A stretch of 63,947 nt of DNA, filler included, from Nitrospinae bacterium RIFCSPLOWO2_12_FULL_45_22 (GTDB lineage Bacteria > 2-12-FULL-45-22), in assembly GCA_001803565.1 (NCBI GenBank). It is 6 parts of 6 records of this genome, joined end to end, with 100 filler letters (N's around TTAATTAATTAA, not from the genome) between each part and the next. Parts side by side here need not be neighbours in the genome. Positions count along the whole stretch, not along the records: positions 12,958 to 20,784 come from MHDQ01000148.1; 5 more parts are not named here. The stretch is one strand, 5' to 3'. The position numbers and the translations under genes were made by a program. Each line of letters starts with the position of its first letter. Positions within the stretch are counted from its first letter, which is position 1. Below, one piece after another: positions 1-63,947 of the stretch. Under the pieces are notes generated by a model. That model saw only the letters and a program-made list of their open reading frames with translations. It was not told where the DNA came from and ran no database searches.

Positions 1-614
1 CCCAGATGATCATCTTGCTCAGGCTCGCCCTCCAATTGGCCCTCATAAAAGGGGTAATGCCGGCTAAAGAAATCACCTCTTTGGAGCAAAGTTTATATGC
101 ACTACCAGAAGCAGTTAAGCAGATATTAAATACCTATCCTGGCCTGATAAATAAATTAGCAGTAAAGCACCGGAAGGTAAAGAATTGGCTTTATCTGGGT
201 AGGGGCGTTTATTATCCTATTGCCTTAGAGGCGGCCTTAAAGATGAAAGAAGTGGCCTATCTCCATGCCGAAGGGATGCCCGCGGGCTTCCTCAAGCATG
301 GTACATTGGCCCTGATAGATGAAGAGGTTAATACTATTGGTTTTGTCCCACCTAGAGAAGATGAGGAGCTTTATCATCTCACTATCAGTAGTATGGAGGA
401 AGTAAGGGCCAGGGGAGGCCATATTATAGGTTTACATTTTGAGAAGGGAATTGACTTATTCCAGGATGAACTGATCCTTCCCAAGGTACCATTACTTATT
501 GCCCCCTTCACTCAACTGGTTGCAGCCCAGCTCCTGGCTTATTATACCGCCTCTGCCCTCAAACGGAACATAGATAAACCGCGGTCATTGGCAAAATCCG
601 TCACCGTCGCCTGA
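1..614 (+). CDS. glmS: Glutamine--fructose-6-phosphate aminotransferase, C-terminal SIS domain (5' partial)
   Basis: LGRG..YPIALEAALKMKE.AYLHAEG, LKHG.LALID and terminal DKPRSLAKSVTV motifs. Confidence 0.93.
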   Translation, partial: QMIILLRLALQLALIKGVMPAKEITSLEQSLYALPEAVKQILNTYPGLINKLAVKHRKVKNWLYLGRGVYYPIALEAALKMKEVAYLHAEGMPAGFLKHGTLALIDEEVNTIGFVPPREDEELYHLTISSMEEVRARGGHIIGLHFEKGIDLFQDELILPKVPLLIAPFTQLVAAQLLAYYTASALKRNIDKPRSLAKSVTVA

Positions 615-638
615 ACTGCCCTTTTAAGGAGAAAGATA

Positions 639-1970
639 ATGGAACAGGAGATATTTAAGGCTTATGATATTCGGGGTATTTACCCCGATCAGTTGGACGA
701 TGAAAGTGCTTACCGGATAGGGATAGCCATCGCCGAGTACCTGGGGCTGCAAGAGGTGGTGGTGGGGCGGGATATGAGATTATCCAGCCCAGCCATTCGC
801 GAAAGCCTTGTCCGAGGCATGATAGATAAAGGTGTGAATGTCATTGACGTCGGAAGGGTCTCTACCCCTATGGTCTATTTTGCGGTAGCTAACTATGGCT
901 ATAGTGGCGGTATAATGATCACGGCCTCGCATAATCCCAAAGAATATAATGGCTTCAAGGTCTGTCGAGACCAGGCTATCCCGGTCTTTGGTGAGGAGTT
1001 ACAGAAAATTGGTCAATTAGCTGAAACCATCTCATTCCCTATACCTAGTCAGACAAAAGGAGACATCTCTTTCAAGGAAATACTTTCAGATTACAAAAAC
1101 CATGTACTGAAATTCGCTACTCAGATAAAGCGGTTAAAAGTAATTGTTGATGCAAGTAATGGTATGGCTGGTACTATCTTCCCAGAGGTCTTTTCCGATC
1201 TCGATTTAGAGATAATAGGGCTTTATATGGAACCGGATGGTAATTTCCCTCACCATGAGCCCAACCCCCTAAAGAATGAAAACCTGGTGGACTTACAGAA
1301 AAAGGTTTTAGAAACCAGGGCAGACTTAGGGATAGCTTTTGATGGCGATGCCGATCGGGTTATGTTTGTAGATGAGGAGGGACAGATTATTGGTGCTGAT
1401 CGGATAACGCTCCTTATCGGCTTAGAGTTACTCAAAAATCATCCGGCAGAAGCCATTGTCTATGATGTTCGCTCCAGCCGCATTATTCCAGAAAAGGTAT
1501 CGGAGAGAGGAGGAAAACCGGTCAGGTGCAGGGTGGGCCATGCCTTCATGAAGGAAAGGATGCGGGCCGAGAGGGCCATTTTTGGCGGGGAGCTGGCAGG
1601 TCATTATTATTTCCGGGGTAATTTCTATGCCGATAATGCCGATATTGCAGCGGTCTCTATCCTTAACTTACTCAGCGAGGAAAATAAAGGCCTGGCAAAG
1701 ATACTGGAGCCTTACCAGATCTATTATAGTAGTGGGGAGATAAACAGAGAGGTAAAAGATAAAGAGGCCAAGCTAAAAGAGATGGCTGAGCTTTATAAAG
1801 ACGGTGAGGTATCCTTCCCGGATGGTCTTTTAGTAGAATATCCTGACTGGTGGTTTAACCTGAGACCCTCCAATACGGAGCCACTCTTACGGCTAAATGT
1901 GGAAGCCAGGAGCCAGGCTGCAATGGAGCGACATCGAGACCGGCTACTGTCTCAAATAGACGAGAGATAA
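639..1970 (+). CDS. Phosphomannomutase/phosphoglucomutase
   Basis: IFKAYDIRG start, TASHNP phosphoserine loop, FDGDADR metal loop, RPSNTEP; AAGGAG RBS. Confidence 0.92.
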   Translation: MEQEIFKAYDIRGIYPDQLDDESAYRIGIAIAEYLGLQEVVVGRDMRLSSPAIRESLVRGMIDKGVNVIDVGRVSTPMVYFAVANYGYSGGIMITASHNPKEYNGFKVCRDQAIPVFGEELQKIGQLAETISFPIPSQTKGDISFKEILSDYKNHVLKFATQIKRLKVIVDASNGMAGTIFPEVFSDLDLEIIGLYMEPDGNFPHHEPNPLKNENLVDLQKKVLETRADLGIAFDGDADRVMFVDEEGQIIGADRITLLIGLELLKNHPAEAIVYDVRSSRIIPEKVSERGGKPVRCRVGHAFMKERMRAERAIFGGELAGHYYFRGNFYADNADIAAVSILNLLSEENKGLAKILEPYQIYYSSGEINREVKDKEAKLKEMAELYKDGEVSFPDGLLVEYPDWWFNLRPSNTEPLLRLNVEARSQAAMERHRDRLLSQIDER

Positions 1971-2140
1971 CAGTACAGTCACCAAGACACTAAGTTACTA
2001 AGGAGGAGCAAATGAGAGGTGAAGAGTCAAGCAAGCTCGACCACAACAAACTGGGTTTTAGGCTGTAGTAGCAGAGCTTGCTCTGCTTCATACATCGGGC
2101 AAGAGTACCTTGCCCTTTGGTGTCTTCGTGCCTTAGTGGC
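1968..2140. repeat. Composite intergenic inverted-repeat element containing a REP-like pair
   Basis: CACCAAGACACTAAG...TGTCTTCGTGCCTTAGTGGC arms; internal GTAG-type units at 2026-2048 and 2064-2086; ACTAAGGAGGAGCAAATGAGAGGT recurs inverted near 33700-33723. Confidence 0.7.
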
Positions 2141-2200
2141 TGATAAAAGAGAATCTATGCTATCTGGGAAATCTGTGGTTCCATTAGAAGTCGTTCACTA

Positions 2201-4330
2201 ATGATTCATAACCCAATCTCAGAGTCGCTAGCATTACCCAAAAGACTGCAGGGTACCGATGGGGTTCGGGGGGTAGCCTGCCCCGCTGATCATCCTTCTG
2301 TCGCTGGGCTCACACCAGTAGATGCCTTTCTCAAAAAAGGAATACTGACCGAAGAGTTTGTTGAACTGTACTGCTTTTGCTATGTAAAGTTACTGGAGCA
2401 AGAGTCGGTCTGGCAGCCTGGTCAGGAGATCGTTATTGGTTGGGACCCAAGAGATGACCAGGGTATCTATCATCAGGCGGCTATTAGAGGTGTCTGTAAG
2501 GCCGGCGCAAAGGCGGTAGCAATAGGGATATTGCCTACCCCGGCAGTACCGCTCTACTTGCTTCATCAAGAGGCCAGAGGGGGTATAATGATTACTGCCT
2601 CCCATAACCCGCCGGACCAGAATGGGATCAAGCTATTCAGTAAGACCCTGGGCTTAAAGCCACTGCCAGCCGATGATCAGCAGCTAACCTCCTTAATATA
2701 CCAAACCCCCTACTGGCAAGCCTATCAGTGTCCCTTAGAAGGATCTTATGAAGATGGGCATGATCAAGCCCTTGGAGTCTTCCTGAAATTCTTTGAGATT
2801 TCCAGCAATACCTGGCTAGAAAAAAAAGACCTCCTGCGCCACCTGATACTGATTATAGACCCCGCATATGGTTGCTGTCGAGGGTTGGCTAGTAAGGTCT
2901 TTAATCAATTAGGGGTAAAAGAGGTTATTGAGGTAAATAATGATCCTCGAGGACAGGTGAATGTAAACTCTGGTGTAGCTGGCTTAGAAGGGGCCAGAGA
3001 AATAGATAGCCAGTTACAGAGCGATTCTGGTCATATTTTTCAAGATTACAAGGTTGTCCAGACTATGTTTGAGATAGGCAGAAAATACCATGATAGTATT
3101 ATCCGGGGCAATATATGGGTAGCCGGAGCAGTCTTCGATGCCGATGGAGATCGGTTTTACCGGTTAGATTATGACCCACTCAGGGATAGGATCATAATCT
3201 TATCGGGTGATGAGATTGCCTATCATCAAGCGAAATACTTGATAAACCGCTTCCCGAAAGAATTATTAGGCGCCCCTTATGTGAATACAGTTGAGAGCGA
3301 CCTGAACTCCTCTCTGGCTGCCGCTGAGTTGGGCTACTGTCCAATAATCGAAGCCGTGGGTGACAAATGGCTCCTGGTACAGGGCGCTCTCAACTGGTTA
3401 GAGGCACGGTTGGACCATGATGGTAAAAAACACCTGGGAGAGCTGAAGCAGAAAGGGGTTTCTGCTATAGCTGAGATCGAAGACCTCTTTAGAAGTTCAA
3501 AGTCCAAAGCTCAAAGTTCAAAGTCTAAAGATCAAACCCCTGCTCTATGCCGCTATGAACCAGAGAGTTATCCAACTGGCCAAAGATTTAGGATAATTAA
3601 GGGCTACAGCATAGGCAGTGAAACCTCGGGCCATACCATAACCCCGGGGTTGCTTAATACCAATGCAGATATTACCATACCCGTATTTATTGGTAATGCC
3701 CTGAAGAGTGCGGTCAATACCTTTGTCGCTACTGAATCCCTTTATCACCGCTCAGATATTGCCAGGTATATTGATCAAGTTCATATGCCTTTCCCGCGCG
3801 GTTTTCAAAAATCCCTCCCGGTATATTATACCGATAAAACCAGGTTTTATAATGGCTCTCCCCTCTGGCACCAATTAGAAGCAACCATAAAAGAAGACAG
3901 GTCAGGCTTATGGGTAAAAAGGGTATACCCCCAGGAACGGGATATGTTATACTTAACCTTTAATGATCACGAAGGAGGACAGAAAGGAGCCCTCTTTATC
4001 CGTAATTCCGGCACTGAAGATAAGACTGTGGTCAATCTGAGGGGTTCCAGGAAAGACGGTGACAAGTTGTTGGCCGTGGGCCAGACCGTTCTAAAGTTGC
4101 TCTTCCAAGATCTTAAAGACCAAAACCATAACTATGCCCAGGCCGAAACACAAATCTTAAAGACCTTGACCGAAAGGGGGCCCTGCACCCCAGATGATCT
4201 GCTATCTTTGGTTCCCGGAATTAACTGGGACCGGCTCTTTAACGAACTAAGTAAACAAAGATTAATAGAATATAGGGATGGTCGGGTTTGCTTAACTTCT
4301 CTGGGCTCCTGGTATATCAAAAAAAGCTAA
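2201..4330 (+). CDS. Long alpha-D-phosphohexomutase (GlmM/PMM-like) with extra C-terminal region
   Basis: GTDGVRG, TASHNP, FDADGDR, VGDK, GSETSGH, RNSGTE motifs. Confidence 0.8.
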   Translation: MIHNPISESLALPKRLQGTDGVRGVACPADHPSVAGLTPVDAFLKKGILTEEFVELYCFCYVKLLEQESVWQPGQEIVIGWDPRDDQGIYHQAAIRGVCKAGAKAVAIGILPTPAVPLYLLHQEARGGIMITASHNPPDQNGIKLFSKTLGLKPLPADDQQLTSLIYQTPYWQAYQCPLEGSYEDGHDQALGVFLKFFEISSNTWLEKKDLLRHLILIIDPAYGCCRGLASKVFNQLGVKEVIEVNNDPRGQVNVNSGVAGLEGAREIDSQLQSDSGHIFQDYKVVQTMFEIGRKYHDSIIRGNIWVAGAVFDADGDRFYRLDYDPLRDRIIILSGDEIAYHQAKYLINRFPKELLGAPYVNTVESDLNSSLAAAELGYCPIIEAVGDKWLLVQGALNWLEARLDHDGKKHLGELKQKGVSAIAEIEDLFRSSKSKAQSSKSKDQTPALCRYEPESYPTGQRFRIIKGYSIGSETSGHTITPGLLNTNADITIPVFIGNALKSAVNTFVATESLYHRSDIARYIDQVHMPFPRGFQKSLPVYYTDKTRFYNGSPLWHQLEATIKEDRSGLWVKRVYPQERDMLYLTFNDHEGGQKGALFIRNSGTEDKTVVNLRGSRKDGDKLLAVGQTVLKLLFQDLKDQNHNYAQAETQILKTLTERGPCTPDDLLSLVPGINWDRLFNELSKQRLIEYRDGRVCLTSLGSWYIKKS

Positions 4331-4447
4331 AAGTGAAAAACGCAAAGTGAAAAGCTGGGAAATAATTACTTAGTTTTGCGCCTTTCGCTTTAAGCGTTGC
4401 GTCTCTACAGTTATGAATAATTCTTGATAAAACCTAAGCCGGCATAA

Positions 4448-5278
4448 GTGGGGATTATATCTGTGGTACCATTAGAGGATTTTTGGGGTCACTTAGATAG
4501 CTTTACCCATAAAGGGCTATTTGCTGATATTCAATTCCCCTGGGAAGCAGTAGCCCGGATCAGGATTTATATTGAGCAGTTCCTGGCCTCTCTAGGCAAA
4601 GGGTCTCCCTATGACTTACGGCGTCTACCAGGGGTTTCCCTGCAACAGGTTTTAGATGGAGAAGGGAATATTAAAGAAAGGATGTTAGTTACCCAGGCAT
4701 GTATCCAGGAAAACCACGATATTTATCTGGAAGACCTGGGCATCTATATCGGAAAATACACTGTTATCGAACCTGGTGTTATTATCAAATCCCGGGCTAT
4801 TATTGGTGAAAATAGTGAAATTCGCCAGGGAGCTTATCTCAGGGGAGGAGTAATTATCGGTAATTACTGCGTTGTGGGCCATACTACCGAGGTAAAGAAC
4901 TCTGCTTTCTTAGATGGTTCGGAAGCGGGGCATTTTGCCTATATCGGCGATAGCATCTTGGGCAACCATGTCAACCTGGGCGCAGGCACTAAACTAGCCA
5001 ACCTGCAGTTCAGGACCCCTCAAGAAAGGAATACCGGTACTATTAATCCCATCAAAATAACTATCGGAGAGGAAAGATACGATACTAAATTAACCAAACT
5101 GGGGGCTATCCTGGGCGATAATGGGGAGACCGGGTGTAATACGGTCACCTCACCCGGCACCCTGATAGGACGTAACTCCTGGGTTTATCCCAATACCACC
5201 GTGCGGAAAGGCCTTTATCCACCACACTCCATCATCCGCCCTAAAGATAATGAATTAAAGATAGGAGTAATGGAGTAG
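4448..5278 (+). CDS. Left-handed beta-helix acetyltransferase related to the C-terminal domain of GlmU-like proteins
   Basis: Hexapeptide repeats; HFAYIGDSILG..VNLGAGT..ANL; KLGAILGD; glmS operon context. Confidence 0.75.
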   Translation: MGIISVVPLEDFWGHLDSFTHKGLFADIQFPWEAVARIRIYIEQFLASLGKGSPYDLRRLPGVSLQQVLDGEGNIKERMLVTQACIQENHDIYLEDLGIYIGKYTVIEPGVIIKSRAIIGENSEIRQGAYLRGGVIIGNYCVVGHTTEVKNSAFLDGSEAGHFAYIGDSILGNHVNLGAGTKLANLQFRTPQERNTGTINPIKITIGEERYDTKLTKLGAILGDNGETGCNTVTSPGTLIGRNSWVYPNTTVRKGLYPPHSIIRPKDNELKIGVME

Positions 5279-5295
5279 ACTTATAGGAAGTAATT

Positions 5296-6411
5296 ATGAT
5301 AGAAGAATTCGAAGCCCAATATAATAATAGGTATCAGATATTAAAGGGTCTAAAGGCCCAGGGTAAAAGATTAATAGGCTGGGTCTGTACCTATGTCCCG
5401 GAAGAGATCATCCATGCTGCCGGTATGCACCCTTTCCGGATTGTAGGCCGGGAGAGTGATACACCTTTGGCCAATGCCTATCTTTATTCCAATATTTGCT
5501 CCTTCACCAGAAGTTGCCTGGAGGAAGGCTTAAACCGCAATCTATCCTTTATGGACGGTTTGGTAACCACCAATACTTGCGACCATATCCGACGGCTCTA
5601 TGATGTCTGGTTCAAATATATTGACACCCCTTATAAGAAGATTCTCGCCCAGCCCTGTACTACTTCTCAGAGTTGTCTCAGTTATTTCAAACAGGAGTTC
5701 ATACAGTTTAGAGAAGAGCTACAAAGGCACTTTCAGGTAGAGATTACTGATACTGCCTTAAAAGAATCTATAAAGCTGTTTAACCATATGAGAAGCTTAT
5801 TAAAAAGGCTCTATCTCTTGAGGAAACTCGACCCGCCACCCATCTCTGGGGAAGAGGTATGCCAGGTAGTCATGGCGGGGATGGTTTTACCTAAAGAGGG
5901 ATATATTACGCTGCTAGAATCCTTATTGAAACGACTAGAAAGCAGGCAACCTCGGTCGCCAAAGAATGGCCAACCCAGGCTGATGGTTATTGGCAGTGAG
6001 CTAGATAATCCTATATACATTAAGATTATAGAAGACTCTGGCACTTTAGTAGTGGCTGATGACCTTTGCTGCGGCAGTCGGTATTTCTGGGACCTGGTGG
6101 AAGAAGATAAGGACCCTATAGAGGCCCTGGCAGGAAGGTACCTCACTAAAATGCCCTGTGCCCGCATGCATCCCTCCTCCAGCCGTGTACTACTCTTGAA
6201 AACCCTGGCCCAAGAATTCAACGTAGAAGGCGTCATTTATCAATCTATAAAATTCTGTGATCTGCATGCCGGCATATTTCCCGTCATAAAAGCCGGTTTT
6301 GATGACCTGGGTATCCCAGTCCTTAAACTAGAGCGGGAATATCTGTTAGCCGGCGCAGGTCAAACCAAGACCCGCATCCAGGCCTTCTTGGAAATGCTCA
6401 AAGAACAATAG
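5296..6411 (+). CDS. 2-hydroxyacyl-CoA dehydratase family subunit (HgdB/FldC-like)
   Basis: CTYVPEEII.AAG, NICSF, TCD, DDLC.GSR, KFCD, TRIQAFLEML. Confidence 0.88.
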   Translation: MIEEFEAQYNNRYQILKGLKAQGKRLIGWVCTYVPEEIIHAAGMHPFRIVGRESDTPLANAYLYSNICSFTRSCLEEGLNRNLSFMDGLVTTNTCDHIRRLYDVWFKYIDTPYKKILAQPCTTSQSCLSYFKQEFIQFREELQRHFQVEITDTALKESIKLFNHMRSLLKRLYLLRKLDPPPISGEEVCQVVMAGMVLPKEGYITLLESLLKRLESRQPRSPKNGQPRLMVIGSELDNPIYIKIIEDSGTLVVADDLCCGSRYFWDLVEEDKDPIEALAGRYLTKMPCARMHPSSSRVLLLKTLAQEFNVEGVIYQSIKFCDLHAGIFPVIKAGFDDLGIPVLKLEREYLLAGAGQTKTRIQAFLEMLKEQ

Positions 6412-6490
6412 TGGGAAAAGATTTGACCTTCCTTAAACTTAACCACGAATGACACGAAGTAACGAATTACACGAATAGCTCTTATCCCTG

Positions 6491-8386
6491 ATGAAGAAAG
6501 CGATATCTATCTTATTGTGGGGGTTCTTATCTGTTTTAGGGGCTATTGCTTTTATCTTTATTACCCAGATGTTCTATCCGGGCGAGCGGGTCAACGCCCT
6601 CTGGCTCGTGATAGCTGCCGTCTGCTTTTATCTTATTGCCTATCGCCTATATGCCTCATTTTTGGCGGTAAAAGTCTTTGCGTTAGACGATACGAACATT
6701 ACACCAGCTTACCGGCTAGCAGACAGTAAGGACTATTGCCCTACTAACAAATGGGTCTTATTCGGCCATCATTTTGCTGCCATTGCCGGTGCCGGGCCCC
6801 TGATAGGGCCGGTCTTAGCAGCCCAGTTCGGTTATTTGCCGGGGGCCTTGTGGCTCCTTATTGGTGCAGTATTTGCTGGTGGTGTACATGATTTTATTAT
6901 CCTGATGGCCTCGGTGCGGCGAAATGGCCTCTCCTTAGCAGAGATTGCCCGCAGGGAGGTAGGGCTCGTGAGTGGTATTGCTGCGGCCCTATGCATCCTT
7001 TTCATCATTATTGTGGCTTTGGCTGGATTGGGCTTAGTGGTAATAAATGCCTTGACCCATAGCCCCTGGGGTACCTTCTCTATCGGTATGACTATCCCGA
7101 TTGCTTTACTGATAGGATTCTATCTCCATTCCTTTAGGCCGGGCAAAGTAGCAGAAGTTTCTATCCTGGGGGTATCCCTCCTCTTGCTGGCAGTGATCTT
7201 TGGTGGCCGCATCCCTGGTTCCTGGCTCCATCCCTTTTTTGACCTGGATCGCAATATCTTGATCATCCTGATGGCTATCTATGGTTTTTTTGCGTCGGTC
7301 TTGCCCGTCTGGATGCTGTTGGCCCCCAGGGACTATCTGAGTACCTATATGAAGATCGGTACCGTCTTCCTCTTGGCCCTCGGGGTAATGATCATAGCCC
7401 CAACTATACAGATGCCGGCTACTACAGCCTTTGTTGACGGTGGAGGGCCAGTAATCCCAGGCGCCTTATTCCCTTTTATGTTTATAACTATCGCCTGTGG
7501 TGCCGTTTCAGGGTTCCATTCCCTAATAGCTTCCGGCACCACCCCCAAGATGATCGAGAAAGAATCCCATATGAAACTGATAGGGTTTGGGGCTATGCTG
7601 ACCGAGGGTTTTGTAGGTATCATTGCCCTTATTGCCGCTACTATCCTTATCCCAGGTGATTATTTTAGCATTAATACCCACCTCAGCCCTGAGCTGTTAG
7701 CTAAGCTAGGTTTTCCGGTTGGGCGGATAAAAGAGCTTTCTCAACTATTAGGTATAGAGGTAACGGGCCGGCCCGGTGGCGCCGTTTCTCTGGCAGTGGG
7801 GATGGCCTCGATCTTCTCCTCGTTGCCAGGTATGAAACATTTGTTGCCTTATTGGTATAATTTTGCTATCATGTTTGAGGCCCTATTCATACTTACTACT
7901 ATTGATGCCGGTACACGGGTGGCCCGCTTTATCTTACAAGAAATCGGGGGTTATGCCTACAAACCCCTGGGGAGAACCAACTGGCTCCCTGGGACCCTAC
8001 TTACCAGTGCTGTGGTAGTAAGTGCCTGGGGCTATCTGATTTATTCTGGGAGTATAGCTACTATCTGGCCCATGTTTGGGGTCGCTAACCAGCTCCTGGC
8101 AGCCTTTGCCTTGAGTGTAGGAACCACGGTTCTCATAAAGATGGGGAAGGTCCGCTACATCTGGGCCACTTTAGTCCCTATGGCTTTCATGGTAGCTGTT
8201 ACTTTGACAGCGTCCTGGAAACTTTTCTTTAGCTATCTGGATAATACTAGCAAGTCCTTTAGCTTCACTATTGATGCCATGTTAGTGGCTTTGATGGCGT
8301 CTTTAGTAATAGTGATCTTGTTGGACTCCGGTTGGAAGTGGTTGAAGAGCGCCGTAAGTGGTGAGGCAGTAAGTTGTTCCCATTGA
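6491..8386 (+). CDS. cstA: Carbon starvation protein A (peptide/pyruvate transporter)
   Basis: LFGHHFAAIAGAGPLIGP, ACGAVSGFH, TTIDAGTR, WPMFG.ANQL. Confidence 0.95.
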   Translation: MKKAISILLWGFLSVLGAIAFIFITQMFYPGERVNALWLVIAAVCFYLIAYRLYASFLAVKVFALDDTNITPAYRLADSKDYCPTNKWVLFGHHFAAIAGAGPLIGPVLAAQFGYLPGALWLLIGAVFAGGVHDFIILMASVRRNGLSLAEIARREVGLVSGIAAALCILFIIIVALAGLGLVVINALTHSPWGTFSIGMTIPIALLIGFYLHSFRPGKVAEVSILGVSLLLLAVIFGGRIPGSWLHPFFDLDRNILIILMAIYGFFASVLPVWMLLAPRDYLSTYMKIGTVFLLALGVMIIAPTIQMPATTAFVDGGGPVIPGALFPFMFITIACGAVSGFHSLIASGTTPKMIEKESHMKLIGFGAMLTEGFVGIIALIAATILIPGDYFSINTHLSPELLAKLGFPVGRIKELSQLLGIEVTGRPGGAVSLAVGMASIFSSLPGMKHLLPYWYNFAIMFEALFILTTIDAGTRVARFILQEIGGYAYKPLGRTNWLPGTLLTSAVVVSAWGYLIYSGSIATIWPMFGVANQLLAAFALSVGTTVLIKMGKVRYIWATLVPMAFMVAVTLTASWKLFFSYLDNTSKSFSFTIDAMLVALMASLVIVILLDSGWKWLKSAVSGEAVSCSH

Positions 8387-8426
8387 ATCTTGTGTGGTTC
8401 AAGTTAGAAAGGGAGGGAGGAGTGGT

Positions 8427-10502
8427 ATGATATTTTTGATTCTGGTTATAAGTTTGCTGGCCCTGGCCTTTTCCGGTTACCTGGCAAGATATGTCCTGAG
8501 CCAGGATAGAGGAACTGTGGCTATGCAGCAGATCTCAGATGCCATAAGGGAGGGGGCAGAGGCATTCTTAAAGAGGCAATATAAGACCATTGCCATATTC
8601 AGTATTATACTGGCTGCACTCATTTTTATCCTTTATTGGGTGGTCAGAGGCGAGCCAGGGGTGGCCTGGAGGACCACAGTGGCCTTCTTACTCGGTGCAG
8701 GCTGTTCAGCCCTGGCGGGCTATATCGGCATGTATATCTCTATCCGGGCTAATATCCGCACTGCCAGCGCCGTATGCAACAGCTTGAATCATGCCTTGAC
8801 TATAGCCTTACGGGGGGGAGCCGTCTCTGGCCTTACAGTAGTAGCTATGAGCCTATTAGGGGTAGGGGGGATCTTTTTGCTCTATGGTGGGATAAGTAGT
8901 GACCCGGAGGTAGTTAAGCGGGTCCCCTTCCTGATCGTAGGGTATGGCTTTGGGGCAAGCTTTGTCGCCCTCTTTGCCCAATTGGGTGGTGGTATCTATA
9001 CCAAGGCGGCCGATGTAGGGGCCGATTTAGTAGGGAAAGTAGAGGCCGGTATCCCAGAGGATGACCCCCGCAACCCGGCAGTAATAGCCGACTTAGTGGG
9101 AGACAATGTAGGGGATTGTGCGGGCCGTGGGGCAGACCTGTTTGAGTCTACCGCCGCAGAGAACATCGGGGCCATGATCCTGGGTGTGGCGTTGTACCAG
9201 GAGTTTGGGATAAATGGTATCCTGTTCCCCCTGCTGGCCCGGGCCTTTGGCCTAATTGCCACCATGATAGGGATTATGTTTGTCAGGACCAGAGAGGATG
9301 GCGACCCCATGGCGGCCTTGAACCGGGGTTATTATGTAACCTGCCTCCTGGCTACCGTGGGGTTCTACCTGGCTACTTATCTGATGCTCAATAATAATCC
9401 CTGGTTTTTTGCTGCCGGGGTGATCGGTATCGTAACCAGCATCCTGTTTGTCTATATAACTCAGTATTATACCGAATATAAATTCCGGCCAGTAAGGTCT
9501 ATTGCCCAGGCCTCCCTTACCGGTCCGGCCACCAATATTATCACGGGCCTCTCAGTATCCCTGGAGTGTACCGCCTTACCAGTAATAGTTATCTCAGCCG
9601 CCCTTGTTGGGTCATATTATTGTGGCGCCATGGGTATACCCGGTGGTGGGCTCTATGGCACGGCGGTAGCCACCATGGGTATGCTGGCTACCTGTGCCTA
9701 TATCCTGGCGATGGATACCTTTGGTCCCATCACCGACAATGCCGGTGGTATCATTGAGATGTCACACCAGCCCGATGAGGTAAGGGTAAAGACCGATAGA
9801 CTGGATGCCGTGGGTAATACTACCAAGGCCCTGACCAAGGGCTATGCCATTGGCAGTGCGGCCCTGGCGGCCTTTCTCCTGTTCTCTGCCTATCTGGATG
9901 AAGTACAACATCTTACCGGTAGACCCTTCCACACAGTTGATATTGCCAAGATAGAGGTCTTTGTTGGCGCCCTCCTGGGGGTCATGCTGATCTTCCTGTT
10001 TAGTGGCCTGGCTATCAGGGCCGTGGGCCGGGCGGCCTATTATGTGATCAATGATGTACGGGCTCAATTTCAGGAAAACCCCGGTATCCTGGCAGGCAAC
10101 TGCAAGCCCGATTATGCCCGTTGCGTAGACATTGTTACCAAAGGGGCCTTAAAAGAGATGGTAGCACCGGGCTTGCTGGCAGTAGGGATGCCTATAGCAG
10201 TAGGGATGTTTTTCAAGAACTTTGGCATCGGAGCCGAGACCGTAGCTGCCTTCCTGATGGTGGGGACCATAGGCGGTGTGGTGCTGGCCATCTCCATGAA
10301 TAATGGAGGTGGGGCCTGGGATAATGCCAAGAAGTATATCGAGGCGGGCATGTGTGGTGGTAAAGGCTCAGAGGCCCATAAGGCCGGTGTAGTAGGCGAT
10401 ACCGTAGGAGACCCCTTGAAAGACACGGCTGGCCCCTCTATCCATGTCCTGATAAAACTCCTCAGTACCATCACCCTGGTCATGGCCCCCCTATTTATTT
10501 GA
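8427..10502 (+). CDS. hppA: Membrane-bound pyrophosphatase, K+-independent H+-pumping type
   Basis: DVGADLVGKVE, DNVGDC, GNTTKA, DTVGDPLKD; ATG 8427 follows GGAGG. Confidence 0.93.
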   Translation: MIFLILVISLLALAFSGYLARYVLSQDRGTVAMQQISDAIREGAEAFLKRQYKTIAIFSIILAALIFILYWVVRGEPGVAWRTTVAFLLGAGCSALAGYIGMYISIRANIRTASAVCNSLNHALTIALRGGAVSGLTVVAMSLLGVGGIFLLYGGISSDPEVVKRVPFLIVGYGFGASFVALFAQLGGGIYTKAADVGADLVGKVEAGIPEDDPRNPAVIADLVGDNVGDCAGRGADLFESTAAENIGAMILGVALYQEFGINGILFPLLARAFGLIATMIGIMFVRTREDGDPMAALNRGYYVTCLLATVGFYLATYLMLNNNPWFFAAGVIGIVTSILFVYITQYYTEYKFRPVRSIAQASLTGPATNIITGLSVSLECTALPVIVISAALVGSYYCGAMGIPGGGLYGTAVATMGMLATCAYILAMDTFGPITDNAGGIIEMSHQPDEVRVKTDRLDAVGNTTKALTKGYAIGSAALAAFLLFSAYLDEVQHLTGRPFHTVDIAKIEVFVGALLGVMLIFLFSGLAIRAVGRAAYYVINDVRAQFQENPGILAGNCKPDYARCVDIVTKGALKEMVAPGLLAVGMPIAVGMFFKNFGIGAETVAAFLMVGTIGGVVLAISMNNGGGAWDNAKKYIEAGMCGGKGSEAHKAGVVGDTVGDPLKDTAGPSIHVLIKLLSTITLVMAPLFI

Positions 10503-10516
10503 GGGGTAGACCAGGA

Positions 10517-10632
10517 GTGTAAAGCTAAGAAATAAGGCGTAAATCGTAAGGAGTGAGGGGTAAGGAGGCTCCCCTTTACGCTCTCACGATTCACTCCTTA
10601 CGCTCTAACCTTAGTTTTGCGCTTTAATCTTT
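10517..10632. repeat. Heptamer-based imperfect inverted repeat between convergent genes
   Basis: CGTAAGGAGTGAGG...CTCACGATTCACTCCTTACG; right arm matches 52051-52111 in reverse complement. Confidence 0.65.
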
Positions 10633-10644
10633 GGCGGGAATTTC

Positions 10645-11067
10645 CTAGGTCTTTTCTACCCGAACTTCCATCAAGACCTCTCCCCAGCCACCATTCTCTA
10701 CCCCTACATCGGTGCACCTAACCCTATTGAAGATGATCTTCTGGGGGTCTATCCCTTCAGCAATCTTATGCAAGACCATACCCACAAAGGGTAATACCGG
10801 CCCCAAGGCCCCCACACATACCTGACCCGGCGGTTCTTTGCTGACAAAACCGCCTAAGCCGGAAAAGATTAGCTTATCGCCTACTTTATGTTCCATAGCA
10901 CAGCCATAGGCATTGATCACTTCGGCTACTACCTTATATTTACCAAATTCTTCCATTTTCGCAATGACTTCCATATTTTTGGGATTGCTTTTCCAGAGCT
11001 CCCATTGGGCATCATTATAGCCTAATTGCTTTTTCAACCCTTCTAGAATTTCTTGACTCCTAGCCAT
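10645..11067 (-). CDS. Conserved hypothetical Cys-containing protein (TIGR04076-like)
   Basis: GC.xxHKVGD, C..AL, RC.DVG...GGWG.V pattern; GGGAGG RBS. Confidence 0.6.
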   Translation of the reverse strand: MARSQEILEGLKKQLGYNDAQWELWKSNPKNMEVIAKMEEFGKYKVVAEVINAYGCAMEHKVGDKLIFSGLGGFVSKEPPGQVCVGALGPVLPFVGMVLHKIAEGIDPQKIIFNRVRCTDVGVENGGWGEVLMEVRVEKT

Positions 11068-11168
11068 ATCTTTACCCTCCCTTTTTATGCCGTTACAAAG
11101 GGAACAAAACCTTTTTCTTAAAACCCTTTACCACAATTGATATTTCCCTGTCAAACACAAAATTTTCT

Positions 11169-11446
11169 GTAATAGTTTAGCCAAATAAAGTATCCCGAAG
11201 ACATGCCACGGATAAACACAGATGAGCACGGATCCCTCAGTTAACCTTTCTCTGCCACGAAGGCACCAAGGCGCTAAGGTTCAAAGACTAGTAAGCCGTA
11301 AGTAGTGAGGAGTGAGCCGATAGCTGGTAACTACTTACTGCTTGCTCCTCACTCTTCACGGGTTGCTCCTTAGTGACTTAGTGGCCTAATCTCTGCTTAT
11401 CTGTGTTCATCCGTGGCTAAAATCCTAATCTTGGCTAAACAGTTAC
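11169..11446. mobile_element. MITE with GTAA-type terminal inverted repeats and 10-bp target duplication
   Basis: GTAATAGTTTAGCCAA ... TTGGCTAAACAGTTAC flanked by AAAATTTTCT at 11159-11168 and 11447-11456. Confidence 0.8.
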
Positions 11447-11464
11447 AAAATTTTCTATGTCTTG

Positions 11465-12832
11465 TTAAAAGGTACGGGTGAGAGCGTATTCAAAAGTGGG
11501 GCAATAGTGCTCCACACCATATCTTTCCCGGCCCCTATCCCCCTGGAGCCACTCGAACCGGGCATCAAAACTCCAGAGCCCTTTTTTGAAACCGATCCCC
11601 CAGCTTACTCCCCATTCGTTGTCATAAGGAGTAGTAGTAAAACCTGCTATGTCGTCGCTCGGATAAGCTCCCCGATCCTGGAAATAACCACTCCGAAAAG
11701 TCCATCTATCATTGAATTTCCACTCCAAACCCACCCGGTAACGGGTAGTTGCGCGCCAATCGAGATCAACATTCATATCCTTTAACATCTTCATTTTTTC
11801 ATCGGCAATATTATAATTAAAATCCCATTTCATAGTAGTCCAATCCGAGCGCTGCCAATCAAAAGTAATAGTCAGTTTTTTAAGGGGTTTTAGAGCTATC
11901 CCGATACCCCAGGTAGCGGGCATAGGGAGGCGCTGGGTATAATTACTACTCTCATTTATCCCCAAGGCAGTCTGTCGGACAAAGGCATCCCCTTCTATTT
12001 CCAGCGAGTCACCCGTTCTATATACCGCCCCGATACTCAACCAGGGCCTTACCCGCCATAGGAGGCCAAAGACCCCTTCTAGTCCGATACCACGGCCCTC
12101 CTGTTCAAAATCATACGCATAGTTTAACTCAGGCTGGGTAGTACTGAAATAGTCCTTATCTATATTATATTGGACGTTACTAATTAGGATGTTCAGACCG
12201 GTTCCGAGAGATAAATTAGGGGTTATTTTTTTTGCTACTGAGAAATTAAGGATAGGCATCAAGAATAAGGCATGATAAGAGGCATCTATCCGGGCATTAT
12301 TTTGCCTATCCAGGATAGTATCATCCCAATCTAACCAGTTACCCAAAGGGGTATAAAGGGAGGCGCCAAAATTAAATCCTTTCCATTTAAAATAACCCCC
12401 CATGCTGGGCTGAAAAAAGGGCAGGTTAATCCATTCCCGCTCAAACCTCAGAGATTCAGAGCCATATATCCGGTTAAATACCTCGCCCCTCTTAATATAT
12501 TGCTGGGCCTGACGCTCGTTAGCCGGCAGATCCGGGTTTGATACGGAGTCATTATCTTTAGAAAAATCATTCATGTTATAAAGTACTATACCAAACCCCT
12601 TACCCTTCAGTTGAGTAATCCCGGCTGGATTCCAGTATATAGCGGTCCAATCATCGGCCAGGCCGATAAATGCGCCACCCATACCACCGGCCCTGGCCCC
12701 TAAGCCCTCCCACTCAAATCCTGCGGGATAAGCTAATGTGACATATCCTAAGATAGACAGAGAGATTACTGAATAAATAAATACCTTCAAAGAACCTCTT
12801 TTCAGCAACATAAATTCAAAAAATTGTAACAT
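11465..12832 (-). CDS. FadL/OmpP1/TodX-family outer-membrane transporter
   Basis: Signal peptide then AGF...GARAGGMGGAF...ADD.TAIYWNPAG; C-terminal Phe. Confidence 0.85.
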   Translation of the reverse strand: MLQFFEFMLLKRGSLKVFIYSVISLSILGYVTLAYPAGFEWEGLGARAGGMGGAFIGLADDWTAIYWNPAGITQLKGKGFGIVLYNMNDFSKDNDSVSNPDLPANERQAQQYIKRGEVFNRIYGSESLRFEREWINLPFFQPSMGGYFKWKGFNFGASLYTPLGNWLDWDDTILDRQNNARIDASYHALFLMPILNFSVAKKITPNLSLGTGLNILISNVQYNIDKDYFSTTQPELNYAYDFEQEGRGIGLEGVFGLLWRVRPWLSIGAVYRTGDSLEIEGDAFVRQTALGINESSNYTQRLPMPATWGIGIALKPLKKLTITFDWQRSDWTTMKWDFNYNIADEKMKMLKDMNVDLDWRATTRYRVGLEWKFNDRWTFRSGYFQDRGAYPSDDIAGFTTTPYDNEWGVSWGIGFKKGLWSFDARFEWLQGDRGRERYGVEHYCPTFEYALTRTF

Positions 12833-12857
12833 TTTAGCCCCCCAATAAGGCTTTATG

Positions 12858-12957
12858 NNNNNNNNNNNNNNNNNNNNNNNNNNNNNNNNNNNNNNNNNNN
12901 NTTAATTAATTAANNNNNNNNNNNNNNNNNNNNNNNNNNNNNNNNNNNNNNNNNNNN
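12858..12957. other. Artificial contig linker (N-TTAATTAATTAA-N)
   Basis: Six-frame-stop spacer inside an N run. Confidence 0.95.
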
Positions 12958-13416
12958 TTACTTTTCTACCGTAGACGAACTTACTTTTCTACCGTAGACG
13001 AACCGCTCGGGCAAGATGGAGTCACAAAAAAGGATTGGCTCTTGAGCGCTATTGCCTTTGAGACGTATTGGTTGAAGGGCGAGCTCTGGTCATTATTGCA
13101 GATCCAGCAATGGCAAGTCTTTGGTTACAACCACAACTTGCGCAGTATGGGCAAACTCCAAGAAGAGGATGAATGGGTCTTTCTCCTGGGATTTTCTAAA
13201 GATTTTAAATTTACTGATGACCGGTTAGGTGTCAACTGGACCAGTGCCTTCTTTGATGATGGGTCTGGTTTGCAACGCTATCAGATTAAATATATCATCT
13301 CCGATTATCTATCCTGCTGGGTGCGCTATTGGGGCTTTTATGGCCGTTCGGATGATAGATTCGGCATGTTTAAGGATCGGGATCAGATTGAGTTTGTCCT
13401 CACTTATGAGTTTTAA
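12958..13416 (+). CDS. C-terminal fragment of a DUF1302-like outer-membrane protein (5' lost at contig edge)
   Basis: Frame open upstream of 13042; C-terminus FGMFKDRDQIEFVLTYEF; DUF1329-like neighbours. Confidence 0.55.
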   Translation, partial: LLFYRRRTYFSTVDEPLGQDGVTKKDWLLSAIAFETYWLKGELWSLLQIQQWQVFGYNHNLRSMGKLQEEDEWVFLLGFSKDFKFTDDRLGVNWTSAFFDDGSGLQRYQIKYIISDYLSCWVRYWGFYGRSDDRFGMFKDRDQIEFVLTYEF

Positions 13417-14458
13417 TGGCCAGTATAGGGCTTCTAGGGGAGGGTTTTTCTGGCAAATCAGAAGCATCATTGATCGGGGGTATGGAGCCGCCTTTTGGTA
13501 AGCGCCATTGATATTGCTTTATTATCTGGCTGGGCACAAAGAAATCATCCCTAACCTCTTGATCAAATATCCAATCATACAACTGAACGATGGTACGGCT
13601 ATTGGTAATGATATTCAGACCGTTCCATTCTTCTCTTACCCAGTAGTTCCAGGGTTTGATCTGGCGCCACCGGTTCTCGATGACTTTCCAAAGCTTCCCT
13701 TGCCGATCAAACTGCTCCTCATGAAGAGTTAAAAAATTGTCCTTTTCTATCCATGATAATCTCTTTCCCAGATAATAAAGAGGATCCTGGTTTATACTTT
13801 CTACTATAAAACATTTCTGACCATTTATAGTGTCTTCGCCGATAATGCGGTGATATTCTTCCCAGGGTTCATATAGACTAAAATCATCCCGGGTCATCTC
13901 TGAACCAATAAAGTTATCCTTTTTAGGACGAGAAGGGGAACGTCTAACCTTTCTTAAATCGGGCGCCCAGATCCAGGTATCCTCCAGCTTAGTCTGTTCT
14001 TTAGAGGTTAATAATCTATGCCAAACTAGACCCAGCCCCCATTCATTGGGTGGGCTCAAATAAATAACCACCCTCTTTATCCGGACATCCCCAGGTTTAA
14101 TATCGCTATAGGTTAAAAGAGAGCGGTAGTTATTATAATAATATTTGTCCCTCTCTAGCCAAGTTTTGATGCTGATAAGACCATTAGCCCCTACCCGGAT
14201 AAAGCGACAGACCGCGTCATTATCCTTGGTCCCGGGATAAAGGTGGGTATCGGCATAAGTCATTAGTTCTAGCCCGGTGTAACCATATTTTTTCAGGTCC
14301 AGCTTTTCTTCTGGTGTTAGCTCCTTTCGGCCCTGCTGGAGCCGGGCAACCCAGGGATCGCCAATTAGCTCCTTAGGATTAATCCAATGGGCTGCCCAAG
14401 AAATAGAAAAGAATAAGGGGCAGAAGAAAAGAAATGTTATGAGCTTCGTTATCATCAC
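13400..14458 (-). CDS. DUF1329 / LolA-like outer-membrane lipoprotein-sorting family protein
   Basis: Signal peptide; WIWAPDLRKVRR, F.GSEMT.DD, EEQFDRQGKLWK. Confidence 0.75.
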   Translation of the reverse strand: MMITKLITFLFFCPLFFSISWAAHWINPKELIGDPWVARLQQGRKELTPEEKLDLKKYGYTGLELMTYADTHLYPGTKDNDAVCRFIRVGANGLISIKTWLERDKYYYNNYRSLLTYSDIKPGDVRIKRVVIYLSPPNEWGLGLVWHRLLTSKEQTKLEDTWIWAPDLRKVRRSPSRPKKDNFIGSEMTRDDFSLYEPWEEYHRIIGEDTINGQKCFIVESINQDPLYYLGKRLSWIEKDNFLTLHEEQFDRQGKLWKVIENRWRQIKPWNYWVREEWNGLNIITNSRTIVQLYDWIFDQEVRDDFFVPSQIIKQYQWRLPKGGSIPPINDASDLPEKPSPRSPILAIKTHK

Positions 14459-14467
14459 GTCTTTCTC

Positions 14468-15922
14468 TTATTCAAGGTTCTGGTATTTGGTACCATCGGC
14501 CCAGCCCATAGGGTCAAACCCAGCCCGGGCCTTCCACATATCCTGAGTAGCTTTGAATTTGGCTTTGACTTTTGGGTCAAGCCGCTCTATCCCAAGCCGG
14601 TCTTTATGCTTCTTCTCTTCATAAAGCAGGGGAAGGGGGGGAAAGTGCTCAGCTTTGGTCACAGGCCGAATCTTTAGCGGCGGACGCCAGAAATATTCCT
14701 TAGACAACTCAGGTATAGTATACTTGCTCTCTGGGATTTTAACACCAAATTTGTAACCACCAAGCCACTGAAATCCCCAATATTCCCGCTTTGCATCTCC
14801 GAATATCATGGTAGTCTTTCCCCAAGAAAACCTTCCTTTATAGGAATTAGGATAGGGCTTCCAGGTAGAATTTCCTAACCCCAACCGGTAAAGGTTACCC
14901 TGATGGTCAAAATGTTCTTCCCGGAGGTGTAATTTGGTATGCTTCTCTATCCAGTTGAGGATATATCCCAGGTAATAATTAGGGTCTTTAGGGATAACCT
15001 TAACTACCCAGCACTCTAGTCCACCATCGGCCCGATAAGGATTCATAGCATCTCCCCAGACCCCTTCGCCCGGAAAGACTGGGTTATCTGCAATTACCTT
15101 TGGGTCTCCCAAGATGCCATAACCCTTCATGCCATTAACTTCGTAGATGGTATCTTCACCAATGATCTCATAATTGAACTCCCAGACCTGTCGCTCCCCA
15201 AAATCATCATTAGTTAAAGGGAAACCCAGGGCATCATCCTGGCGGTCACCACCGGCCGAGCGCCTCACCCGCCTCAAAGCCGGTACCCAGATATAGCGGT
15301 CTGGGTCTTTCCATCTCCCTGGGGCATTATTATACTTAATTTGTAGCTGGGCCAGGCCTCTGGTTTCTGGGGGGAAATCAAGAAGAGTAAAGGTTTTGAG
15401 CCAGATGGCATTGATCCCCTTCTTATAATGGACTATCTCATCAAACCGCTCCCAGTTCTGGGTCCGCATGAGATAGACATTTCTGTTAGTAACCAAACCC
15501 CGGCGGTTAATGGTAGGGAGATAGGTAAGGTAGTCCTGGGTTATACCTCCCTCACCATACCAAAAGTTAAGCTCCCGAAACCACATAAGCTCCTCCCCAG
15601 TATAAGGGACATCGCTCCGGGGCCAGGATGGCTTGAACGGAAACTTATCTCTGGGCATCCAGGGATATTCAGGATGACGGTGAGCCGGGTCGGTCCAGTC
15701 CTTTATTGGCTCTGCATAAGGAGTCCAACCTTTAATGTTTGAAGGTGCAGGTGCATAAGGGTCTATCTCTACCCATATACTTTTTCCCCTCTCAAATTTA
15801 ATCTTCTTACCTTCCAGGGCTAATGCTCTCGAAGGATTAAACCAGCAAAATACTAGACCCAGCAATAAGGCAACTTTATAACTGACCCTCTTCCTCTCCA
15901 TAAGACACGCCCTCCTCTCCAT
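14468..15922 (-). CDS. DUF1329 / LolA-like family protein
   Basis: Signal peptide; YIWVPALRRVRR, EEHFDHQGNLYR; paralog of 13400-14458. Confidence 0.75.
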   Translation of the reverse strand: MERRACLMERKRVSYKVALLLGLVFCWFNPSRALALEGKKIKFERGKSIWVEIDPYAPAPSNIKGWTPYAEPIKDWTDPAHRHPEYPWMPRDKFPFKPSWPRSDVPYTGEELMWFRELNFWYGEGGITQDYLTYLPTINRRGLVTNRNVYLMRTQNWERFDEIVHYKKGINAIWLKTFTLLDFPPETRGLAQLQIKYNNAPGRWKDPDRYIWVPALRRVRRSAGGDRQDDALGFPLTNDDFGERQVWEFNYEIIGEDTIYEVNGMKGYGILGDPKVIADNPVFPGEGVWGDAMNPYRADGGLECWVVKVIPKDPNYYLGYILNWIEKHTKLHLREEHFDHQGNLYRLGLGNSTWKPYPNSYKGRFSWGKTTMIFGDAKREYWGFQWLGGYKFGVKIPESKYTIPELSKEYFWRPPLKIRPVTKAEHFPPLPLLYEEKKHKDRLGIERLDPKVKAKFKATQDMWKARAGFDPMGWADGTKYQNLE

Positions 15923-16003
15923 CTTTATACCTCCCTTCTAGGACAGATGCATCTCATCTCTCCCAGGTGAATGGTCACACTCATGAATCGGAACTTAGTC
16001 AAT

Positions 16004-17230
16004 CTAGTCTAGCATTTCCATAAACTCTTCTATCCTATCCAGGTCTTGTTCTCGGCTGGCCCGGTGTCGTTCATCGCAGAGGTCGCCATCCAGGATTAAT
16101 GAGGGGATGCCCAAGTCTCGATGAATAATATCCTTCACAGCCAGGTTTTGACCCCCTAGAACCCGGCAGCCCCAATGAGATAGGATAACCAGGCCATCTA
16201 TTTTGTATTCATCAATAAGTTTCTTGATATAGTTGATCCTGAGCGGTAGATAATCTAGGTAGGCAAAGTTATGAATCATCCTCCTGGCCCAGCTCTCAGC
16301 GGGATGATCTGGGTCTAGTCGGCCGCCGGCCCATCCTATATCCAGGTCTGCTTTCACCAGCACACCGCCAAAATCCTCAAAATAATTGAACAGGCCTATG
16401 TCATACCACCATGCTGGTCCGCCCACTAATAACAGCCGATGCTTCTCCTCATCTATGACCCCTCGACCCTTATTGACCCGTTCTTGCATCTCGTTCCTAA
16501 CCTTTTGCAGGAAATGGGTTGCCTCGGGGGTGCCTGTCAGGGCCATAGGGACAAACAGGCTAACAACTTCGTCCATAGCACCAGAAGGACATGGAATAGC
16601 CTTTTTCAATTCAGAAATATCACTCCACAGTTCCAATGCCTCATTGGTCATACAGTAAACATCCCTCAGTCTATTCATATCCAGTTGCTCGCCAGTTTGC
16701 TGTTCCAGAAATTCAATCATCTCATTATATTGATAGGCAAAGTATCTTACACTCTCCTCAGATATTTTAAGCTCGCCCTCCTTAGATAGGCTGAATCCCC
16801 CGGAAATATCTATCATAAAGAAAGGCAGTCCTAATTTTTCCGCGATGACCTCTCCAGACTTACCCGCACTATCACAAAGGCAACCGAGGCCTACCACAAA
16901 ATCTGGCCTGGGGTACATGATCTCCTCCTGAGACAATAGGGCCCCGACGAAGCCCCGGTGGAGGGCTCACGAGTCCCTGCCGTAGCCATGGGCTTCTGCC
17001 AGGAGCAAATAAGGCATGCCAGCCCCGCCTTTGGCGCTCATCTGGGCCGTAAAACCCTCACAGAAAATCGGGACAATATCCATAGCAAGCAATAGTTCCC
17101 TGGGTGTACCGCTTAGATGCCAGCATACTGGTCTACCCTCCTCTTTCTTGCGCCGGGCCTTAACATGATAGTCCTTTATTAAGGGCCAGAGCGTGCGTGT
17201 TGCTTGCAAGCCATATCTCTTTACAGCCAT
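16004..17230 (-). CDS. 2-hydroxyacyl-CoA dehydratase family subunit (HgdA/FldB-like), 408 aa with in-frame TGA at codon 88 (candidate selenocysteine)
   Basis: ORFs 16967-17296 and 16004-16936 share a frame, separated only by TGA 16969-16967; readthrough gives GYGRDS-U-ALHRG...PRPDF...CLCD...HWGCR...DGDLCD. Confidence 0.75.
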
Positions 17231-17362
17231 GATTTTCCCTCCCTCTATTTTTACTTCGTGCTTCTTTTTTAATTCCAACCTATTGCGTAGGGGCAAATGT
17301 CTCTGCCTACCCTTAGTGGGTCTGTTAATCTCTTTTTTTATCTCCTTTATCCCTGGCAGGCA

Positions 17363-18490
17363 CTATGGCCGAGAAAGCATCTCTAAGAAAGCTTGAACTC
17401 GGGTCTTGACCTGTCCAATACTAAGTGAAGAGTGTTCTATCTCTAGCTCTAATGTAGGGATGTCATATCTCTTGAGCATATCTATACATTCCGGGGTGTC
17501 ATAGACAAAATTGTCACAAAACTTTATAAGGAAGATAATTACCCCATCTACCTGGAATTCCCGGGCCAAATTAATGATATGCTGAAACCGTTTTTCCCGG
17601 GGATGGATAAAAGGACAGGGAATTCTTTCCAGATAGTGGTTAACAAGGGCTTCAAGAGGATCTTTGTCCAGCTTAACTTGATCCCAAAAATACCGGCTAC
17701 CCATACACAAATCATCACTTACGACGATGGCTCCTGCATCCTCGACGGCTTTTATAAACGCCGGGTTATCAATCATGCTGCCAGTAATCAATATCCTTGG
17801 CTTTTTATCTGAACTGATACTTGGACTGCCTTTCAGTTTATCCAAAAGCCCCTTGATCAGGGAGCTGCTCTTCTCTTTTGGCAATATCATGCTAGAGCGG
17901 ACCACCTGGGCCACCTCATGCCCCCATATCTTTACCCCCCTTTCCTTATTACGCCATTGATAAACTTCCTTTAAAAGGGCACGGTTTTCGTTACATAGCC
18001 TTATAGCATGCCTCAATGCCTCAGAAGAAATTTTAACCTTGCCGAACTCCTCCAACTCAAAGATAAACCTCTCTATTTCTTTTTTATAATAACTATGAGT
18101 AAAATCCGATATCCGGTGAGGATGATCAATGACATACATAAAGGGAACCTTACTATATAGCTCCCATACATCGTGTAGCTTACGCATCTGGCCACAACTC
18201 CGGGCTGTAATCAATCCATCCAGAAACTGGTACCTACCTTCCAGGACTTCTCCTAAACAGCTCCGGATAAAAGAACAGATATTGACCTGTAAAACAGATT
18301 CGCCTTTATGACTTCCGTTTATACCGCCAAAGACCCTTATAGGTAGCATATCTGCAGCATAAATGATCTCTTCTGGTACATAGAGACAGGTATACCCCAT
18401 AACTTTTTTGTTCCTAGACTTCCAACCCGCTATCTCTTCTTGAGATAGTAAGGTCAACCTGGCCATATCAAACTCTTTTAAAATATCCAT
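17363..18490 (-). CDS. 2-hydroxyacyl-CoA dehydratase family subunit (HgdB/FldC-like)
   Basis: C.YVPEEII.AA, NICSF, DDLCMGSR, KFCD, TRVQAFLEML; GGAGG RBS. Confidence 0.88.
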   Translation of the reverse strand: MDILKEFDMARLTLLSQEEIAGWKSRNKKVMGYTCLYVPEEIIYAADMLPIRVFGGINGSHKGESVLQVNICSFIRSCLGEVLEGRYQFLDGLITARSCGQMRKLHDVWELYSKVPFMYVIDHPHRISDFTHSYYKKEIERFIFELEEFGKVKISSEALRHAIRLCNENRALLKEVYQWRNKERGVKIWGHEVAQVVRSSMILPKEKSSSLIKGLLDKLKGSPSISSDKKPRILITGSMIDNPAFIKAVEDAGAIVVSDDLCMGSRYFWDQVKLDKDPLEALVNHYLERIPCPFIHPREKRFQHIINLAREFQVDGVIIFLIKFCDNFVYDTPECIDMLKRYDIPTLELEIEHSSLSIGQVKTRVQAFLEMLSRP

Positions 18491-18630
18491 CACCTTTTCA
18501 TACCCTCCTTCTTTTTTTCTCCGATAAGTTTTGCTGACTGCTGCCACCTGACGGCTGGACGCTTGCCTATTTTTCATTGGCCAATTGACCAAATAATATA
18601 TAAAAAAAGAGGAAGAGTCAAAGAATTTTT

Positions 18631-18873
18631 GTAACGGTTCAGGTTCTTTGTCATTTCGAGCGCAGCGAGAAATCTTTCCGAGACCGGAGGTAAATAAAGA
18701 TTCCTCCCTTCGGTCGGAATGACATTCATTTTCGATAGGGTGTGGCTATTCTTTGTCATAAAGTTGGTGTAACTCGGGGCTTTAGCCCTGATTGGTCAAC
18801 CCTGAAGGGTTGAGTTACGGGTCTCTCTGACAGAAAATAGCCACACCCTTTTCTATAGGGGCTGAACGGTTAC
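18631..18873. mobile_element. Composite MITE (GTAAC TIRs, 8-bp TSD) with three internal repeat elements
   Basis: GTAACGGTTCAG...CTGAACGGTTAC flanked by GAATTTTT; inner TGTCATT...AATGACA (18649-18724), GGGTGTGGCTATT...AATAGCCACACCC (18738-18848), REP-like pair (18769-18818). Confidence 0.8.
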
Positions 18874-18923
18874 GAATTTTTTAAGGGAATTCCTATATGT
18901 TTAAATTTATTGCCTAGGAATTT

Positions 18924-20483
18924 TCATTTTAATAATGCGGTTTTGTGGTAGTCGCCTGCCTGTGACCTGGCAGACAGGCAGGCTTTAGCCGGCGTTAATT
19001 TTTTTAGCATGGTAGTTTGTAACTCCGAGAGAGAAGCCTCTAATTGGGGCAATTTATGGGTTTTCAAGGTTAAGGATAATGCCTGTTCAAAACCTTCTAT
19101 GACCAAGCAGTTCAGCCTCTTAAATATCTTTTCTTCTTCTGGCGTGCTGTCAGACATATCCAAATCCCTGCCCTGGACATAAGCCAGTACTCTACGAGAA
19201 ACCTCCGCCTGGTACTCATATAAGAGCTGTACCCTGGGCTCAAAAGTATCGAGCCCAAGGAAATATTCCGAGCCGGTTTTTTGCCTGATCATGCAGTAAA
19301 GGGGATGGCCCCAGGAGATGAAGGTTGGGTGATAAAGGACATGACAGGTAGTAGTTGGGGTATGGAGGAGTTCCTGCTCTTTAAGGAACCGGAGATTCTC
19401 TGCTATATCTTCTAAGTTAGAAAAGGGTGCAAACATAATAAAACCGGTAGAGATATTCAAACCATGTCTCCGGCAGAGTTGTAATGCCTTTATACTATCC
19501 GTTACCCTAATATTTTTCTTCACCCTATCCAGCCACCGCTGGCTTCCACTCTCTATGCCCAGGAATATATAGCGTAGCCCCGCCTCGCTCAGTAATGCCA
19601 GGGAGCTCTCTTGAATATCATTGACCCGGGTTTCAAAACCAAAGACTATCCCAGGGGCCTGCTCTTTTATTAATCGCGCCAGCTCCATAGCCCGCTGTTG
19701 TCCGAACAACCCGGGGCCAAAAAAGTTAGGATCAGCAAAATAAAAATGGGATTTCAGTGGCTCTTCCAAAAGAGTTATAATTTCCCTGACAATATTCTGG
19801 GGACTGCGGCCCCGCCACCCTGCCTGATAACCATAAAAGGGATTAATATAGCAGAAAAAGCAACTGTTATAACAACCCCGACTCCCTTGAATATAAGTAA
19901 ACGTTGAATCGGTTTCAGATTGGATACGGCAGGGGAAAGGTAAAGAATCCAGCTCCATAATAGGCGATTGATAAGCCCCTTTAATAATGTTACCAGTAGT
20001 ATCCCGATAGGCTATACCAGGAAACCCTTGCCAGCTTTCCTTTTTTCCCAGGGCAGTGGCTAATTCAGCTATGGTAATCTCCGGTTCTCCCAGGGTAATA
20101 GAATCTATAACCGGGTATTGGGAAAGGATTAAGTCATAAGCAAAGGTAGGATAATAACCGAACAGATTGATATGGGCCGTGGGGTTTATATCTTTAACCT
20201 CTTTCAGCGACTGGATTATCTTGTCGGTATTTTCAAAACTATATATCAGTTGCAAGGATAAGAGGTAAGGCTCCTGGCCCATAAGGTTAGCGATGCAGGT
20301 TGGTATCTCAGCCAGACCCCAGCCCTTCTGTTGGGCATCTATCAGATAATGGGATATGCCGCGCTCTTTCAAGACTGCTGCTACATATCCCGGCATAAGG
20401 CAGGCTGTCAGGGGAGAATCTACTACTACATCATAACTCTCGGCAGTCCAGAACCTGGGATAACTTAGTATTATTACCGACAT
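18924..20483 (-). CDS. Cobalamin-binding radical SAM protein
   Basis: N-terminal B12-binding-like domain, GEPE, SRGCYNSCFFC (CxxxCxxC), F.DPNF, GIESG. Confidence 0.88.
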   Translation of the reverse strand: MSVIILSYPRFWTAESYDVVVDSPLTACLMPGYVAAVLKERGISHYLIDAQQKGWGLAEIPTCIANLMGQEPYLLSLQLIYSFENTDKIIQSLKEVKDINPTAHINLFGYYPTFAYDLILSQYPVIDSITLGEPEITIAELATALGKKESWQGFPGIAYRDTTGNIIKGAYQSPIMELDSLPFPCRIQSETDSTFTYIQGSRGCYNSCFFCYINPFYGYQAGWRGRSPQNIVREIITLLEEPLKSHFYFADPNFFGPGLFGQQRAMELARLIKEQAPGIVFGFETRVNDIQESSLALLSEAGLRYIFLGIESGSQRWLDRVKKNIRVTDSIKALQLCRRHGLNISTGFIMFAPFSNLEDIAENLRFLKEQELLHTPTTTCHVLYHPTFISWGHPLYCMIRQKTGSEYFLGLDTFEPRVQLLYEYQAEVSRRVLAYVQGRDLDMSDSTPEEEKIFKRLNCLVIEGFEQALSLTLKTHKLPQLEASLSELQTTMLKKLTPAKACLSARSQAGDYHKTALLK

Positions 20484-20528
20484 AACCTCCCCCACTCCCT
20501 TCTTCTGAGTAAGTATCCTAACCAATTT

Positions 20529-20659
20529 GGGTGTGGCTATTCTTTGTCATAACGCCCATATAATATAATTTGTAGTGGTCGAGCTTGCTCGACATTCCCA
20601 GCAGAGCAAGCTCTGCCACTACAGGGTTAATGGGCGCCTGACGGGAAATAGCCACACCT
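20529..20659. mobile_element. GGGTGTGGCTATT-type inverted-repeat element enclosing a REP doublet
   Basis: GGGTGTGGCTATTCTTTGTCA ... TGACGGGAAATAGCCACACC; REP doublet at 20571-20623. Confidence 0.72.
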
Positions 20660-20784
20660 AAATAATTTTAACAAACTGATTATGATAGATAAATGATAAC
20701 TTTTCAATTCTTTCCATCTCATTTGCCCCTTCTTGGTGACCTGGTGTCTGAACGGTTCCCATTTTTAAATAGGCTAACCGTAAG

Positions 20785-20883
20785 NNNNNNNNNNNNNNNN
20801 NNNNNNNNNNNNNNNNNNNNNNNNNNNNTTAATTAATTAANNNNNNNNNNNNNNNNNNNNNNNNNNNNNNNNNNNNNNNNNNN
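20785..20883. other. Artificial contig linker
   Basis: N-TTAATTAATTAA-N. Confidence 0.95.
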
Positions 20884-22092
20884 NGTGGGTGTTACTAAAA
20901 CATCGCACTTCTCGAAGGCGTCTTTGAAATCTTGACGGAAAAGGGTCCTGACTTGTTGGGCCTTACGGTAATAGGCTTCATAATAGCCAGCGCTGAGGGT
21001 ATAGGTACCCAGCATGATGCGCCTCTTTACCTCCGGGCCAAAACCTTCTTTTCTGGTCTTTTGGTACATGTCTAATAAGCCCTGGGCCTTCGGGGTCCTA
21101 TAGCCATACTTTACCCCATCATATCGGGCCAGGTTAGAGCTGGCCTCGGCGGTAGCTATGATGTAATAAGTGGCTAAGGCATAAGGAGTATGGGGCAGAG
21201 ATACTTCCAGACAAGTAGCACCCAGGTCTTCATATATCTTGAGTGCTTGCCTGATTTTATCCTCTACCTCCGGGTCTATCCCTTCAATAAAATACTCTCT
21301 GGGAACCCCGATCCTTAAGCCCTTTACCTCAGGAACCAATGCCTGGGTATAATCGGGCACGGGCAGGTCTACACAGGTAGAGTCAAAGGGGTCTTTACCG
21401 GCTATAATATTGAGCAGGATAGCAGTATCAGTCACATCCTTAGTCATCGGCCCTATCTGATCCAGCGAAGAGGCATAAGCTACCAGACCAAACCGGGATA
21501 CCCGGCCATAAGTGGGCTTCAGTCCTACAATACCACAATGAGAGGCTGGCTGGCGGATAGAGCCGCCGGTATCAGAACCTAAGGCTGCCATACATTCATC
21601 AGCGGCAACAGCCGCCGCCGACCCACCACTGGAGCCACCCGGTACATATTCCGGGTTCCACGGGTTATGGGTCACGCCAAAGGCAGAGTTTTCTGTAGAT
21701 GAGCCCATAGCGAACTCATCCATATTAGTCTTACCCAGGAATATAGCCCCATTGTCCCGCAACCGTCCTATGACCGCAGCATCATAAGGAGGAATATAAT
21801 TGGCCAGGACCCTTGAGGCACAGGTAGTCTTGATCCCTTTAGTACACAATACATCCTTGATAGCCAGGGGTATGCCCAGTAATGGCGGCAGGTGATCCCC
21901 TTTTGCTAATAATCTATCCGCCGCACGGGCCTGTTCTATAGCCGCTTCTGGGGTAAGGGTGATATAGGCATGGATTTTGTTTTCTACTTGCTCAATACGC
22001 TGTAGGACAGCCTTAGTAACCTCTTCAGAGCTTACTGATTTTTTCCGTAACAGGCCCTGCAATTCGTGGATAGTTAGCTGGTATAATTCCAT
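20884..22092 (-). CDS. gatA: Asp/Glu-tRNA amidotransferase subunit A (3' partial)
   Basis: [43 protein letters not shown]. Confidence 0.96.
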
Positions 22093-22093
22093 A

Positions 22094-22381
22094 TTATTCA
22101 ATAATCTTAGGTACTTTATAATGACTCTGTTCCTGGGCTGGGGCATTAGAGAGGGTGACATGGCCCCAGGGTCCTACCTTTACCTGGTCTTCTTTAAATA
22201 CATTGGTAAATTCCAGGATATGAGAGGTAGGTTCGATACCCGTGGTATCCAATTCATTAAGCTTATCCATATATTCCAGGGTCGCACTCAACTGATGAGT
22301 AAACTTCTCTATCTCCTCTTCACCCAATTCCAGCCGGGCTAACCTGGCCACATGCTCTACCTCTTTCCGATCAATCTTCAA
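22094..22381 (-). CDS. gatC: Asp/Glu-tRNA amidotransferase subunit C
   Basis: [24 protein letters not shown]...Y.VPKIIE; TTG start after GGAG. Confidence 0.93.
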
Positions 22382-22391
22382 AGGTTGTCTC

Positions 22392-22829
22392 CTATTCCAC
22401 AATAGTTATCTGATCGCCGACCTTTACCCGGCCACTCTTTAATACCCGGGCAAATACTCCCTCGGTAGGCATAACACATTCCCCTACCTGATAGAAAATG
22501 GCACAGGGGTCATGGCAGACCTTACCTAATTGGGTCAGCTCTACCAAAACTTCTTCTCCAATAGCTAGCCTGGTACCGAGCGGCAAACAAGTCAAGTCAA
22601 TCCCCTCGGTGGTAATATTTTCTGCAAAATCGCCCGGCTTTACCTCTAAGCCTTTGGCCCGCATCTTCTCGATGCTCTCCTGAGCTAGCAAACTCACCTG
22701 CCGCAACCCTTCACCAGCATGAGCATCGTCCCGTAGGCCAAAATCCTCTTCTATCCAGACCTTCCCTACGGAGGTTTTCTTCTGACCTTTCTCTTTACTG
22801 ATATTAACCGAAATAACTTTACCTTTCAT
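22392..22829 (-). CDS. MOSC-domain protein
   Basis: [33 protein letters not shown]. Confidence 0.9.
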
Positions 22830-23346
22830 AATTCTCTCGGTCGTGCTCACCTGCTCTAACATATTCACCACTTCGACCACCTTTTTTACTGATCAATCTT
22901 ATCTCAGAGATAACCATCGCTTTGTCTACGGCCTTACACATATCATAGATAGTTAAGGCCGCAACAGATACGGCCGTAAGGGCCTCCATCTCTACGCCAG
23001 TTCTCCCCAGGCACTCGGTAGTAGCAGTTATTTCTATCCCATTACCTTGCTGTAATAGTTGGAAAGAGAGATCAATATGGGTAAGTTCCAGAGGGTGACA
23101 CAAAGGAATGAGATCCCAGGTTTTTTTTGCCGCCATTATCCCGGCTATCTTGGCGGCACTGAAGACATCGCCTTTAGCAATCTGATTATCCAGGATTAAC
23201 CGGCAGGTCTCGGGTTTCATATACACCACACCCCGGGCTACTGCTGCCCGTTGAGTAACAGCCTTTCCCGTCACATCAACCATCCGGGCCTTGCCAGTGG
23301 TATCCAGATGCGTTAGTCCCTCTTCCATTACCTTGGCCTTTACCAT
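22819..23346 (-). CDS. moaC: Cyclic pyranopterin monophosphate synthase
   Basis: [28 protein letters not shown]. Confidence 0.96.
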
Positions 23347-23885
23347 TATGTTTTCCTGATCCTCTGACTAGCACCCACGTCTCTAAACGTGCTGTAACCT
23401 TTCACTGGTGTTGTCACCCTGAGCGGATCCATGAGAGCCTTCGCTTTTGCTCACAATGACATAATGATGGAAAAGTTGATGGATGGGTACAAATTACTTT
23501 AGGGTAACTGAAAAGTCAAGTTTAGGCCAAAGCGAACTTTTTCTTACCCCAGGGTTTACCCAGTGATGAGCCGAGGAATAGATATAGCTTGAGTAACCAT
23601 CTTATATGTTTGAGCAAAATTTTTTCTCTGTTTTAACAGGTGCTCTTCAAAAACAATGGAGAGAGCTTTCTGTGGGCTTCAACATGAATCGGTGCAAGGG
23701 TAATGAATGGGCATACATGGGATTTTTCCTCTATGCTTTTAGGATATTGCCTTGAAGACAGAGGTTTTGGTTGTGAGAATAATGGGAGATTTATGACAGG
23801 CTTGTTAAAGAGGGTATAATGTTTCAAGCATTCTGACAAAAGTCATTCCTTACGGTTTGAAATAAATGCCCCTCTGGGAATTATT

Positions 23886-23939
23886 ATGTAAAATATTTTA
23901 CTCAAAATTCTTGACAATGTAAAATATTTTACTTACACT
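23886..23939 (+). promoter_or_regulatory. Sigma70 promoter with two palindromic operators
   Basis: TTGACA (23911-23916), 17 bp, TACACT (23934-23939); ATGTAAAATATTTTACT at 23886-23902 and 23917-23933. Confidence 0.85.
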
Positions 23940-24010
23940 CTTGTTGATGAAGCTAAGTTTTCTCTGTTGCTATAAATCTCTAGATATCAGACATGGACAT
24001 GGAATTTTAA

Positions 24011-24307
24011 ATGACCTTAGAAGAAATACAATCATTGGTGTTAAAAGGCAGATACGATTATTCTAATAAAGTCAGATCTTTTATGGAAGAAGGATGGTAT
24101 TCTGAGGAAGATTTGGAGTGTTGTATTAGAAGTGCTACAAAGATTTACAAAGTGGAGAAAGATGAATTAAAAGCCTCAGTTGACGGAAAGAAGTATGTAA
24201 TCATTGGGAAAGATACATATGGATGTTTATTCTATACCTGTGGCAAAGTCATTAAGGATGACGAGGGTAAGCTTTATTTCTTTATTACAGCACATAAAGC
24301 AGATTAA
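24011..24307 (+). CDS. DUF4258/MqsR-like putative toxin (RelE-superfamily-like)
   Basis: 98 aa; KYVIIG and FFITAH pattern; directly upstream of a zinc-finger-HTH gene. Confidence 0.6.
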   Translation: MTLEEIQSLVLKGRYDYSNKVRSFMEEGWYSEEDLECCIRSATKIYKVEKDELKASVDGKKYVIIGKDTYGCLFYTCGKVIKDDEGKLYFFITAHKAD

Positions 24308-24318
24308 AGGGGAAAACA

Positions 24319-25161
24319 ATGTTTAATTATATTTGTGAAGAGTGCGGTAAGGGTACTGTCAAAGAAAAAGTTTTTGAAAATTATCGAACAAAAATTAAAG
24401 GGTATCCTTTTGTTGTTGATAAGGCCATAATTGGCGTTTGCGATCGATGCGGAGCGAAACATTTTAAGGCGAATGAAACAAAACGTTGGGAAGAACTTTA
24501 TAACAAGGATTTAGAATTAAAACATATTTCACTACTACCTGACGAAATTGAAGCAGTAAGGAAATCTTTGGGCCTTTCGATGGAAGATTTTGCGTATCTT
24601 ATCGGGTGTACACGTCAATCGATTTATAACTGGGAGAAAAAAGATAGAGAAAAGCCCCAATCTCGAATGGCCGATTTACTTATAAAACTTGTTCGTTATT
24701 CTTTTGAGGTTGGCAAAGTAGATGTTATCAATTTCCTTACAGAAGAGGCCAAAAAATTAGGAATTACGATAGAAGTGGCAAAACAAACTTCTTCTACCCT
24801 TATAGGTAACATAATCCACCTTAATGTTAAAAAAGTTCCCAGAGATTATTTTCAAAAGCCAAAAGGCAGTCTTTCATTAGCCGCTGTAGCAGTTGAAGAA
24901 AGAGAGATCACAATAGCTGAATCCTTGGAGCAAGAATTAACTGGCATTTTACATTATGACTATGGAAGGGCTGCTCTATCGTTAGAGATAGAAAAAAATA
25001 CAATTGGATTAAAGATCGTTGATTTTGAACTGGTAACAAATAATGATAGGCATTATATTAGGCAGGATGTAAAAATTGAAGATAACCGCATATTATTGCT
25101 CTCGGATACAGAATATACAGAAGATAAAGTTAGAGAAATCATTTTAAAGCCGAAATCCTGA
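24319..25161 (+). CDS. MqsA-like antitoxin (YgiT-type Zn finger + XRE HTH) with long C-terminal extension
   Basis: CEECG...CDRCG; IEAVRKSLGLSMEDFAYLIGCTRQSIYNWE; 280 aa. Confidence 0.75.
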   Translation: MFNYICEECGKGTVKEKVFENYRTKIKGYPFVVDKAIIGVCDRCGAKHFKANETKRWEELYNKDLELKHISLLPDEIEAVRKSLGLSMEDFAYLIGCTRQSIYNWEKKDREKPQSRMADLLIKLVRYSFEVGKVDVINFLTEEAKKLGITIEVAKQTSSTLIGNIIHLNVKKVPRDYFQKPKGSLSLAAVAVEEREITIAESLEQELTGILHYDYGRAALSLEIEKNTIGLKIVDFELVTNNDRHYIRQDVKIEDNRILLLSDTEYTEDKVREIILKPKS

Positions 25162-25173
25162 AAAAGGTCAAAA

Positions 25174-26346
25174 ATGGGTATGGAGGAGCATGTAGAAAGG
25201 TTAAAAAGACTGAAAGGGCTTCTTCGCGAAGCCTTCATTCTGCTTCCTGCTTTTAATAATAGACAAGAGACTCAACCATTAGACGAGCTTTTTAATAATA
25301 TTTGTAGATTACTTTTCACCGATGATTTTTACCTTCATCTGTGGGATGAAGGAGCCCTTTATCAATTAGTAGAGTTTTTCAAGGCTAAAACACCTAATCC
25401 AACAGTATACGGAGAGCGGCTTACTAAACTCTCAGAGCGTAAGAATTTTGTCCAACAGACAAATGAGTTCTTTTTCTCAATCCTTAGTCATGAATTTCCT
25501 ATGGAAGAAGTTGTCAATAGAGTATCTGCACTTACCAAGATTGATGAAGCAGCCTTCTTGAAACTTAAGGCTTCAGGCCATTTGCAGGATATTAGAGCAA
25601 GTAAGTCTCCTGCCTCAGAAAAGATTGAGGCTTTCATTGAACATCTTATAAATGATATGGGCGTCAATTTTGGAGAGGCAGAAGACGGTTTGAGGCAGGT
25701 TCTTGCTTCTATAAAGGCACAGGAAACCCCGGGAAGGGCAAACGCCCTTTTGGTTAATACATCAAGTAATGCAGGGATTCTTATTCCATTATCAACTCGT
25801 CTCCAACTCGGTAAAGGTGAAGTACACTGTCTCATATCTAGTGGTGGCGATTTCAAGACAGCAATAGATAGAGCCAGGCATTTGTTGCTCAGCAACGGTT
25901 TTCTCAATAGGATGGACGATGTAGATTATTCATTAGATATTACCGAGGCAAGCTATAGTGGGGATTCAATAGGGTTGGCTGCTGCTATTGCTATGTATGG
26001 TGCTGCCACAAAGCAATCAATAGACCCTTATACATCCTTTACAGGTAATATAAACCTTGAAGGTAACCAATACAAGATTACACCTGTTAAAGGAATTAGC
26101 CAAAAACTTGATGCTGCTATACTGAACGGATGTCGGCGTGTTTTTATCCCTATACAGAACCACTCAGAAATTAGTGGCGATTATACTAAAAAATTACAGA
26201 TTATTTGTGTTAGTGATATTACAGATGTACTATTGAAATTACAGACTTCACTTGAACCTCTCCCCGGCGATACACTCCAGATAAGAAAAATTAATTTTTT
26301 ACGGGCGTATTGCCAAAATACCCTCAACCCCGATGCCACACTTTGA
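25174..26346 (+). CDS. Unknown N-terminal domain plus Lon (S16) protease domain, no AAA+ module; possibly 3'-truncated
   Basis: SGDSIGLAAAIAM, FTGNINLEG, PVKGISQKLDAA, VFIP..N (Ser-Lys dyad pattern). Confidence 0.72.
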   Translation: MGMEEHVERLKRLKGLLREAFILLPAFNNRQETQPLDELFNNICRLLFTDDFYLHLWDEGALYQLVEFFKAKTPNPTVYGERLTKLSERKNFVQQTNEFFFSILSHEFPMEEVVNRVSALTKIDEAAFLKLKASGHLQDIRASKSPASEKIEAFIEHLINDMGVNFGEAEDGLRQVLASIKAQETPGRANALLVNTSSNAGILIPLSTRLQLGKGEVHCLISSGGDFKTAIDRARHLLLSNGFLNRMDDVDYSLDITEASYSGDSIGLAAAIAMYGAATKQSIDPYTSFTGNINLEGNQYKITPVKGISQKLDAAILNGCRRVFIPIQNHSEISGDYTKKLQIICVSDITDVLLKLQTSLEPLPGDTLQIRKINFLRAYCQNTLNPDATL

Positions 26347-26538
26347 TGGAATATAGCGGCCGATCCTTTCAAGAAAAGGCAGGCTTGACTCTCTTAAGAT
26401 GATAAGTAAATCTATGTCACTCCCTGGCACTGCTTCGCCTCTGGCAAAAGAGCCAAAGAGTATCACTTGCTCAATTTCAGGATAGTGTTCTCGAAGTTCC
26501 TTAATAGATTTTCGTAATGAGTGAGAAAGATTAGCCAT
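26299..26538 (-). CDS. Minimal nucleotidyltransferase (MNT), probably truncated
   Basis: LFGSFARG...GSDIDLLII; ends shortly after GIGV and overlaps the opposite gene. Confidence 0.7.
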   Translation of the reverse strand: MANLSHSLRKSIKELREHYPEIEQVILFGSFARGEAVPGSDIDLLIILRESSLPFLERIGRYIPSKCGIGVEGILAIRP

Positions 26539-26673
26539 TATTGGTTAAGTAATTGGCGCATCTTCAGTCGCAGGGCATTTATCTGAATAAAACCCTGGGC
26601 TTGTTTCTGATCATAAACCTGATCAGCTTCAAAAGTGGCATAGGAATCGCTATAGAGAGATTTTTCCGCCTTC
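26538..26673 (-). CDS. argG: Argininosuccinate synthase, 3' end (not in ORF track)
   Basis: [37 protein letters not shown]...*; TAATG overlap with next gene. Confidence 0.8.
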
Positions 26674-26773
26674 NNNNNNNNNNNNNNNNNNNNNNNNNNN
26701 NNNNNNNNNNNNNNNNNTTAATTAATTAANNNNNNNNNNNNNNNNNNNNNNNNNNNNNNNNNNNNNNNNNNNN
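26674..26773. other. Artificial contig linker
   Basis: N-TTAATTAATTAA-N. Confidence 0.95.
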
Positions 26774-27246
26774 TCATGAAACCCTGGCTGGCCTTGTACC
26801 GGCTGAAGATTGCGGTCCGGCAGGTCGCTGCGGATATGCAACTGGCACGGCTGCGGGCCGTCTCTACCAATGATCGGTATCGGGTGGTATTTGATGTGAA
26901 CAACAACCAATATGACCTGAAAAAATGTGTTACCGATGACTGTGATACCGCAAATGATACCGTGGAAAAGGATAACCAGGAACTGCCCAAAGGCATTGTC
27001 TTTGGCTACAAATCAGGCGCTCAGGGGCCGCCCGGTGGCCCTACTGGCGCTATTACTGATAGTGTTACCTTTTCAAGCGATAGAGCAAGCTTTTCTCCAA
27101 AAGGGACTGCTGGCCAGGGCACGGTATATATAAAGAACGAAAATGATGATACCGTTGCGGTAACCGTTGCTGAAACATCTACTGGCTTGATCAGGCTCTA
27201 TCACCTCAAGCCCGGAACCACTAACGACTGGGAACAGATCAGCTAA
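26774..27246 (+). CDS. GspH/FimT-like minor pilin (N-terminal prepilin part missing at contig edge)
   Basis: YRLK.AVRQVAADMQLAR.RAV, F.PKGTA..GTVY. Confidence 0.7.
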
Positions 27247-27467
27247 TTCTATCTCTGATAGGAAGCGACTAAGATAATATCATACCTGTGGGCCTCTTCC
27301 ATAGCATCGGGATAGATGATATAGGCAAACATGACTTTAAAGGGCGGGTAGGGCAACCAATTGACATCTAAAAACTTAAGGTATATCCTTAAAAACCAGA
27401 AATCCATGGGGAGGAATAAAAATGGTCAAAAGATTATGGGCCGTTGGCATTATCTTATTCTAAATCA

Positions 27468-28217
27468 TTAACGGCCTGAGCCGGTTAAGCCAGCAACAAG
27501 CATCTTTCTCCTGACAAAAGCCAGTTGCTGCTGCAAGGGAATCTCCATAGGGCAAAGATCATCACAGGCCATCAGCCCTACACAGCCAAAAGTGCCGTAC
27601 TCATTCCCTATCACCTCAAAATATTGGTCAGGAGAGCGTTCATCCCGGGGATCAATAAAGAATCTGGCCAGGCGGTTCAAGCCGGCAGAACTGATAAACT
27701 CTTCTCTAAGAATGGCAGTGCCACAGCCCGCTACGCAGCAGCCACACTCGATACAACGCTCAGATTCGTAAATCCTTAGGGCCAGGTCGTTATCCATACG
27801 CCCTTCCTGGGCGTCGGGATCAAATTCTTTATTGGTATGGACCCAGGCCTCTAACCGCTTATTCATCGCCCGGAACCAACTGCCAGTATCAACCGACAGG
27901 TCACCAATGAGCTTAAACACCGGCAGTGGCATCAGGGTGATCTTTTTGCGCAAGTCTTTAGTCATGGTCTTGCAGGCCAGCTTTGGTCGGCCATTTATCA
28001 GCATAGCACAGGAGCCACAGACAGCCGCCCGGCAAGAAAAGTCAAATATAAGACTGGGGTCTTGCTCTTCCCGGAGCCGGGTAAGGGCCATGAAAAGGGT
28101 CATATCCGGCTCTTCTTCTAATATATATTCTTGCATCTGGGGCTTATCCCCTGACACATTGGGGTTATATCTAAATATCTCAAGTTTAAGGGTGCGCAGG
28201 GCCATCTCCTCCTCCAT
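27468..28217 (-). CDS. frdB: Fumarate reductase/succinate dehydrogenase iron-sulfur subunit
   Basis: CRAAVCGSC, CIECGCC...C, C.G...C...CP. Confidence 0.92.
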   Translation of the reverse strand: MEEEMALRTLKLEIFRYNPNVSGDKPQMQEYILEEEPDMTLFMALTRLREEQDPSLIFDFSCRAAVCGSCAMLINGRPKLACKTMTKDLRKKITLMPLPVFKLIGDLSVDTGSWFRAMNKRLEAWVHTNKEFDPDAQEGRMDNDLALRIYESERCIECGCCVAGCGTAILREEFISSAGLNRLARFFIDPRDERSPDQYFEVIGNEYGTFGCVGLMACDDLCPMEIPLQQQLAFVRRKMLVAGLTGSGR

Positions 28218-28221
28218 TTGT

Positions 28222-28368
28222 ATAAGCGTTCAGCCTTCAGCGATCAGCAGTCAGTGAAACTTATCGTAAGACAAAGGGGGGAAATTTTTTCTTCCCCTAA
28301 CGCTCTCAACCTCACAACTCACGATTGGTTTTAGCTGAAAGCTGACGGCTGATTGCTATCTGCTGACT
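28222..28368. repeat. AGCGTTCAGC-(TCAGC heptamer) inverted-repeat element
   Basis: AAGCGTTCAGCCTTCAGCGATCAGC ... GCTGAAAGCTGACGGCTGATTGCT; same family as 36760 and 51058. Confidence 0.7.
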
Positions 28369-28397
28369 CAGTTATTTATCGCTATCTGCAACCACAT

Positions 28398-30212
28398 CTA
28401 TTTTTTGACAGCCGCCGTTTCACCATACCCCCGCTCTCCGGGTGGCAACTCTGTAATCTTTACCGGCTCATATTTCAATACCGGTAAATCACCCTCCTCT
28501 GGCCAATAAGCCAGGGTGCGTTTCAACCAGTTTGCATCGTCCCGTTTAGGATAATCTTCCCGAGAGTGGCTGCCGCGGCTCTCGGTCCGTTGCAGCGCTC
28601 CATAGGCGATACATAAGGCCAGGCGGAGCATGCCTGGTAAGCGCAAGGCTGCCCCCAGCTCTGGATTAGCCCCCTGTCCATCAGACATCAAACCTGCTTT
28701 TAATGAGCGCTGGTAGACTTCTCTCAGGGTATTAACGGCCTCCTGGAGGTCTTTCCCATTGCGGAAAATAAATACCTTCTCCAGCAGGGCATCTTCCATG
28801 ATCTTCTTCAGTTTATAGATATTCTCTTTACCGTTCCTGCCAGCAATCAGATTATTTATCCGCTCCTGCTGGCGCTTTATATGATCACGGACCATTGATT
28901 CCTTGTAGATAAAGGTAGTACCCGCCACATATTCAGCGGCCTTTCTACCGACTACCATGCCCATGACCGTTGTCTCTGCCAGGGAATTGCCCCCCAGGCG
29001 ATTAAAGCCGTGCATATCCCAGCAAGAGGCCTCACCGGCAGCATAGAGTCCGTTCAAGCCATAAGCCGCCCCATCAATATTGGTCCGGACACCACCCATA
29101 CTATAGTGTTGCGTGGGCCTGACCGGGATAAGCTCCTTTGCCGGATCAATCCCATTAAAATCCTGGCATACCTTGGCTATCTCCCTCAGGTTGGTATAGA
29201 TATGCTTACGGCCCAGGTGACGAATATCCAGCCAGAGGTGAAGACCATATTTACTATCTACTCCTTTACCTATCCTCATATGATGCATCATCCTTCGGGA
29301 GACAACGTCTCTGGAGGCGAGTTCTTTTTTTGCCGGCTCATAATCGGGCATGAAGCGGTGCAGGTCTTTATCCAATAAGTATCCACCATCACCCCTTGCC
29401 CCTTCGGTAATGAGCACCCAGGATGGGACAATAGCGGTGGGATGGAATTGTACTGCTTCCATGTTGCCTAAAGGTACTATGCCGGTATTAAGGGCAATAA
29501 ACATACCCGTACCTTCATTAATTATGGCATTAGTAGAGGCCCCATAGAGCCGGCCATAGCCACCAGTAGCTATTACTGTAACCTTAGCCAGATAAACCAT
29601 CAATTTGCCGGTGCGCAGACAGCGGCAGATAGCGCCATAGCACTTCTCGCCATCATGGATCAGAGAGAGGGTTTCTACCCGGTCATGGACGGTTATGCCC
29701 ATCTTTAGCACAACGGTGTCCATAGTATACTGGACGGTATGACCAGTGCCATCTGCGGTATAACAGGTCCGCCACTTGGCGGTGCCGCCAAAGTCCCGGG
29801 CCATGATCAGGCCTTCGTACTCAACTAACTCTTCTATCTCCCGGCCATCTGGCAGGGTCTTTCGGCCTGCTACTACACGGTTCCAGGGACATCCCCAATA
29901 GGACAACTGGCGTACTGCTACTGGAGCGAGGTTAGCAAAGAGCCTGGCAACATCCTGATCGCAGCCCCAGTCCGACCCCTTAACGGTATCAGTAAAATGT
30001 ATATCAGTATTATCTCCCCTACCCATAGCGGTATTACCCAAGGAGGCCTGCATACCACCCTGTGCCCCGGTACTGTGGGACCTTCGGGGAGGGACGATGC
30101 TCAAGATCGTTACATCACAACCACAACTAGCCGCCTCAATAGCGGTACGTTCCCCTGCTAATCCAGCCCCAATTACTAAGACATCAGTAATATAAGGGTT
30201 AGGTACACTCAT
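28398..30212 (-). CDS. frdA: Fumarate reductase flavoprotein subunit
   Basis: GAGLAG, RSHS.GAQGG, QFHPT, HYSMGG, HGFNRLGGNSL, ESRG.H.R. Confidence 0.94.
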   Translation of the reverse strand: MSVPNPYITDVLVIGAGLAGERTAIEAASCGCDVTILSIVPPRRSHSTGAQGGMQASLGNTAMGRGDNTDIHFTDTVKGSDWGCDQDVARLFANLAPVAVRQLSYWGCPWNRVVAGRKTLPDGREIEELVEYEGLIMARDFGGTAKWRTCYTADGTGHTVQYTMDTVVLKMGITVHDRVETLSLIHDGEKCYGAICRCLRTGKLMVYLAKVTVIATGGYGRLYGASTNAIINEGTGMFIALNTGIVPLGNMEAVQFHPTAIVPSWVLITEGARGDGGYLLDKDLHRFMPDYEPAKKELASRDVVSRRMMHHMRIGKGVDSKYGLHLWLDIRHLGRKHIYTNLREIAKVCQDFNGIDPAKELIPVRPTQHYSMGGVRTNIDGAAYGLNGLYAAGEASCWDMHGFNRLGGNSLAETTVMGMVVGRKAAEYVAGTTFIYKESMVRDHIKRQQERINNLIAGRNGKENIYKLKKIMEDALLEKVFIFRNGKDLQEAVNTLREVYQRSLKAGLMSDGQGANPELGAALRLPGMLRLALCIAYGALQRTESRGSHSREDYPKRDDANWLKRTLAYWPEEGDLPVLKYEPVKITELPPGERGYGETAAVKK

Positions 30213-30862
30213 TGGCCACCTCCTCCTGTCACTCCCGCATGACTCTTGATCACAAACAGAGAAACTATCCCCATGGCTATGATAGCCAGGGTAATCACAT
30301 CCAATACCTTACTCAGCTTCTGTCTCTTAAACCAGCCCCATTTCACCCCTATCCGGTAAAGGCCAATGCCTACATGGTATTCCCCACAGATTAGAAGGAT
30401 TATATAGAAGATAAAATAGGGGGATTGGGTTACTCTTTCGGCACTGATACTCATGTTGATGGTCCAGCGAGAAACAACGGTCCAGATATGGGCAGCCGCT
30501 AATATACCAATAGCTACGCCAGTTATAACCTGGAAGACCCAGGTCCAGGTATCGTAATGCATCAGTAGCCGTGAGTGTTTCCAGATCATCTTCATCTCTT
30601 GCAGGCGATTAGGGATACGCCGGCCAGCCAGCACCATATGGGCAAGGATTAATACAATAACAGCCGGGATACCAATCTGCGCCAAATAATAGGCCTCAAG
30701 GAATTTGGGCACTTGATTAAAGGCCTGGGGACCCACCAGGACACTAGCGACAAAGAACATATGCACCCATAAGAAACCTACTAATAGAAAACCACTTATA
30801 AGCTCAGCCAGGTCTATCACCAGATCGGTTTTATTACTGTGGGTCAGGATTCTTTGTAACAT
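30209..30862 (-). CDS. frdC: Fumarate reductase cytochrome b subunit
   Basis: Five hydrophobic helices with His ligands; GLYR.GVKWG; operon position. Confidence 0.85.
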   Translation of the reverse strand: MLQRILTHSNKTDLVIDLAELISGFLLVGFLWVHMFFVASVLVGPQAFNQVPKFLEAYYLAQIGIPAVIVLILAHMVLAGRRIPNRLQEMKMIWKHSRLLMHYDTWTWVFQVITGVAIGILAAAHIWTVVSRWTINMSISAERVTQSPYFIFYIILLICGEYHVGIGLYRIGVKWGWFKRQKLSKVLDVITLAIIAMGIVSLFVIKSHAGVTGGGGQ

Positions 30863-31217
30863 AAATCTCTCCTCCCTAGCTCAAAATAAATAGATAACCC
30901 CACCAACCACCCCGTAAGTAAACAGAACACAAAACCCGCCTCAGAAATTAACGGAACCATTTTACCCCATACCCCAAATCATTGCAAGCACTAATCAACT
31001 GCCCTAAAATTTTATCCTTCGTGAAGATAATTGCCTAATTCATTCAATATAGGCATGTTCTGTGCGAATGGAGTAATGTTTTTTACGGAGGCTGCTTGGG
31101 AAGACACATCCCAGACTTTCATCAAAGTTCCGAATGAACTGGTTCCCGCTGTGCGAGAATTGCTTGCCAAGAAGGTTGCTTGATTCTTATAGGTACCGAA
31201 AAATATCAATCTGCAGG

Positions 31218-31345
31218 GCAGAACCAGTCGCTGCAGCCGACGGAAAGACTGACGCTTCAACGTGCCCCGAGTATGTTCTTATCGGGATGTGCGAGTTGGT
31301 GTATGCAAGAAGTGCGGTACTACATAGTATGCAGTCAATGTCTTT
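31218..31345 (+). other. Possible degenerate integron attC left half behind a 42-aa ORF (31055-31183)
   Basis: GCAGAACCAGTCGCTGCAGCCGACGG resembles attC R''/L''; no GTTRRRY end found. Confidence 0.35.
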
Positions 31346-31401
31346 AAGACCATAGAATCAACTGTTTGTGGTGGAAGAAAAGCAGAGAGGAAAAGATGGG
31401 G

Positions 31402-32715
31402 TTAATTCCCTGATTTCTTCCGCTTTTTTGGCCACCAGCTCTCCAATCGTCTCTTGACCTCAGCCTCAAACCCCTGTCCCTTGGGCTGGTAATAAACCCT
31501 ACCGCGTAAAGGCCCGGGTAGATAGTCCTCTTCGACAAAACTATTGGGATAGTGATGGGGGTATTTGTATCCCTGGCTATAACCCAGGGACTTCATCAAA
31601 TGAGTCGGGGCATTACGCAGGCGCAGAGGTACGGGATAAGAAGGGGACTGCTGTATATCTTTTTCTACCTTATTATACGCCTCATATATGGCATTGCTCT
31701 TGGGGGCACAGGCCAGATAGACGGTAGCTTGTGCCAGGGCTAGCTTACCTTCGGGTAAGCCTATGAAATGAAAGGCCTGCATAGCAGATACCGCTATAGT
31801 AAGGGCCTGGGGATCAGCATTACCTATATCCTCTGAAGCAAACCGGATTAAACGCCGGGCAACATATAAGGGGTCCTCACCAGCTTCCAACATCCGCGCT
31901 AGCCAATAGAGGGCCGCATCAGGGTCGCTACCCCTAAGGCTCTTATGCAAGGCAGAGATCAGGTTATAATGCTCTTCTCCATCCTTATCATACAACAATG
32001 CCTTACGCTGTAAAGCATCTTGCAAGCCTTCCAGCGTGATAACTTTATTGCCATTATTCTGCCCTACTAAGATAGCAGCCGCCAGCTCTAAGGCATTGAG
32101 GGCTGTTCGGGCATCACCATCAGATATCCGGGCAATATACTCTAACACCCCGGGCTCTATCTCCAACTCCAGATTACCCAGGCCCCTTTCCCGGTCTTGT
32201 AAAGCGCGCTGCAAGATAATGATCAAGTCCTCGTCGGTCAAAGGGTTGAGGGTAAAGACCCGGGTGCGGGATAGGAGTGGGGGTATTATTTCGAATGAGG
32301 GGTTCTCGGTAGTAGCGCCAATAAGGATAATGGCCCCTTTCTCTACATGGGGTAAGAAGGCATCCTGCTGGGCTTTATTGAACCTATGGATCTCATCCAC
32401 AAAGAGGATAGTGCGACGGCCTTCTAACTGCTGTTTCCTGGCCTCTTCTATCACTCCTCTCAGGTCTTTTACCCCGGAAAGGACGGCGCTAAAAGAGACA
32501 AAATAGGCCCCGGTCTTTTGGGCAATAATATAGGCCAGGGTAGTCTTACCAGTCCCAGGAGGACCCCAGAAGATCATGGAGGGTATCTGGTCGGATTGGA
32601 TGACCCGATACAAAACTTTCCCTTCACCCAGGAGATAGTTCTGGCCAACAAATTCATCCAGCGTCCGGGGCCGTAGCCTGTCGGCTAAGGGGCTTGCCTG
32701 GGTATAATCATACAT
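31402..32715 (-). CDS. rarA: Replication-associated recombination protein A
   Basis: PLADRLRP, GPPGTGKTT, DEIHRFNKAQQD, ISALHKS.RGSD. Confidence 0.96.
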   Translation of the reverse strand: MYDYTQASPLADRLRPRTLDEFVGQNYLLGEGKVLYRVIQSDQIPSMIFWGPPGTGKTTLAYIIAQKTGAYFVSFSAVLSGVKDLRGVIEEARKQQLEGRRTILFVDEIHRFNKAQQDAFLPHVEKGAIILIGATTENPSFEIIPPLLSRTRVFTLNPLTDEDLIIILQRALQDRERGLGNLELEIEPGVLEYIARISDGDARTALNALELAAAILVGQNNGNKVITLEGLQDALQRKALLYDKDGEEHYNLISALHKSLRGSDPDAALYWLARMLEAGEDPLYVARRLIRFASEDIGNADPQALTIAVSAMQAFHFIGLPEGKLALAQATVYLACAPKSNAIYEAYNKVEKDIQQSPSYPVPLRLRNAPTHLMKSLGYSQGYKYPHHYPNSFVEEDYLPGPLRGRVYYQPKGQGFEAEVKRRLESWWPKKRKKSGN

Positions 32716-33526
32716 ATCCTGCGGCCTCTAAGTAACGCCTCAAGGCATCTTGCCAGGCAGGCAGAGGTTTCTGCGTAAGTGCTATATAGGCATTGTTATC
32801 CAGTACAGAATAGGTGGGTCGTGGGGCGGGACGGTCTGTTTCAGTGGAAGAAATAGGTATAAGCTCCACATTTTCTCTCCCAGTTTGTCTTAATATCTCC
32901 TGGGCCAGTTGATACCGGCTGCAGTAACCCTGGTTAGTAGCATGTACAATGCCTTTTGCCTGGCACTGTATGAGGTGACTGATAGCCTCTGCCAGGTCCA
33001 CAGTATAGGTAGGCGATCCTATCTGATCATTGACCACCCTGAGCGGCTCGCCACGGTCGGCTGCTTCTAAGATGCCCTTAACAAAATTTTTCCCTCCCAG
33101 CCCAAATAGCCAGGCGGTCCTAATAATCAAATAATTGTCCAAAACCTCCTGAATATGGAATTCTCCTAAGAGCTTGGAGTTTCCGTATTCATTGAGGGGC
33201 TCTGGCAGGTCATCCGGCACATATGGTTCTTTCTTTTCTCCGTCAAAGATATAATCGGTACTAATGTATATCATCTTTGCCCTTGCCTCTCTGCAGGCCA
33301 ACGCGACATGGCGGGTACCTATGCCATTGGCAGTATAAGCTATTCTGTAGTCTAGTTCACTCCCATCCACATCGGTATAAGCCGCAGTATGAACCACTAC
33401 CTCGGGCCGTGCTCGATAAATACCATGAGAGGAATCCTCCCTCACGGTAATATCAAATTCTTTTCGGGTAACACCAATCACTTCCCAGGAACTATTCTGG
33501 GACAGGTTCTTTACTACCTGAGACCC
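32708..33526 (-). CDS. rfbD: dTDP-4-dehydrorhamnose reductase (5' end in gap)
   Basis: AAYTDVD, ISTDYIFDG, YG.SK, VNDQ.GSPT, APRP.YS. Confidence 0.92.
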   Translation of the reverse strand, partial: GSQVVKNLSQNSSWEVIGVTRKEFDITVREDSSHGIYRARPEVVVHTAAYTDVDGSELDYRIAYTANGIGTRHVALACREARAKMIYISTDYIFDGEKKEPYVPDDLPEPLNEYGNSKLLGEFHIQEVLDNYLIIRTAWLFGLGGKNFVKGILEAADRGEPLRVVNDQIGSPTYTVDLAEAISHLIQCQAKGIVHATNQGYCSRYQLAQEILRQTGRENVELIPISSTETDRPAPRPTYSVLDNNAYIALTQKPLPAWQDALRRYLEAAGYV

Positions 33527-33787
33527 NNNNNNNNNNNNNNNNNNNNNNNNNNNNNNNNNNNNNNNNNNNNNNNNNNNNNNNNNNNNNNNNNNNNNNNNNN
33601 NNNNNNNNNNNNNNNNNNNNNNNNNCAAAATCAATTCCTTCTTGTTAATTGCTAATTTTACATTGTTAATTTTGCAATGAAGGCAGAAGCGGAGTGAACC
33701 TCTCATTTGCTCCTCCTTAGTGACTTAGTGCCCTGGCGGCTAAGCGGTTACACTATTTGCCTTTGCCGACGGCTGATAGCTGATGGT

Positions 33788-34795
33788 TTAAGTACTGTTT
33801 TTATACTGTTTTTTATAATAGAGCCAGTAGTTTCGGTCTTTTAGCCGTTTCCACCACTCTTGATTATCCTTATACCACTGGATAGTAATCCTCAGGGCCT
33901 CTTCAAAAGAGTACCCCGGCTCCCAACCAAGGTTCTTTAGCTTTGTCCAGGACAGGGCATAGCGAAAATCATGGCCGGGTCTATCTGGGACATATTCTAT
34001 GTATTCCTCGCCTCTATTCAATTCTTTAAGAATAAGTTGCGTAATCTCCAGGTTGGTCTTCTCATACCCGGCGCTGATATTGTATGATTCGCCTATCTGT
34101 CCTCCGTGAAGGATCAGGTCTATGGCGGCACAATGGTCCTGGGTAAAGATCCACTCCCGGACATTCTTACCATCTCCATATAGAGGGACTTTTTTGTCTT
34201 CCAGAAGATTGGTTATAAACAGGGGGATGAGTTTTTCGGGATACTGGTATGGCCCCATAAAATTGACACTATGAGTAACTATAGTGGGGATACCATAGGT
34301 CTTAAAATATGCCCGCACCAGGTGATCGGCCCCGGCTTTACTAGCTGAATAAGGGCTATTGGGACGAAAAGGAGAGGTTTCTGTAAAAACACCTGCCTGG
34401 ATAGAGCCATAAACCTCATCAGTACTTATCTGGATAAAGCGCTTTATGCGGTATTGCCTGGCAGCCTCGAGGAGGGTATAGGTCCCAACGACATCAGTTA
34501 GGATGAAAGACTTGGGGGATAAAATAGAGCGGTCTACATGGGTTTCAGCAGCATAATTGATAATGGCATCTACTTCCCTGACGATCTTTTTTACCAGGCT
34601 GCTAGCCGCAATATCTCCTTTTACAAACTTATAACGCGCGCCAAATCTCTCTTCTATATCAGTCAGGTTCTCGATGTTGCCCGCATAGGTAAGTCTATCC
34701 AGATTCACTACTTCATAGTGGGGGTATTTATGGAGGATATAGCGGATAAAGTTGGAGCCCATAAAACCCGCTCCACCTGTTACTAAGAGCCGCAT
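33788..34795 (-). CDS. rfbB: dTDP-glucose 4,6-dehydratase
   Basis: TGGAGFMGS, AAETHVDRS, STDEVYG, YSASK, DRPGHD.RY. Confidence 0.96.
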   Translation of the reverse strand: MRLLVTGGAGFMGSNFIRYILHKYPHYEVVNLDRLTYAGNIENLTDIEERFGARYKFVKGDIAASSLVKKIVREVDAIINYAAETHVDRSILSPKSFILTDVVGTYTLLEAARQYRIKRFIQISTDEVYGSIQAGVFTETSPFRPNSPYSASKAGADHLVRAYFKTYGIPTIVTHSVNFMGPYQYPEKLIPLFITNLLEDKKVPLYGDGKNVREWIFTQDHCAAIDLILHGGQIGESYNISAGYEKTNLEITQLILKELNRGEEYIEYVPDRPGHDFRYALSWTKLKNLGWEPGYSFEEALRITIQWYKDNQEWWKRLKDRNYWLYYKKQYKNST

Positions 34796-34859
34796 CTCTT
34801 TTATGCCTCCTGCTTGCTACCCTTTACTCTTCACTGCTTACTCCTTGCTGCTTACTGAA

Positions 34860-35315
34860 TTAGCCGTCTTTGCGATCCCACTTGTAAGGGATATCATTGT
34901 TGTGGGGATCAATTCGGTATTCATCAGGATTATTATAATTGTAGACTTCTGTAGGGCAGTTGATCAGAATGGCTTCATGCTGGCTTATGCATTTAAACCC
35001 ATGGATAACCAGGTTAGGGATGGATAGGAGCATGGGGTTATAATCGCCCATAAAAAACTCATTGACTTGGCCCCGGGTAGGAGATTCTGGGCGATCATCG
35101 TAAAGGACTACCTTCATCATCCCTTGAATAACAACAAAATTATCTGTCTGCTTCTGGTGATAATGCCAGCCTTTTACCACACCGGGGTAAGCTGTCGTCA
35201 TATATACCTGACCGAACTTCAGGAAGAGATCGTCATCGCTCCGGAGCAACTCCATAAGCCTTCCCCGCTCATCCGGTATCATTTTCAGACGTTTCGTCTT
35301 CACTCCATGAATCAC
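34860..35315 (-). CDS. rfbC: dTDP-4-dehydrorhamnose 3,5-epimerase family protein
   Basis: DERG, KGWHYH, D.RPESPT, HGF; rml operon. Confidence 0.85.
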   Translation of the reverse strand: MIHGVKTKRLKMIPDERGRLMELLRSDDDLFLKFGQVYMTTAYPGVVKGWHYHQKQTDNFVVIQGMMKVVLYDDRPESPTRGQVNEFFMGDYNPMLLSIPNLVIHGFKCISQHEAILINCPTEVYNYNNPDEYRIDPHNNDIPYKWDRKDG

Positions 35316-35337
35316 GGCAATACCATATAATCCTGAA

Positions 35338-35499
35338 GTAACCGTTCACCGCAGAGGCGCGGAGACGCAGAGAAGACTATAGGCGACGTCATTGGTCAAT
35401 GGCAAATGCAGGGCTACAAGGATTTAACCTAATGACTAATGACGGTCTCTGTAGTAGATTCTCCGCGCCTCTGCGGTAAATACCCTGCTGAACGCTTAC
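35338..35499. repeat. Three-layer nested inverted repeat with GTAAC-type ends
   Basis: GTAACCGTTCA...TGAACGCTTAC > ACCGCAGAGGCGCGGAGA...TCTCCGCGCCTCTGCGGT > TCATTGG/TAATGAC heptamers; no clear TSD. Confidence 0.7.
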
Positions 35500-35531
35500 G
35501 TTTTCATTTAAGCTCTCGCCCGGCATGTTAA

Positions 35532-36593
35532 TCACGGCAGCACAATCCTACTAAAGTCCCCCAGCATGAGCCGATAAGTCCCTGGTTTCGCTGTGGTAGA
35601 TACTACTTCTACATTCTTTCCCACCAGACTATCAGCAATCCTTCGATTGACACTTTTTATGCTACTGCTCTCCATAACTATGCTATGCTCTATTTCACTG
35701 TGCTGAATAAGGCATTCCGGGCCAATGGAGGTAAAGGGCCCAATAAACGAATCAATGATTTTAGTATTATGCCCTATGATAGCTGGGCCCCTGATGGTAC
35801 TGTTGATCACCTCTGAGCCTGGCTCTAGTACTACCTTAAAATCTACCCGGGAACCTGAATCAATCGCCCCCTCTAGCCTATTCTCTAAAGAATCCAGAAT
35901 AATTCGGTTAGCCTCTAATAAGTCTTCTATCTTACCGGTATCTTTCCACCAGCCTTTGATAATATGGGAGCGGATTTCGTAACCCTGGTCAATTAAATAT
36001 TGAATAGCATCGGTAATCTCCAGCTCCCCACGCCAGGAAGGCCGGATATTTTTTGCCGCATCAAATATATGCTGATCGAACATATAGACGCCAACCAATG
36101 CCAGGTCACTCTTAGGCTCTTTGGGCTTCTCGACTAATCTCACCACTTTATCTGCTACTAACTCTGCTACTCCAAACTGCTGGGGATTAGGGACTTTAGC
36201 CAGCAAGATCTGAGAGTGGCAGGTATTTCTTTGAAATTCCCCGACAAAATCCTTGATCCCTTGTTTGATCAGGTTATCTCCCAAATACATGACAAAAGGC
36301 TCATCCTGAAGAAACTCCTGCGCTACCAGGACAGCATGGGCCAATCCTAACGGGGCTTCCTGTTCAATATAAGATACCTTCATCCCCCACTGGGAACCAT
36401 CTCCCACCGCGGCCTTAATCTCTTCCCTGGTATCTCCCACTACAATCCCTATATCTTTAATACCTGCCTCTAACATGGCCTCTATCCCATAGAATAGTAC
36501 CGGTTTATTAGCTACTGGCACCAACTGCTTCGCCTGGGTATAAGTAATAGGCCGCAGCCGAGAGCCCCGGCCACCACTCAGGATTAAGCCTTT
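35532..36593 (-). CDS. rfbA: Glucose-1-phosphate thymidylyltransferase, long form (start in gap)
   Basis: KGLILSGGRGSRLRPITYT.AKQL upstream of the called ORF; EKP, RGELEITDA, WWKDTG. Confidence 0.92.
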   Translation of the reverse strand, partial: KGLILSGGRGSRLRPITYTQAKQLVPVANKPVLFYGIEAMLEAGIKDIGIVVGDTREEIKAAVGDGSQWGMKVSYIEQEAPLGLAHAVLVAQEFLQDEPFVMYLGDNLIKQGIKDFVGEFQRNTCHSQILLAKVPNPQQFGVAELVADKVVRLVEKPKEPKSDLALVGVYMFDQHIFDAAKNIRPSWRGELEITDAIQYLIDQGYEIRSHIIKGWWKDTGKIEDLLEANRIILDSLENRLEGAIDSGSRVDFKVVLEPGSEVINSTIRGPAIIGHNTKIIDSFIGPFTSIGPECLIQHSEIEHSIVMESSSIKSVNRRIADSLVGKNVEVVSTTAKPGTYRLMLGDFSRIVLP

Positions 36594-36621
36594 NNNNNNN
36601 NNNNNNNNNNNNNNNNNNNNN

Positions 36622-36994
36622 GGTAGCCGACGCAGATTACACTATTTAAGGAATGCCTGTCTGCCAAGGCACAGGCAGGGTAGTGGCAGAGCTTGCTCTG
36701 CAAATAAAGTCGAGCAAGCTCGACCACTACAAATTTATTACATAGCCTTTATGACAAAGGTAAGCGTTCAGCCGTCAGCAATCAGTGGTCAGCAAGACAA
36801 ATAAAAACAACAGCTTATATAGAAACCCTCAGCTTGGAAATTGTAGAACATCTCTCGTATCACCTTGTTTTTGCTGAAAGCTGACGGCTAATAGCTGAAC
36901 GCTTACTGACAAAGAATAGCCACACCCATTTTCTATTCTGAATTCTGACTCCTGTATTCTAGTTATCTGTGTGGATCTGCGGAAATCTGCGTCC
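36622..36994. mobile_element. Multiply nested repeat complex including a MITE (36760-36906) with 8-bp TSD TGACAAAG
   Basis: Outer arms match 42502-42650 in reverse complement; inner composite matches 20529-20623; GTAAGCGTTCAGC...GCTGAACGCTTAC inserted in it. Confidence 0.8.
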
Positions 36995-37020
36995 AATAAA
37001 TGGGGGTTTGCCTAAAAGCA

Positions 37021-37053
37021 ATAACGCCAGGGCAAAGCGATCCCTGGCGTTAT
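37021..37053 (-). terminator. Hairpin downstream of lptD
   Basis: ATAACGCCAGGG-9nt-CCCTGGCGTTAT perfect 12-bp stem. Confidence 0.55.
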
Positions 37054-37078
37054 ATTTCTTCAAAATGGAATCCACCAA

Positions 37079-39244
37079 TTACTTATTATAGAGAGAAAAG
37101 ATGGGCTTTCCTTTAATATCTTTGCCGAAAGAGCCTAAGCCATACAGACTTACTAAGAAGCCAAACTCATACTCGCTCTTCTGGCGATAATAATCGGTTT
37201 CTGTGGTGCGGTCAATAAAATTCAGGCTAATATTAAAGCAAGAACCTTGATAGCCAAAGGCATAATTCTTTTCTAAGAATAGACCCTTAGCGGCATCATA
37301 ACGGGTGGAGAACTGGAGGGCCCAATTCTTAATAAAGTCTATACCAAAGCCTACATTATAAAACTCCTCAGTCTCATCTAAATCACTACTTACTGAAGGC
37401 CGGGCATATCTCCTCTCTAAGTCAATAAATCCCCATTTTCTATGCGTAAGTCTTATCTTCTGTCCACTCCTGGTAAAGGCATTTTCATAAATATCATAAG
37501 CCCCATCCAGATTCAGCTCCAGGAAAGGAAAGATATGGGTATCCAGATCATAAAAAGTCTCTGAGAAAGGATATTGCTTATCGAGACTATATTCCCTTAT
37601 ATCGTAACCCTGGCCTAGCTCAAACCTGACGATTTCTCTCGTCGAATCCTTTTCTTTAGCCAGGAAGCGGTTAATCAGAGAAAACTGGACATGGTTCTTG
37701 GGTTCCAGATCATCTATAGAATCGAATTTTATAATCTTTGCCCGATCTTCTTCTTTGGTCCATTCTGGTGAATAGTTATATGTTATGCGCGGTTCAATAA
37801 GGTGTCTCAGGGCAGACATCTTATCCCAGTTAACTTTATATGTCCGGTAGGTCTTTGGCCCCTGGAAATCTAGCTCAAATAAAGGCATCTGGCGGAAGAG
37901 GGTATCACCACTACCGCCTTGTAAAGGGTTATAATAGGTCTCGCGTAAACCGAGGGAAGGAGTGACACTAAACCAGGGAACCATGGTAAAGGGCATAGAT
38001 ACCTGAGGGAATAGATCAAAGCGGGCTACTTGCTCTTTCCGACCGTCTTCTTCCCGATAAAAATCTACCGCTGAGGACTGAAGTTGGAAAAAGAAGGGGC
38101 TATCCTTTATCTGCTGATTATGGAAGGTATAGATGAGCTCAGGTAATTTAGCAAAGACTTGCTGAGGGGCATCACCAGACTCATTATCTTCCTTCAACCC
38201 TTCCAAATATTCTGAATATAATTGTAGAGTGCTGTTTTCCCAACTCTTGGTCACATCAAGAAAGGAATCCGAGTAACGTCTGGTACGGGTCTCTACCTCC
38301 TTTTCAAATTCTTTATCACTATTGTTTTCACTAAGCATATCCAGCTTCAATCGGCCCTTGATATCATTCTTGAACTTCTGGTTATGCTCAAAATCTATCT
38401 TGTAAAAATTCCCACCAGTTTTCTGGTCTCGTAAGAAGGAGCCAGCAAAAGTCCCGGAGGTATTCTTATCCCAGAAATATCGGTATTCCAACTTGGGCCT
38501 CACACCCCGCTGGCCCAGGCTATCGAAACCAAAGGTAGCGTCAGTATTACCTTTGATCGCCCAAAAAAAGCTGTTCCCCAGGGTAAAACCATCTTCATTA
38601 CCAAAGCCTATCTTCGGGGTAAGAAAGCCACTGTTACGTCTCTTCTGGGACATAGGGACATAGAACAGGGGGGTATAGAAGAGTGGGATATTTTTTATAC
38701 GGAAAGATGGGTTTTTCAGAAAGGCATACTTATCTGGACTCACCTCGGCTTCACCCATATGGAAGCTCCAGGGTGGTGATTTACCCTGGCAGGAACTAAT
38801 AGTCCCTTCTTTAACCTTATATTTGTTTTCTCCTAACCATTCCAACTGCTGGGCCGCCACATAGTAAAGGGCGTTGACAAAGCCATTACCGTTATAAATA
38901 GTCCCCTGCTTATTAAAGATATTGAAATTGGCCTTCTCACAAAAAATTTGGTTATCTTTATCCTTTATTTCTACATTACCAGAGGCAAAACTGTCACCGG
39001 TCAGGGTGTTTACCTTCAGATAATCTGCTTGTATCCGCATATCTTTATAGCGGATATCAACAAAACCCTGGGCAATAACAGTATTGGTCTTCCCCTGGTT
39101 TTCTATCTGGTCGGCATAGATACTCATAGGCGGGGGCGCAGCTTTAGAGGATGGTGATGCCAGAGTTTTTAATGGGTAGAAGATCAAAAGGGATATTAAT
39201 AATAACCAATAAAGACTTCTTAACCCCCCCTTCTTCCATAGCAT
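37079..39244 (-). CDS. lptD: LPS-assembly protein LptD
   Basis: OstA-like N-terminus, SC...PPW, RR.SGFLTP, H.IEP...Y.Y.P, beta-barrel. Confidence 0.87.
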   Translation of the reverse strand: MLWKKGGLRSLYWLLLISLLIFYPLKTLASPSSKAAPPPMSIYADQIENQGKTNTVIAQGFVDIRYKDMRIQADYLKVNTLTGDSFASGNVEIKDKDNQIFCEKANFNIFNKQGTIYNGNGFVNALYYVAAQQLEWLGENKYKVKEGTISSCQGKSPPWSFHMGEAEVSPDKYAFLKNPSFRIKNIPLFYTPLFYVPMSQKRRNSGFLTPKIGFGNEDGFTLGNSFFWAIKGNTDATFGFDSLGQRGVRPKLEYRYFWDKNTSGTFAGSFLRDQKTGGNFYKIDFEHNQKFKNDIKGRLKLDMLSENNSDKEFEKEVETRTRRYSDSFLDVTKSWENSTLQLYSEYLEGLKEDNESGDAPQQVFAKLPELIYTFHNQQIKDSPFFFQLQSSAVDFYREEDGRKEQVARFDLFPQVSMPFTMVPWFSVTPSLGLRETYYNPLQGGSGDTLFRQMPLFELDFQGPKTYRTYKVNWDKMSALRHLIEPRITYNYSPEWTKEEDRAKIIKFDSIDDLEPKNHVQFSLINRFLAKEKDSTREIVRFELGQGYDIREYSLDKQYPFSETFYDLDTHIFPFLELNLDGAYDIYENAFTRSGQKIRLTHRKWGFIDLERRYARPSVSSDLDETEEFYNVGFGIDFIKNWALQFSTRYDAAKGLFLEKNYAFGYQGSCFNISLNFIDRTTETDYYRQKSEYEFGFLVSLYGLGSFGKDIKGKPIFSLYNK

Positions 39245-39268
39245 AATTATTTCTCCTCTAATATAAAT

Positions 39269-40585
39269 TTATGAAGCCTTTCTAAATATATCTAACTTTT
39301 GATCCAACCCCAAGCTCTTTATAGCCTTACGCGCTTCTCCTACAGTATAAAGAGAACCTGTTATACAGATAATATCTTCCGCTCCTGCTAAGCCCTTGGC
39401 ATAGGCTATAGCCTTGGGAACGTCTTCTATTATTATCGGCTTCTGCCCCCTCTTTATTACTTCTTTTGCTACTAAATCTACCCCCGCCCCTCGGGGGGTC
39501 GAGGGACATGTTATTATTATAACAGCATTATTATTAAAAAGGGAAGAAAAATTTTTTATCATTATATCATATTTTTTATCTTGTAAAACCCCAAAAATGA
39601 TAAAAAGTTTTTTATAGGAAAAAATTTTTTTTAAGGCTGCTACTAAAGCCTTAATGGCCTGGGGGTTATGGGCTCCATCTAAGAGTATTACTGGATCATG
39701 GGCCATTATTTCTATCCGGCCTTCCCAGCAAACCTCTTCCAGACCCCTTCTTATATCATCCGGCTGGACAATAAACCCTGCATCATTAAGCTGGTGGCAA
39801 ACCTCTACCGCCGTTGCAGCATTAATTATTTGATGCTCCCCTAACAGGGATAACCGTAGGCCATCATATCTTATCCCAGGGGAAAAAAAATTGAACCGCT
39901 GCCCATCCTTACTACTCTCTAATTTTCTTACCCAGAAATCTCTTCCATAAAACCATAATTTGGCCTTCAATGCCTCACACTGCTTCTCCATAAAGAGCCT
40001 GACCTTAGGTTGCAGCCGCGAGCATACGGCCCTCCCCTCTCGCTTGATAATGCCAGCCTTTTCCTGGGCAATGGCTAGCAAGGTATTGCCCAGATAGTTA
40101 GTATGGTCTAAACCAATACTGGTTATAACAGATACCAATGGCCTCACTACATTAGTAGCATCTAATCTACCACCCATGCCTGTCTCCAATATAGCTATAT
40201 CCACTTTCTCCTGGGCAAAATAGCTCAAGGCCATGACGGTAATAAATTCAAAATAAGTTAAAGATGCTTCCAGTTGCCGGACTCTCCGGATGAGTTGGCC
40301 GGCCATATTCTTTGGTATAGGTATCCTATTGATCTTTACCCTTTCCCGGAAATTATCCAGGTGGGGAGAAGTATACAGACCTACCTTGTAACCACTGGCC
40401 TCTAAAATAGAACTTATTATAGTAGCGGTAGAGCCCTTACCATTGGTGCCGGCTATAAGAATAGTGTTTAACTGGCAGTGGGGATTCCCTAGATAAGAAA
40501 GGCTCTCTTCCATCTGTTGAAGGCCCAGTCTGATACCTGCACCGGTTAAAGAATCAAGATAATTAAATTCTTCCTTATAGTCCAT
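39269..40585 (-). CDS. folC: Folylpolyglutamate synthase/dihydrofolate synthase
   Basis: AGTNGKGS, YTSPHL, ETGMGGRLDATN, DGAHN, TGSLY.VG; start approximate. Confidence 0.95.
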   Translation of the reverse strand: MDYKEEFNYLDSLTGAGIRLGLQQMEESLSYLGNPHCQLNTILIAGTNGKGSTATIISSILEASGYKVGLYTSPHLDNFRERVKINRIPIPKNMAGQLIRRVRQLEASLTYFEFITVMALSYFAQEKVDIAILETGMGGRLDATNVVRPLVSVITSIGLDHTNYLGNTLLAIAQEKAGIIKREGRAVCSRLQPKVRLFMEKQCEALKAKLWFYGRDFWVRKLESSKDGQRFNFFSPGIRYDGLRLSLLGEHQIINAATAVEVCHQLNDAGFIVQPDDIRRGLEEVCWEGRIEIMAHDPVILLDGAHNPQAIKALVAALKKIFSYKKLFIIFGVLQDKKYDIMIKNFSSLFNNNAVIIITCPSTPRGAGVDLVAKEVIKRGQKPIIIEDVPKAIAYAKGLAGAEDIICITGSLYTVGEARKAIKSLGLDQKLDIFRKAS

Positions 40586-40746
40586 ATAGTCCATCATCCC
40601 GTAAAACCGCAAAGACGCAGAGGACCCCGAGACCCTCAATAGGTCATTACGTTATTAGGTTATTAAGTAATATCGCAATAACGTAGTCACCCAATGACCC
40701 ATTATCCCCTTTGCGTTCCCTGCGCTTCTGTAGTGAATAATCTTGG

Positions 40747-41595
40747 TTAATTAAACCCTAGATGATTAATGATATTCCCTATGGTTTGCTTTAATTCTCT
40801 CCTTGCCACCACCATATCAATCATACCATGTTTAAGCAGAAACTCCGCCCGTTGGAAGCCCTCAGGTAATTTCTGTTTAATAGTCTGTTCTATCACCCTG
40901 GGCCCCGCAAATCCTATCAAGGCCCCTGGCTCAGCTATAATAATATCTCCTAACATAGCCAGGCTAGCAGAGACACCACCTGTCGTAGGATCGGTCAGGA
41001 TAGAGATATAGGGAAGCCCTTGCTTAAAGAATTTTGCCAGGCATGAGCTTACTTTAGCCATCTGCATTAAAGACAAGATACCTTCCTGCATCCGGGCCCC
41101 ACCCGAGCAAGAAACTATGGCCAGTGGAATGTGTTGGTCTATAGCCCGCTCAATAGAACGGCTTATCTTCTCACCCACCACTGAACCCATGCTACCCCCC
41201 ATGAAATTAAACTCAAAGATACACAATTGAATAAGGGTATTATTCAATCGGCCTGAACCACAAATCACTGCCTCCCTTATCCCCAGAGCCTTATTGGCCT
41301 GATTTACCCTCTCTGGATAGCGCTTAGAATCCTTAAATTTTAAGGGATCAGCCGTTGTTAGAAGGGAGTCAACCTCTTCAAAGGTGCTGGGGTCGGTTAA
41401 TAAATCTATCCTTTCCTGGGCACTAATCCTAAAATGGTAATTGCATTTGGGGCAAACTTTAGAATTTTTCTCTACTTCCTTCTTATAAACTATTGCCTTA
41501 CATGCATTACACTTTATCCATAATCCCTCAGGAATATCTAGTTTATTATTATCGCCAATCTTTTTTAGCTCGGTTTTGTTTCTGGCAAACCACAT
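40747..41595 (-). CDS. accD: Acetyl-CoA carboxylase carboxyltransferase beta subunit
   Basis: GLWIKC..C, CPKC.YH, SGGARMQEG, PTTGGV.AS, GFAGPRVI. Confidence 0.96.
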   Translation of the reverse strand: MWFARNKTELKKIGDNNKLDIPEGLWIKCNACKAIVYKKEVEKNSKVCPKCNYHFRISAQERIDLLTDPSTFEEVDSLLTTADPLKFKDSKRYPERVNQANKALGIREAVICGSGRLNNTLIQLCIFEFNFMGGSMGSVVGEKISRSIERAIDQHIPLAIVSCSGGARMQEGILSLMQMAKVSSCLAKFFKQGLPYISILTDPTTGGVSASLAMLGDIIIAEPGALIGFAGPRVIEQTIKQKLPEGFQRAEFLLKHGMIDMVVARRELKQTIGNIINHLGFN

Positions 41596-41602
41596 ATTGG
41601 TT

Positions 41603-41707
41603 ATTTGTCATTTGTCATTTGTCATTTGTCATTTGTCATTTGTCATTTGTCATTAGTCATTTAACCTACCTTTCCTCCCAATGACCAATGACCAGTGACT
41701 AATGACC
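41603..41707. repeat. Heptamer tandem repeat (ATTTGTC)x7 plus inverted AATGACC copies
   Basis: Seven perfect units at 41603-41651, one variant, then inverse units at 41679-41707. Confidence 0.9.
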
Positions 41708-41711
41708 AGGT

Positions 41712-42470
41712 TTATGCCTGCTCCTCAGCTACCTCGGCCCCAGCCTTAGGCTTTCTCTTATAGGGAGCGATCAAGGCCCTTATTGGCCCTGATACTACGT
41801 AAGAAAACAAGAGGAGGAAAATCGAGATCTGGGGGAGAGAGCCGACCACTAAGATAGCTAATACCATTACTACTAAGAGCCCAAAGGGCTTTCTCTTTCT
41901 TAGATTAAGGTGTTTAAAACTAGGGTATCTGATGTTGCTCACCATTAAAAAGGCCAATAAGTATACCGGTATCAAAAAGAGCAACCCCCTGATCCGTTCT
42001 TCAGATAAAGACAAATCTTTACTCAAAATGACCAGTATGGCCAGGAAACCCGCTGCCGCCGGTATAGGCAAGCCCACAAAATCTTTGCTCTTTATCCCGG
42101 AAAACTGCACATTGAACCGCGCCAGCCTCAAGGCGCCACAGATAACAAAAACAAAAGCCGCCAATATACCGATACGCCCCAAAGGCTTAAGACTCCACGA
42201 ATAGATCAGAACCCCAGGGGCTACTCCAAAGGTAATAAAATCGGCTAAAGAATCATACTCTACCCCAAAGTCGGTACAGGCATTAGTAAACCTTGCTACC
42301 CTACCATCCAACCCATCAATAATAATGGCTATCAAAACAGCTAAAGAAGCCGCGTAGTAACGCTCATAATAGACACTGATCAGGGAATAAAAACCACAAA
42401 ATATGTTGGCCGAAGTAAGCAAGCTAGGTATTATATAAATCCCTCTGCGTTTAATCTCCTTTTTCTTCAA
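41712..42470 (-). CDS. pssA: CDP-diacylglycerol--serine O-phosphatidyltransferase
   Basis: DGLDGRVAR, DSLAD...FGVAP, LRLARFN, F.GLPIP. Confidence 0.93.
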   Translation of the reverse strand: MKKKEIKRRGIYIIPSLLTSANIFCGFYSLISVYYERYYAASLAVLIAIIIDGLDGRVARFTNACTDFGVEYDSLADFITFGVAPGVLIYSWSLKPLGRIGILAAFVFVICGALRLARFNVQFSGIKSKDFVGLPIPAAAGFLAILVILSKDLSLSEERIRGLLFLIPVYLLAFLMVSNIRYPSFKHLNLRKRKPFGLLVVMVLAILVVGSLPQISIFLLLFSYVVSGPIRALIAPYKRKPKAGAEVAEEQA

Positions 42471-42501
42471 GCTCTTTACTCCCCATTTTAAATTATATTT
42501 C

Positions 42502-42671
42502 GGAGACAGATTTCCGCAGATCCACGCAGATAAGTAGAATACAGGAGTCAGAAGCCGGAATTCAGAATAGAAAATAAGTTGTTCCTTTCATGCTGACTTC
42601 TGAATTTTAACTCCTGTATTCCTTAAATAGTGTAATCTACGTCGGGTACCCACGGAGTGGGTGGTGCGTCC
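42502..42671. repeat. CAGATTTCCGCAGAT-type nested inverted-repeat element
   Basis: Arms recur inverted at 36622-36654 and 36928-36994; inner GAATACAGGAGT...ACTCCTGTATTC. Confidence 0.72.
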
Positions 42672-42684
42672 AAAAAGGAAATTC

Positions 42685-43326
42685 CTATGCTATGAATTTG
42701 GCTATAATAGTTTCTCCTGCCCTGACTTTATCACCCACTTTGATATATGGCTCACACACCACAGGAAATAGCAGTTCCACCCTGGAACCAAACTTGATCA
42801 GACCTAATTTCTGGCCGCATGCTAAATAATCGCCTGGTTTAACCCAGCATACTATCCGCCGGGCAATAAAACCAGCTATTTGCCTTATTACTAATGGACC
42901 GAAATCGCCAGACAATAAGATGCTATTCTGTTCATTAAGTTTGGCTGCCTTCCTCCATAAAGCCGGTAAAAACTTACCTGGTCTATACTCAGTGTTAACT
43001 ACCCGGCCAGAATAGGGTGAGCGATTGATATGGACATCGAAGAGGGATAGGAATATACTGACGCAATAGACCTCTTTTTTGAAGAACGATTCATCATATA
43101 CTTTTTCCAAACCAATCACCCGTCCATCGGCTGGAGAAATAATAGCCTGGGGTATAGCAGGATGGGTTCTTTCCGGGTCCCGGAAAAAATATATTGTTAT
43201 CAGTGCCAGAAAGAAAAAGGGAAGGTAAAGGGGTACAAGTTTCAGTAGATAGAAAAATAGAGCCAGGCCAGAAAAGGTCAGGATAATGGGTAACCCTTCT
43301 GGGACGATAGGTAATCTTTTTATCAT
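42685..43326 (-). CDS. psd: Phosphatidylserine decarboxylase proenzyme
   Basis: [31 protein letters not shown] cleavage motif. Confidence 0.93.
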
Positions 43327-44312
43327 TTGCCTATCCAACTCATCATGGCCCTTAGCTTTTTGCCCACTTCTTCTATCAGATGTCCTTCGTCCTTCCGGGT
43401 CAAGGCATTAAAGCTAGGGCGATTGGCGCGATTTTCTAATACCCATTCCTTAGCAAACTCCCCTGACTGGATCTCTGCCAGTATCCTCTTCATCTCCTGC
43501 CGTGTTTGAACTGTTATAATCCGGGGTCCGCGGGTCAAGTCGCCATACTGGGCAGTATCGCTAATAGAGGAGCGCATCCTGGTTATCCCACCCTCATACA
43601 TGAGGTCAACAATGAGCTTCAATTCGTGCATACATTCAAAATAGGCGATCTCTGGCTGGTAGCCAGCTTCTACCAACGTCTCAAAGGCGGCCTTTACCAG
43701 GGCCGTTATCCCACCACAGAGTACCACCTGTTCGCCAAATAGATCGGTCTCGGTTTCCTCGCTGAAAGTAGTCTCAATGACCCCAGCCCGGGCCCCCCCA
43801 ATGCCCTTGGCATAGGCAAGGGCTATATCCCTGGCCTTGCCAGAAGCATCCTGCTGGATAGCAAATAGGCACGGTACCCCTCGACCTTCTTCATACAGGC
43901 GCCGTACCAATCGCCCCGGCCCTTTCGGTGCTACCATAAATACATCTACCTCTGGGGGAGGGACTATCTGACCAAAATGGATGTTGAAACCATGGGCAAA
44001 GTCTAAGGCCTTCCCCTTTTTTAGAACGGGCGATATATTCTGAGCATAGGCCTCTGCTTGCCTCTCGTCCGGGATAAGGAGGGCGATTACGTCCCCGGAA
44101 GAGGCCGCTTCTTTTACCGTCTGAACCTCCATACCATCTTGCACTGCCTGATCCCAGGTCGCATCTTTCAAAGTACCTATTATTACCTTGAGACCACTAT
44201 CTTTCAGGTTAAGGGCCTGGGCCCGACCCTGGTTCCCGTAGCCAATAACAGCAATCTTCTTGTCTTTAAGATAAGCTAAATCAGCATCCTGCTCATAATA
44301 GATTTTTACCAT
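43323..44312 (-). CDS. ilvC: Ketol-acid reductoisomerase
   Basis: [30 protein letters not shown]. Confidence 0.97.
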
Positions 44313-44332
44313 ACCTAGCTCCCTTTACATTT

Positions 44333-44857
44333 TTAGAGTTTCAAGACTTTATTGCCACGCCCTAAGGCTACCTTACCTGTCCGGGCTATCTCAATAATAC
44401 CAATGGGTTTTAAGAGATTTATCAGGGCCCCCAGCTTCTCTTCATCACCCGTTATTTCTAAGGTATAAGTAGTAGCGCTGACATCCACAATCTTGCCCCG
44501 AAAGATATCTACAATACGTAAGACCTCGGCCCGGTTTTCCGGCTCAGATTCTACTTTAATTAAGGCCATTTCTCGCTCTACATAATCCTCTTCGCATAGA
44601 TCAACCACTTTGATTACATCTATCAATTTCCGCAGTTGTTTGATGACCTGCTCTATGATCTGGCCATTGTCCCGGGTAACAATAGTCATGCGGGAGATGC
44701 TAGGGTCAACGGTTGGGGCTACAGTGAGGCTATCTATATTAAAACCGCGACCACTAAAAAGCCCTGCTATCCGCGTAAGGGCGCCAAACCTATTCTCTAC
44801 CAGAAGGGATATGGTATGCCGCGATTTTGCATTTTCAAAGATTTTATCCGCCATCAA
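44333..44857 (-). CDS. ilvN: Acetolactate synthase small subunit
   Basis: [29 protein letters not shown]. Confidence 0.95.
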
Positions 44858-44871
44858 TCAAGCCACCTAAC

Positions 44872-44969
44872 GTAGTTGCACCGTCTTACGGTACCGATAG
44901 ATCTAAGCATCGCAAGGCGATGCTGCTACTTCATTGACAATATCCTGTAGCCGCAGGGCCTTGCCCTGC
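44872..44969. repeat. Three GTAG-type REP-like palindromes
   Basis: GTAGTTGCACCGTCTTACGGTAC; AGCATCGCAAGGCGATGCTGCTAC; GTAGCCGCAGGGCCTTGCCCTGC. Confidence 0.65.
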
Positions 44970-44981
44970 TAAAAGTGATCC

Positions 44982-46667
44982 TTAAGCCAAGAGCATCCTA
45001 CGGATAGAGGCACCGACTGGAACCATAGGATAAACATTCTCTTCCCTATCTATTTCAAAGTCAATAACTACGGGCTTAGGGATGGCCAGGGCTTGTTCTA
45101 TAATGGGCCTGACCTCCTCGGGCTCACTGGCCCGCAACCCTACTGCACCATAGGCCTCCGCAATCTTGACAAAATCAGGATTAGAATTTAGACAAGTATA
45201 GGAATAGCGCCGATTATAAAAAAGTTGCTGCCATTGCCTGACCATACCCAGGTATTTATTATTCAGGATAGCTACTTTAACTGGAAGCCGGTACTGGACA
45301 GCGGTAGCCAATTCTTGAATGTTCATCTGAAAGCTTCCATCACCAGCAATATCAATGACTATCTTATCAGGAAAGGCAGCCTGGGCGCCGATAGCCGCCG
45401 GGAAGCCATAGCCCATGGTCCCTAAACCACCGGAAGATAATAGGGTACGTGGTTTAGTAAACTTGTAGAATTGAGCCGTCCACATCTGATTCTGTCCTAC
45501 CTCAGTAGTTATTATGGCCTCTCCCTTAGTAGCTTCATTAATCTGTTCAATAACATATTGGGGCTTTATCTTTTTTCCCTGGTTATTATAGGTTAGGGGA
45601 TGGTTTTTCCGCCATTCCTCTATCTCCCGGAGCCATTCTTCATGATCTTTCAACCAGTCTTTCTCTTCTTTTTTCAGTAAGGGGTTCATCTTGGACAATA
45701 TCTTCTTGGCATCCCCTACTACTGGATAATCTCCCCTAACATTCTTCCCTATAGAGGTAGGATCAATATCTATATGGACGATTTTTGCGTGTGGGGCAAA
45801 CTCTTCCAGGTTCCCGGTTACCCGATCATCAAACCGGCTCCCTATAGCTATAAGCAAGTCCGCCTCACTGAGGGCCATATTAGCTGTATAAATGCCATGC
45901 ATGCCCGGCATACCCAGGAATAAAGCGTGGGTAGCAGGAAAACCGCCTAAACCCATCAGGGTAGTGGTTACAGGTATCTGGCCAATTTCTGCTAACTGAC
46001 GTAACTCCTCAGAGGCCCCAGAGATAATAATTCCCCCACCAGCTAGTATTACTGGTCTCTTTGCCCGGGCAATGATCTTAACTACCTTGGCTATCTGCCC
46101 GGCATGCCCTTCGTAAGTGGGGTTGTATCCCCGGATATAGGCCCTTTCTGGATATTTAAAGTCGCCCTTAGCCGCCAGGACATCTTTGGGTAGATCAACT
46201 AAAACTGGCCCGGGCCGGCCCGTCGTAGCAATAAAGAATGCCTCTTTTATCGTCCGGGCCAGGTCTGCTATATCCTTCACCAGATAATTATGTTTAGTAC
46301 AGGGTAAGGTTATACCCACTATATCCGCTTCCTGGAAGGCATCATTCCCAATGATCCTGGTAGGTACCTGACCAGTAAAGACTACAATTGGCACCGAGTC
46401 CATATAAGCAGTGGCAATCCCGGTAACGGTATTGGTAGCGCCCGGACCAGAAGTTACTAAACACACCCCCGGTTTACCACTTGCCCGGGCATACCCATCA
46501 GCGGCATGTACCGCCCCTTGCTCATGTCGGCTTAGGATATGGCGTAAAGGGGCGTCAAATAAAACATTATAAACATCCAATACCACACCACCAGGGAAGC
46601 CAAAGATGGTATCTATTTTTTCTCGTAGCAAACATTCGACAAATATTTCAGCGCCACTCTTCTTCAT
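44982..46667 (-). CDS. ilvB: Acetolactate synthase large subunit
   Basis: [37 protein letters not shown]. Confidence 0.96.
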
Positions 46668-46685
46668 AAACCGTCTATCTTTTTC

Positions 46686-48350
46686 TCACCCCCGCAGGAT
46701 AGCACCAGTACTAGCCGAGGTAACTTGCTTAGCATAGCGGGCCAGATAACCCTTTTGTATCTTTATTGGTGGAGGGGTCCATGCCTTTTGCCTCGCTTCT
46801 AGTTCTCCATCGGCCAGAAAATGCTGGATCACCTTTCTCTCTAAATCTATCTCTATCTCATCCCCATTATGTAATAAGGCTATTGGCCCACCTTCCATAG
46901 CCTCTGGGGAAATATGGCCTACACAGGGACCCCTGGTCCCCCCGGAAAAACGCCCATCGGTTATTAAGGCTACCGTCTCACCTAAACCCATACCCATCAA
47001 AGCGGCCGTAGGGCCCAACATCTCCCGCATCCCTGGACCCCCTTTAGGCCCTTCATACCTTACTACCACCACTTGCCCCGGCTTTATCTCACCCGCCATG
47101 ATAGCTTTCATAGTATCTTCTTCCGACTCAAAGACCCTTGCTTTACCCTGAAACAGCCGGGCTCCTTCTGCTACAGCCGATTGTTTGATAACGGCCCCCG
47201 CGGGGGCCAGATTCCCGCGTAGGATAGCTATCCCGCCCTGGGGATGGAAAGGCTCTTCCAGGGGTCTTATTACTCCCGGGTCCAAGACCTGACTACTCTG
47301 GGCAATGGTATTTAAGGGAGTACCAGATATGGTAAGAGAATCTTTTAGGTGGTCCTTCAGGCGGTTCAGGACTGCCGGGACCCCACCGGCATATTCCAGG
47401 TCCTCCATAAAATATTCTCCCCCAGGTCGTAGATTCACCAGGTGGGGGGTAGTAGTGCTAATCTCATCAAATAGCTCCAGGTCGAGTCCTACCTTTGCTT
47501 CATGGGCAATAGCCATCAGGTGCAAGATAGTATTAGTAGAGCCACCTAAAGCCATATCCAGGCGGATAGCATTTTCAAAGGCTGCTAAGGTCAATATTTT
47601 ACGGGGTGTAAAATCCTCTTTTATCAACCTTACTATCTGTTCTCCACTCTCAAAGGCTATCCTCTTCTTCTTGGCGGATACGGCCAGAGAAGTGCCACAG
47701 CCAACTAACGACATTCCTAATGCCTCGGTCAAGCACGACATTGTATTGGCCGTATATAGCCCCTGGCAGGAGCCGGGTCCAGGACAAGCCTCTAGCTCCA
47801 ACTGACTAAGCTCCTCCTGTGAAACTTCTCCTAATCGGTATCTGCCTACCGCTTCAAAGGTATCCCGTACCAGCGAGAGACGCTTCTGACCTATCCTGCC
47901 CGCAAGCATGGGACCCGCTGTCAGGACGATAGCCGGAATATCCAGCCGGGCAGATGCCATCAGCATCCCCGGGGTTATCTTGTCACAATTGGTTATTAGC
48001 ACCAGGCCATCGAGGGCATGGGCCTCGGTTATCACCTCGATCATATCTGCTATCAATTCCCGGGATGGCAGGGAATAGTGCATACCGTGATGGCCCATAG
48101 CTATACCATCACAGATGCCCGGGACAGAAAAGATAAAGGGGTAGCCACCACCACTATGAACCCCTTTCTCTACAAAGCGTTCTAGCTCCCGCATGCTTGA
48201 GTGACCGGGTATAATATCGGTAAAACTACTTACAACACCGATAAAAGGCTTACTCAGGCTAGCGCGGGTCATACCGTCAGCATACAATAGCGCCCGGTGC
48301 GGTGCCCGCTCTATCCCCTCCTTAATGATATTACTGCGCAAAAAAACCAC
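46686..48350 (-). CDS. ilvD: Dihydroxy-acid dehydratase
   Basis: [38 protein letters not shown]. Confidence 0.97.
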
Positions 48351-48594
48351 TCCTTTAACTTGACATTGTCACATTTACTGAGAGCAACCCGGCTTAACAA
48401 ACTCTAAATCCCAAGCGCTAAACCCTAAACAATATCAAAATTCTAAATCCAAATCTCAGTGTTTATCGTGTCGGTGTCCGTGTTCCGTGACCGTGATTTT
48501 TACGGACACGTTCCACCGACACGGACACGACAAATTGAAAGATGCCTTAACTTGGGTGGAAAATTAACATATAAACTACTGTCAGTCAATATCT

Positions 48595-48834
48595 CTAATC
48601 CGGCTGTACTTTTTCGGCTTTATATTTTCTTAGTATTTCTGCCATCCTATCTTTACCGAGCAGCTTTCGTTTTTGAAGAGTTTTACGCTCCATCTCCTCC
48701 TCATGGGTCAAGTAGCGTAATTTATTTAATTTTTCTAGCTTCTTCTCCAAATATTGATGTTCTTCCAGGAGATGGCAAAACTCCTTATCCTCTCTCTTAA
48801 GACTTTCTATCAGATCATCTTCCTCCTCCCACAT
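48595..48834 (-). CDS. DUF465 (YdcH-like) coiled-coil protein
   Basis: F..L.EEH..LE, L.K.KL..KD pattern; GGAGG RBS. Confidence 0.75.
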   Translation of the reverse strand: MWEEEDDLIESLKREDKEFCHLLEEHQYLEKKLEKLNKLRYLTHEEEMERKTLQKRKLLGKDRMAEILRKYKAEKVQPD

Positions 48835-48969
48835 ATAAATACCCCCCTCCTAGCAAAAATATACGCAAAAGTATTCACGGCAAACATTGCCGCCCCCTCT
48901 TATCCCTAATCGCCAGGGGTAAAGAGTTAGGAGTTAGTGGTAAGGGAGAAGTTATAGGGTTTCTCCTCA

Positions 48970-49664
48970 CTACTTACTCCTCACTCCTTTTCTTCCCCAT
49001 TTAATTTCCGCTTCTGAAGGTCTAATATAGTGGGGTTTTATGGAGCTAATATCTTCTAGCTGGCCCTCTTTTATCTTTTCAAAAGCCAGTAAGGCCACAC
49101 AGGCCCCTACTGAAGCACTCCTCCCTTCAGCAACAAAAAAAGCCTCTTTCTTCAACCCCTGCAGGAAAAGGTCTCTATACAACCCTATGCCCTCTCCCCG
49201 GAATATTACTGGCTCGTGGATATATTGGCAAAGGTCCTTAGGCGGTAAAACCATTTCCGGAAAGGCCCTCTGCAGGGTAGGCCCATGTTTTTTATAAAAA
49301 CCGGCATAAACCTCCCCTTTTCTTGCATCCAGTACAGGACAAATCAGGTAGGGGACAAAAGGTAGCCCAAAGGCCATAGCCTCTAGCGTAGAAACCCCCA
49401 CCAATGGTTTACCAGTAGCATAGGCCAACCCCTTGGCTACACTCAGCCCGATCCTTAAGCCCGTAAAAGAGCCTGGCCCAATAGTAACACCAAACCCACT
49501 AAGGTCTTCTAAGGTAAGGGAGGTTTCTTTTAAGGCCAGTTCAATAGAGGAGAGGAGCCTTTTGGAATGCGATATATCAGACTTTCTAGTATAATTGACT
49601 ATTAACTGATCCTCATAAGTAATAGCAACACTACCGGTTTTAGTGGCTGTATCAAAAGCCAGAA
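48970..49664 (-). CDS. tsaB: tRNA threonylcarbamoyladenosine biosynthesis protein (5' end in gap)
   Basis: LAFDTAT, HS, GPGSFTGLRIG upstream of the called ORF; DARKGEVY, P.YIR.SEAE. Confidence 0.93.
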
Positions 49665-49764
49665 NNNNNNNNNNNNNNNNNNNNNNNNNNNNNNNNNNNN
49701 NNNNNNNNTTAATTAATTAANNNNNNNNNNNNNNNNNNNNNNNNNNNNNNNNNNNNNNNNNNNN
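49665..49764. other. Artificial contig linker
   Basis: N-TTAATTAATTAA-N. Confidence 0.95.
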
Positions 49765-51041
49765 TGGAAAATATCATTCTGGTAGCGTAAGTAATAAGCC
49801 AGATCAAAGCAGTTGTCTAGCTCCTCCTGGGTAAAAGCCCGCTGGATTTCTGGGTCAGCCCATAATAGGTCTTTGAACTCACCCTGGCCTTGCCAACTGG
49901 CCATAGCGGCCTTTTGCACTATCTGGTATGCCTTTTCCCGAGATAACCCTTTTTTAGCCAGCTCCAACAGTACCTTCTGCGAAAAGATCACCCCACGGGT
50001 CTTCTGGAGATTAGCCTTCATGCTCTCAGGATAGACCTTGAGAGAGTTAATGAGCTGAGTCATCCGGTTCAGCATGTAATCTACCAATATGGTACTATCG
50101 GGCAAGATAACCCGCTCTACCGAAGAGTGGCTGATATCCCGTTCATGCCACAAGGGGATATTTTCTAGGGCCGCTAAAGAGTATGAGCGGACCAGCCGGG
50201 CCAGGCCGCACAACTGTTCAGCCGTGATAGGATTACGTTTATGGGGCATAGCTGAAGAGCCTTTCTGCCCTTCAGAAAAGAACTCTTCTGCCTCCAATAC
50301 CTCGGTTCGTTGCAAGTGCCTCAGTTCAGTAGCAAATTTGTCTATTGAGGTAGCAATGATGGCCAGAGCAGATAAGAACTCAGCGTGCCTATCTCGTTGG
50401 ATGATCTGACTGGAGATAGGGGCGGGCTTCAGGCTACAACGCTGGCAGACATATTCCTCCACCTGGGGTGGGACATGAGCAAAGGTACCCACCGCGCCAG
50501 AGAGCTTACCATAGCTAATAACATCCTTGGCCCGCACCATCCGCTCATAATTCCGCCGGGCCTCTTCATACCAGAGGGCCAGTTTCCAGCCCAGGGTGAT
50601 AGGTTCAGCATGAATCCCATGGGTACGGCCAATCATAACCAGGTCTTTATATGCCATGGCCTTGTCCCGCAAGACCTTTTTTAACCCAGCCAGGTCATCC
50701 AGTATAATATCAGCCGCCTCACGCAACTGCATAGCTAAAGCAGTATCTAATATATCCGACGAAGTCAAGCCCAAATGCAAATAGCGAGAGTTATCGCCAA
50801 TATACTCACCTACATTGGTCAGGAAGGCTACTACATCGTGTTTTACTATCTGCTCAAGCTGATCTACCCGTTCTGGCTCATACCGGGCCCCGGTTTTGAT
50901 TTGTTCCAAAGCCTCAGTTGGTATCTCACCTAATGCGGCCCACGCTTCACATGCCAGTAGTTCAATAGCCAGCCACTTATCCAGCTTGTTTTTCTGATCC
51001 CAAATGCGGGTCATTACCGGCCTGCTATACCGCCCGATCAC
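49765..51041 (-). CDS. purB: Adenylosuccinate lyase (3' end in gap)
   Basis: HDVVAF, H.GLTSSD, GRTHG.HAEP, GSSAMPHKRNP, ERDISHSS. Confidence 0.96.
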
Positions 51042-51057
51042 TTTGCCCTCCTTCAAA

Positions 51058-51216
51058 TAGCGTTCAGCTATCAGCCGTCAGCTTTCAGCTAACTTAGATA
51101 GAGACTTATTGAGACTGGTAGAGAATAGTGTTGATAGAGTCTCAACAAGTCTCCATCAATCTCTATCAGTCTCTTGTCATTTGCTGACCACTGATGGCTG
51201 ACGGCTAAACGCTTAC
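51058..51216. repeat. TCAGC-heptamer inverted repeat enclosing a 10-mer (GAGACT) inverted repeat
   Basis: AGCGTTCAGCTATCAGCCGTCAGC...GCTGACGGCTAAACGCTTAC with inner AGAGACTTATTGAGACT...AGTCTCAACAAGTCTC. Confidence 0.72.
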
Positions 51217-51236
51217 TATTTTATGATATTTTGGGG

Positions 51237-52016
51237 TTAAAGTCCATCACCCAGGGTTATCAGGGTAGTGGGCTTATCCTGGCAGGAGACAATTACTTCG
51301 GAGGTATGACCCATAAGGGAGTTTTCCGCAGTTAGCCGGGCCAGGGCGGGGTCGTTATTTATCTCGCTTAAATGTGCCAGGATTACCCCCACTAACTGGC
51401 CATGGGCTATCTCAGCCAGCAGGTTACTAGAAACCTCATTAGATAGATGTCCTAGTTTACTACTGATACGTTGTTTTAGGGGCCAGGGATAAGGGCCGAT
51501 TTTCAACATCTCGGCGTCGTGGTTAGACTCAAGAATAATTAATCGAGCTCCTTGCACCCGCTCTTTGACTAATTTAGTCACATACCCCAGGTCTAAGGCG
51601 ATACTGATCTTGATTTGACCCATATAAAAATTGAATCCTACTGGATCGTAAGCATCGTGAGGAAGGGAGAAAGGTTCTACAGTCAACTCGTTCAGGGTAA
51701 AAGGCCGGCCCGTAGAAAAATATTCTATTTGCGGAATATTGCCTAATATAGTTTTACTGGCCTGGTGGGTAGCGGGGTTAAGATAGATAGGTATGTCATA
51801 TTTACGGGCTATAATTCTAGCACCGCGGATATGGTCAATATGTTCGTGAGTAATGAGGATAGCGGTTAAATCTTCCGGTCTTTGGTCAATGCTTTCCAGT
51901 CTCCGGGTTATCTCAGTGGCATTAAAACCAACGTCAATCAATATCTTGTTATTGACGGTTTCCAAAAATATAGCATTACCGCTACTGCCACTGCCTAAGA
52001 CACTGGCCCGAATAAT
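51237..52016 (-). CDS. Metallo-beta-lactamase-fold hydrolase (YycJ/WalJ-like), probable ATT start
   Basis: LGSGSSGN upstream of called start, THEHIDH, HDA.DP, ESNHD, GHLSN, LAHLS..NN. Confidence 0.88.
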   Translation of the reverse strand: MIRASVLGSGSSGNAIFLETVNNKILIDVGFNATEITRRLESIDQRPEDLTAILITHEHIDHIRGARIIARKYDIPIYLNPATHQASKTILGNIPQIEYFSTGRPFTLNELTVEPFSLPHDAYDPVGFNFYMGQIKISIALDLGYVTKLVKERVQGARLIILESNHDAEMLKIGPYPWPLKQRISSKLGHLSNEVSSNLLAEIAHGQLVGVILAHLSEINNDPALARLTAENSLMGHTSEVIVSCQDKPTTLITLGDGL

Positions 52017-52321
52017 ATGCTCCCCTCCTCTATAATCAAGCGCAAATCTTAAAGCGAAAAGCGCAAGACTAAGGTCAGATCGTAAGGCGTAAGTCGTGAG
52101 AGCATGAGGGGATAATAAACAAGAATAATTTCTCCTTATGCCCTAATCCATACCTTTAGGTTTTGCGCATTACCCGGTTAGCTTTCTTCGGTAGATATGG
52201 GCACATGAATATCATATAATCCCTTTGCTGTCAATCAAAAATCCTCATCGCTCTTTGTTGCTTGATAAAACTATTTGCCCAGTGTATATTTTGTTTCGTA
52301 TTATCAGCAAGGAGTGGAAAA

Positions 52322-52407
52322 ACCACAAAGGCACAAAGTTCACCAAGAAAAATTATTTTTAATTCATTGAAATATAGGTACTTTGTGATCTTTGTGACTC
52401 TGTGGTG
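52322..52407. repeat. CCACAAAGGCACAAAG-type inverted repeat
   Basis: ACCACAAAGGCACAAAGTTCACCAAG ... CTTTGTGATCTTTGTGACTCTGTGGT. Confidence 0.65.
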
Positions 52408-52449
52408 ATATTTATTCTCCACAGGATATTGAGCAATTACGATAATATT

Positions 52450-53094
52450 ATGAAGAGTAGGCTAATTAATATATTATTAGTAGTAATATTAGTTGTTTTA
52501 GCTGTATTTCTAAAGGTATACCTGAGCTCCCGCATGGAGTACCGGAAGGCTGAGGCCGCTTTCCAGCAACAGGATTATCATAAGGCTATTACCCATTATG
52601 AGCGTAGTATCCAATGGTATACACCAGCTAGTAAATATGTGGCAGGGGCAGCGCAGAGGCTCTGGCAGATAGGCGAGTTGACTGCGGGGCAGGGGAAGAG
52701 TGACCTGGCCCTGGAGGCATATGAATCACTCAGGAGTAGCTTTTATGCCGTTCGGAGCTTCTATACCCCGTATCGGGAATGGATAGATAAGTGTGATGAG
52801 AAGATTGCTTCATTAGTGGCGGCTAAAGGGCCTACGGTCAAGAGGGATATTGGCAAATCTTATGCCCAGCGGAGAGCCGAATACCTGAAGCTACTAAAGA
52901 AAGATGCAGCGCCTGATGTGACCTGGTCAGTCCTCCTGGAAGCAGGTTTTGTTGGCTGGATCGGCTCTACCATAGCCTTTATCTTCCAGGCCTTTAGCCG
53001 GGATGGTAGTTTTTATAATAAGAAGGCCTTATTTTGGGGTAGCCTTATAATAGCCTTCTATACCCTCTGGATCATCGGCATGCTGAAGGCCTAG
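52450..53094 (+). CDS. Membrane protein with a TPR-like segment
   Basis: N-terminal TM, A..HYERSI.WY.P, two C-terminal TMs. Confidence 0.65.
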   Translation: MKSRLINILLVVILVVLAVFLKVYLSSRMEYRKAEAAFQQQDYHKAITHYERSIQWYTPASKYVAGAAQRLWQIGELTAGQGKSDLALEAYESLRSSFYAVRSFYTPYREWIDKCDEKIASLVAAKGPTVKRDIGKSYAQRRAEYLKLLKKDAAPDVTWSVLLEAGFVGWIGSTIAFIFQAFSRDGSFYNKKALFWGSLIIAFYTLWIIGMLKA

Positions 53095-53158
53095 ATGGGG
53101 AAAAAGTCTAGCTATAACGAATAGAGGACTATTTTATACTTCATACTTCGGATACTTA

Positions 53159-54460
53159 TTAAGTCAAAGATACTTTTCTCTCCCGGGCTTCCCTGGCCAG
53201 CATCTCCCGAAAATCGGGATGGGCCAGCGAGATAAGGGCTTCTGCTCGCTGCCGCAGGTTTTTCCCATGGATATTTACCGCACCATACTCGGTTACTATC
53301 CAATGGACATCGCCTCTAGAGGTAGTTGCTGCTGCACCAGGGTCTAGTTTTGGTACGATGCGGGATACCTGGCCACTCTGGGCCGTGGAAGGTAGGGCGA
53401 TAATTGGTTTGCCCCCTTCTGCCCGGGCAGCCCCCCGGATAAAATCTAGCTGTCCCCCTATGCCACTAAATTGCCTGGTTCCTATGGTATCGGCACAGAC
53501 CTGTCCGGTTATATCCACCTGGAGGGCAGAATTTATGGCCACCATATTTTTGTTTTGGCTGATGATAAAGGGATCGTTGGTATAGTGGGAGGGATGGAGT
53601 TCAATGATGGGGTTATTATTTACAAAATCGTATAGTTCTTTACTGCCCATCAAAAAACTGGAGACTATCTTACCCGGGTGGAGGGTCTTTTTTTCGTTGG
53701 TGATCGCACCGTTTTCTACCAATTCCATTACCCCATCAGAAAACATCTCGGTATGGATACCCAGGTCTTTCTTTTCTCCCAGGTAAGATAAGACAGCATC
53801 GGGTATAGCCCCAATGCCCATCTGTAAGGTAGCACCATCCTCAATCAAGTCTGCTACATGGCGCCCGATCCTCTTATGTACCTCCGTAAATTCTGTCCTG
53901 GGAAGGTTTAGGATGGGAGTGGATGTTTCTACGATGGCTGAGAGCTTGCTCACATGGATAAAGCTATCTCCTAAGGTGCGGGGCATCTGGTCATCAACCT
54001 CAGCAATGATTATTTTGGCACTCTCGGCAGCGGGCTTGATTATATCTACCGAAACCCCATAGGAACAAAAGCCATGTTCATCAGGGGGTGACAACTGTAC
54101 CAGAGCCACATCAATAGGCAGTAATCCATTTTTAAATAGCCTGGGAATCTCAGATAGAAATATAGGTATAAAGTCTGCCCGACCTTCATTCACCGCGGCC
54201 CTGGTATTGGCACCCACAAAGAAGGCATTATGTCTGAAGATTCCTGAATACTCCTTGGCCGTATAATCGGCAATACCCATAGTAAGTAGGCTCACAACCT
54301 CGACGTCCCTTAATTCCGGTGCCAGGTTATTCAGGGCTTTGACCAGGGTCTGCGGTTCCGCACACCCTGAGCCGATAATGATCCGCTGGCCCGGTTTTAG
54401 CAACCCAATTGCTTTTTCGGGAGTAGTAATCTTACTTCGATAGATAGTAGGCCAATCCAT
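53159..54460 (-). CDS. Acetyl-CoA hydrolase / 4-hydroxybutyrate CoA-transferase family
   Basis: TLQMGIGAIP, LGIHTEMFSDG, SG.GGQ.DF.RGA, VTEYG, AHPDFR. Confidence 0.92.
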   Translation of the reverse strand: MDWPTIYRSKITTPEKAIGLLKPGQRIIIGSGCAEPQTLVKALNNLAPELRDVEVVSLLTMGIADYTAKEYSGIFRHNAFFVGANTRAAVNEGRADFIPIFLSEIPRLFKNGLLPIDVALVQLSPPDEHGFCSYGVSVDIIKPAAESAKIIIAEVDDQMPRTLGDSFIHVSKLSAIVETSTPILNLPRTEFTEVHKRIGRHVADLIEDGATLQMGIGAIPDAVLSYLGEKKDLGIHTEMFSDGVMELVENGAITNEKKTLHPGKIVSSFLMGSKELYDFVNNNPIIELHPSHYTNDPFIISQNKNMVAINSALQVDITGQVCADTIGTRQFSGIGGQLDFIRGAARAEGGKPIIALPSTAQSGQVSRIVPKLDPGAAATTSRGDVHWIVTEYGAVNIHGKNLRQRAEALISLAHPDFREMLAREARERKVSLT

Positions 54461-54461
54461 C

Positions 54462-55574
54462 TCAAATACCTTCTACTAGGCTGTATTCCCTGCCCAGGAG
54501 CCGGCCCAGTACCGGGCTGATAATCTTACCCCGGTGGGTATAAGTCCCCCGGGCTAAATCCGGCATGTGCCTCAAGAAATCATCCCCCCACTCTCCTATT
54601 TCAAGGATATAGGGTAATAATACATGGCTGATGACAAAGGAGGCGGAGTTTGCTACCAGCGAGGTCAGGTTAGGTACACAGTAATGGATTACTCCTTTAT
54701 AATCATAAATTGGATTGATCAGCGTGGTAGGTCGGCTGGTAGCAACACACCCTCCTTGATCAATAGAGATATCTATTATGACAGAACCCTTTCGCATAGA
54801 TGCTACCATCTCCTCGGATACCATGAGAGGTGTTTTCCCTCCCGGGACATAGATGGCACCAATAAAGACGTCGGCCGTTTTTATCCATTCCGTGAGCCCG
54901 TGAATACTGGCAAACCCAGTAGCAATCCTTTTACCCAACTGCTGTTCTACCAGTCGCAGCTTTGCTATATCTCGGTCCAAAACCAGGACATTGGCTCCTA
55001 GAGCGGCAGCGACCTGTGCGGCGCTCCTACCCACCGAGCCTGCCCCCAGGATCAGTACGTTTGCCGGGGGGATACCTGGTGTCCCACCCAGGAGGATACC
55101 CCGGCCTCCCAGGTTGCTTTGCAAATATTGCGCAGCTATCTGGATACTAAGCTGTCCGGCAACCTCACTGGTAGAAGCCAATAGAGGTAATTCTCCATTT
55201 TCGCGGGCTATTACCTCAAACCCGATAGCGGTTATCTCATTCTTAAGGAGTTCATCAATATAGCTCTCGCTGGCTACGGCCAGGTGCAAGAAGGCTATGA
55301 GGATACTTCCCCGGTTCAATAACGAGATATCCTGAATGGGCGGGGCAGTAACCTTAAGTAAGAGCTTGGCTCTTTGGTAAACCTCATCACTAGAATAGAC
55401 TATTGTTGCCCCTCTAGCCCCATAGTCTTCATCGGCAAAATTGCTGGCTGCACCAGCCCCTTTGAGCAGATAAACCCTATGATTATGCCGGGTAAGAGAG
55501 CTTACTGCCCCGGGGGATAGGGGTACTCTAAAGTCCGGTTCTTTTGGATCATAGACAATTCCAATATCCATCAT
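54462..55574 (-). CDS. ald: Alanine dehydrogenase family protein
   Basis: RVPLSP, FLHLA, SEVAG, GILLGG.PG, GAGSVG, IDQGGC, HYCVPN. Confidence 0.85.
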   Translation of the reverse strand: MMDIGIVYDPKEPDFRVPLSPGAVSSLTRHNHRVYLLKGAGAASNFADEDYGARGATIVYSSDEVYQRAKLLLKVTAPPIQDISLLNRGSILIAFLHLAVASESYIDELLKNEITAIGFEVIARENGELPLLASTSEVAGQLSIQIAAQYLQSNLGGRGILLGGTPGIPPANVLILGAGSVGRSAAQVAAALGANVLVLDRDIAKLRLVEQQLGKRIATGFASIHGLTEWIKTADVFIGAIYVPGGKTPLMVSEEMVASMRKGSVIIDISIDQGGCVATSRPTTLINPIYDYKGVIHYCVPNLTSLVANSASFVISHVLLPYILEIGEWGDDFLRHMPDLARGTYTHRGKIISPVLGRLLGREYSLVEGI

Positions 55575-55714
55575 GAAATTCCTTCTTTAGCGGTCTTATA
55601 ATAGGTATTCCAGGCCAATACCGATACCGCAATACCCATAATGGTATCACCTATTCCGGCATGTTGCCCCAGGGCATAATAGTAAATGGGCACAGGCGGA
55701 TAGGTTTCTGCTAC

Positions 55715-56998
55715 TTATTTCTCTTTTAATGAGAACTTTAGGACCGGTGGGGTTACTAAAGTCGTTACAATAACCATAATAACTATGGCCGAAAAGACAG
55801 CTTCGCTTAACACTCCTAGCACTTTTCCAATGCTGGCAAAGATTAAACCTACCTCTCCTCGAGGAATCATAGCCAATCCGATTAAAAAACGGTTATACTC
55901 CTTCTTGACTGTAAGTCCACAAACCTGTTTTCCAACTATGGCGGCTAAAGTCAGGCCGGCGGCAATACCTAAAACAGAAACATCTGCGAAGGTCTCGAGT
56001 CTTACCTGGATGCCGATCAGGACGAAAAAGATAGGCACTAAGAAATAAGAAATAGGTTTGATCAATTCCCTAACCTCTAAGTCCCCTCTAAAATTCTCGA
56101 AATGACCCTCTTCTAGAATCAGACCAGCGGCAAAAGCCCCTACAATGGTAGATAATCCTACTGAATCTGCCAGGTAGGATAGAACAAAGGCGAAGATCAA
56201 GGCCACAATTGTCTTCACCCCTTTAACCTGCATCATTGCCGCATACTTTCCAATAGTGGACGCAGAATATGTCCCGATACCAATAGCCAAAACTAAGAAA
56301 AGGATAGCCTTAAGAGTAACCCAGCTAATTGACAGAAGTCCAATACTTCCAGTGTTGATGATTCCACTAATTATTGCCAGTATAATCAATCCTAAAACAT
56401 CATCAATGACAGCAGCGCCTAAAACAATCCTGGCTTCCGGTATTCCAAGTTTTCCCAGATCCTTAAAAACCCGGGCAGTAATTCCCACCGAAGTAGCACA
56501 TAAGGTGGCCCCGATAAAAAGATGCGTGTTCGTACCAGCCGCAGGTAAAAACCATCGACTAACCATATATCCTAAGATAAGAGGGGCGATCACGCCAGCG
56601 ATGGCAACCAACAAAGAAGGTATTCCTACTTGCTTCATTTCTTTTAAATCAGATTCTAACCCCACCTCGAAGAGTAGGATTATTACGCCTACCCGAGCAA
56701 AAATATCGATAAAATCATCTGTTCTTAAAAAATCAAAGAAGTTAATATTGGCTAGGGCCAGATTTCCGAGGAGCACACCAAAGATTAATTCCCCTAAAAC
56801 TGAAGGCTGCTTAAATCTCTCAAAGACCTCTCCACCTAATTTAGCGGCCAGTAGAATAACTATTAAGCCATATAGCACTGGGGCGATTGGGTCTGCATGA
56901 CCTACTTCGTGTTGCTCGGTTGCCGACACCCCCACAGGGGCCGTTAGGAATATTAAAGCAAGCCATAGCATTAAAAAGACCAACTTCTTCGTTTTCAT
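55715..56998 (-). CDS. CPA2-family cation:proton antiporter
   Basis: LF.VGLE, ATSVGIT, AVIDD, GAF.AG, PRGEV. Confidence 0.9.
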   Translation of the reverse strand: MKTKKLVFLMLWLALIFLTAPVGVSATEQHEVGHADPIAPVLYGLIVILLAAKLGGEVFERFKQPSVLGELIFGVLLGNLALANINFFDFLRTDDFIDIFARVGVIILLFEVGLESDLKEMKQVGIPSLLVAIAGVIAPLILGYMVSRWFLPAAGTNTHLFIGATLCATSVGITARVFKDLGKLGIPEARIVLGAAVIDDVLGLIILAIISGIINTGSIGLLSISWVTLKAILFLVLAIGIGTYSASTIGKYAAMMQVKGVKTIVALIFAFVLSYLADSVGLSTIVGAFAAGLILEEGHFENFRGDLEVRELIKPISYFLVPIFFVLIGIQVRLETFADVSVLGIAAGLTLAAIVGKQVCGLTVKKEYNRFLIGLAMIPRGEVGLIFASIGKVLGVLSEAVFSAIVIMVIVTTLVTPPVLKFSLKEK

Positions 56999-57053
56999 AG
57001 AAATTTCTTCCCACCAAAATTTAGGAAATGGAAAATTTAAAACAAAATAAAGT

Positions 57054-57273
57054 GTAACTGCTTAGCCACGGATGGATACGGATAGGCACCGATGTACAAA
57101 AATCCGTCTCAATGCAAAAGGTAAAATTAGCAATTAGCATTTCAAATCAATTCCTCATTGTTAATTGCGCATTTTTCATTGCCAATTTTGCAATGAAGGC
57201 GGAAATTGATCAGTGTTCATCCGTGTGTATCTGTGGCAAATATTTATAAAACTTTATTTGGCTAAATTGTTAC
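57054..57273. mobile_element. MITE with GTAAC TIRs and 8-bp TSD AATAAAGT
   Basis: GTAACTGCTTAGCCA ... TGGCTAAATTGTTAC flanked by AATAAAGT at 57046-57053 and 57274-57281; nested CACGGAT and heptamer arms. Confidence 0.8.
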
Positions 57274-57292
57274 AATAAAGTCTTCGTAATTA

Positions 57293-58255
57293 TTATCTTC
57301 CATTTTCTAGTTCCTTTAAAAGGGCCTTTAATTCCATTGTTTGTGGGAACAATTTTAGCCCCCTATCTATGCCATCCTTTAGTATAGCCTTAGCTCGCTC
57401 GGTAAGATTTAGCGCAAGAGAACAACTCGATAAATGGCAAACGGCTTCAGCATCCAGGGGGTTCAGTTCTAGAGCTTTTTCAAACTGGGTGGCAGCCTCC
57501 TGGTATCGTTTTTGTTCCAGATATACTCTACCTAGGAGAAAATGGGCACTAGCATGGTTAGGATAAAGCTGCAGGGTTCTTTCAAATCTGACTCTGGCTT
57601 TATCTACTTCACCAATTTGCTGATATCTTTTAGCTAGTTCCAAACTAGCCGCTGCATGAGAAGGAACAAGTCCTAATATCTTCTCAAAGATATTAATAGC
57701 CTTATATATCTCTCCCCTTTGATAAAAGATAATCCCTAACAGGTACATAGCACTCACATAAGTGGGATTTATGCTGAGGGCACTCTCAAGATGGCTAATA
57801 GCACGATTCAGGTCAAACTTTATATGGGCAATTGAGCCCAGATAAAAATGGATAGAAGGTGAATTAGGATTTTTTAATAGGGTTTTTTCAAAACAATCTT
57901 GGGCTTCATCTAATTCTCCGTGGTCATATAAGGCTACCCCGTAACGGTAGAGGACCGCAGGTGCTTCCGGAGTTTTAGCCAATGCATTTTTAAAGTATTC
58001 ACAGGCCGTATCTATTAAACCAATATCATAATGGACCATGCCTAGATAATAATCTGTCATTCTCATTTCAGGATATAGATCTAAGGCCTCCCTCCACTTT
58101 TCTATGGCCTGCTGCCACTCTCCTCTGTGATAGCAATCAAGGGCCACTCGGTGTAAGTCATGGGCCATTACCTTAATGTTTCTTTGGGTTACCATATTTT
58201 GAATTTCCTCTAGTTTCGAAAGGGGATTACTCTTTCCTTTGACTCTCCCTATCAT
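57293..58255 (-). CDS. Tetratricopeptide repeat protein
   Basis: Consecutive 34-aa units with LG..Y...G...A...F...L...P. Confidence 0.85.
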   Translation of the reverse strand: MIGRVKGKSNPLSKLEEIQNMVTQRNIKVMAHDLHRVALDCYHRGEWQQAIEKWREALDLYPEMRMTDYYLGMVHYDIGLIDTACEYFKNALAKTPEAPAVLYRYGVALYDHGELDEAQDCFEKTLLKNPNSPSIHFYLGSIAHIKFDLNRAISHLESALSINPTYVSAMYLLGIIFYQRGEIYKAINIFEKILGLVPSHAAASLELAKRYQQIGEVDKARVRFERTLQLYPNHASAHFLLGRVYLEQKRYQEAATQFEKALELNPLDAEAVCHLSSCSLALNLTERAKAILKDGIDRGLKLFPQTMELKALLKELENGR

Positions 58256-58417
58256 TAATTAATAGTTTCATTAGCACACTCGCCTATACTAAATTTTAAA
58301 TTATTTATAAACTATATTCATTATATAGTACAACTAATTACTTTCTAGAGATTAATTTTATGTTTTTACGCTATTTTGTGCTATATTAGTGATAAATAGA
58401 GTTATAATGTATGGACT

Positions 58418-58609
58418 TTACTTTAGCTTTTCTTGCATTGTCGCTAAATAACTTAATATATCGGCCATCTCTCCTTTCTGGAACTGGGGCCAAGGGATTT
58501 GTTGCGTGATTGTCTTTTTATACATGATCGGGGCATGGTTCCACATGATGCCCGCTATATCTAGGAGAGTTCCACCGATACTAACCTTGCCTAAATCAGG
58601 CCCGATAGC
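58418..58609 (-). pseudogene. C-terminal fragment resembling a c-type cytochrome domain (no CxxCH, no start)
   Basis: AIGPDL...IAGIMWNHAPIM...WPQFQKGEMADILSYL* in a frame shifted from ORF 58596-58892. Confidence 0.45.
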
Positions 58610-58961
58610 CCAACAGGGGTAATGCTTGTTGTAGGTAGACTACAGGGAAGAATCTAAGGGTCAGGGCCAGGTCAGTAATGGTTAGGTTATGGCTAAGGTC
58701 TAAAATAGACTCCAATCCTCTGAGTAGCATCGGCATTTGATAACTCAGCGCCACTCCATAAACAAACGGGATAAGGGATAGGCTTATCCTTACGAATCTA
58801 TCGGCTACCGACCTATCCTCTTTGGTAGTCCGAAGGACACTAGCTAGCCAAATCATACCGGAAGTCAGCAAGATGAACCGCAATAATATCACAAAAAAGG
58901 CTAGCTTACTATCTCCATACCTTTGAATCAGGTCAGAATAGCTGTGGATGTGGCTACCTAG
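58596..58961 (-). CDS. Membrane-protein fragment at contig end
   Basis: Hydrophobic frame that appears to continue to the linker; function not assignable. Confidence 0.35.
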   Translation of the reverse strand, partial: LGSHIHSYSDLIQRYGDSKLAFFVILLRFILLTSGMIWLASVLRTTKEDRSVADRFVRISLSLIPFVYGVALSYQMPMLLRGLESILDLSHNLTITDLALTLRFFPVVYLQQALPLLGYRA

Positions 58962-59061
58962 NNNNNNNNNNNNNNNNNNNNNNNNNNNNNNNNNNNNNNN
59001 NNNNNTTAATTAATTAANNNNNNNNNNNNNNNNNNNNNNNNNNNNNNNNNNNNNNNNNNNN
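58962..59061. other. Artificial contig linker
   Basis: N-TTAATTAATTAA-N. Confidence 0.95.
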
Positions 59062-59225
59062 AAACAGGGTTACTATGATGCCACATTATTGCTTGATATG
59101 TCTATATCTATTTAACTAATTGCTTACTAATGGCTAATTGCGAGTTCTTAAATTACCTCAAAAAAAATAAAAATTAAAAATAGAAAAATAGTAAAAAATA
59201 GGGACAGCGACCATTTAATAAAAAC

Positions 59226-59331
59226 TGCCTATGCACTTGACTCATGTAATGGATTTTTACACCCAAGATCTAGTGCCTAGATGTTTCCAAAAAACCATAT
59301 GTTGATGCAACCTTACTCAAGTGCATAGGCA
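59226..59331. mobile_element. 106-bp element with perfect 15-bp terminal inverted repeats
   Basis: TGCCTATGCACTTGA ... TCAAGTGCATAGGCA. Confidence 0.6.
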
Positions 59332-59352
59332 ATTAATAAGAAACTTGAAACT

Positions 59353-59424
59353 GCCTAACAAATCAATCCAGCGGATTTTGCCTCCGCTGCGCTTCGGCAA
59401 AACCGCTGATTTTTGTCGTTATGC
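59353..59424 (+). mobile_element. Integron attC-like recombination site
   Basis: GCCTAAC (RYYYAAC) - AATCCAGCGG - central hairpin - CCGCTGATT - GTTATGC (GTT core). Confidence 0.75.
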
Positions 59425-59471
59425 CTATTAATAATCTTGAATACAACCAAATAAAATCTTAAGGAGTTCAA

Positions 59472-59651
59472 ATGATGTCACGATTCTTTATGAAAGTATA
59501 TTATGTTTTGAGCGTTCCCCTAGCCATTCTGTTCATTCTAAATTCGAAACAGATCCACAAAGCTCACAATCTAAATTTTATAAAAAAACTGAGTCTTGGT
59601 CTTAGAATGTTCCTTAATACCATTCGTATTCAAACCGCGACATCATACAAG
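59472..59651 (+). pseudogene. Truncated gene-cassette ORF (N-terminus only)
   Basis: AAGGAG RBS after attC; AT-rich coding sequence switches abruptly to antisense of the neighbouring gene at that gene's stop codon. Confidence 0.5.
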
Positions 59652-60608
59652 TTAGTCGAGACTGATCTTTTTAGGGAGGCCATTCTGCTCATCCAGGGCC
59701 TTGAGTACGCGGTCTAAATCCACCCGGCTTAAGAGGCCCCGCTGCTTTAATAAATTTATAGCCGTTTGAAAGGGATTTTTTATCCTGCCATAAATATCTG
59801 GATGTACCTCGATATAGACCTCTGTACCTTTGGTACCCACCTTTATTGGCTGATAAGTAATATCTACCGGTGTCCCCGCAGGAACGATATAATATAACTT
59901 CTCAATGTCTTCGGGATACAGGCGGATACAGCCATGGGTAAATTTCCGTCCTACTGCCCAAGGCCAGTCTGTACCATGAATACCATAACTGGGTAAAGAG
60001 AGAAGGAGCCGGTATTTGCCCAGGGGATTATCCGGTCCGGGAGGGACAATACGCTTCGGATACCTACCTTCTTTCCAGATAGAGGCCGGGATATACCAGG
60101 TAGGATTTTTTTCTTTTCCTACTACTTTGTAGCGCCCCGTCGGGGTCTGCCAGTCATCTTCTCCCAGCCCAATAGAAAAACTCTTTACTATCCGGGCAAA
60201 ACCCCGGTCTGTCCTGCTATTAAAAAAATAATAGAGCCGTAGCTCGGGTATATTAATCACAATACCCTGGTAGCTACTGATAGGTAAGACCCACTGGGTG
60301 GGGAGCAATACTTTATGCCCTACTGGTGGTACCCAGGGATCAACCCCTGGGTTGACGGCCTTTACTTCTTCTACCCCGAAGCTGTATGCCCGGGCAATAT
60401 CTAAGAGGGTATCTCCTTTTTCCACTATATATTCCTGGGGTATGCCAATGATATTTTCCAAAGAGCCTTGACCATCCCTTGATGCCTGGAAGCTGTATGC
60501 ACCAGTAAAACCCAGGGTACTGCAATTCGTAGAAACACCCCACCAGACAAGAGGAACAAGGCTCAAGGACAAAGCCAACTTTCTGAAGAAGAGGATTTTG
60601 TTTGGCAT
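59652..60608 (-). CDS. LysM + L,D-transpeptidase (ErfK/YnhG-like)
   Basis: Y.V.KGDTL.DIAR, ELRLYYF, GPDNPLG, YGIHGT, THGCIRL. Confidence 0.92.
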   Translation of the reverse strand: MPNKILFFRKLALSLSLVPLVWWGVSTNCSTLGFTGAYSFQASRDGQGSLENIIGIPQEYIVEKGDTLLDIARAYSFGVEEVKAVNPGVDPWVPPVGHKVLLPTQWVLPISSYQGIVINIPELRLYYFFNSRTDRGFARIVKSFSIGLGEDDWQTPTGRYKVVGKEKNPTWYIPASIWKEGRYPKRIVPPGPDNPLGKYRLLLSLPSYGIHGTDWPWAVGRKFTHGCIRLYPEDIEKLYYIVPAGTPVDITYQPIKVGTKGTEVYIEVHPDIYGRIKNPFQTAINLLKQRGLLSRVDLDRVLKALDEQNGLPKKISLD

Positions 60609-60898
60609 CTCTTCCTGGTCTCCTTTCCTAAAAATTATATTCTGAAAGAAAATAGCCACACCCAAATTATTATTTAATTAGGTATTAACTATATAATCAG
60701 TATAGCACTCAAGATAATTTTTACCAGGTAAAAATTTAAATCCCCTCCTGAGTTAGGGGTCAGGTAACAGTTTACAGAGGTCAGGGATCAGTTGCCAGGC
60801 AAGATTTTCCTCAAAACCCTCCACGGGCTATCAAACCTTTGCGCAATCCCCAAATAGCGATAACTATTCAAAACCTGTTCCTGGCCAGGTTCGGGAAT

Positions 60899-61543
60899 TT
60901 AAAGCCTTTTCCTGGACCCTGATAACCGATCCCCGTGAACTATTACGGGGTTAGTTATCTTCTCCCAGGACATATAGTAGACAGCCTGCCCTAGCCTGAG
61001 GCATTCCTGTTCATACTTGGTAGGATTATGGTCAGGAAAATATTGGTTAAGATAATAGAATCCCCCATGTTCCCTAAAAAGCCTCTCTATCTCTCCAGCG
61101 TATTCCTGATAGTCAGTAGCGATAAAGATCCTCCCCCGATCCTTAAGTAAGCTATAGACAGTAGCTATAAACGAGGGATTAATTAGCCGCCTCTTGTGAT
61201 GACGTCGTTTAGGCCAGGGGTCAGGAAAATTGATATATATCGCGCTAAGCTCCCCGGCGGTGAAGAGTTTGGGCAAGGCCGCCAGGGCCTCCTGACGGAT
61301 TAAGCGGACATTTTGCCGCCCCGCCCTCTCGATCCGTTTCCTGGCCTTCTTGATCCCCTTCTTATAAATTTCCAGTCCGACAAAGTTTGTCTCTGGCTCT
61401 CGCTGGGCCATCTCTACCAGAAAGGCCCCATTACCAAACCCGATCTCTACCTCGATTGAGGCCGCCCTGTGGAATATCTGTCCCCAATCAACCCTTGTCC
61501 AGACTATTAATGCATCCAGCTCAATATTAGTAGGCGCTAACAC
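60899..61543 (-). CDS. trmB: tRNA (guanine-N7)-methyltransferase
   Basis: EIGFGNG, NFPDPWPK.RH.KRRL, ATD...Y, TKYE. Confidence 0.94.
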   Translation of the reverse strand: MLAPTNIELDALIVWTRVDWGQIFHRAASIEVEIGFGNGAFLVEMAQREPETNFVGLEIYKKGIKKARKRIERAGRQNVRLIRQEALAALPKLFTAGELSAIYINFPDPWPKRRHHKRRLINPSFIATVYSLLKDRGRIFIATDYQEYAGEIERLFREHGGFYYLNQYFPDHNPTKYEQECLRLGQAVYYMSWEKITNPVIVHGDRLSGSRKRL

Positions 61544-63225
61544 TCCAGCAGTTCCAGTTTCTTGAGCCCTATCTTAAATGGTATATAGACCACAAGGAGG
61601 TTAATGGCCAGGGCAGAAGCCAATAAAAGACCTATTTCTATCCAACTTAATAAGTCCAGAGGCAGATTACGGAATTTGGCATAAAATATATTATAGACCG
61701 GTCTAGCCTCTAAAGCTACAATCAGGGTAATATAAGCCGAAGAGATAACCATATAGAGCACTCCACCGAAGCTGGTGGCTATCTGGGCAGGATTATCGGC
61801 CTTAAACTTCGGATACATGACCCCCAAACCTATCCCTAACGAGCTTATACCCAGCGTCATAAGGAGTATAGTGATAGAAGATAGGAGCATCATAAACGGG
61901 GTCGCCCGCAGCAAGTAGTTAGAGGCCAGTACCAGGATTTCTGCCAGCATTAGTAAAGGGAATAGGCTGGTTAGATATTTGCCCATTAAAAATTGCCGGG
62001 CTGATATAGGAGCGGTCTTAATCAGCCAAAATCCTTCACCCTCCAGGCTAACGGCGGGAAAGACAAAACGGGCCGCCACCGCGGAGATCACAAACCCGGC
62101 CAGGCCCAGGTTGAGAAAAGCTATGAGATTCTCTAGATAAAAAGTGGGGAATTTTACTTTATCTAAAGGCAGGGCCCAAATATTATAGAGATAGACCAGG
62201 ATCAGGGCTAATAATAATACGATTTGGGACCACTGGGTGGTATCGCGAAAAAAGGCCTTCAGGTCTTTCAGGATAATGGCCCGGAGGGGCTGTGGGAACC
62301 AGGCCGTCAGATAATAAAAGATTAAAGAGGCGAGAGAAGTCCTGGTCAGGCGGATGTTACGGGCCTCCTGGGCCTTAGAAAAGGCCGTGGAATACATCAC
62401 CGAGGCTAAGCCATACCCCAATATGATAAAGGCCTGGGCAGTGCTCAACAATAATAAGACAAAGAACAGACTATCCCCCGGTCCCTTCACTAACACCGGT
62501 AAAAGGGCCTCTTCTACCCAATAACTGGGCAGGAAAGGAGAGGTAGGGCTCTTGATCTGTTGGATATAGAGGGTTACAGAGGCAAAGGCATCGGGATTGA
62601 CCAGCTTCTCTGGTTGTAAGAGGCGGAAGAGGACATAAAGGGAGGCTATAAGGATTAGGGAAAGAAGGAAGAGGATATCTTTAATACGCCGTACCGGAAA
62701 TAGTGTCACCAGGACCATTGATACAACTGTGCCCAGTACAGTACAGATCAGGGCAAAGGCCACCAACGCTATTATTAAGATGAGGTAATAAGACCAGGAA
62801 GCCTCATATACTACACCATAAGCCAAAAAGACCGGCAGGCCAAAGACCAAAAGCATCCAGGAAGCAGTAATAAAAGTCTCTAAAAGCCTGGCCAGGTAAA
62901 GGTTAAAAAGAGAGAAAGGCAGATAGCTCAGTAAGGATAAATCCTCGGCCATAAAAAAAGTGGTTAAAGAAGAGATAATATTACTGAAAGTCAGGATAGA
63001 AAAGAAAGTCAGTAAAATCATAGAGAGGAGTTTTGCCGCTAAGATATCCCCTACCAGTTCTGTACTGCGGAAATAGTTAAGCGCCCGGCAGAAGATGAAG
63101 AAGGTAGCTAGCCAAAAGCCGCTGATAAAAAACCCCAGGATAAGCCCCTTGACCTTTTGGCCCCCGCCAGTTTTTTTAAAGGAATTCTTTAAAGATAGTA
63201 GCTTAGGTCTCAGAATTAATGGCAT
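61537..63225 (-). CDS. Putative ABC-2 type transporter permease
   Basis: Many TMs; KD...FFRD..QWSQ, RFVFP.VSLEG; follows an ABC ATPase. Confidence 0.8.
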   Translation of the reverse strand: MPLILRPKLLSLKNSFKKTGGGQKVKGLILGFFISGFWLATFFIFCRALNYFRSTELVGDILAAKLLSMILLTFFSILTFSNIISSLTTFFMAEDLSLLSYLPFSLFNLYLARLLETFITASWMLLVFGLPVFLAYGVVYEASWSYYLILIIALVAFALICTVLGTVVSMVLVTLFPVRRIKDILFLLSLILIASLYVLFRLLQPEKLVNPDAFASVTLYIQQIKSPTSPFLPSYWVEEALLPVLVKGPGDSLFFVLLLLSTAQAFIILGYGLASVMYSTAFSKAQEARNIRLTRTSLASLIFYYLTAWFPQPLRAIILKDLKAFFRDTTQWSQIVLLLALILVYLYNIWALPLDKVKFPTFYLENLIAFLNLGLAGFVISAVAARFVFPAVSLEGEGFWLIKTAPISARQFLMGKYLTSLFPLLMLAEILVLASNYLLRATPFMMLLSSITILLMTLGISSLGIGLGVMYPKFKADNPAQIATSFGGVLYMVISSAYITLIVALEARPVYNIFYAKFRNLPLDLLSWIEIGLLLASALAINLLVVYIPFKIGLKKLELLEC

Positions 63226-63947
63226 TTTTGTCCTTTTCAGTCCCTGGGCTCTGGGTGGTAAGTTTAAGGAAGATAGCCTCTAGCTGACTATCCTGGCTGG
63301 TGGCCATTTCCCGCAGTTCCTGCATAGTTCCCAGGGCCACCAGCGCCCCTTTATGGATTATAGCTATGCGGTGGCAGAGTTCCTGGGCTAGATAGAGGGT
63401 GTGGGTAGACATAAAGATAGCCATACCCTGCTGGGCTTGTTGCTGGAGGAGGTTTTTTATCAGTTGCGCCCCTTTGGGGTCCAGGCCTACCATCGGCTCA
63501 TCTATAATCAGGAGCTGGGGCTGATGGAGCAAAGCGGCAGCTATGACCAGCCGCTGCTTCATACCATGGGAATAACTTTCTATTAATTCATCGGCAAAAT
63601 GAGTCAGTTCAAAGAGTTCTAAAAGCTCCTCAATCCTCCCCTCTCCTTCGCTATCCCTTATCCCATAGGCAGCACAGATAAAGGTAAGGAATTCTTTTCC
63701 GGTAAGTTTCTGATAGAGGAAGGGTCGCTCGGGTATATAACCCAGCAGTCTCTTGGCCCCAACCGGGTCTACGGATAAATCTATACCGTTGACATATATG
63801 TTGCCTGAACTGGGCCGCCAGAGCCCCGCGATCATCTTCAGTGTAGTAGTCTTACCCGCTCCATTGGGTCCTAAGAAGCCAAATATCTCGCCGGGGTTCA
63901 CCTCCAGCGAGATATTATCAACCGCAACAAATTTACCAAACCTCTTA
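63203..63947 (-). CDS. ABC transporter ATP-binding protein (5' partial)
   Basis: GPNGAGKTT, YSHGMKQR, IIDEP, STH. Confidence 0.93.
   Translation of the reverse strand, partial: KRFGKFVAVDNISLEVNPGEIFGFLGPNGAGKTTTLKMIAGLWRPSSGNIYVNGIDLSVDPVGAKRLLGYIPERPFLYQKLTGKEFLTFICAAYGIRDSEGEGRIEELLELFELTHFADELIESYSHGMKQRLVIAAALLHQPQLLIIDEPMVGLDPKGAQLIKNLLQQQAQQGMAIFMSTHTLYLAQELCHRIAIIHKGALVALGTMQELREMATSQDSQLEAIFLKLTTQSPGTEKDKNAINSET

What the first reader, a model, noticed from the sequence alone, without database searches (positions are those of the whole stretch)
16004..17230. Probable selenocysteine at an iron-sulfur ligand of a 2-hydroxyacyl-CoA dehydratase-family subunit
Seen: two called ORFs are one frame broken only by TGA (16969-16967): GAC TCG TGA GCC CTC CAC CGG = DS-U-ALHR. 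Readthrough gives 408 aa, a normal full length, with no other lesion. The two in-window paralogs read NI-C-SFTR and NI-C-SFIR at the equivalent place, so the TGA falls on the conserved Cys; the later Cys motifs (CLCD, HWGCR) are intact. Known: these subunits bind [4Fe-4S] through three Cys, and bacterial Sec is encoded by UGA plus a 3' SECIS. Inference: a Sec-ligated cluster in a radical dehydratase/reductase, which pipelines would mis-call as a pseudogene. Caveat: TGY to TGA is a single substitution.
Basis: partly seen in the sequence, partly recalled or inferred. Interest (0 to 1): 0.85.

Follow-up and report, generated by a model that had tools for sequence, protein, structure and literature searches.

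The report
Selenocysteine at an iron-sulfur ligand codon
A gene that looks broken by a stop codon most likely encodes one complete radical-enzyme subunit, with selenocysteine in place of a cysteine that normally holds the catalytic iron-sulfur cluster; no such selenoprotein turned up in this enzyme family in the literature I searched.

Summary
Window 16004-17230 (-) is one 408-codon frame with a single TGA at codon 88. It is an HGD-D family subunit (PF06050, 220 bits).

Codon 88 aligns with Cys95 of BzdO. Cys95 is one of three cysteines that ligate BzdO's catalytic [4Fe-4S]-OH2 cluster (PMC11971306). The other two ligand positions, C119 and C355, are intact.

The TGA is neither an error nor a fresh mutation:
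- A 59%-identical orthologue (L003/L004) has TGA at the same codon.
- All 9 closest database homologues (57-99% identity) are called truncated just after it.
- Both N-terminal fragments found are exactly 87 aa.
- Both halves are under purifying selection.
- More distant relatives have Cys at this column: 40 of 43 loci.
- TGA ends ordinary genes in the window.
- An 8-bp hairpin with a GU-containing loop lies about 10 nt downstream and is kept in the orthologue.

Not testable: selA/B/C/D, because no genome is held. Six of the eight literature searches looked for a selenoprotein in this family; none found one.

Verdict: probable new selenoprotein variant, confidence about 0.8.

The parts
16004..17230 (-). 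Alpha-type (HadB/BzdO-like) catalytic subunit gene: 408 codons read through one TGA, then TAG
   Evidence: frame. (PF06050 HGD-D, E 7.6e-65, 220.2 bits against cut-off 28.4). (best solved relatives: HadB 3o3m_A at 2.1e-28, MbdO at 5.8e-21, BzdO at 1.2e-20).
16967..16969 (-). In-frame UGA, codon 88; proposed selenocysteine at the first of three ligand positions of the catalytic [4Fe-4S] cluster
   Evidence: It aligns to BzdO Cys95, counted from the alignment. The BzdO ligands Cys95/128/380 are stated in PMC11971306. TGA sits at the same codon in L003 and L004. 40 of 43 related loci have Cys there.
16924..16964 (-). SECIS-like stem-loop. The upper 8-bp stem GGGGCUUC/GGGGCCCU with loop GUC lies at 16956-16938, which is +14 to +32 counted from the U of UGA. 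The lower stem CCUCC/GGAGG lies at 16964-16960 and 16928-16924.
   Evidence: this is the MFE of the 48 nt starting at UGA (-18.5 kcal/mol). The upper hairpin alone is -10.3 in the window and -11.1 in L003, and its pair probabilities in L003 are 0.47-1.0; the upper stem is kept in L003 with one compatible change (U.G to U-A). Not significant against shuffles (z -0.20 and -0.95). No Rfam match.
16874..16876 (-). Cys119 codon (CLCD motif), second cluster ligand position
   Evidence: Aligns to BzdO Cys128. Invariant in 43 of 43 loci that cover it.
16166..16168 (-). Cys355 codon (HWGCR motif), third cluster ligand position
   Evidence: Aligns to BzdO Cys380. Cys in all 49 loci that cover it.
17363..18592 (-). 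Beta-type partner subunit (BzdN-like, predicted [8Fe-9S] double-cubane carrier), immediately upstream. The start is uncertain: the gene call P0057 is 404 aa, while homologues are 362-395 aa.
   Evidence: PF06050, 325 bits. (NF040772 double_cubane, 239.9 bits, below the 350 cut-off). (best solved relative BzdN 8s02_B, E 3.3e-56; Cys aligned to all six BzdN ligands 36/73/100/263/293/327, which are listed). Searches used 17363-18484, a query that starts two codons after an internal Met.
18924..20525 (-). B12-binding radical SAM protein upstream on the same strand (possible operon partner; role not established)
   Evidence: PF04055 at 9.9e-19; PF02310 at 8e-05; no NCBIfam model reaches its cut-off.
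11465..15922 (-). Downstream, same strand: two LolA-like/DUF1329 proteins (14468-15922 and 13400-14458) and a FadL/TodX-type outer-membrane channel (11465-12832)
   Evidence: This context is not shared by the orthologue locus L003, so it is probably not part of the conserved unit.

Best explanation
The two called ORFs are one gene for the alpha-type (substrate-binding) subunit of a two-subunit iron-sulfur radical enzyme of the 2-hydroxyacyl-CoA dehydratase / class I benzoyl-CoA reductase / double-cubane superfamily. UGA at codon 88 is decoded as selenocysteine, directed by a hairpin that begins about 10 nt downstream. Together with Cys119 and Cys355, Sec88 occupies the three protein-ligand positions of the catalytic [4Fe-4S] cluster. 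In HadB and BzdO the fourth iron of this cluster carries water or substrate. The upstream gene encodes the beta partner, which keeps all six cysteines of the BzdN [8Fe-9S] double cubane. The inferred electron path is: an ATP-dependent activator (not found in the window), then the beta double cubane, then the alpha Sec/Cys/Cys [4Fe-4S] cluster, then an acyl-CoA-type substrate. Shown here: the frame, the conserved TGA, the Cys/TGA column, purifying selection on both halves, the ligand alignment, and the conserved hairpin. Inferred: actual Sec insertion, Fe-Se ligation, the electron path and the substrate class.
For: (1) There is a single TGA in an otherwise intact 408-codon frame.

(2) TGA sits at the identical codon in L003 and L004. 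These encode the same protein on two metagenome records, 59% identical to the window's.

(3) Of 31 homologues, the 9 closest (57-99% identity) are all 293-321 aa and cover 71-78% of the query. They begin between residue 91 and about 118. The other 22 (26-33% identity) cover 84-100% of the query.

(4) Both short hits to the N-terminal part are exactly 87 aa and end in GRDS. 87-aa and roughly 315-aa fragments occur on contigs of equal length (2760, 5185, 3191 and 10023 nt), which points to the same split in at least three further lineages.

(5) Window against L003: for the N-terminal 87 codons pN is 0.27 and pS 0.93; for the C-terminal 320 codons pN is 0.26 and pS 0.75. Protein identity is 60% and 58%. 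Both halves are therefore maintained as protein.

(6) The column is Cys in 40 of 43 related loci; the other 3 are the TGA loci. It is also Cys in the 9 of 9 more distant relatives that cover it. The nearest full-length relative (P0178) is 42% identical.

(7) The column corresponds to BzdO Cys95. C119 corresponds to Cys128 and C355 to Cys380 (alignment). Those three are the cluster ligands, and HadB has the same coordination (PMC11971306, passages read).

(8) TGA is an ordinary stop in this DNA. It ends 11 of 36 long frames, and there is no other split gene in the window.

(9) An 8-bp GC-rich hairpin with a GUC/GUG loop at +22..24 is kept in both lineages with one compatible change. From recall, the E. 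coli fdhF mini-SECIS starts 11 nt after UGA and has its loop G23/U24 at nearly the same distance.

(10) The codon stands in L002 and in contigs of runs X1 and X4.
Against: The selenocysteine machinery (selA, selB, selC, selD) could not be looked for because no genome is held, and the window has no tRNA or Rfam match.

The hairpin is not more stable than shuffled sequence (z -0.20 in the window, -0.95 in L003). In a 60-76 nt context the window's MFE prefers a competing hairpin that includes the GA of UGA. The upper-stem pair probability in the 70-nt ensemble of the window is about 0.

Synonymous-codon identity in the 11 codons after TGA (5 of 11) is not clearly above the gene-wide 39% (88 of 226). 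With only two distinct DNA sequences there is no real covariation test.

No Rfam SECIS model matches.

In the window an AGGAGGAG run precedes ATG105. Reinitiation giving a 304-aa product is therefore physically possible here.

The identity of the stop codon is known from DNA in only two lineages. In the others it is inferred from the ORF boundaries.

No activator ATPase (PF01869) was found among 49 window ORFs or 7 L003 ORFs.
Confidence: 0.8

Rival explanations
1. Naturally split gene. UGA is a real stop. An 87-aa N-terminal peptide and a roughly 300-aa C-terminal protein are made separately, by reinitiation at a nearby start, and assemble into an alpha subunit whose cluster has only two cysteine ligands.
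For: The window has a strong AGGAGGAG plus ATG at codon 105, which is where gene callers start the 304-aa product. Both halves are conserved as protein, as a split gene would also require.
Against: There is no conserved restart. L003 has no ATG at codon 105 (it reads ATT ATA there), and callers use codon 90/91, 95, 99 or about 112 in different lineages. The stop falls exactly on an otherwise invariant metal-ligand Cys column in every lineage. [quoted passage not shown]
Confidence: 0.07
2. Pseudogene, or a sequencing or assembly error: a single TGY-to-TGA substitution has inactivated the gene.
For: TGC/TGT to TGA is one substitution. Annotation pipelines treat the gene as fragments.
Against: The same TGA is present in a 59%-identical orthologue whose synonymous sites are saturated (pS 0.75-0.93) while pN is 0.26-0.27 on both sides. 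There is no second lesion in 408 codons. The codon recurs in independent assemblies. 9 of 9 close homologues are truncated at the same place.
Confidence: 0.03
3. UGA is recoded, but not to selenocysteine. It could be read as cysteine by a SelB-dependent tRNA-Cys with a UCA anticodon (a system recalled from Mukai et al. 2016, not read here), or as Trp/Cys by near-cognate readthrough.
For: This reading would explain the conserved UGA, the Cys column and a SECIS-like hairpin equally well. The tRNA complement of the organism is unknown.
Against: Such systems are rare (recalled). TGA is an ordinary stop for 11 of 36 long frames here, so there is no genome-wide reassignment. If cysteine were wanted, a TGY codon would do, and all more distant relatives use one.
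Confidence: 0.05
4. Selenocysteine is inserted but is not, or not only, a static cluster ligand. For example it could be a hemilabile or redox-active residue next to the cluster.
For: In most known selenoenzymes Sec is a catalytic redox residue (established knowledge). Ligation here is inferred only from alignment to BzdO and HadB.
Against: The two other ligand cysteines and the surrounding motif are conserved. No spare cysteine is conserved nearby to take over ligation: the CLC/CMC pair has C117 only nearly invariant.
Confidence: 0.05

Closest known systems
BzdNO, catalytic module of the Bzd-type class I benzoyl-CoA reductase of Aromatoleum sp. CIB (PDB 8S02; PMC11971306)
   Same: The two-gene beta-then-alpha arrangement. 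Alpha has the three ligand positions of the [4Fe-4S]-OH2 cluster (Cys95/128/380 correspond to U88/C119/C355) and the Trp46 and Glu65 equivalents (W37, E58). Beta keeps all six [8Fe-9S] cysteines and has BzdN as its best solved relative (E 3.3e-56).
   Different: Selenocysteine codon instead of Cys95. BzdO His131, the proposed acid/base, is Ala122 here and Leu in L003. The TIGR03191 score is 89.7 against a cut-off of 448.6. No BzdPQ-like ATPase is nearby.
(R)-2-hydroxyisocaproyl-CoA dehydratase HadBC of Clostridioides difficile (PDB 3O3M)
   Same: HadB is the best solved relative of the alpha subunit (E 2.1e-28, residues 16-406). It has the same cluster coordination as BzdO and an alanine at the His131 position. 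The orthologue locus L003 carries a family III CoA-transferase and an enoyl-CoA hydratase next to the pair, which fits an acyl-CoA pathway.
   Different: NF052455 scores 131 against a cut-off of 750. The beta partner is of the double-cubane type; from recall, HadC carries a single [4Fe-4S]. Sec replaces the first ligand Cys. No HadI-like activator was seen.
Double-cubane cluster proteins (DCCP; PDB 6ENO, 7YYL; NCBIfam NF040772)
   Same: Same superfamily. The beta subunit and the stand-alone paralogue at 5296-6411 are of this type.
   Different: [quoted passage not shown] Here the selenium would be in the polypeptide of the alpha partner, not in a DCCP.
Established metal-ligating selenocysteines: formate dehydrogenase (Mo/W), [NiFeSe] hydrogenase (Ni), and the Sec/Cys position of HdrA near a [4Fe-4S] cluster in some methanogens (all recalled, none read here)
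   Same: A Sec/Cys pair at a metal-ligand position, with UGA plus a downstream hairpin in bacteria.
   Different: The metal site is different: it is the catalytic, substrate-facing [4Fe-4S] cluster of an ATP-dependent radical enzyme. My search for the HdrA precedent did not retrieve a passage confirming it.

Membership tests
Pfam PF06050 HGD-D (2-hydroxyglutaryl-CoA dehydratase D-component superfamily) | Profile score above the gathering threshold over the full domain | tested here: met
   220.2 bits against 28.4, profile positions 3-342 of 342, residues 41-407 of the read-through protein.
Alpha-type catalytic subunit (HadB/BzdO/MbdO type) | Three conserved ligands of the catalytic [4Fe-4S] cluster (BzdO Cys95, Cys128, Cys380) | tested here: met
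   U88 (TGA), C119 and C355 align to the three ligands. Position 88 is a Sec codon instead of Cys.
HadB equivalog (NF052455), BzdO (TIGR03191), BcrB (TIGR02260) | Score at or above NCBIfam's curated cut-off | tested here: not met
   131 against 750, 89.7 against 448.6, and 87.1 against 486.55. It is not a member of any characterised equivalog; the substrate is unknown.
Bzd-type benzoyl-CoA reductase | His131/Glu65 proton-relay pair at the water ligand | tested here: not met
   the Glu65 equivalent E58 is present, but His131 aligns to Ala122 in the window and Leu in L003.
ATP-dependent HAD/BCR/DCCP systems | Associated activator or reductase ATPase (BcrAD_BadFG, PF01869) | tested here: not met
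   No PF01869 hit in 49 window ORFs or in 7 ORFs of L003. It may lie elsewhere in the genome, which is not held.
Bacterial selenoprotein | In-frame UGA conserved in orthologues, with conserved protein sequence on both sides | tested here: met
   TGA in L003 and L004; truncation pattern; pN well below pS on both sides.
Bacterial selenoprotein | Homologues with Cys at the UGA column | tested here: met
   40 of 43 loci have Cys. Cys in 9 of 9 more distant relatives that cover the column. Cys in HadB, MbdO, BzdO and DCCP.
Bacterial selenoprotein | SECIS stem-loop at the right distance 3' of UGA | tested here: inconclusive
   An 8-bp stem at +14..+32 with a GUC/GUG loop is kept in both lineages. 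But it is not above shuffles, only two distinct sequences exist, there is no excess synonymous conservation, and there is no Rfam hit.
Bacterial selenoprotein | selA, selB, selD and tRNA-Sec in the genome | not testable with these tools
   No genome is held for the window. None of these lie in the 64-kb window (Pfam scans).
Bacterial selenoprotein | Selenium in the polypeptide | not testable with these tools
   This needs 75Se labelling or mass spectrometry.

The most novel reading that the evidence does not exclude
This would be a natural selenolate-ligated catalytic [4Fe-4S] cluster, and the first selenoprotein of the ATP-dependent HAD/BCR/double-cubane radical-enzyme superfamily. It is paired with a BzdN-like [8Fe-9S] subunit and confined to one narrow clade of uncultured soil, groundwater and sediment bacteria. 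One cluster member carries an NCBI 'Nitrospinae bacterium' label. The Cys-to-Sec exchange would tune the potential or spin distribution of the substrate-facing cluster for an unusually demanding ketyl or hydrogen-atom-transfer reaction.
Probability: 0.65. Interest if true: 0.8.

Novelty: new variant of a known kind. Interest (0 to 1): 0.72.

Why it matters
If selenocysteine really ligates the catalytic cluster, nature has done here what chemists do on purpose: swap a thiolate for a selenolate on a [4Fe-4S] cluster that initiates radical chemistry at very low potential. A direct U88C comparison would show what the heavier chalcogen buys in a Birch-type or ketyl-radical enzyme.

It also extends the short list of metal sites with Sec ligands. 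From recall these are Mo/W in formate dehydrogenase and Ni in [NiFeSe] hydrogenase.

In practice, every database entry of this clade is currently a pair of fragments: an 87-aa 'hypothetical protein' and a roughly 300-aa 'BcrC/BadD/HgdB' protein. Pathway reconstructions for these organisms therefore miss, or misjudge as broken, a complete enzyme.

Tried and rejected
- Own-genome searches for selB, selA, selD and tRNA-Sec failed because no genome is held. The machinery question stays open.
- Rfam at gathering thresholds on the whole window gave 0 matches. ARAGORN found 0 tRNAs.
- Rfam at E up to 10 on 151 nt around the TGA gave only two chance-level hits on the opposite strand in the window (p27_CRE at E 3.4, chrB-a at E 6.6) and none in L003.
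- A search for other selenoprotein genes in the window found none. I looked for TAA/TAG-delimited frames holding one or two TGAs, and for extensions past TGA stops. The other same-frame pairs are ordinary adjacent genes, such as SIS/PGM and IlvD/IlvB.
- The genome-contig scan found only a distant archaeal relative with Cys (L001). Neither the window's lineage nor L003's is in that collection.
- The metagenome scan returned DNA for only one further Sec lineage (L003/L004). The contigs behind P0003, P0004 and P0006-P0010 could not be fetched, so hairpin covariation could not be tested.
- Sequencing runs: no RNA holder is listed, so nothing can be said about expression.
- In runs X12 and X13 the TGA region is not covered, or only by a 35-nt piece of another organism. 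I draw no conclusion from this.
- Scan-archive look-ups by place, by sequence and by specific words returned nothing for this genome.
- The search for a text confirming that HdrA's Sec/Cys position ligates a [4Fe-4S] cluster did not retrieve one. That precedent is cited from recall only.
- A first dN/dS script failed because MAFFT rejected the letter U. It was rerun with C at that column.
- Genome-wide reassignment of TGA (tables 4 and 25) is rejected because TGA ends 11 of 36 long frames.
Full report
OBSERVATION. On the minus strand, 17230-16004 is one reading frame of 408 sense codons ending in TAG. Its only interruption is TGA at 16969-16967 (codon 88), in the context D-S-U-A-L-H-R. The ATG at 17230 follows a GAGGGAGGG run. 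The read-through protein matches Pfam HGD-D end to end (220 bits against a cut-off of 28.4). Those two proteins are beta/double-cubane-type relatives that the alpha protein does not detect by tblastn. The proper comparators are the alpha-type subunits HadB, MbdO and BzdO, which all have Cys aligned to codon 88.

WHAT THE CODON CORRESPONDS TO. I counted along the phmmer alignment to BzdO (8s02_A). Residue 88 aligns to Cys95, C119 to Cys128 and C355 to Cys380. The paper on the BzdNO structure (PMC11971306; I read the passages returned) states that the catalytic [4Fe-4S] cluster of BzdO is bound by exactly Cys95, Cys128 and Cys380 plus a water/hydroxide ligand that faces the substrate. It also states that HadB has the same coordination. 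So the TGA sits on the first of three protein ligands of the catalytic cluster. The BzdO Trp46 and Glu65 equivalents are present (W37, E58). The BzdO His131 equivalent is Ala122 in the window, as in HadB, and Leu in L003.

THE TGA IS CONSERVED, NOT ACCIDENTAL.
- In the 5.8-billion-protein search, 31 homologues passed E 0.001. The 9 closest (57-99% identity) are all 293-321 aa, cover only 71-78% of the query, and start between residues 91 and about 118. The other 22 (26-33% identity, 384-683 aa) cover 84-100% of the query.
- A search restricted to shorter proteins with residues 1-110 found 2 hits among 4 candidates. Both are exactly 87 aa and end in GRDS, at 89% and 71% identity.
- Cluster look-ups show 87-aa and roughly 315-aa fragments on contigs of the same length (2760, 5185, 3191 and 10023 nt). 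The same split therefore exists in at least three further lineages.
- DNA was obtainable for one diverged lineage. L003 and L004 come from two metagenome records and encode the same protein, 59% identical to the window's. They carry TGA at precisely the aligned codon (GFGRDS-U-SLHRGF) and have no other stop.
- Between the window and L003, synonymous sites are saturated while non-synonymous change is low and equal on both sides of the TGA. For the N-terminal 87 codons pN is 0.27 and pS 0.93; for the C-terminal 320 codons pN is 0.26 and pS 0.75. The part upstream of the TGA is therefore maintained as protein just like the rest.
- At 50% clustering of 15 billion proteins, the clade collapses to one C-terminal representative (P0007) and one N-terminal representative (P0056). 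The next relatives are full length at 42% identity or less. All 9 of the more distant relatives that cover the column have Cys there.
- Among the 50 loci fetched, 43 cover the column. 40 have Cys. The 3 with TGA are L002 (the window's own protein), L003 and L004.

NOT AN ASSEMBLY ARTEFACT, NOT A REASSIGNED CODE. L002, another metagenome contig, gives the identical protein with the TGA. A 1356-nt contig of run X1 spans 16004-17330 with two differences, both upstream of the start codon. A contig of run X4 covers 16967-17330. One of these holders may be the window's own source sample, so they do not all count as independent. TGA terminates 11 of 36 long frames in the window. No other gene in the window is split by a TGA.

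SECIS. Counting the U of UGA as +1, nucleotides +14 to +32 form an 8-bp GC-rich stem (GGGGCUUC/GGGGCCCU) closed by the loop GUC. In L003 the same stem has one compatible change (U.G to U-A) and the loop is GUG. For the 48 nt from the UGA, this hairpin, extended by a CCUCC/GGAGG lower stem, is the minimum-energy fold in the window (-18.5 kcal/mol). The equivalent extended hairpin is the MFE in L003 (-16.6), with pair probabilities of 0.47-1.0. From recall, the E. coli fdhF minimal SECIS starts 11 nt after UGA and presents G23/U24 in its loop. Here the spacer is 10 nt and the loop G-U lies at +22/+23.

The weaknesses of this evidence are real. The fold is not better than shuffles (z -0.20 and -0.95). 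In longer contexts the window prefers a competing hairpin that includes the GA of the UGA itself, although that hairpin could not persist with the codon in the ribosomal A site (inference). Synonymous-codon identity after the TGA (5 of 11) is not clearly above the gene-wide 88 of 226. Only two distinct sequences exist for comparison. Rfam has no match. I rate the SECIS as compatible but not demonstrated.

THE ENZYME. The gene immediately upstream (17363-18592) is the beta-type partner. Its best solved relative is BzdN (E 3.3e-56). It has Cys aligned to all six ligands of the BzdN [8Fe-9S] double cubane (36/73/100/263/293/327). Its NCBIfam double_cubane score is 239.9, below the 350 cut-off. 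The same beta-alpha order is seen in L003. It is also implied by equal contig lengths for P0058/P0055, P0059/P0003, P0063/P0009 and P0064/P0004.

The alpha subunit is closest to HadB (E 2.1e-28) but reaches no equivalog cut-off: HadB 131 against 750, BzdO 89.7 against 448.6, BcrB 87.1 against 486.55. The unit thus combines a HadB-like alpha (Ala at the His131 position) with a BzdN-like double-cubane beta, and its substrate is unknown.

In L003 the neighbours are a family III CoA-transferase, an ATP-grasp CoA-ligase-like protein, an enoyl-CoA hydratase and a phosphorylase, which fits a CoA-thioester substrate. In the window the neighbours differ. A B12-binding radical SAM protein and GatA lie upstream. 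Two LolA-like/DUF1329 proteins and a FadL-type channel lie downstream. No activator ATPase (PF01869) was found in 49 window ORFs or 7 L003 ORFs. This is a gap in the mechanistic picture, not a contradiction, because the rest of the genome is unseen.

RIVALS.
- A pseudogene or error is very unlikely given the conservation above.
- A naturally split gene is the most serious rival for the window alone, because AGGAGGAG-ATG at codon 105 could support reinitiation. But that start is absent in L003. Gene callers pick four different restart positions across lineages. [quoted passage not shown]
- Recoding of UGA to Cys by a special tRNA cannot be excluded without the genome, but such systems are rare (recalled).
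- That Sec is inserted but does not ligate iron is possible. Ligation rests on homology only.

NOVELTY. Six full-text searches found no report of a selenoprotein in this family: selenocysteine with 2-hydroxyacyl-CoA dehydratase; selenoprotein with 2-hydroxyglutaryl-CoA dehydratase; selenoproteome with benzoyl-CoA reductase; selenocysteine with benzoyl-CoA reductase and selenoprotein; 'selenoprotein families' with HgdB; HdrA with selenocysteine and Cys197. The nearest texts are these:
- Haft's 2022 preprint says double-cubane proteins are not known to be connected to selenium beyond neighbourhood (passages).
- A 2015 comparative-genomics paper lists HgdB-like genes only as neighbours of selenium genes (passages).
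- PMC5736913 concerns formate dehydrogenases only (passages).

The library lacks most subscription journals and the supplementary tables were closed, so a listing in a selenoproteome catalogue cannot be excluded. NCBIfam release 20 has no model that claims this protein.

Two earlier notes of this scan are relevant only as contrast or background. One describes a Bzd-type subunit with a TGA at a variable Arg position, judged an ordinary premature stop. The other describes a DCCP inside a selenium operon.

VERDICT. The gene is most likely a selenocysteine-containing alpha subunit of a HAD/BCR-type iron-sulfur radical enzyme (confidence about 0.8). It represents a narrow clade, one cluster at 50% identity, of uncultured soil, groundwater and sediment bacteria. 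Outstanding items are the Sec machinery, direct selenium detection, the activator and the substrate.

Noticed in passing
window 5296-6411 (+): A third HGD-D protein (371 aa), 43.5% identical to the beta subunit, with the double-cubane-type Cys motifs (VCTY, NICSFTRSC, TNTCD, DDLCCGSRYFW, MPCA, KFCD). It stands alone between a hexapeptide-repeat transferase (4448-5278) and CstA (6491-8386), with no alpha partner and no activator nearby.
   Followed up: partly
window 16917-16934 (-): AGGAGGAG followed 5 nt later by ATG at codon 105 of the alpha gene. This explains why gene callers emit a 304-aa product for this lineage. The GGAGG is also the 3' arm of the lower stem of the SECIS-like hairpin. 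It is not conserved in L003.
   Followed up: yes
window 16961-16971: Logan contigs of three runs break next to the TGA. In X4 the pieces end at 16965 and restart at 16967. X12 has no cover from 16754 to 16970. X13 has only a 35-nt piece of another organism at 16961-16995, with 5 differences. This may reflect strain variation at the codon after the TGA (Ala in the window, Ser in L003), or simply low depth.
   Followed up: no
window 18924-20525 (-) and 20833-22161 (-): A B12-binding radical SAM protein with no NCBIfam equivalog (best is BchE-like at 111.8 against 481) lies directly upstream of the beta/alpha pair. Beyond it is a protein that passes the GatA equivalog cut-off (554.8 against 481.1). 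Whether the radical SAM enzyme works with the Sec enzyme is unknown; it is absent from the L003 locus.
   Followed up: partly
window 11465-15922 (-): Two tandem LolA-like/DUF1329 proteins and a FadL/TodX-type outer-membrane channel lie downstream on the same strand. This is a set usually linked to uptake of hydrophobic compounds, and may hint at the substrate class in this lineage.
   Followed up: no
L003 475-4618 (+): The orthologue's neighbourhood is a CoA-ester pathway: a family III CoA-transferase, an ATP-grasp/CoA-ligase-like protein, a weak DsrE-like hit (E 8e-4) and an enoyl-CoA hydratase. These are followed by beta and alpha(Sec) and then a PNP_UDP_1 phosphorylase.
   Followed up: partly
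window 24319-26346 (+): An MqsA-like/HTH_3 protein (280 aa) is followed in the same frame, after a TGA and four codons, by a 390-aa protein with a Lon_C proteolytic domain. Most likely these are two adjacent genes; not examined further.
   Followed up: no
P0310: A 303-aa representative, 33% identical, begins about 15 residues after the ligand column (query residue 103). It could be cut by a contig end, or it could mark a second, independent Sec or stop case in the family. No DNA was available.
   Followed up: no

Follow-up and report, generated by a model that had tools for sequence, protein, structure and literature searches.

According to the available part of the preprint that describes it (bioRxiv 10.1101/2024.05.08.593097), CalpL carries a SAVED sensor in addition to its N-domain and Lon domain, and cleaves CalpT between LAA and a following A, yielding a 95-aa C-terminal fragment. 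This fragment is located at the CalpL N-domain, and the fresh LAA end of CalpT is a degron; the sensor domain of CalpL degrades its own ligand as well. In toxin–antitoxin–chaperone (TAC) systems, as the available part of the source presents them (PMC5105189), one accessory module joins several toxin–antitoxin (TA) families via a C-terminal extension of the antitoxin, and the ChAD segments involved measure 30–42 aa and are without mutual similarity. CapP–CapH and PprI (IrrE)–DdrO are protease–repressor pairs that, in the available portions of the sources, answer single-stranded DNA or DNA damage.

Here we describe a locus that almost certainly derives, by truncation, from a conserved cassette of four genes. 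It lies in a window of 63,947 nucleotides from Nitrospinae bacterium RIFCSPLOWO2_12_FULL_45_22, in which contigs of a metagenome-assembled genome are chained with N spacers; the contig carrying the locus measures 5,789 nt (window 20885–26673). A sequence-only reading had proposed a tripartite system of toxin, extended antitoxin, and stand-alone Lon protease, encoded by an AT-rich, tightly spaced operon between moaC and argG. Three open plus-strand reading frames were verified (24011–24307, 98 aa; 24319–25161, 280 aa; 25174–26346, 390 aa), and the operon is as compact and AT-rich as described, with gaps of 11 nt (genes 1/2) and 12 nt (genes 2/3) and a GC fraction of 0.33–0.36 over 23750–25500 versus 0.44–0.52 in the flanks. 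Its placement is correct on the 5′ side, where moaC lies upstream (PF01967, E 7.6e-60); it does not directly abut argG, since a remnant of an MntA-like nucleotidyltransferase gene intervenes. This remnant covers only positions 1–44 of 93 of the NTP_transf_2 profile, the C-terminal part of the domain being gone, scores 33 bits against NF047752 MntA (under the cutoff), and has no HepT partner in the window locus; in one relative (L008), the cassette is followed by MntA (97 aa) and HepT (116 aa) as an intact convergent pair. On the far side, an independent contig (L028) continues as argG-argF-argD. Rfam and tRNA scans across the window found nothing. The features of the locus are collected in Table 1.

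Table 1. Features of the locus, in window coordinates
Feature	Position	Strand	Basis or remark
Promoter-operator region	23886–23939	+	two 17-nt repeats, −35, −10-like box
Gene 1, 98-aa toxin candidate, predicted MqsR/BrnT-like BECR fold	24011–24307	+	AF2 model and structure alignment
Gene 2, N-terminal part (residues 1–125), MqsA-family zinc ribbon and XRE-type HTH	24319–24693	+	TIGR03830, HTH_3
LAA motif, gene 2 codons L187-A188-A189, predicted protease cleavage/degron site	24877–24885	+	alignment
Gene 2, C-terminal domain (residues 190–280)	24886–25161	+	common to cassette antitoxins
Gene 3, N-terminal domain (residues 1–189), family-specific	25174–25740	+	no Pfam, PDB, or Atlas match
Gene 3, Lon (S16) protease domain (residues 190–381), without AAA+	25741–26316	+	Lon_C
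Deletion junction and foreign 9-codon gene 3 tail (TLNPDATL, then stop)	26317–26346	+	antisense of MntA remnant
MntA-like nucleotidyltransferase remnant, 79 aa	26299–26538	−	overlaps gene 3 end; between operon and argG
argG 3′ end	26538–26672	−	downstream of operon

Upstream of gene 1, ATGTAAAATATTTTACT occurs in two exact 17-nt copies (23886–23902 and 23917–23933), each with the perfect palindrome GTAAAATATTTTAC inside it. The copies flank a −35 element, TTGACA (23911–23916), and reach to a −10-like box, TACACT (23934–23939). Both palindromes and the −35 element are unchanged in all six aligned loci despite diverged flanks, and a comparable repeat pair surrounds TTGACA in the more distant locus L011 (protease identity 44%). 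The promoter assignment rests on these conserved operators and not on the promoter scan, promoter and terminator scans being at chance level overall (9 found, 9.5 expected). We infer that the gene 2 protein represses its own operon via the palindromes.

Structure prediction suggests that the product of gene 1, the toxin candidate, has the BECR fold of the MqsR/BrnT/RelE superfamily. In VIA-align, the AF2 model (mean pLDDT 94.8) matched MqsR best (3hi2_D; Z 9.8, rmsd 2.6 over 83 aa), followed by the toxin 7vd7_A (Z 8.2), BrnT 3u97 (Z 6.9), and RelE/YoeB (Z about 5); Foldseek returned weak E-values for the same model (best 0.01). The protein has no Pfam match at E ≤ 0.1, DUF4258 (PF14076) and MqsR included. 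Within its family, which comprises at least 257 clusters, 30 of 60 members match DUF4258 below threshold (best E 1.6e-4), one relative carries DUF4258 as its UniRef name, and an Atlas lead scores 0.85. The earlier label "DUF4258-like" thus survives as a distant relation and not as a Pfam match of the window protein itself.

The protein encoded by gene 2 passes the cutoff of the MqsA family model TIGR03830 (67.3 bits; cutoff 61.8) and that of HTH_3 (E 8.2e-7; 29.4 bits, cutoff 23), and stays under that of PF15731 (25.5 bits; cutoff 30). Its zinc ribbon cysteines are C6, C9, C41, and C44, and its HTH gives weak PADLOC matches to capH and RmrA. About 155 residues follow the HTH, in agreement with the original description of a zinc finger–HTH protein with a long C-terminal extension. 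Within this extension, the LAA motif sits where a variable linker ends and opens a C-terminal domain of ~95 aa that is common to three antitoxin families (MqsA-like, BrnA/Zn-finger, and TIGR02684-type). LAA is invariant in the antitoxin alignment and was found in 43 of 44 groups of related loci, in nearly all of them 92–100 residues from the C-terminus; its role as a protease cleavage site is predicted by analogy with CalpT. The C-terminal domain of gene 2 has no Pfam match and found nothing in a PDB profile search, and only 14 clusters were retrieved with this region as the query. DUF2080, the CalpT C-terminal domain, is absent among the 25 Pfam families shown for 26 gene 2 relatives. In three MazF-type loci, the shared domain was not detected, and hhalign of this domain against the 330–350-aa proteins of such loci was not significant (probability 0.7%).

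Related loci were collected by Lon-domain motifs, so that copies without the Lon part are invisible to the search; the counts cover 48 other sequence groups. In 43 of 46 assessable groups, the gene immediately upstream of the protease encodes the extended antitoxin; the refuting condition named in the sequence-only reading, a Lon-domain gene that does not co-occur with extended antitoxins elsewhere, thus does not apply. Downstream of the protease, a gene for a protein with TPR and cold-shock domains (TPR-CSD) is present in 38 of 38 groups. The protease is itself a fusion, Lon and RNase HIII forming one open reading frame of at least 740 aa in 33 groups, plus 770 aa in L080; both profiles fall on one chain of at least 700 aa in 26 of the 150 representatives listed, and shorter Lon forms are fragments or breaks. 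The protein of L006 scores 184.6 bits against TIGR00716 rnhC (equivalog-level cutoff 161.2) and matches RNase HIII in the PDB at E 6e-41. Mean pairwise identity in the family is highest for the RNase HIII catalytic domain (0.70) and lowest for the N-domain (0.36); both the Ser–Lys dyad and the motifs of RNase HIII are conserved. In some relatives (L005, L007, L008), the reading frames of genes 2 and 3 share 4 or 14 nt, and antitoxin, N-domain, Lon, and RNase HIII make up a single fusion protein in P0037, a singleton on one contig that could be a sequencing error. The usual form is not tripartite: it has four genes, including those for a ~780-aa Lon–RNase HIII fusion and a TPR-CSD protein. Literature searches, with subscription journals outside their coverage, turned up no Lon–RNase HIII fusion and no protease-linked extended antitoxin of this kind, nor any described system of the composition first proposed; the four-gene cassette is apparently undescribed so far.

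A toxin gene is present in all 43 groups with upstream DNA, five groups having no upstream sequence. It is of the gene 1 type in 22 groups, BrnT-like in 12, RelE/TIGR02683 in 6, and MazF-like in 3. On well-supported branches of the protease phylogeny, which is a quick tree only, the toxin–antitoxin type switches at least four times, and the four toxin families (DUF4258/MqsR-like, BrnT-like, RelE-like, and MazF-like) are, judging by these sequences, interchangeable in the cassette. A distant branch (L013, L080, L081) carries MazF-like and sigma-70 region 4 proteins upstream. Of 18 groups examined, 6 have restriction-modification or BREX families beside the cassette, and 12 have housekeeping or ambiguous neighbors only. 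No Cas families occurred among 81 flanking ORFs scanned, no relative was among 18 pattern matches in viral contigs, and order- and phylum-level genome searches, which covered two genomes of the phylum, found nothing. The window proteins and the full cassettes of L006, L008, and L013 matched no system model of PADLOC-DB v2, with weak matches to single domains only (BrxL, CARF_LON, and SAVED_LON for the Lon part, capH, RmrA, CSD_V, and TPR).

In the window, the third gene encodes an N-domain, for which an Atlas search gave no usable match, and a Lon domain whose Lon_C match spans residues 262–354 (E 9.7e-10; 38.8 bits, cutoff 21.1). The codons of the catalytic Ser265 and Lys311 lie at 25966–25968 and 26104–26106, and G263, S265, and K311 are unchanged in all 34 aligned family members. 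There is no AAA family match and no Walker A motif (G....GK[ST]), so that the architecture first read from the sequence, an unknown N-domain followed by a Lon Ser–Lys domain without Walker A, is correct. The sequences nearest to the Lon domain are archaeal LonB domains, and CalpL is absent from its PDB sequence matches. The protein is nevertheless no stand-alone Lon protease, since it lacks RNase HIII (TIGR00716, with a TBP-like N-terminal domain and an RNase HII/HIII catalytic domain) and ends nine codons past the Lon domain, at the point where the relatives run on into RNase HIII. DNA homology stops at 26315 in the comparison with L005 and L006 and at 26319 in that with L008, and the protein alignments part ways after CQN381. 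By this comparison, gene 3 retains only the 5′ half of a gene for a ~780-aa fusion of N-domain, Lon, and RNase HIII; the rest was lost in a deletion that would have run from codon ~381 into the convergent MntA gene. The deletion also took the TPR-CSD gene and the end of the MntA gene, and presumably HepT. The rest of the genome, which is 85% complete, yielded neither an RNase HIII part nor a TPR-CSD gene.

Independent contigs led us to reject a chimeric assembly as the source of the truncation. The junction is present in L028 and bridged (26175–26517) in run X7, one of four runs examined; runs X14 and X19 gave no contig across it, and the X3 contig, which ends 14 nt beyond, was left out of the bridging count. 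Nine contigs of up to 33,342 nt encode the identical 390-aa protein, alongside two single-residue variants, and the allele appears in 20 DNA runs (17 studies); no RNA run is listed among the runs with the allele. The quick tree places the window protein among full-length forms, inside their clade (SH-aLRT 98). Because the RNase HIII and TPR-CSD modules are deleted, the window copy is probably no working example of the system. The N-domain/Lon stub most likely has no trigger, and the copy is thus probably disarmed; what is left is apparently an intact, autoregulated MqsR/MqsA-like pair beside the stub.

It seems unlikely to us that the locus is instead a working tripartite variant, in which the 390-aa N-domain/Lon protein, deprived of RNase HIII and TPR-CSD, would go on cleaving the extended antitoxin in response to some cue. 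The three reading frames are open, and the Ser–Lys dyad, LAA, and the operators are intact. Substitutions in gene 3 of the window lineage (44 nonsynonymous to 54 synonymous) are not more relaxed than in intact relatives (ratios of 0.64–1.71), and the stub may thus still be selected and functional; since the allele variants differ by single residues only, however, the deletion looks recent and this test is weak. The recurrence of the allele in 20 runs and 17 studies would fit a working variant, as would independent breaks near the same domain boundary that keep the N-domain/Lon part (L007/L038 at 378, L047 at ~366 through an IS insertion, and P0021), but collecting the loci by Lon motifs introduces a bias toward copies that keep the Lon part. 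Moreover, no other group has a contig-internal, cleanly ending Lon-only gene, the other short forms being breaks, the domain that was deleted is the most conserved one of the family, and the nine-codon tail is antisense MntA sequence.

We favor the reading that the window holds a decayed copy of a four-gene cassette whose intact form works by protease-gated antitoxin cleavage, and consider this statement, taken as a whole, reasonably likely. Gene 1 of the intact cassette would encode a small RNase-type toxin; gene 2 an antitoxin/repressor with a toxin-specific N-terminal part, a variable linker, LAA, and the ~95-aa C-terminal domain; gene 3 a ~780-aa protein of N-domain, ATPase-less Lon Ser–Lys protease, and RNase HIII; and gene 4 a TPR and cold-shock-domain protein. 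The antitoxin would block the toxin and shut the operon via the two palindromic operators, and its C-terminal domain would bind the protease, probably at the N-domain. A nucleic-acid cue would activate the Lon domain, with the RNase HIII module recognizing RNA:DNA hybrids and/or the TPR-CSD protein recognizing single strands. The protease would then cleave the antitoxin at or beside LAA, creating an ssrA-like ...LAA end and leading to degradation by housekeeping proteases; with the antitoxin lost, the toxin would be free, the operon derepressed, and growth arrested. This logic would be that of CalpL–CalpT, RNase HIII standing in for SAVED. Comparative evidence gives good support to the proposal that a dedicated, signal-gated protease cleaves the extended antitoxin; for a cut at LAA by the cassette protease, which draws on the analogy with CalpT, we see an even chance or slightly better. 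The cassette is probably an infection- or stress-triggered growth-arrest switch.

The TA pair could also be an addiction or regulator cassette beside a separate system of Lon–RNase HIII and TPR-CSD, with a C-terminal domain for oligomerization or a ligand, or one that is cut only to derepress, as in CapP–CapH. We regard this as improbable. Such independence would suit a gene 2 protein of the DNA-binding repressor type with conserved operators and an HTH weakly resembling capH and RmrA, would have parallels in CapP–CapH and PprI–DdrO with their responses to single-stranded DNA or DNA damage (in the available portions of the sources), and would allow RNase HIII to be the effector itself; yet no group with upstream DNA is without a toxin gene, and the antitoxin N-terminal part switches together with the toxin family while the C-terminal domain stays constant, which argues that the toxin belongs to the conserved design. 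Very improbable, finally, is a TAC-like protection in which antitoxin stability depends on binding of Lon–RNase HIII and/or TPR-CSD and the toxin is freed by loss of this partner or its titration by nucleic acid, not by proteolysis: TAC systems likewise place one extension on antitoxins of several families and add a conserved extra gene (available part of PMC5105189), and truncated copies retain the N-domain/Lon part as if the cell were "addicted," but catalytic Ser and Lys kept in 34 of 34 proteins are unexpected for a mere binding partner, the dissimilar ChAD segments of 30–42 aa in the available part of that source contrast with a conserved ~95-aa domain with LAA, and there is no SecB-like gene.

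Protease-gated cleavage thus remains our preferred reading, and a bolder version of it can be offered tentatively, as possible but less than probable. The intact family may be a new class of innate immune switch, in which RNase HIII would sense RNA:DNA hybrids (phage or retro-element intermediates), destroy this ligand as a timer, and, with the TPR-cold-shock partner, activate Lon; the LAA-tagged docking domain would be clipped, a degron exposed, and any of the four toxin families freed, the window copy having had its trigger deleted while toxin, antitoxin, and docking half were kept. If the mechanism is true, this would be a second Lon-protease signaling system, CRISPR-independent, with the CalpL logic of a LAA cut that creates a degron. 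The long-standing question of how chromosomal TA systems are activated would be answered for one family by a signal-gated protease and not by bulk Lon/Clp turnover, and bacterial immunity would possibly have an RNA:DNA hybrid sensor. The LAA-plus-docking domain is carried by three antitoxin families, and as a portable module it would suit engineered protease-controlled switches. For annotation of the source genome, gene 3 is a pseudogene-like remnant and no new stand-alone protease.

Compared with known systems, the cassette protease differs from the ATP-dependent LonA and LonB proteases, which have an AAA+ domain with Walker A; gene 3 has neither. The same holds for BrxL, which the gene 3 Lon domain matches weakly (E 2.8e-10) and which has an AAA+ ATPase. 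Housekeeping RNase HIII (rnhC) is resembled by the C-terminal half of the relatives, and no case of RNase HIII fused to a protease is known in the literature searched. With CapP–CapH and PprI (IrrE)–DdrO, as the available portions of the sources present them, the cassette would share a dedicated protease beside an HTH repressor, a nucleic-acid cue, and a cut repressor; those proteases, however, are zinc metallopeptidases, with no toxin gene and no RNase HIII.

The pair in the window resembles MqsR–MqsA in its toxin-first order and palindromic promoter operators, in the gene 1 model being nearest to MqsR, and in gene 2 passing TIGR03830. Gene 1 differs from MqsR in having no MqsR Pfam match and leaning toward DUF4258, and gene 2 from MqsA in its ~155 extra residues and in an operon that runs on into a protease gene. 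With TAC systems, the cassette shares a C-terminal antitoxin extension on TA pairs of several families. In TAC, however, the third gene encodes a SecB-like chaperone and ChAD is, in the available part of the source, short, non-conserved, and aggregation-prone, whereas the third gene here encodes a protease–RNase fusion, a fourth gene follows, and the extension is a conserved ~95-aa domain with LAA. The sequence-only idea that a protease replaces the chaperone is accordingly an analogy only, the gene 2 extension being unlike ChAD segments.

Like CalpL, the cassette protease has an ATPase-less Lon Ser–Lys domain, its own N-domain, and a C-terminal nucleic-acid-related module, and the cassette antitoxin shares with CalpT, as far as the available part of the preprint describes it, the sequence pattern of a toxin–antitoxin-like protein in which a C-terminal domain of ~95 aa comes after an Ala-rich LAA; 95 aa follow the cut in CalpT, and 91–100 aa follow LAA in the cassette antitoxins. 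Outside the Lon domain, there is no detectable sequence similarity between the cassette and CalpL–CalpT. The distant branch of L013, L080, and L081, with its MazF-like and sigma-70 region 4 proteins, recalls CalpL–CalpT–CalpS, to which the TPR-CSD partner of the cassette is an addition. CalpL-type proteases, which go with type III CRISPR-Cas, carry a SAVED (or CARF) sensor where the cassette protease carries RNase HIII, with no Cas families among the 81 flanking ORFs scanned, and whereas the CalpL system frees a sigma factor, the cassette would free an RNase toxin.

The window locus is a degraded member of a conserved cassette family in which a toxin-antitoxin-type pair precedes a fused N-domain/Lon/RNase HIII protein and a protein with TPR and cold-shock domains (TPR-CSD). 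Its three open reading frames lie exactly where the sequence-only reading had placed them, with gaps of 11 and 12 nt, in a genome that is 85% complete in 321 contigs; the genome set compared contained only one further genome of the same phylum. The operon has a GC content of 0.33–0.36 versus 0.44–0.52 in the flanks. It follows moaC and, beyond an MntA remnant, faces the final 44 codons of argG on the minus strand; L028, an independent metagenome contig with the same allele, runs on into argG, argF and argD. The MntA remnant is a truncated, MntA-like nucleotidyltransferase antitoxin gene that lacks its HepT partner and overlaps, at its start, the stop codon of argG. It adds a second toxin-antitoxin remnant to this deletion scar. 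Because the contigs of the window are joined by spacers, gene order across the joins is meaningless.

Coordinates of features at the window locus and at related loci (window positions unless a locus is named)
Feature	Positions	Strand	Remark
Contig carrying the locus (G000:C149)	20885-26673		5,789 nt
Gene 1	24011-24307	+	98 aa
Gene 2	24319-25161	+	280 aa
Gene 3	25174-26346	+	390 aa
MntA-like nucleotidyltransferase remnant	26299-26538	-	79 aa; downstream of gene 3
Break in gene 3	~26284-26316
Break in L007	L007:9135-9252
Break in L047	L047:3430-3440
L047 Lon part	L047:2331-3440
L047 transposase-like ORF	L047:3376-5010	-	544 aa
L047 RNase HIII part	L047:5441-6676
TPR-CSD gene of L006	L006:3755-5077
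Small two-gene pair	L006:5330-5820	+	93 and 74 aa
Eco57I-type methylase/restriction gene	L006:5871-8543	-
MazF-type locus	L013:5456-11547
MazF-type locus	L080:1400-7451
MazF-type locus	L081:2941-9184
Pilin-like GspH gene	26776-27246		belongs to another contig (C150)
Joins, 44-N / ttaattaattaa / 44-N	12858-12957, 20785-20884, 26674-26773, 49665-49764, 58962-59061
Further spacers	33527-33625, 36594-36621

The sequence-only reading took gene 3 for a stand-alone Lon protease domain; it is instead a truncated protein, whose complete relatives comprise 766-808 aa and have RNase HIII as their C-terminal half. Searches with its 190-aa N-domain gave no match. The Lon S16 domain that follows has invariant Ser265 and Lys311 and comes without an ATPase. 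Homologues can be aligned to residues 1-381 and then extend further. In L006, one of the two closest relatives, the C-terminal half matches PF01351 (E 1e-27) and TIGR00716 (184.6 bits versus a cut-off of 161.2), and RNase HIII chains in the PDB match this half of the relatives with an E-value of 6e-41. In an exhaustive representative search, 26 of the 150 proteins listed combine the Lon and RNase HIII profiles in a single chain of at least 700 aa, the shorter ones being fragments or breaks. No part of the family is better conserved than the RNase HIII catalytic domain lost here (mean pairwise identity 0.70).

DNA homology to L005 and L006 (79%) begins at 23882 and ends at 26315, and gene 3 ends with nine codons of antisense MntA sequence; the domain of the MntA gene, in turn, is missing its second half. 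Neither the RNase HIII part nor the partner gene downstream was found in the rest of the 85%-complete genome. An assembly artefact at the junction is ruled out by independent contigs: the identical 390-aa protein is found on 9 contigs, the longest of 33,342 nt, along with two single-residue variants, and in one of four runs examined (20 contain the allele) a contig with strain differences spans 26175-26517. On a quick tree, the window protein is nested among full-length forms (SH-aLRT 98), and the short form is therefore derived. In L008, an intact convergent MntA-HepT pair lies downstream of the cassette, the starting point expected for a deletion reaching from the middle of gene 3 into the middle of mntA; as L008 is a distant relative, this is a suggestion only.

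We scanned with a Lon protein alignment and obtained 9 genome loci from 177 pattern matches and 55 metagenome loci from 252, L027 being the window's own contig. Clustering of these 64 loci at ≥95% identity gave 49 groups, 48 of them other than the window's; profiles were made from the first loci, and all ORFs were scored. As the sequence-only reading had proposed for the window, Lon-domain gene and extended antitoxin occur together elsewhere too: a gene with the C-terminal domain of gene 2 lies directly upstream in 43 of 46 assessable groups. The three groups without this shared domain are the MazF-type loci L013, L080 and L081.

Composition of the cassette, counted over 48 groups
Component	State	Groups	Remark
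Lon-RNase HIII	single ORF ≥740 aa	33, plus L080	L080: 770 aa, N-domain unmatched by the profile
Lon-RNase HIII	cut only by contig end	8
Lon-RNase HIII	broken within contig	6	L007/L038, L012, L046, L047, L057/L076, L077
Lon-RNase HIII	broken copies alongside an intact one	two further	L010/L051, L029
TPR-CSD gene, 425-462 aa	directly downstream	38/38 assessable
Upstream toxin-like gene	gene 1 type	22
Upstream toxin-like gene	BrnT-like	12	PF04365, E 3.5e-5, below cut-off
Upstream toxin-like gene	RelE/ParE-type TIGR02683	6	119-122 bits vs cut-off 62.85
Upstream toxin-like gene	MazF/PemK-like	3
Upstream toxin-like gene	not seen, upstream DNA missing	5

According to genome records, the cassette occurs in MAGs labelled Nitrospirota, Thermodesulfobacteriota, Myxococcota/'Deltaproteobacteria' and Chloroflexota. 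On a quick protease tree, which comes from a quick search with a midpoint root and has several long branches, the toxin-antitoxin type needs 7 changes, the minimum being 4; for the gene 1 type, well-supported branches alone require at least 4. The MazF-type loci form a distant branch with a different upstream set, made up of a MazF/PemK-like protein, a protein of ~340 aa containing sigma-70 region 4 (present in all three loci) and a further protein of 330-350 aa. The cold-shock domain of the TPR-CSD protein, in L006 and its equivalents, gives below-cut-off matches to the retron Se72 effector family (38 versus 82 bits) and to PADLOC CSD_V. Retrons make RNA:DNA hybrids, and this apparent likeness to a retron effector beside an RNase HIII is suggestive; no reverse transcriptase was seen. 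Two more distant Lon-domain proteins, P0113 (378 aa) and P0121 (470 aa), have TPR-like segments before the Lon domain, which hints at TPR and Lon parts acting together in related systems.

Four independent breaks, those in the window, L007, L047 and protein P0021, fall within ~17 codons at the boundary between the Lon and RNase HIII domains. The break in L047 is ~15 codons from that in the window, and its two parts are separated by a transposase-like ORF, IS66-like when judged by eye on its zinc-finger/DDE appearance. An AT-rich palindrome (AAAAATTAATTTTT in the window) adjoins the boundary breaks. Their clustering possibly reflects a hot spot of recombination or insertion, selection for the N-domain/Lon half, or ascertainment bias, as the loci were found by Lon motifs.

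Gene 2 scores above the cut-off of the MqsA-family model TIGR03830 (67.3 versus 61.8 bits) and carries four zinc-ribbon cysteines and an XRE-type HTH; the ~155 residues beyond these domains gave no family match. We aligned 26 relatives, leaving out 3 of the 28 listed ORFs as calls that run into the upstream gene. Their N-terminal halves are of three kinds, namely MqsA-like, a Zn-finger kind found in the BrnT-type loci that carries an additional N-terminal segment, and a TIGR02684 'antidote' HTH. The final ~95 residues can be aligned across all 26. Within this region L187, A188, A189, G209, L220 and L260 are invariant and E196, L211, Y213 and D214 nearly so. LAA (residues 187-189) opens the C-terminal domain in 43 of 44 groups, the sole exception being cut by a contig end, and lies 92-100 residues from the C-terminus in nearly all groups. 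Conservation is lowest in the linker before it (mean identity 0.27). The extension is, by sequence, a domain portable between antitoxin kinds. A word-based search with it found only 14 clusters, about as many as for the protease family (16) and far fewer than for the gene 1 family (at least 257), which argues that the extended antitoxin is a special subset tied to the cassette. In some relatives (L005, L007, L008), genes 2 and 3 share 4 or 14 nt, and P0037 (1,065 aa), a singleton on a single contig, fuses in frame an MqsA-like part, the C-terminal domain, N-domain, Lon and RNase HIII.

Gene 1 has no Pfam, NCBIfam or PADLOC match. In an alignment of 60 sequences, comprising the window protein, 6 locus-encoded copies and 53 hand-picked from 120 matches listed, 30 have a sub-threshold match to DUF4258 (best E 1.6e-4). 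In a review of the RelE/ParE superfamily, DUF4258 figures among the uncharacterised toxin families with a BECR fold, and 17 fusions of DUF4258 with MqsA are counted (PMC11980606). The AF2 model of gene 1 (pLDDT 94.8) is structurally closest to MqsR, with Z 9.8 and an rmsd of 2.6 Å over 83 residues, followed by another toxin of a toxin-antitoxin system (Z 8.2), BrnT (6.9) and RelE/YoeB (about 5); Foldseek E-values are weak, the best being 0.01.

Two exact 17-nt repeats, each with the palindrome GTAAAATATTTTAC, flank a -35 TTGACA and extend to the -10. Both repeats and the -35 are invariant in 6/6 aligned relatives with diverged surroundings, and L011, with a protease 44% identical, has a similar repeat pair around TTGACA. 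This layout is as expected for autorepression by the HTH protein gene 2, which we infer.

The neighbours of the cassette suggest a role in defence. We scanned 81 of 110 flanking ORFs at 19 loci (18 groups); the 29 dropped by hand were those lying at the ends of a locus, short ones, shadow ORFs and the five of L028. In six groups (L006, L031, L008, L011/L051, L013 and L080) the cassette adjoins restriction-modification or BREX families (Eco57I/N6 methylases, type I HsdR/M/S, BrxL, ResIII helicase with PLD nuclease), in several more it adjoins helicase, RES, PIN or M78 genes, and the remaining groups have housekeeping neighbours. The cassette fits no PADLOC system model. In L013, BrxL flanks it on one side and a PLD-helicase gene on the other. 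The intact cassette of L006 is followed directly by a further small pair, toxin-antitoxin-like by eye, which with the adjoining Eco57I-type gene makes up a small defence-type island.

The window copy retains intact genes 1 and 2, operators, LAA and Lon dyad. Substitutions specific to its lineage (N/S) number 3/12 for gene 1, 29/29 for gene 2 and 44/54 for gene 3, which shows no more relaxation than relatives with an intact cassette do; these are raw counts, and the comparison has little power should the deletion be recent. It is unlikely that the protease is constitutively active and releases the toxin, since the allele is widespread, occurring in 20 DNA runs from 17 studies of soil, groundwater and sediment metagenomes. 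Should activation depend on the sensor half, as it does in CalpL, the stub would stay switched off, leaving an ordinary autoregulated MqsR/MqsA-like pair at the locus, with the third gene a dead end.

The literature searched, with most subscription journals outside its scope, describes neither the cassette nor a fusion of Lon with RNase HIII; among systems whose working is established, CalpL-CalpT-CalpS comes closest. As reported for that system, CalpL consists of an N-domain, a Lon domain and a SAVED sensor, which also degrades cA4 and so limits the response; cA4-bound CalpL forms filaments and cuts CalpT, a MazF-like domain joined to a DUF2080 domain (bioRxiv 10.1101/2024.05.08.593097). The same report places the cut in LAAA, between A204 and A205, finds the 95-residue C-terminal fragment with the CalpL N-domain in the post-cleavage complex PDB 8B0U, and describes the new ...LAA end as a degron for cellular proteases (bioRxiv 10.1101/2024.05.08.593097). 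The cassette protease likewise combines N-domain, Lon and a nucleic-acid module, but the module is an RNase HIII with intact catalytic motifs, and its partner, in place of CalpT, is of toxin-antitoxin type, with a linker, LAA and a 91-100-aa C-terminal domain. From these parallels we propose that the antitoxin would dock on the protease through its C-terminal domain and be cut at LAA upon a nucleic-acid cue, the candidates being RNA:DNA hybrids acting on the RNase HIII module and/or single strands acting on the TPR protein's cold-shock domain. As a result a degron would be exposed, the toxin released and repression of the operon lifted. The comparison establishes the cassette's architecture, the co-occurrence of its genes, the LAA motif and the conserved catalytic residues; binding, cleavage, cue, degron and physiological role are inferred. 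We rate the family as a putative CalpL-like system, in which a protease gates the release of a toxin-antitoxin-type regulator. In the MazF-type branch, the upstream set recalls the MazF-like anti-sigma factor CalpT and the sigma factor CalpS of the CalpL system.
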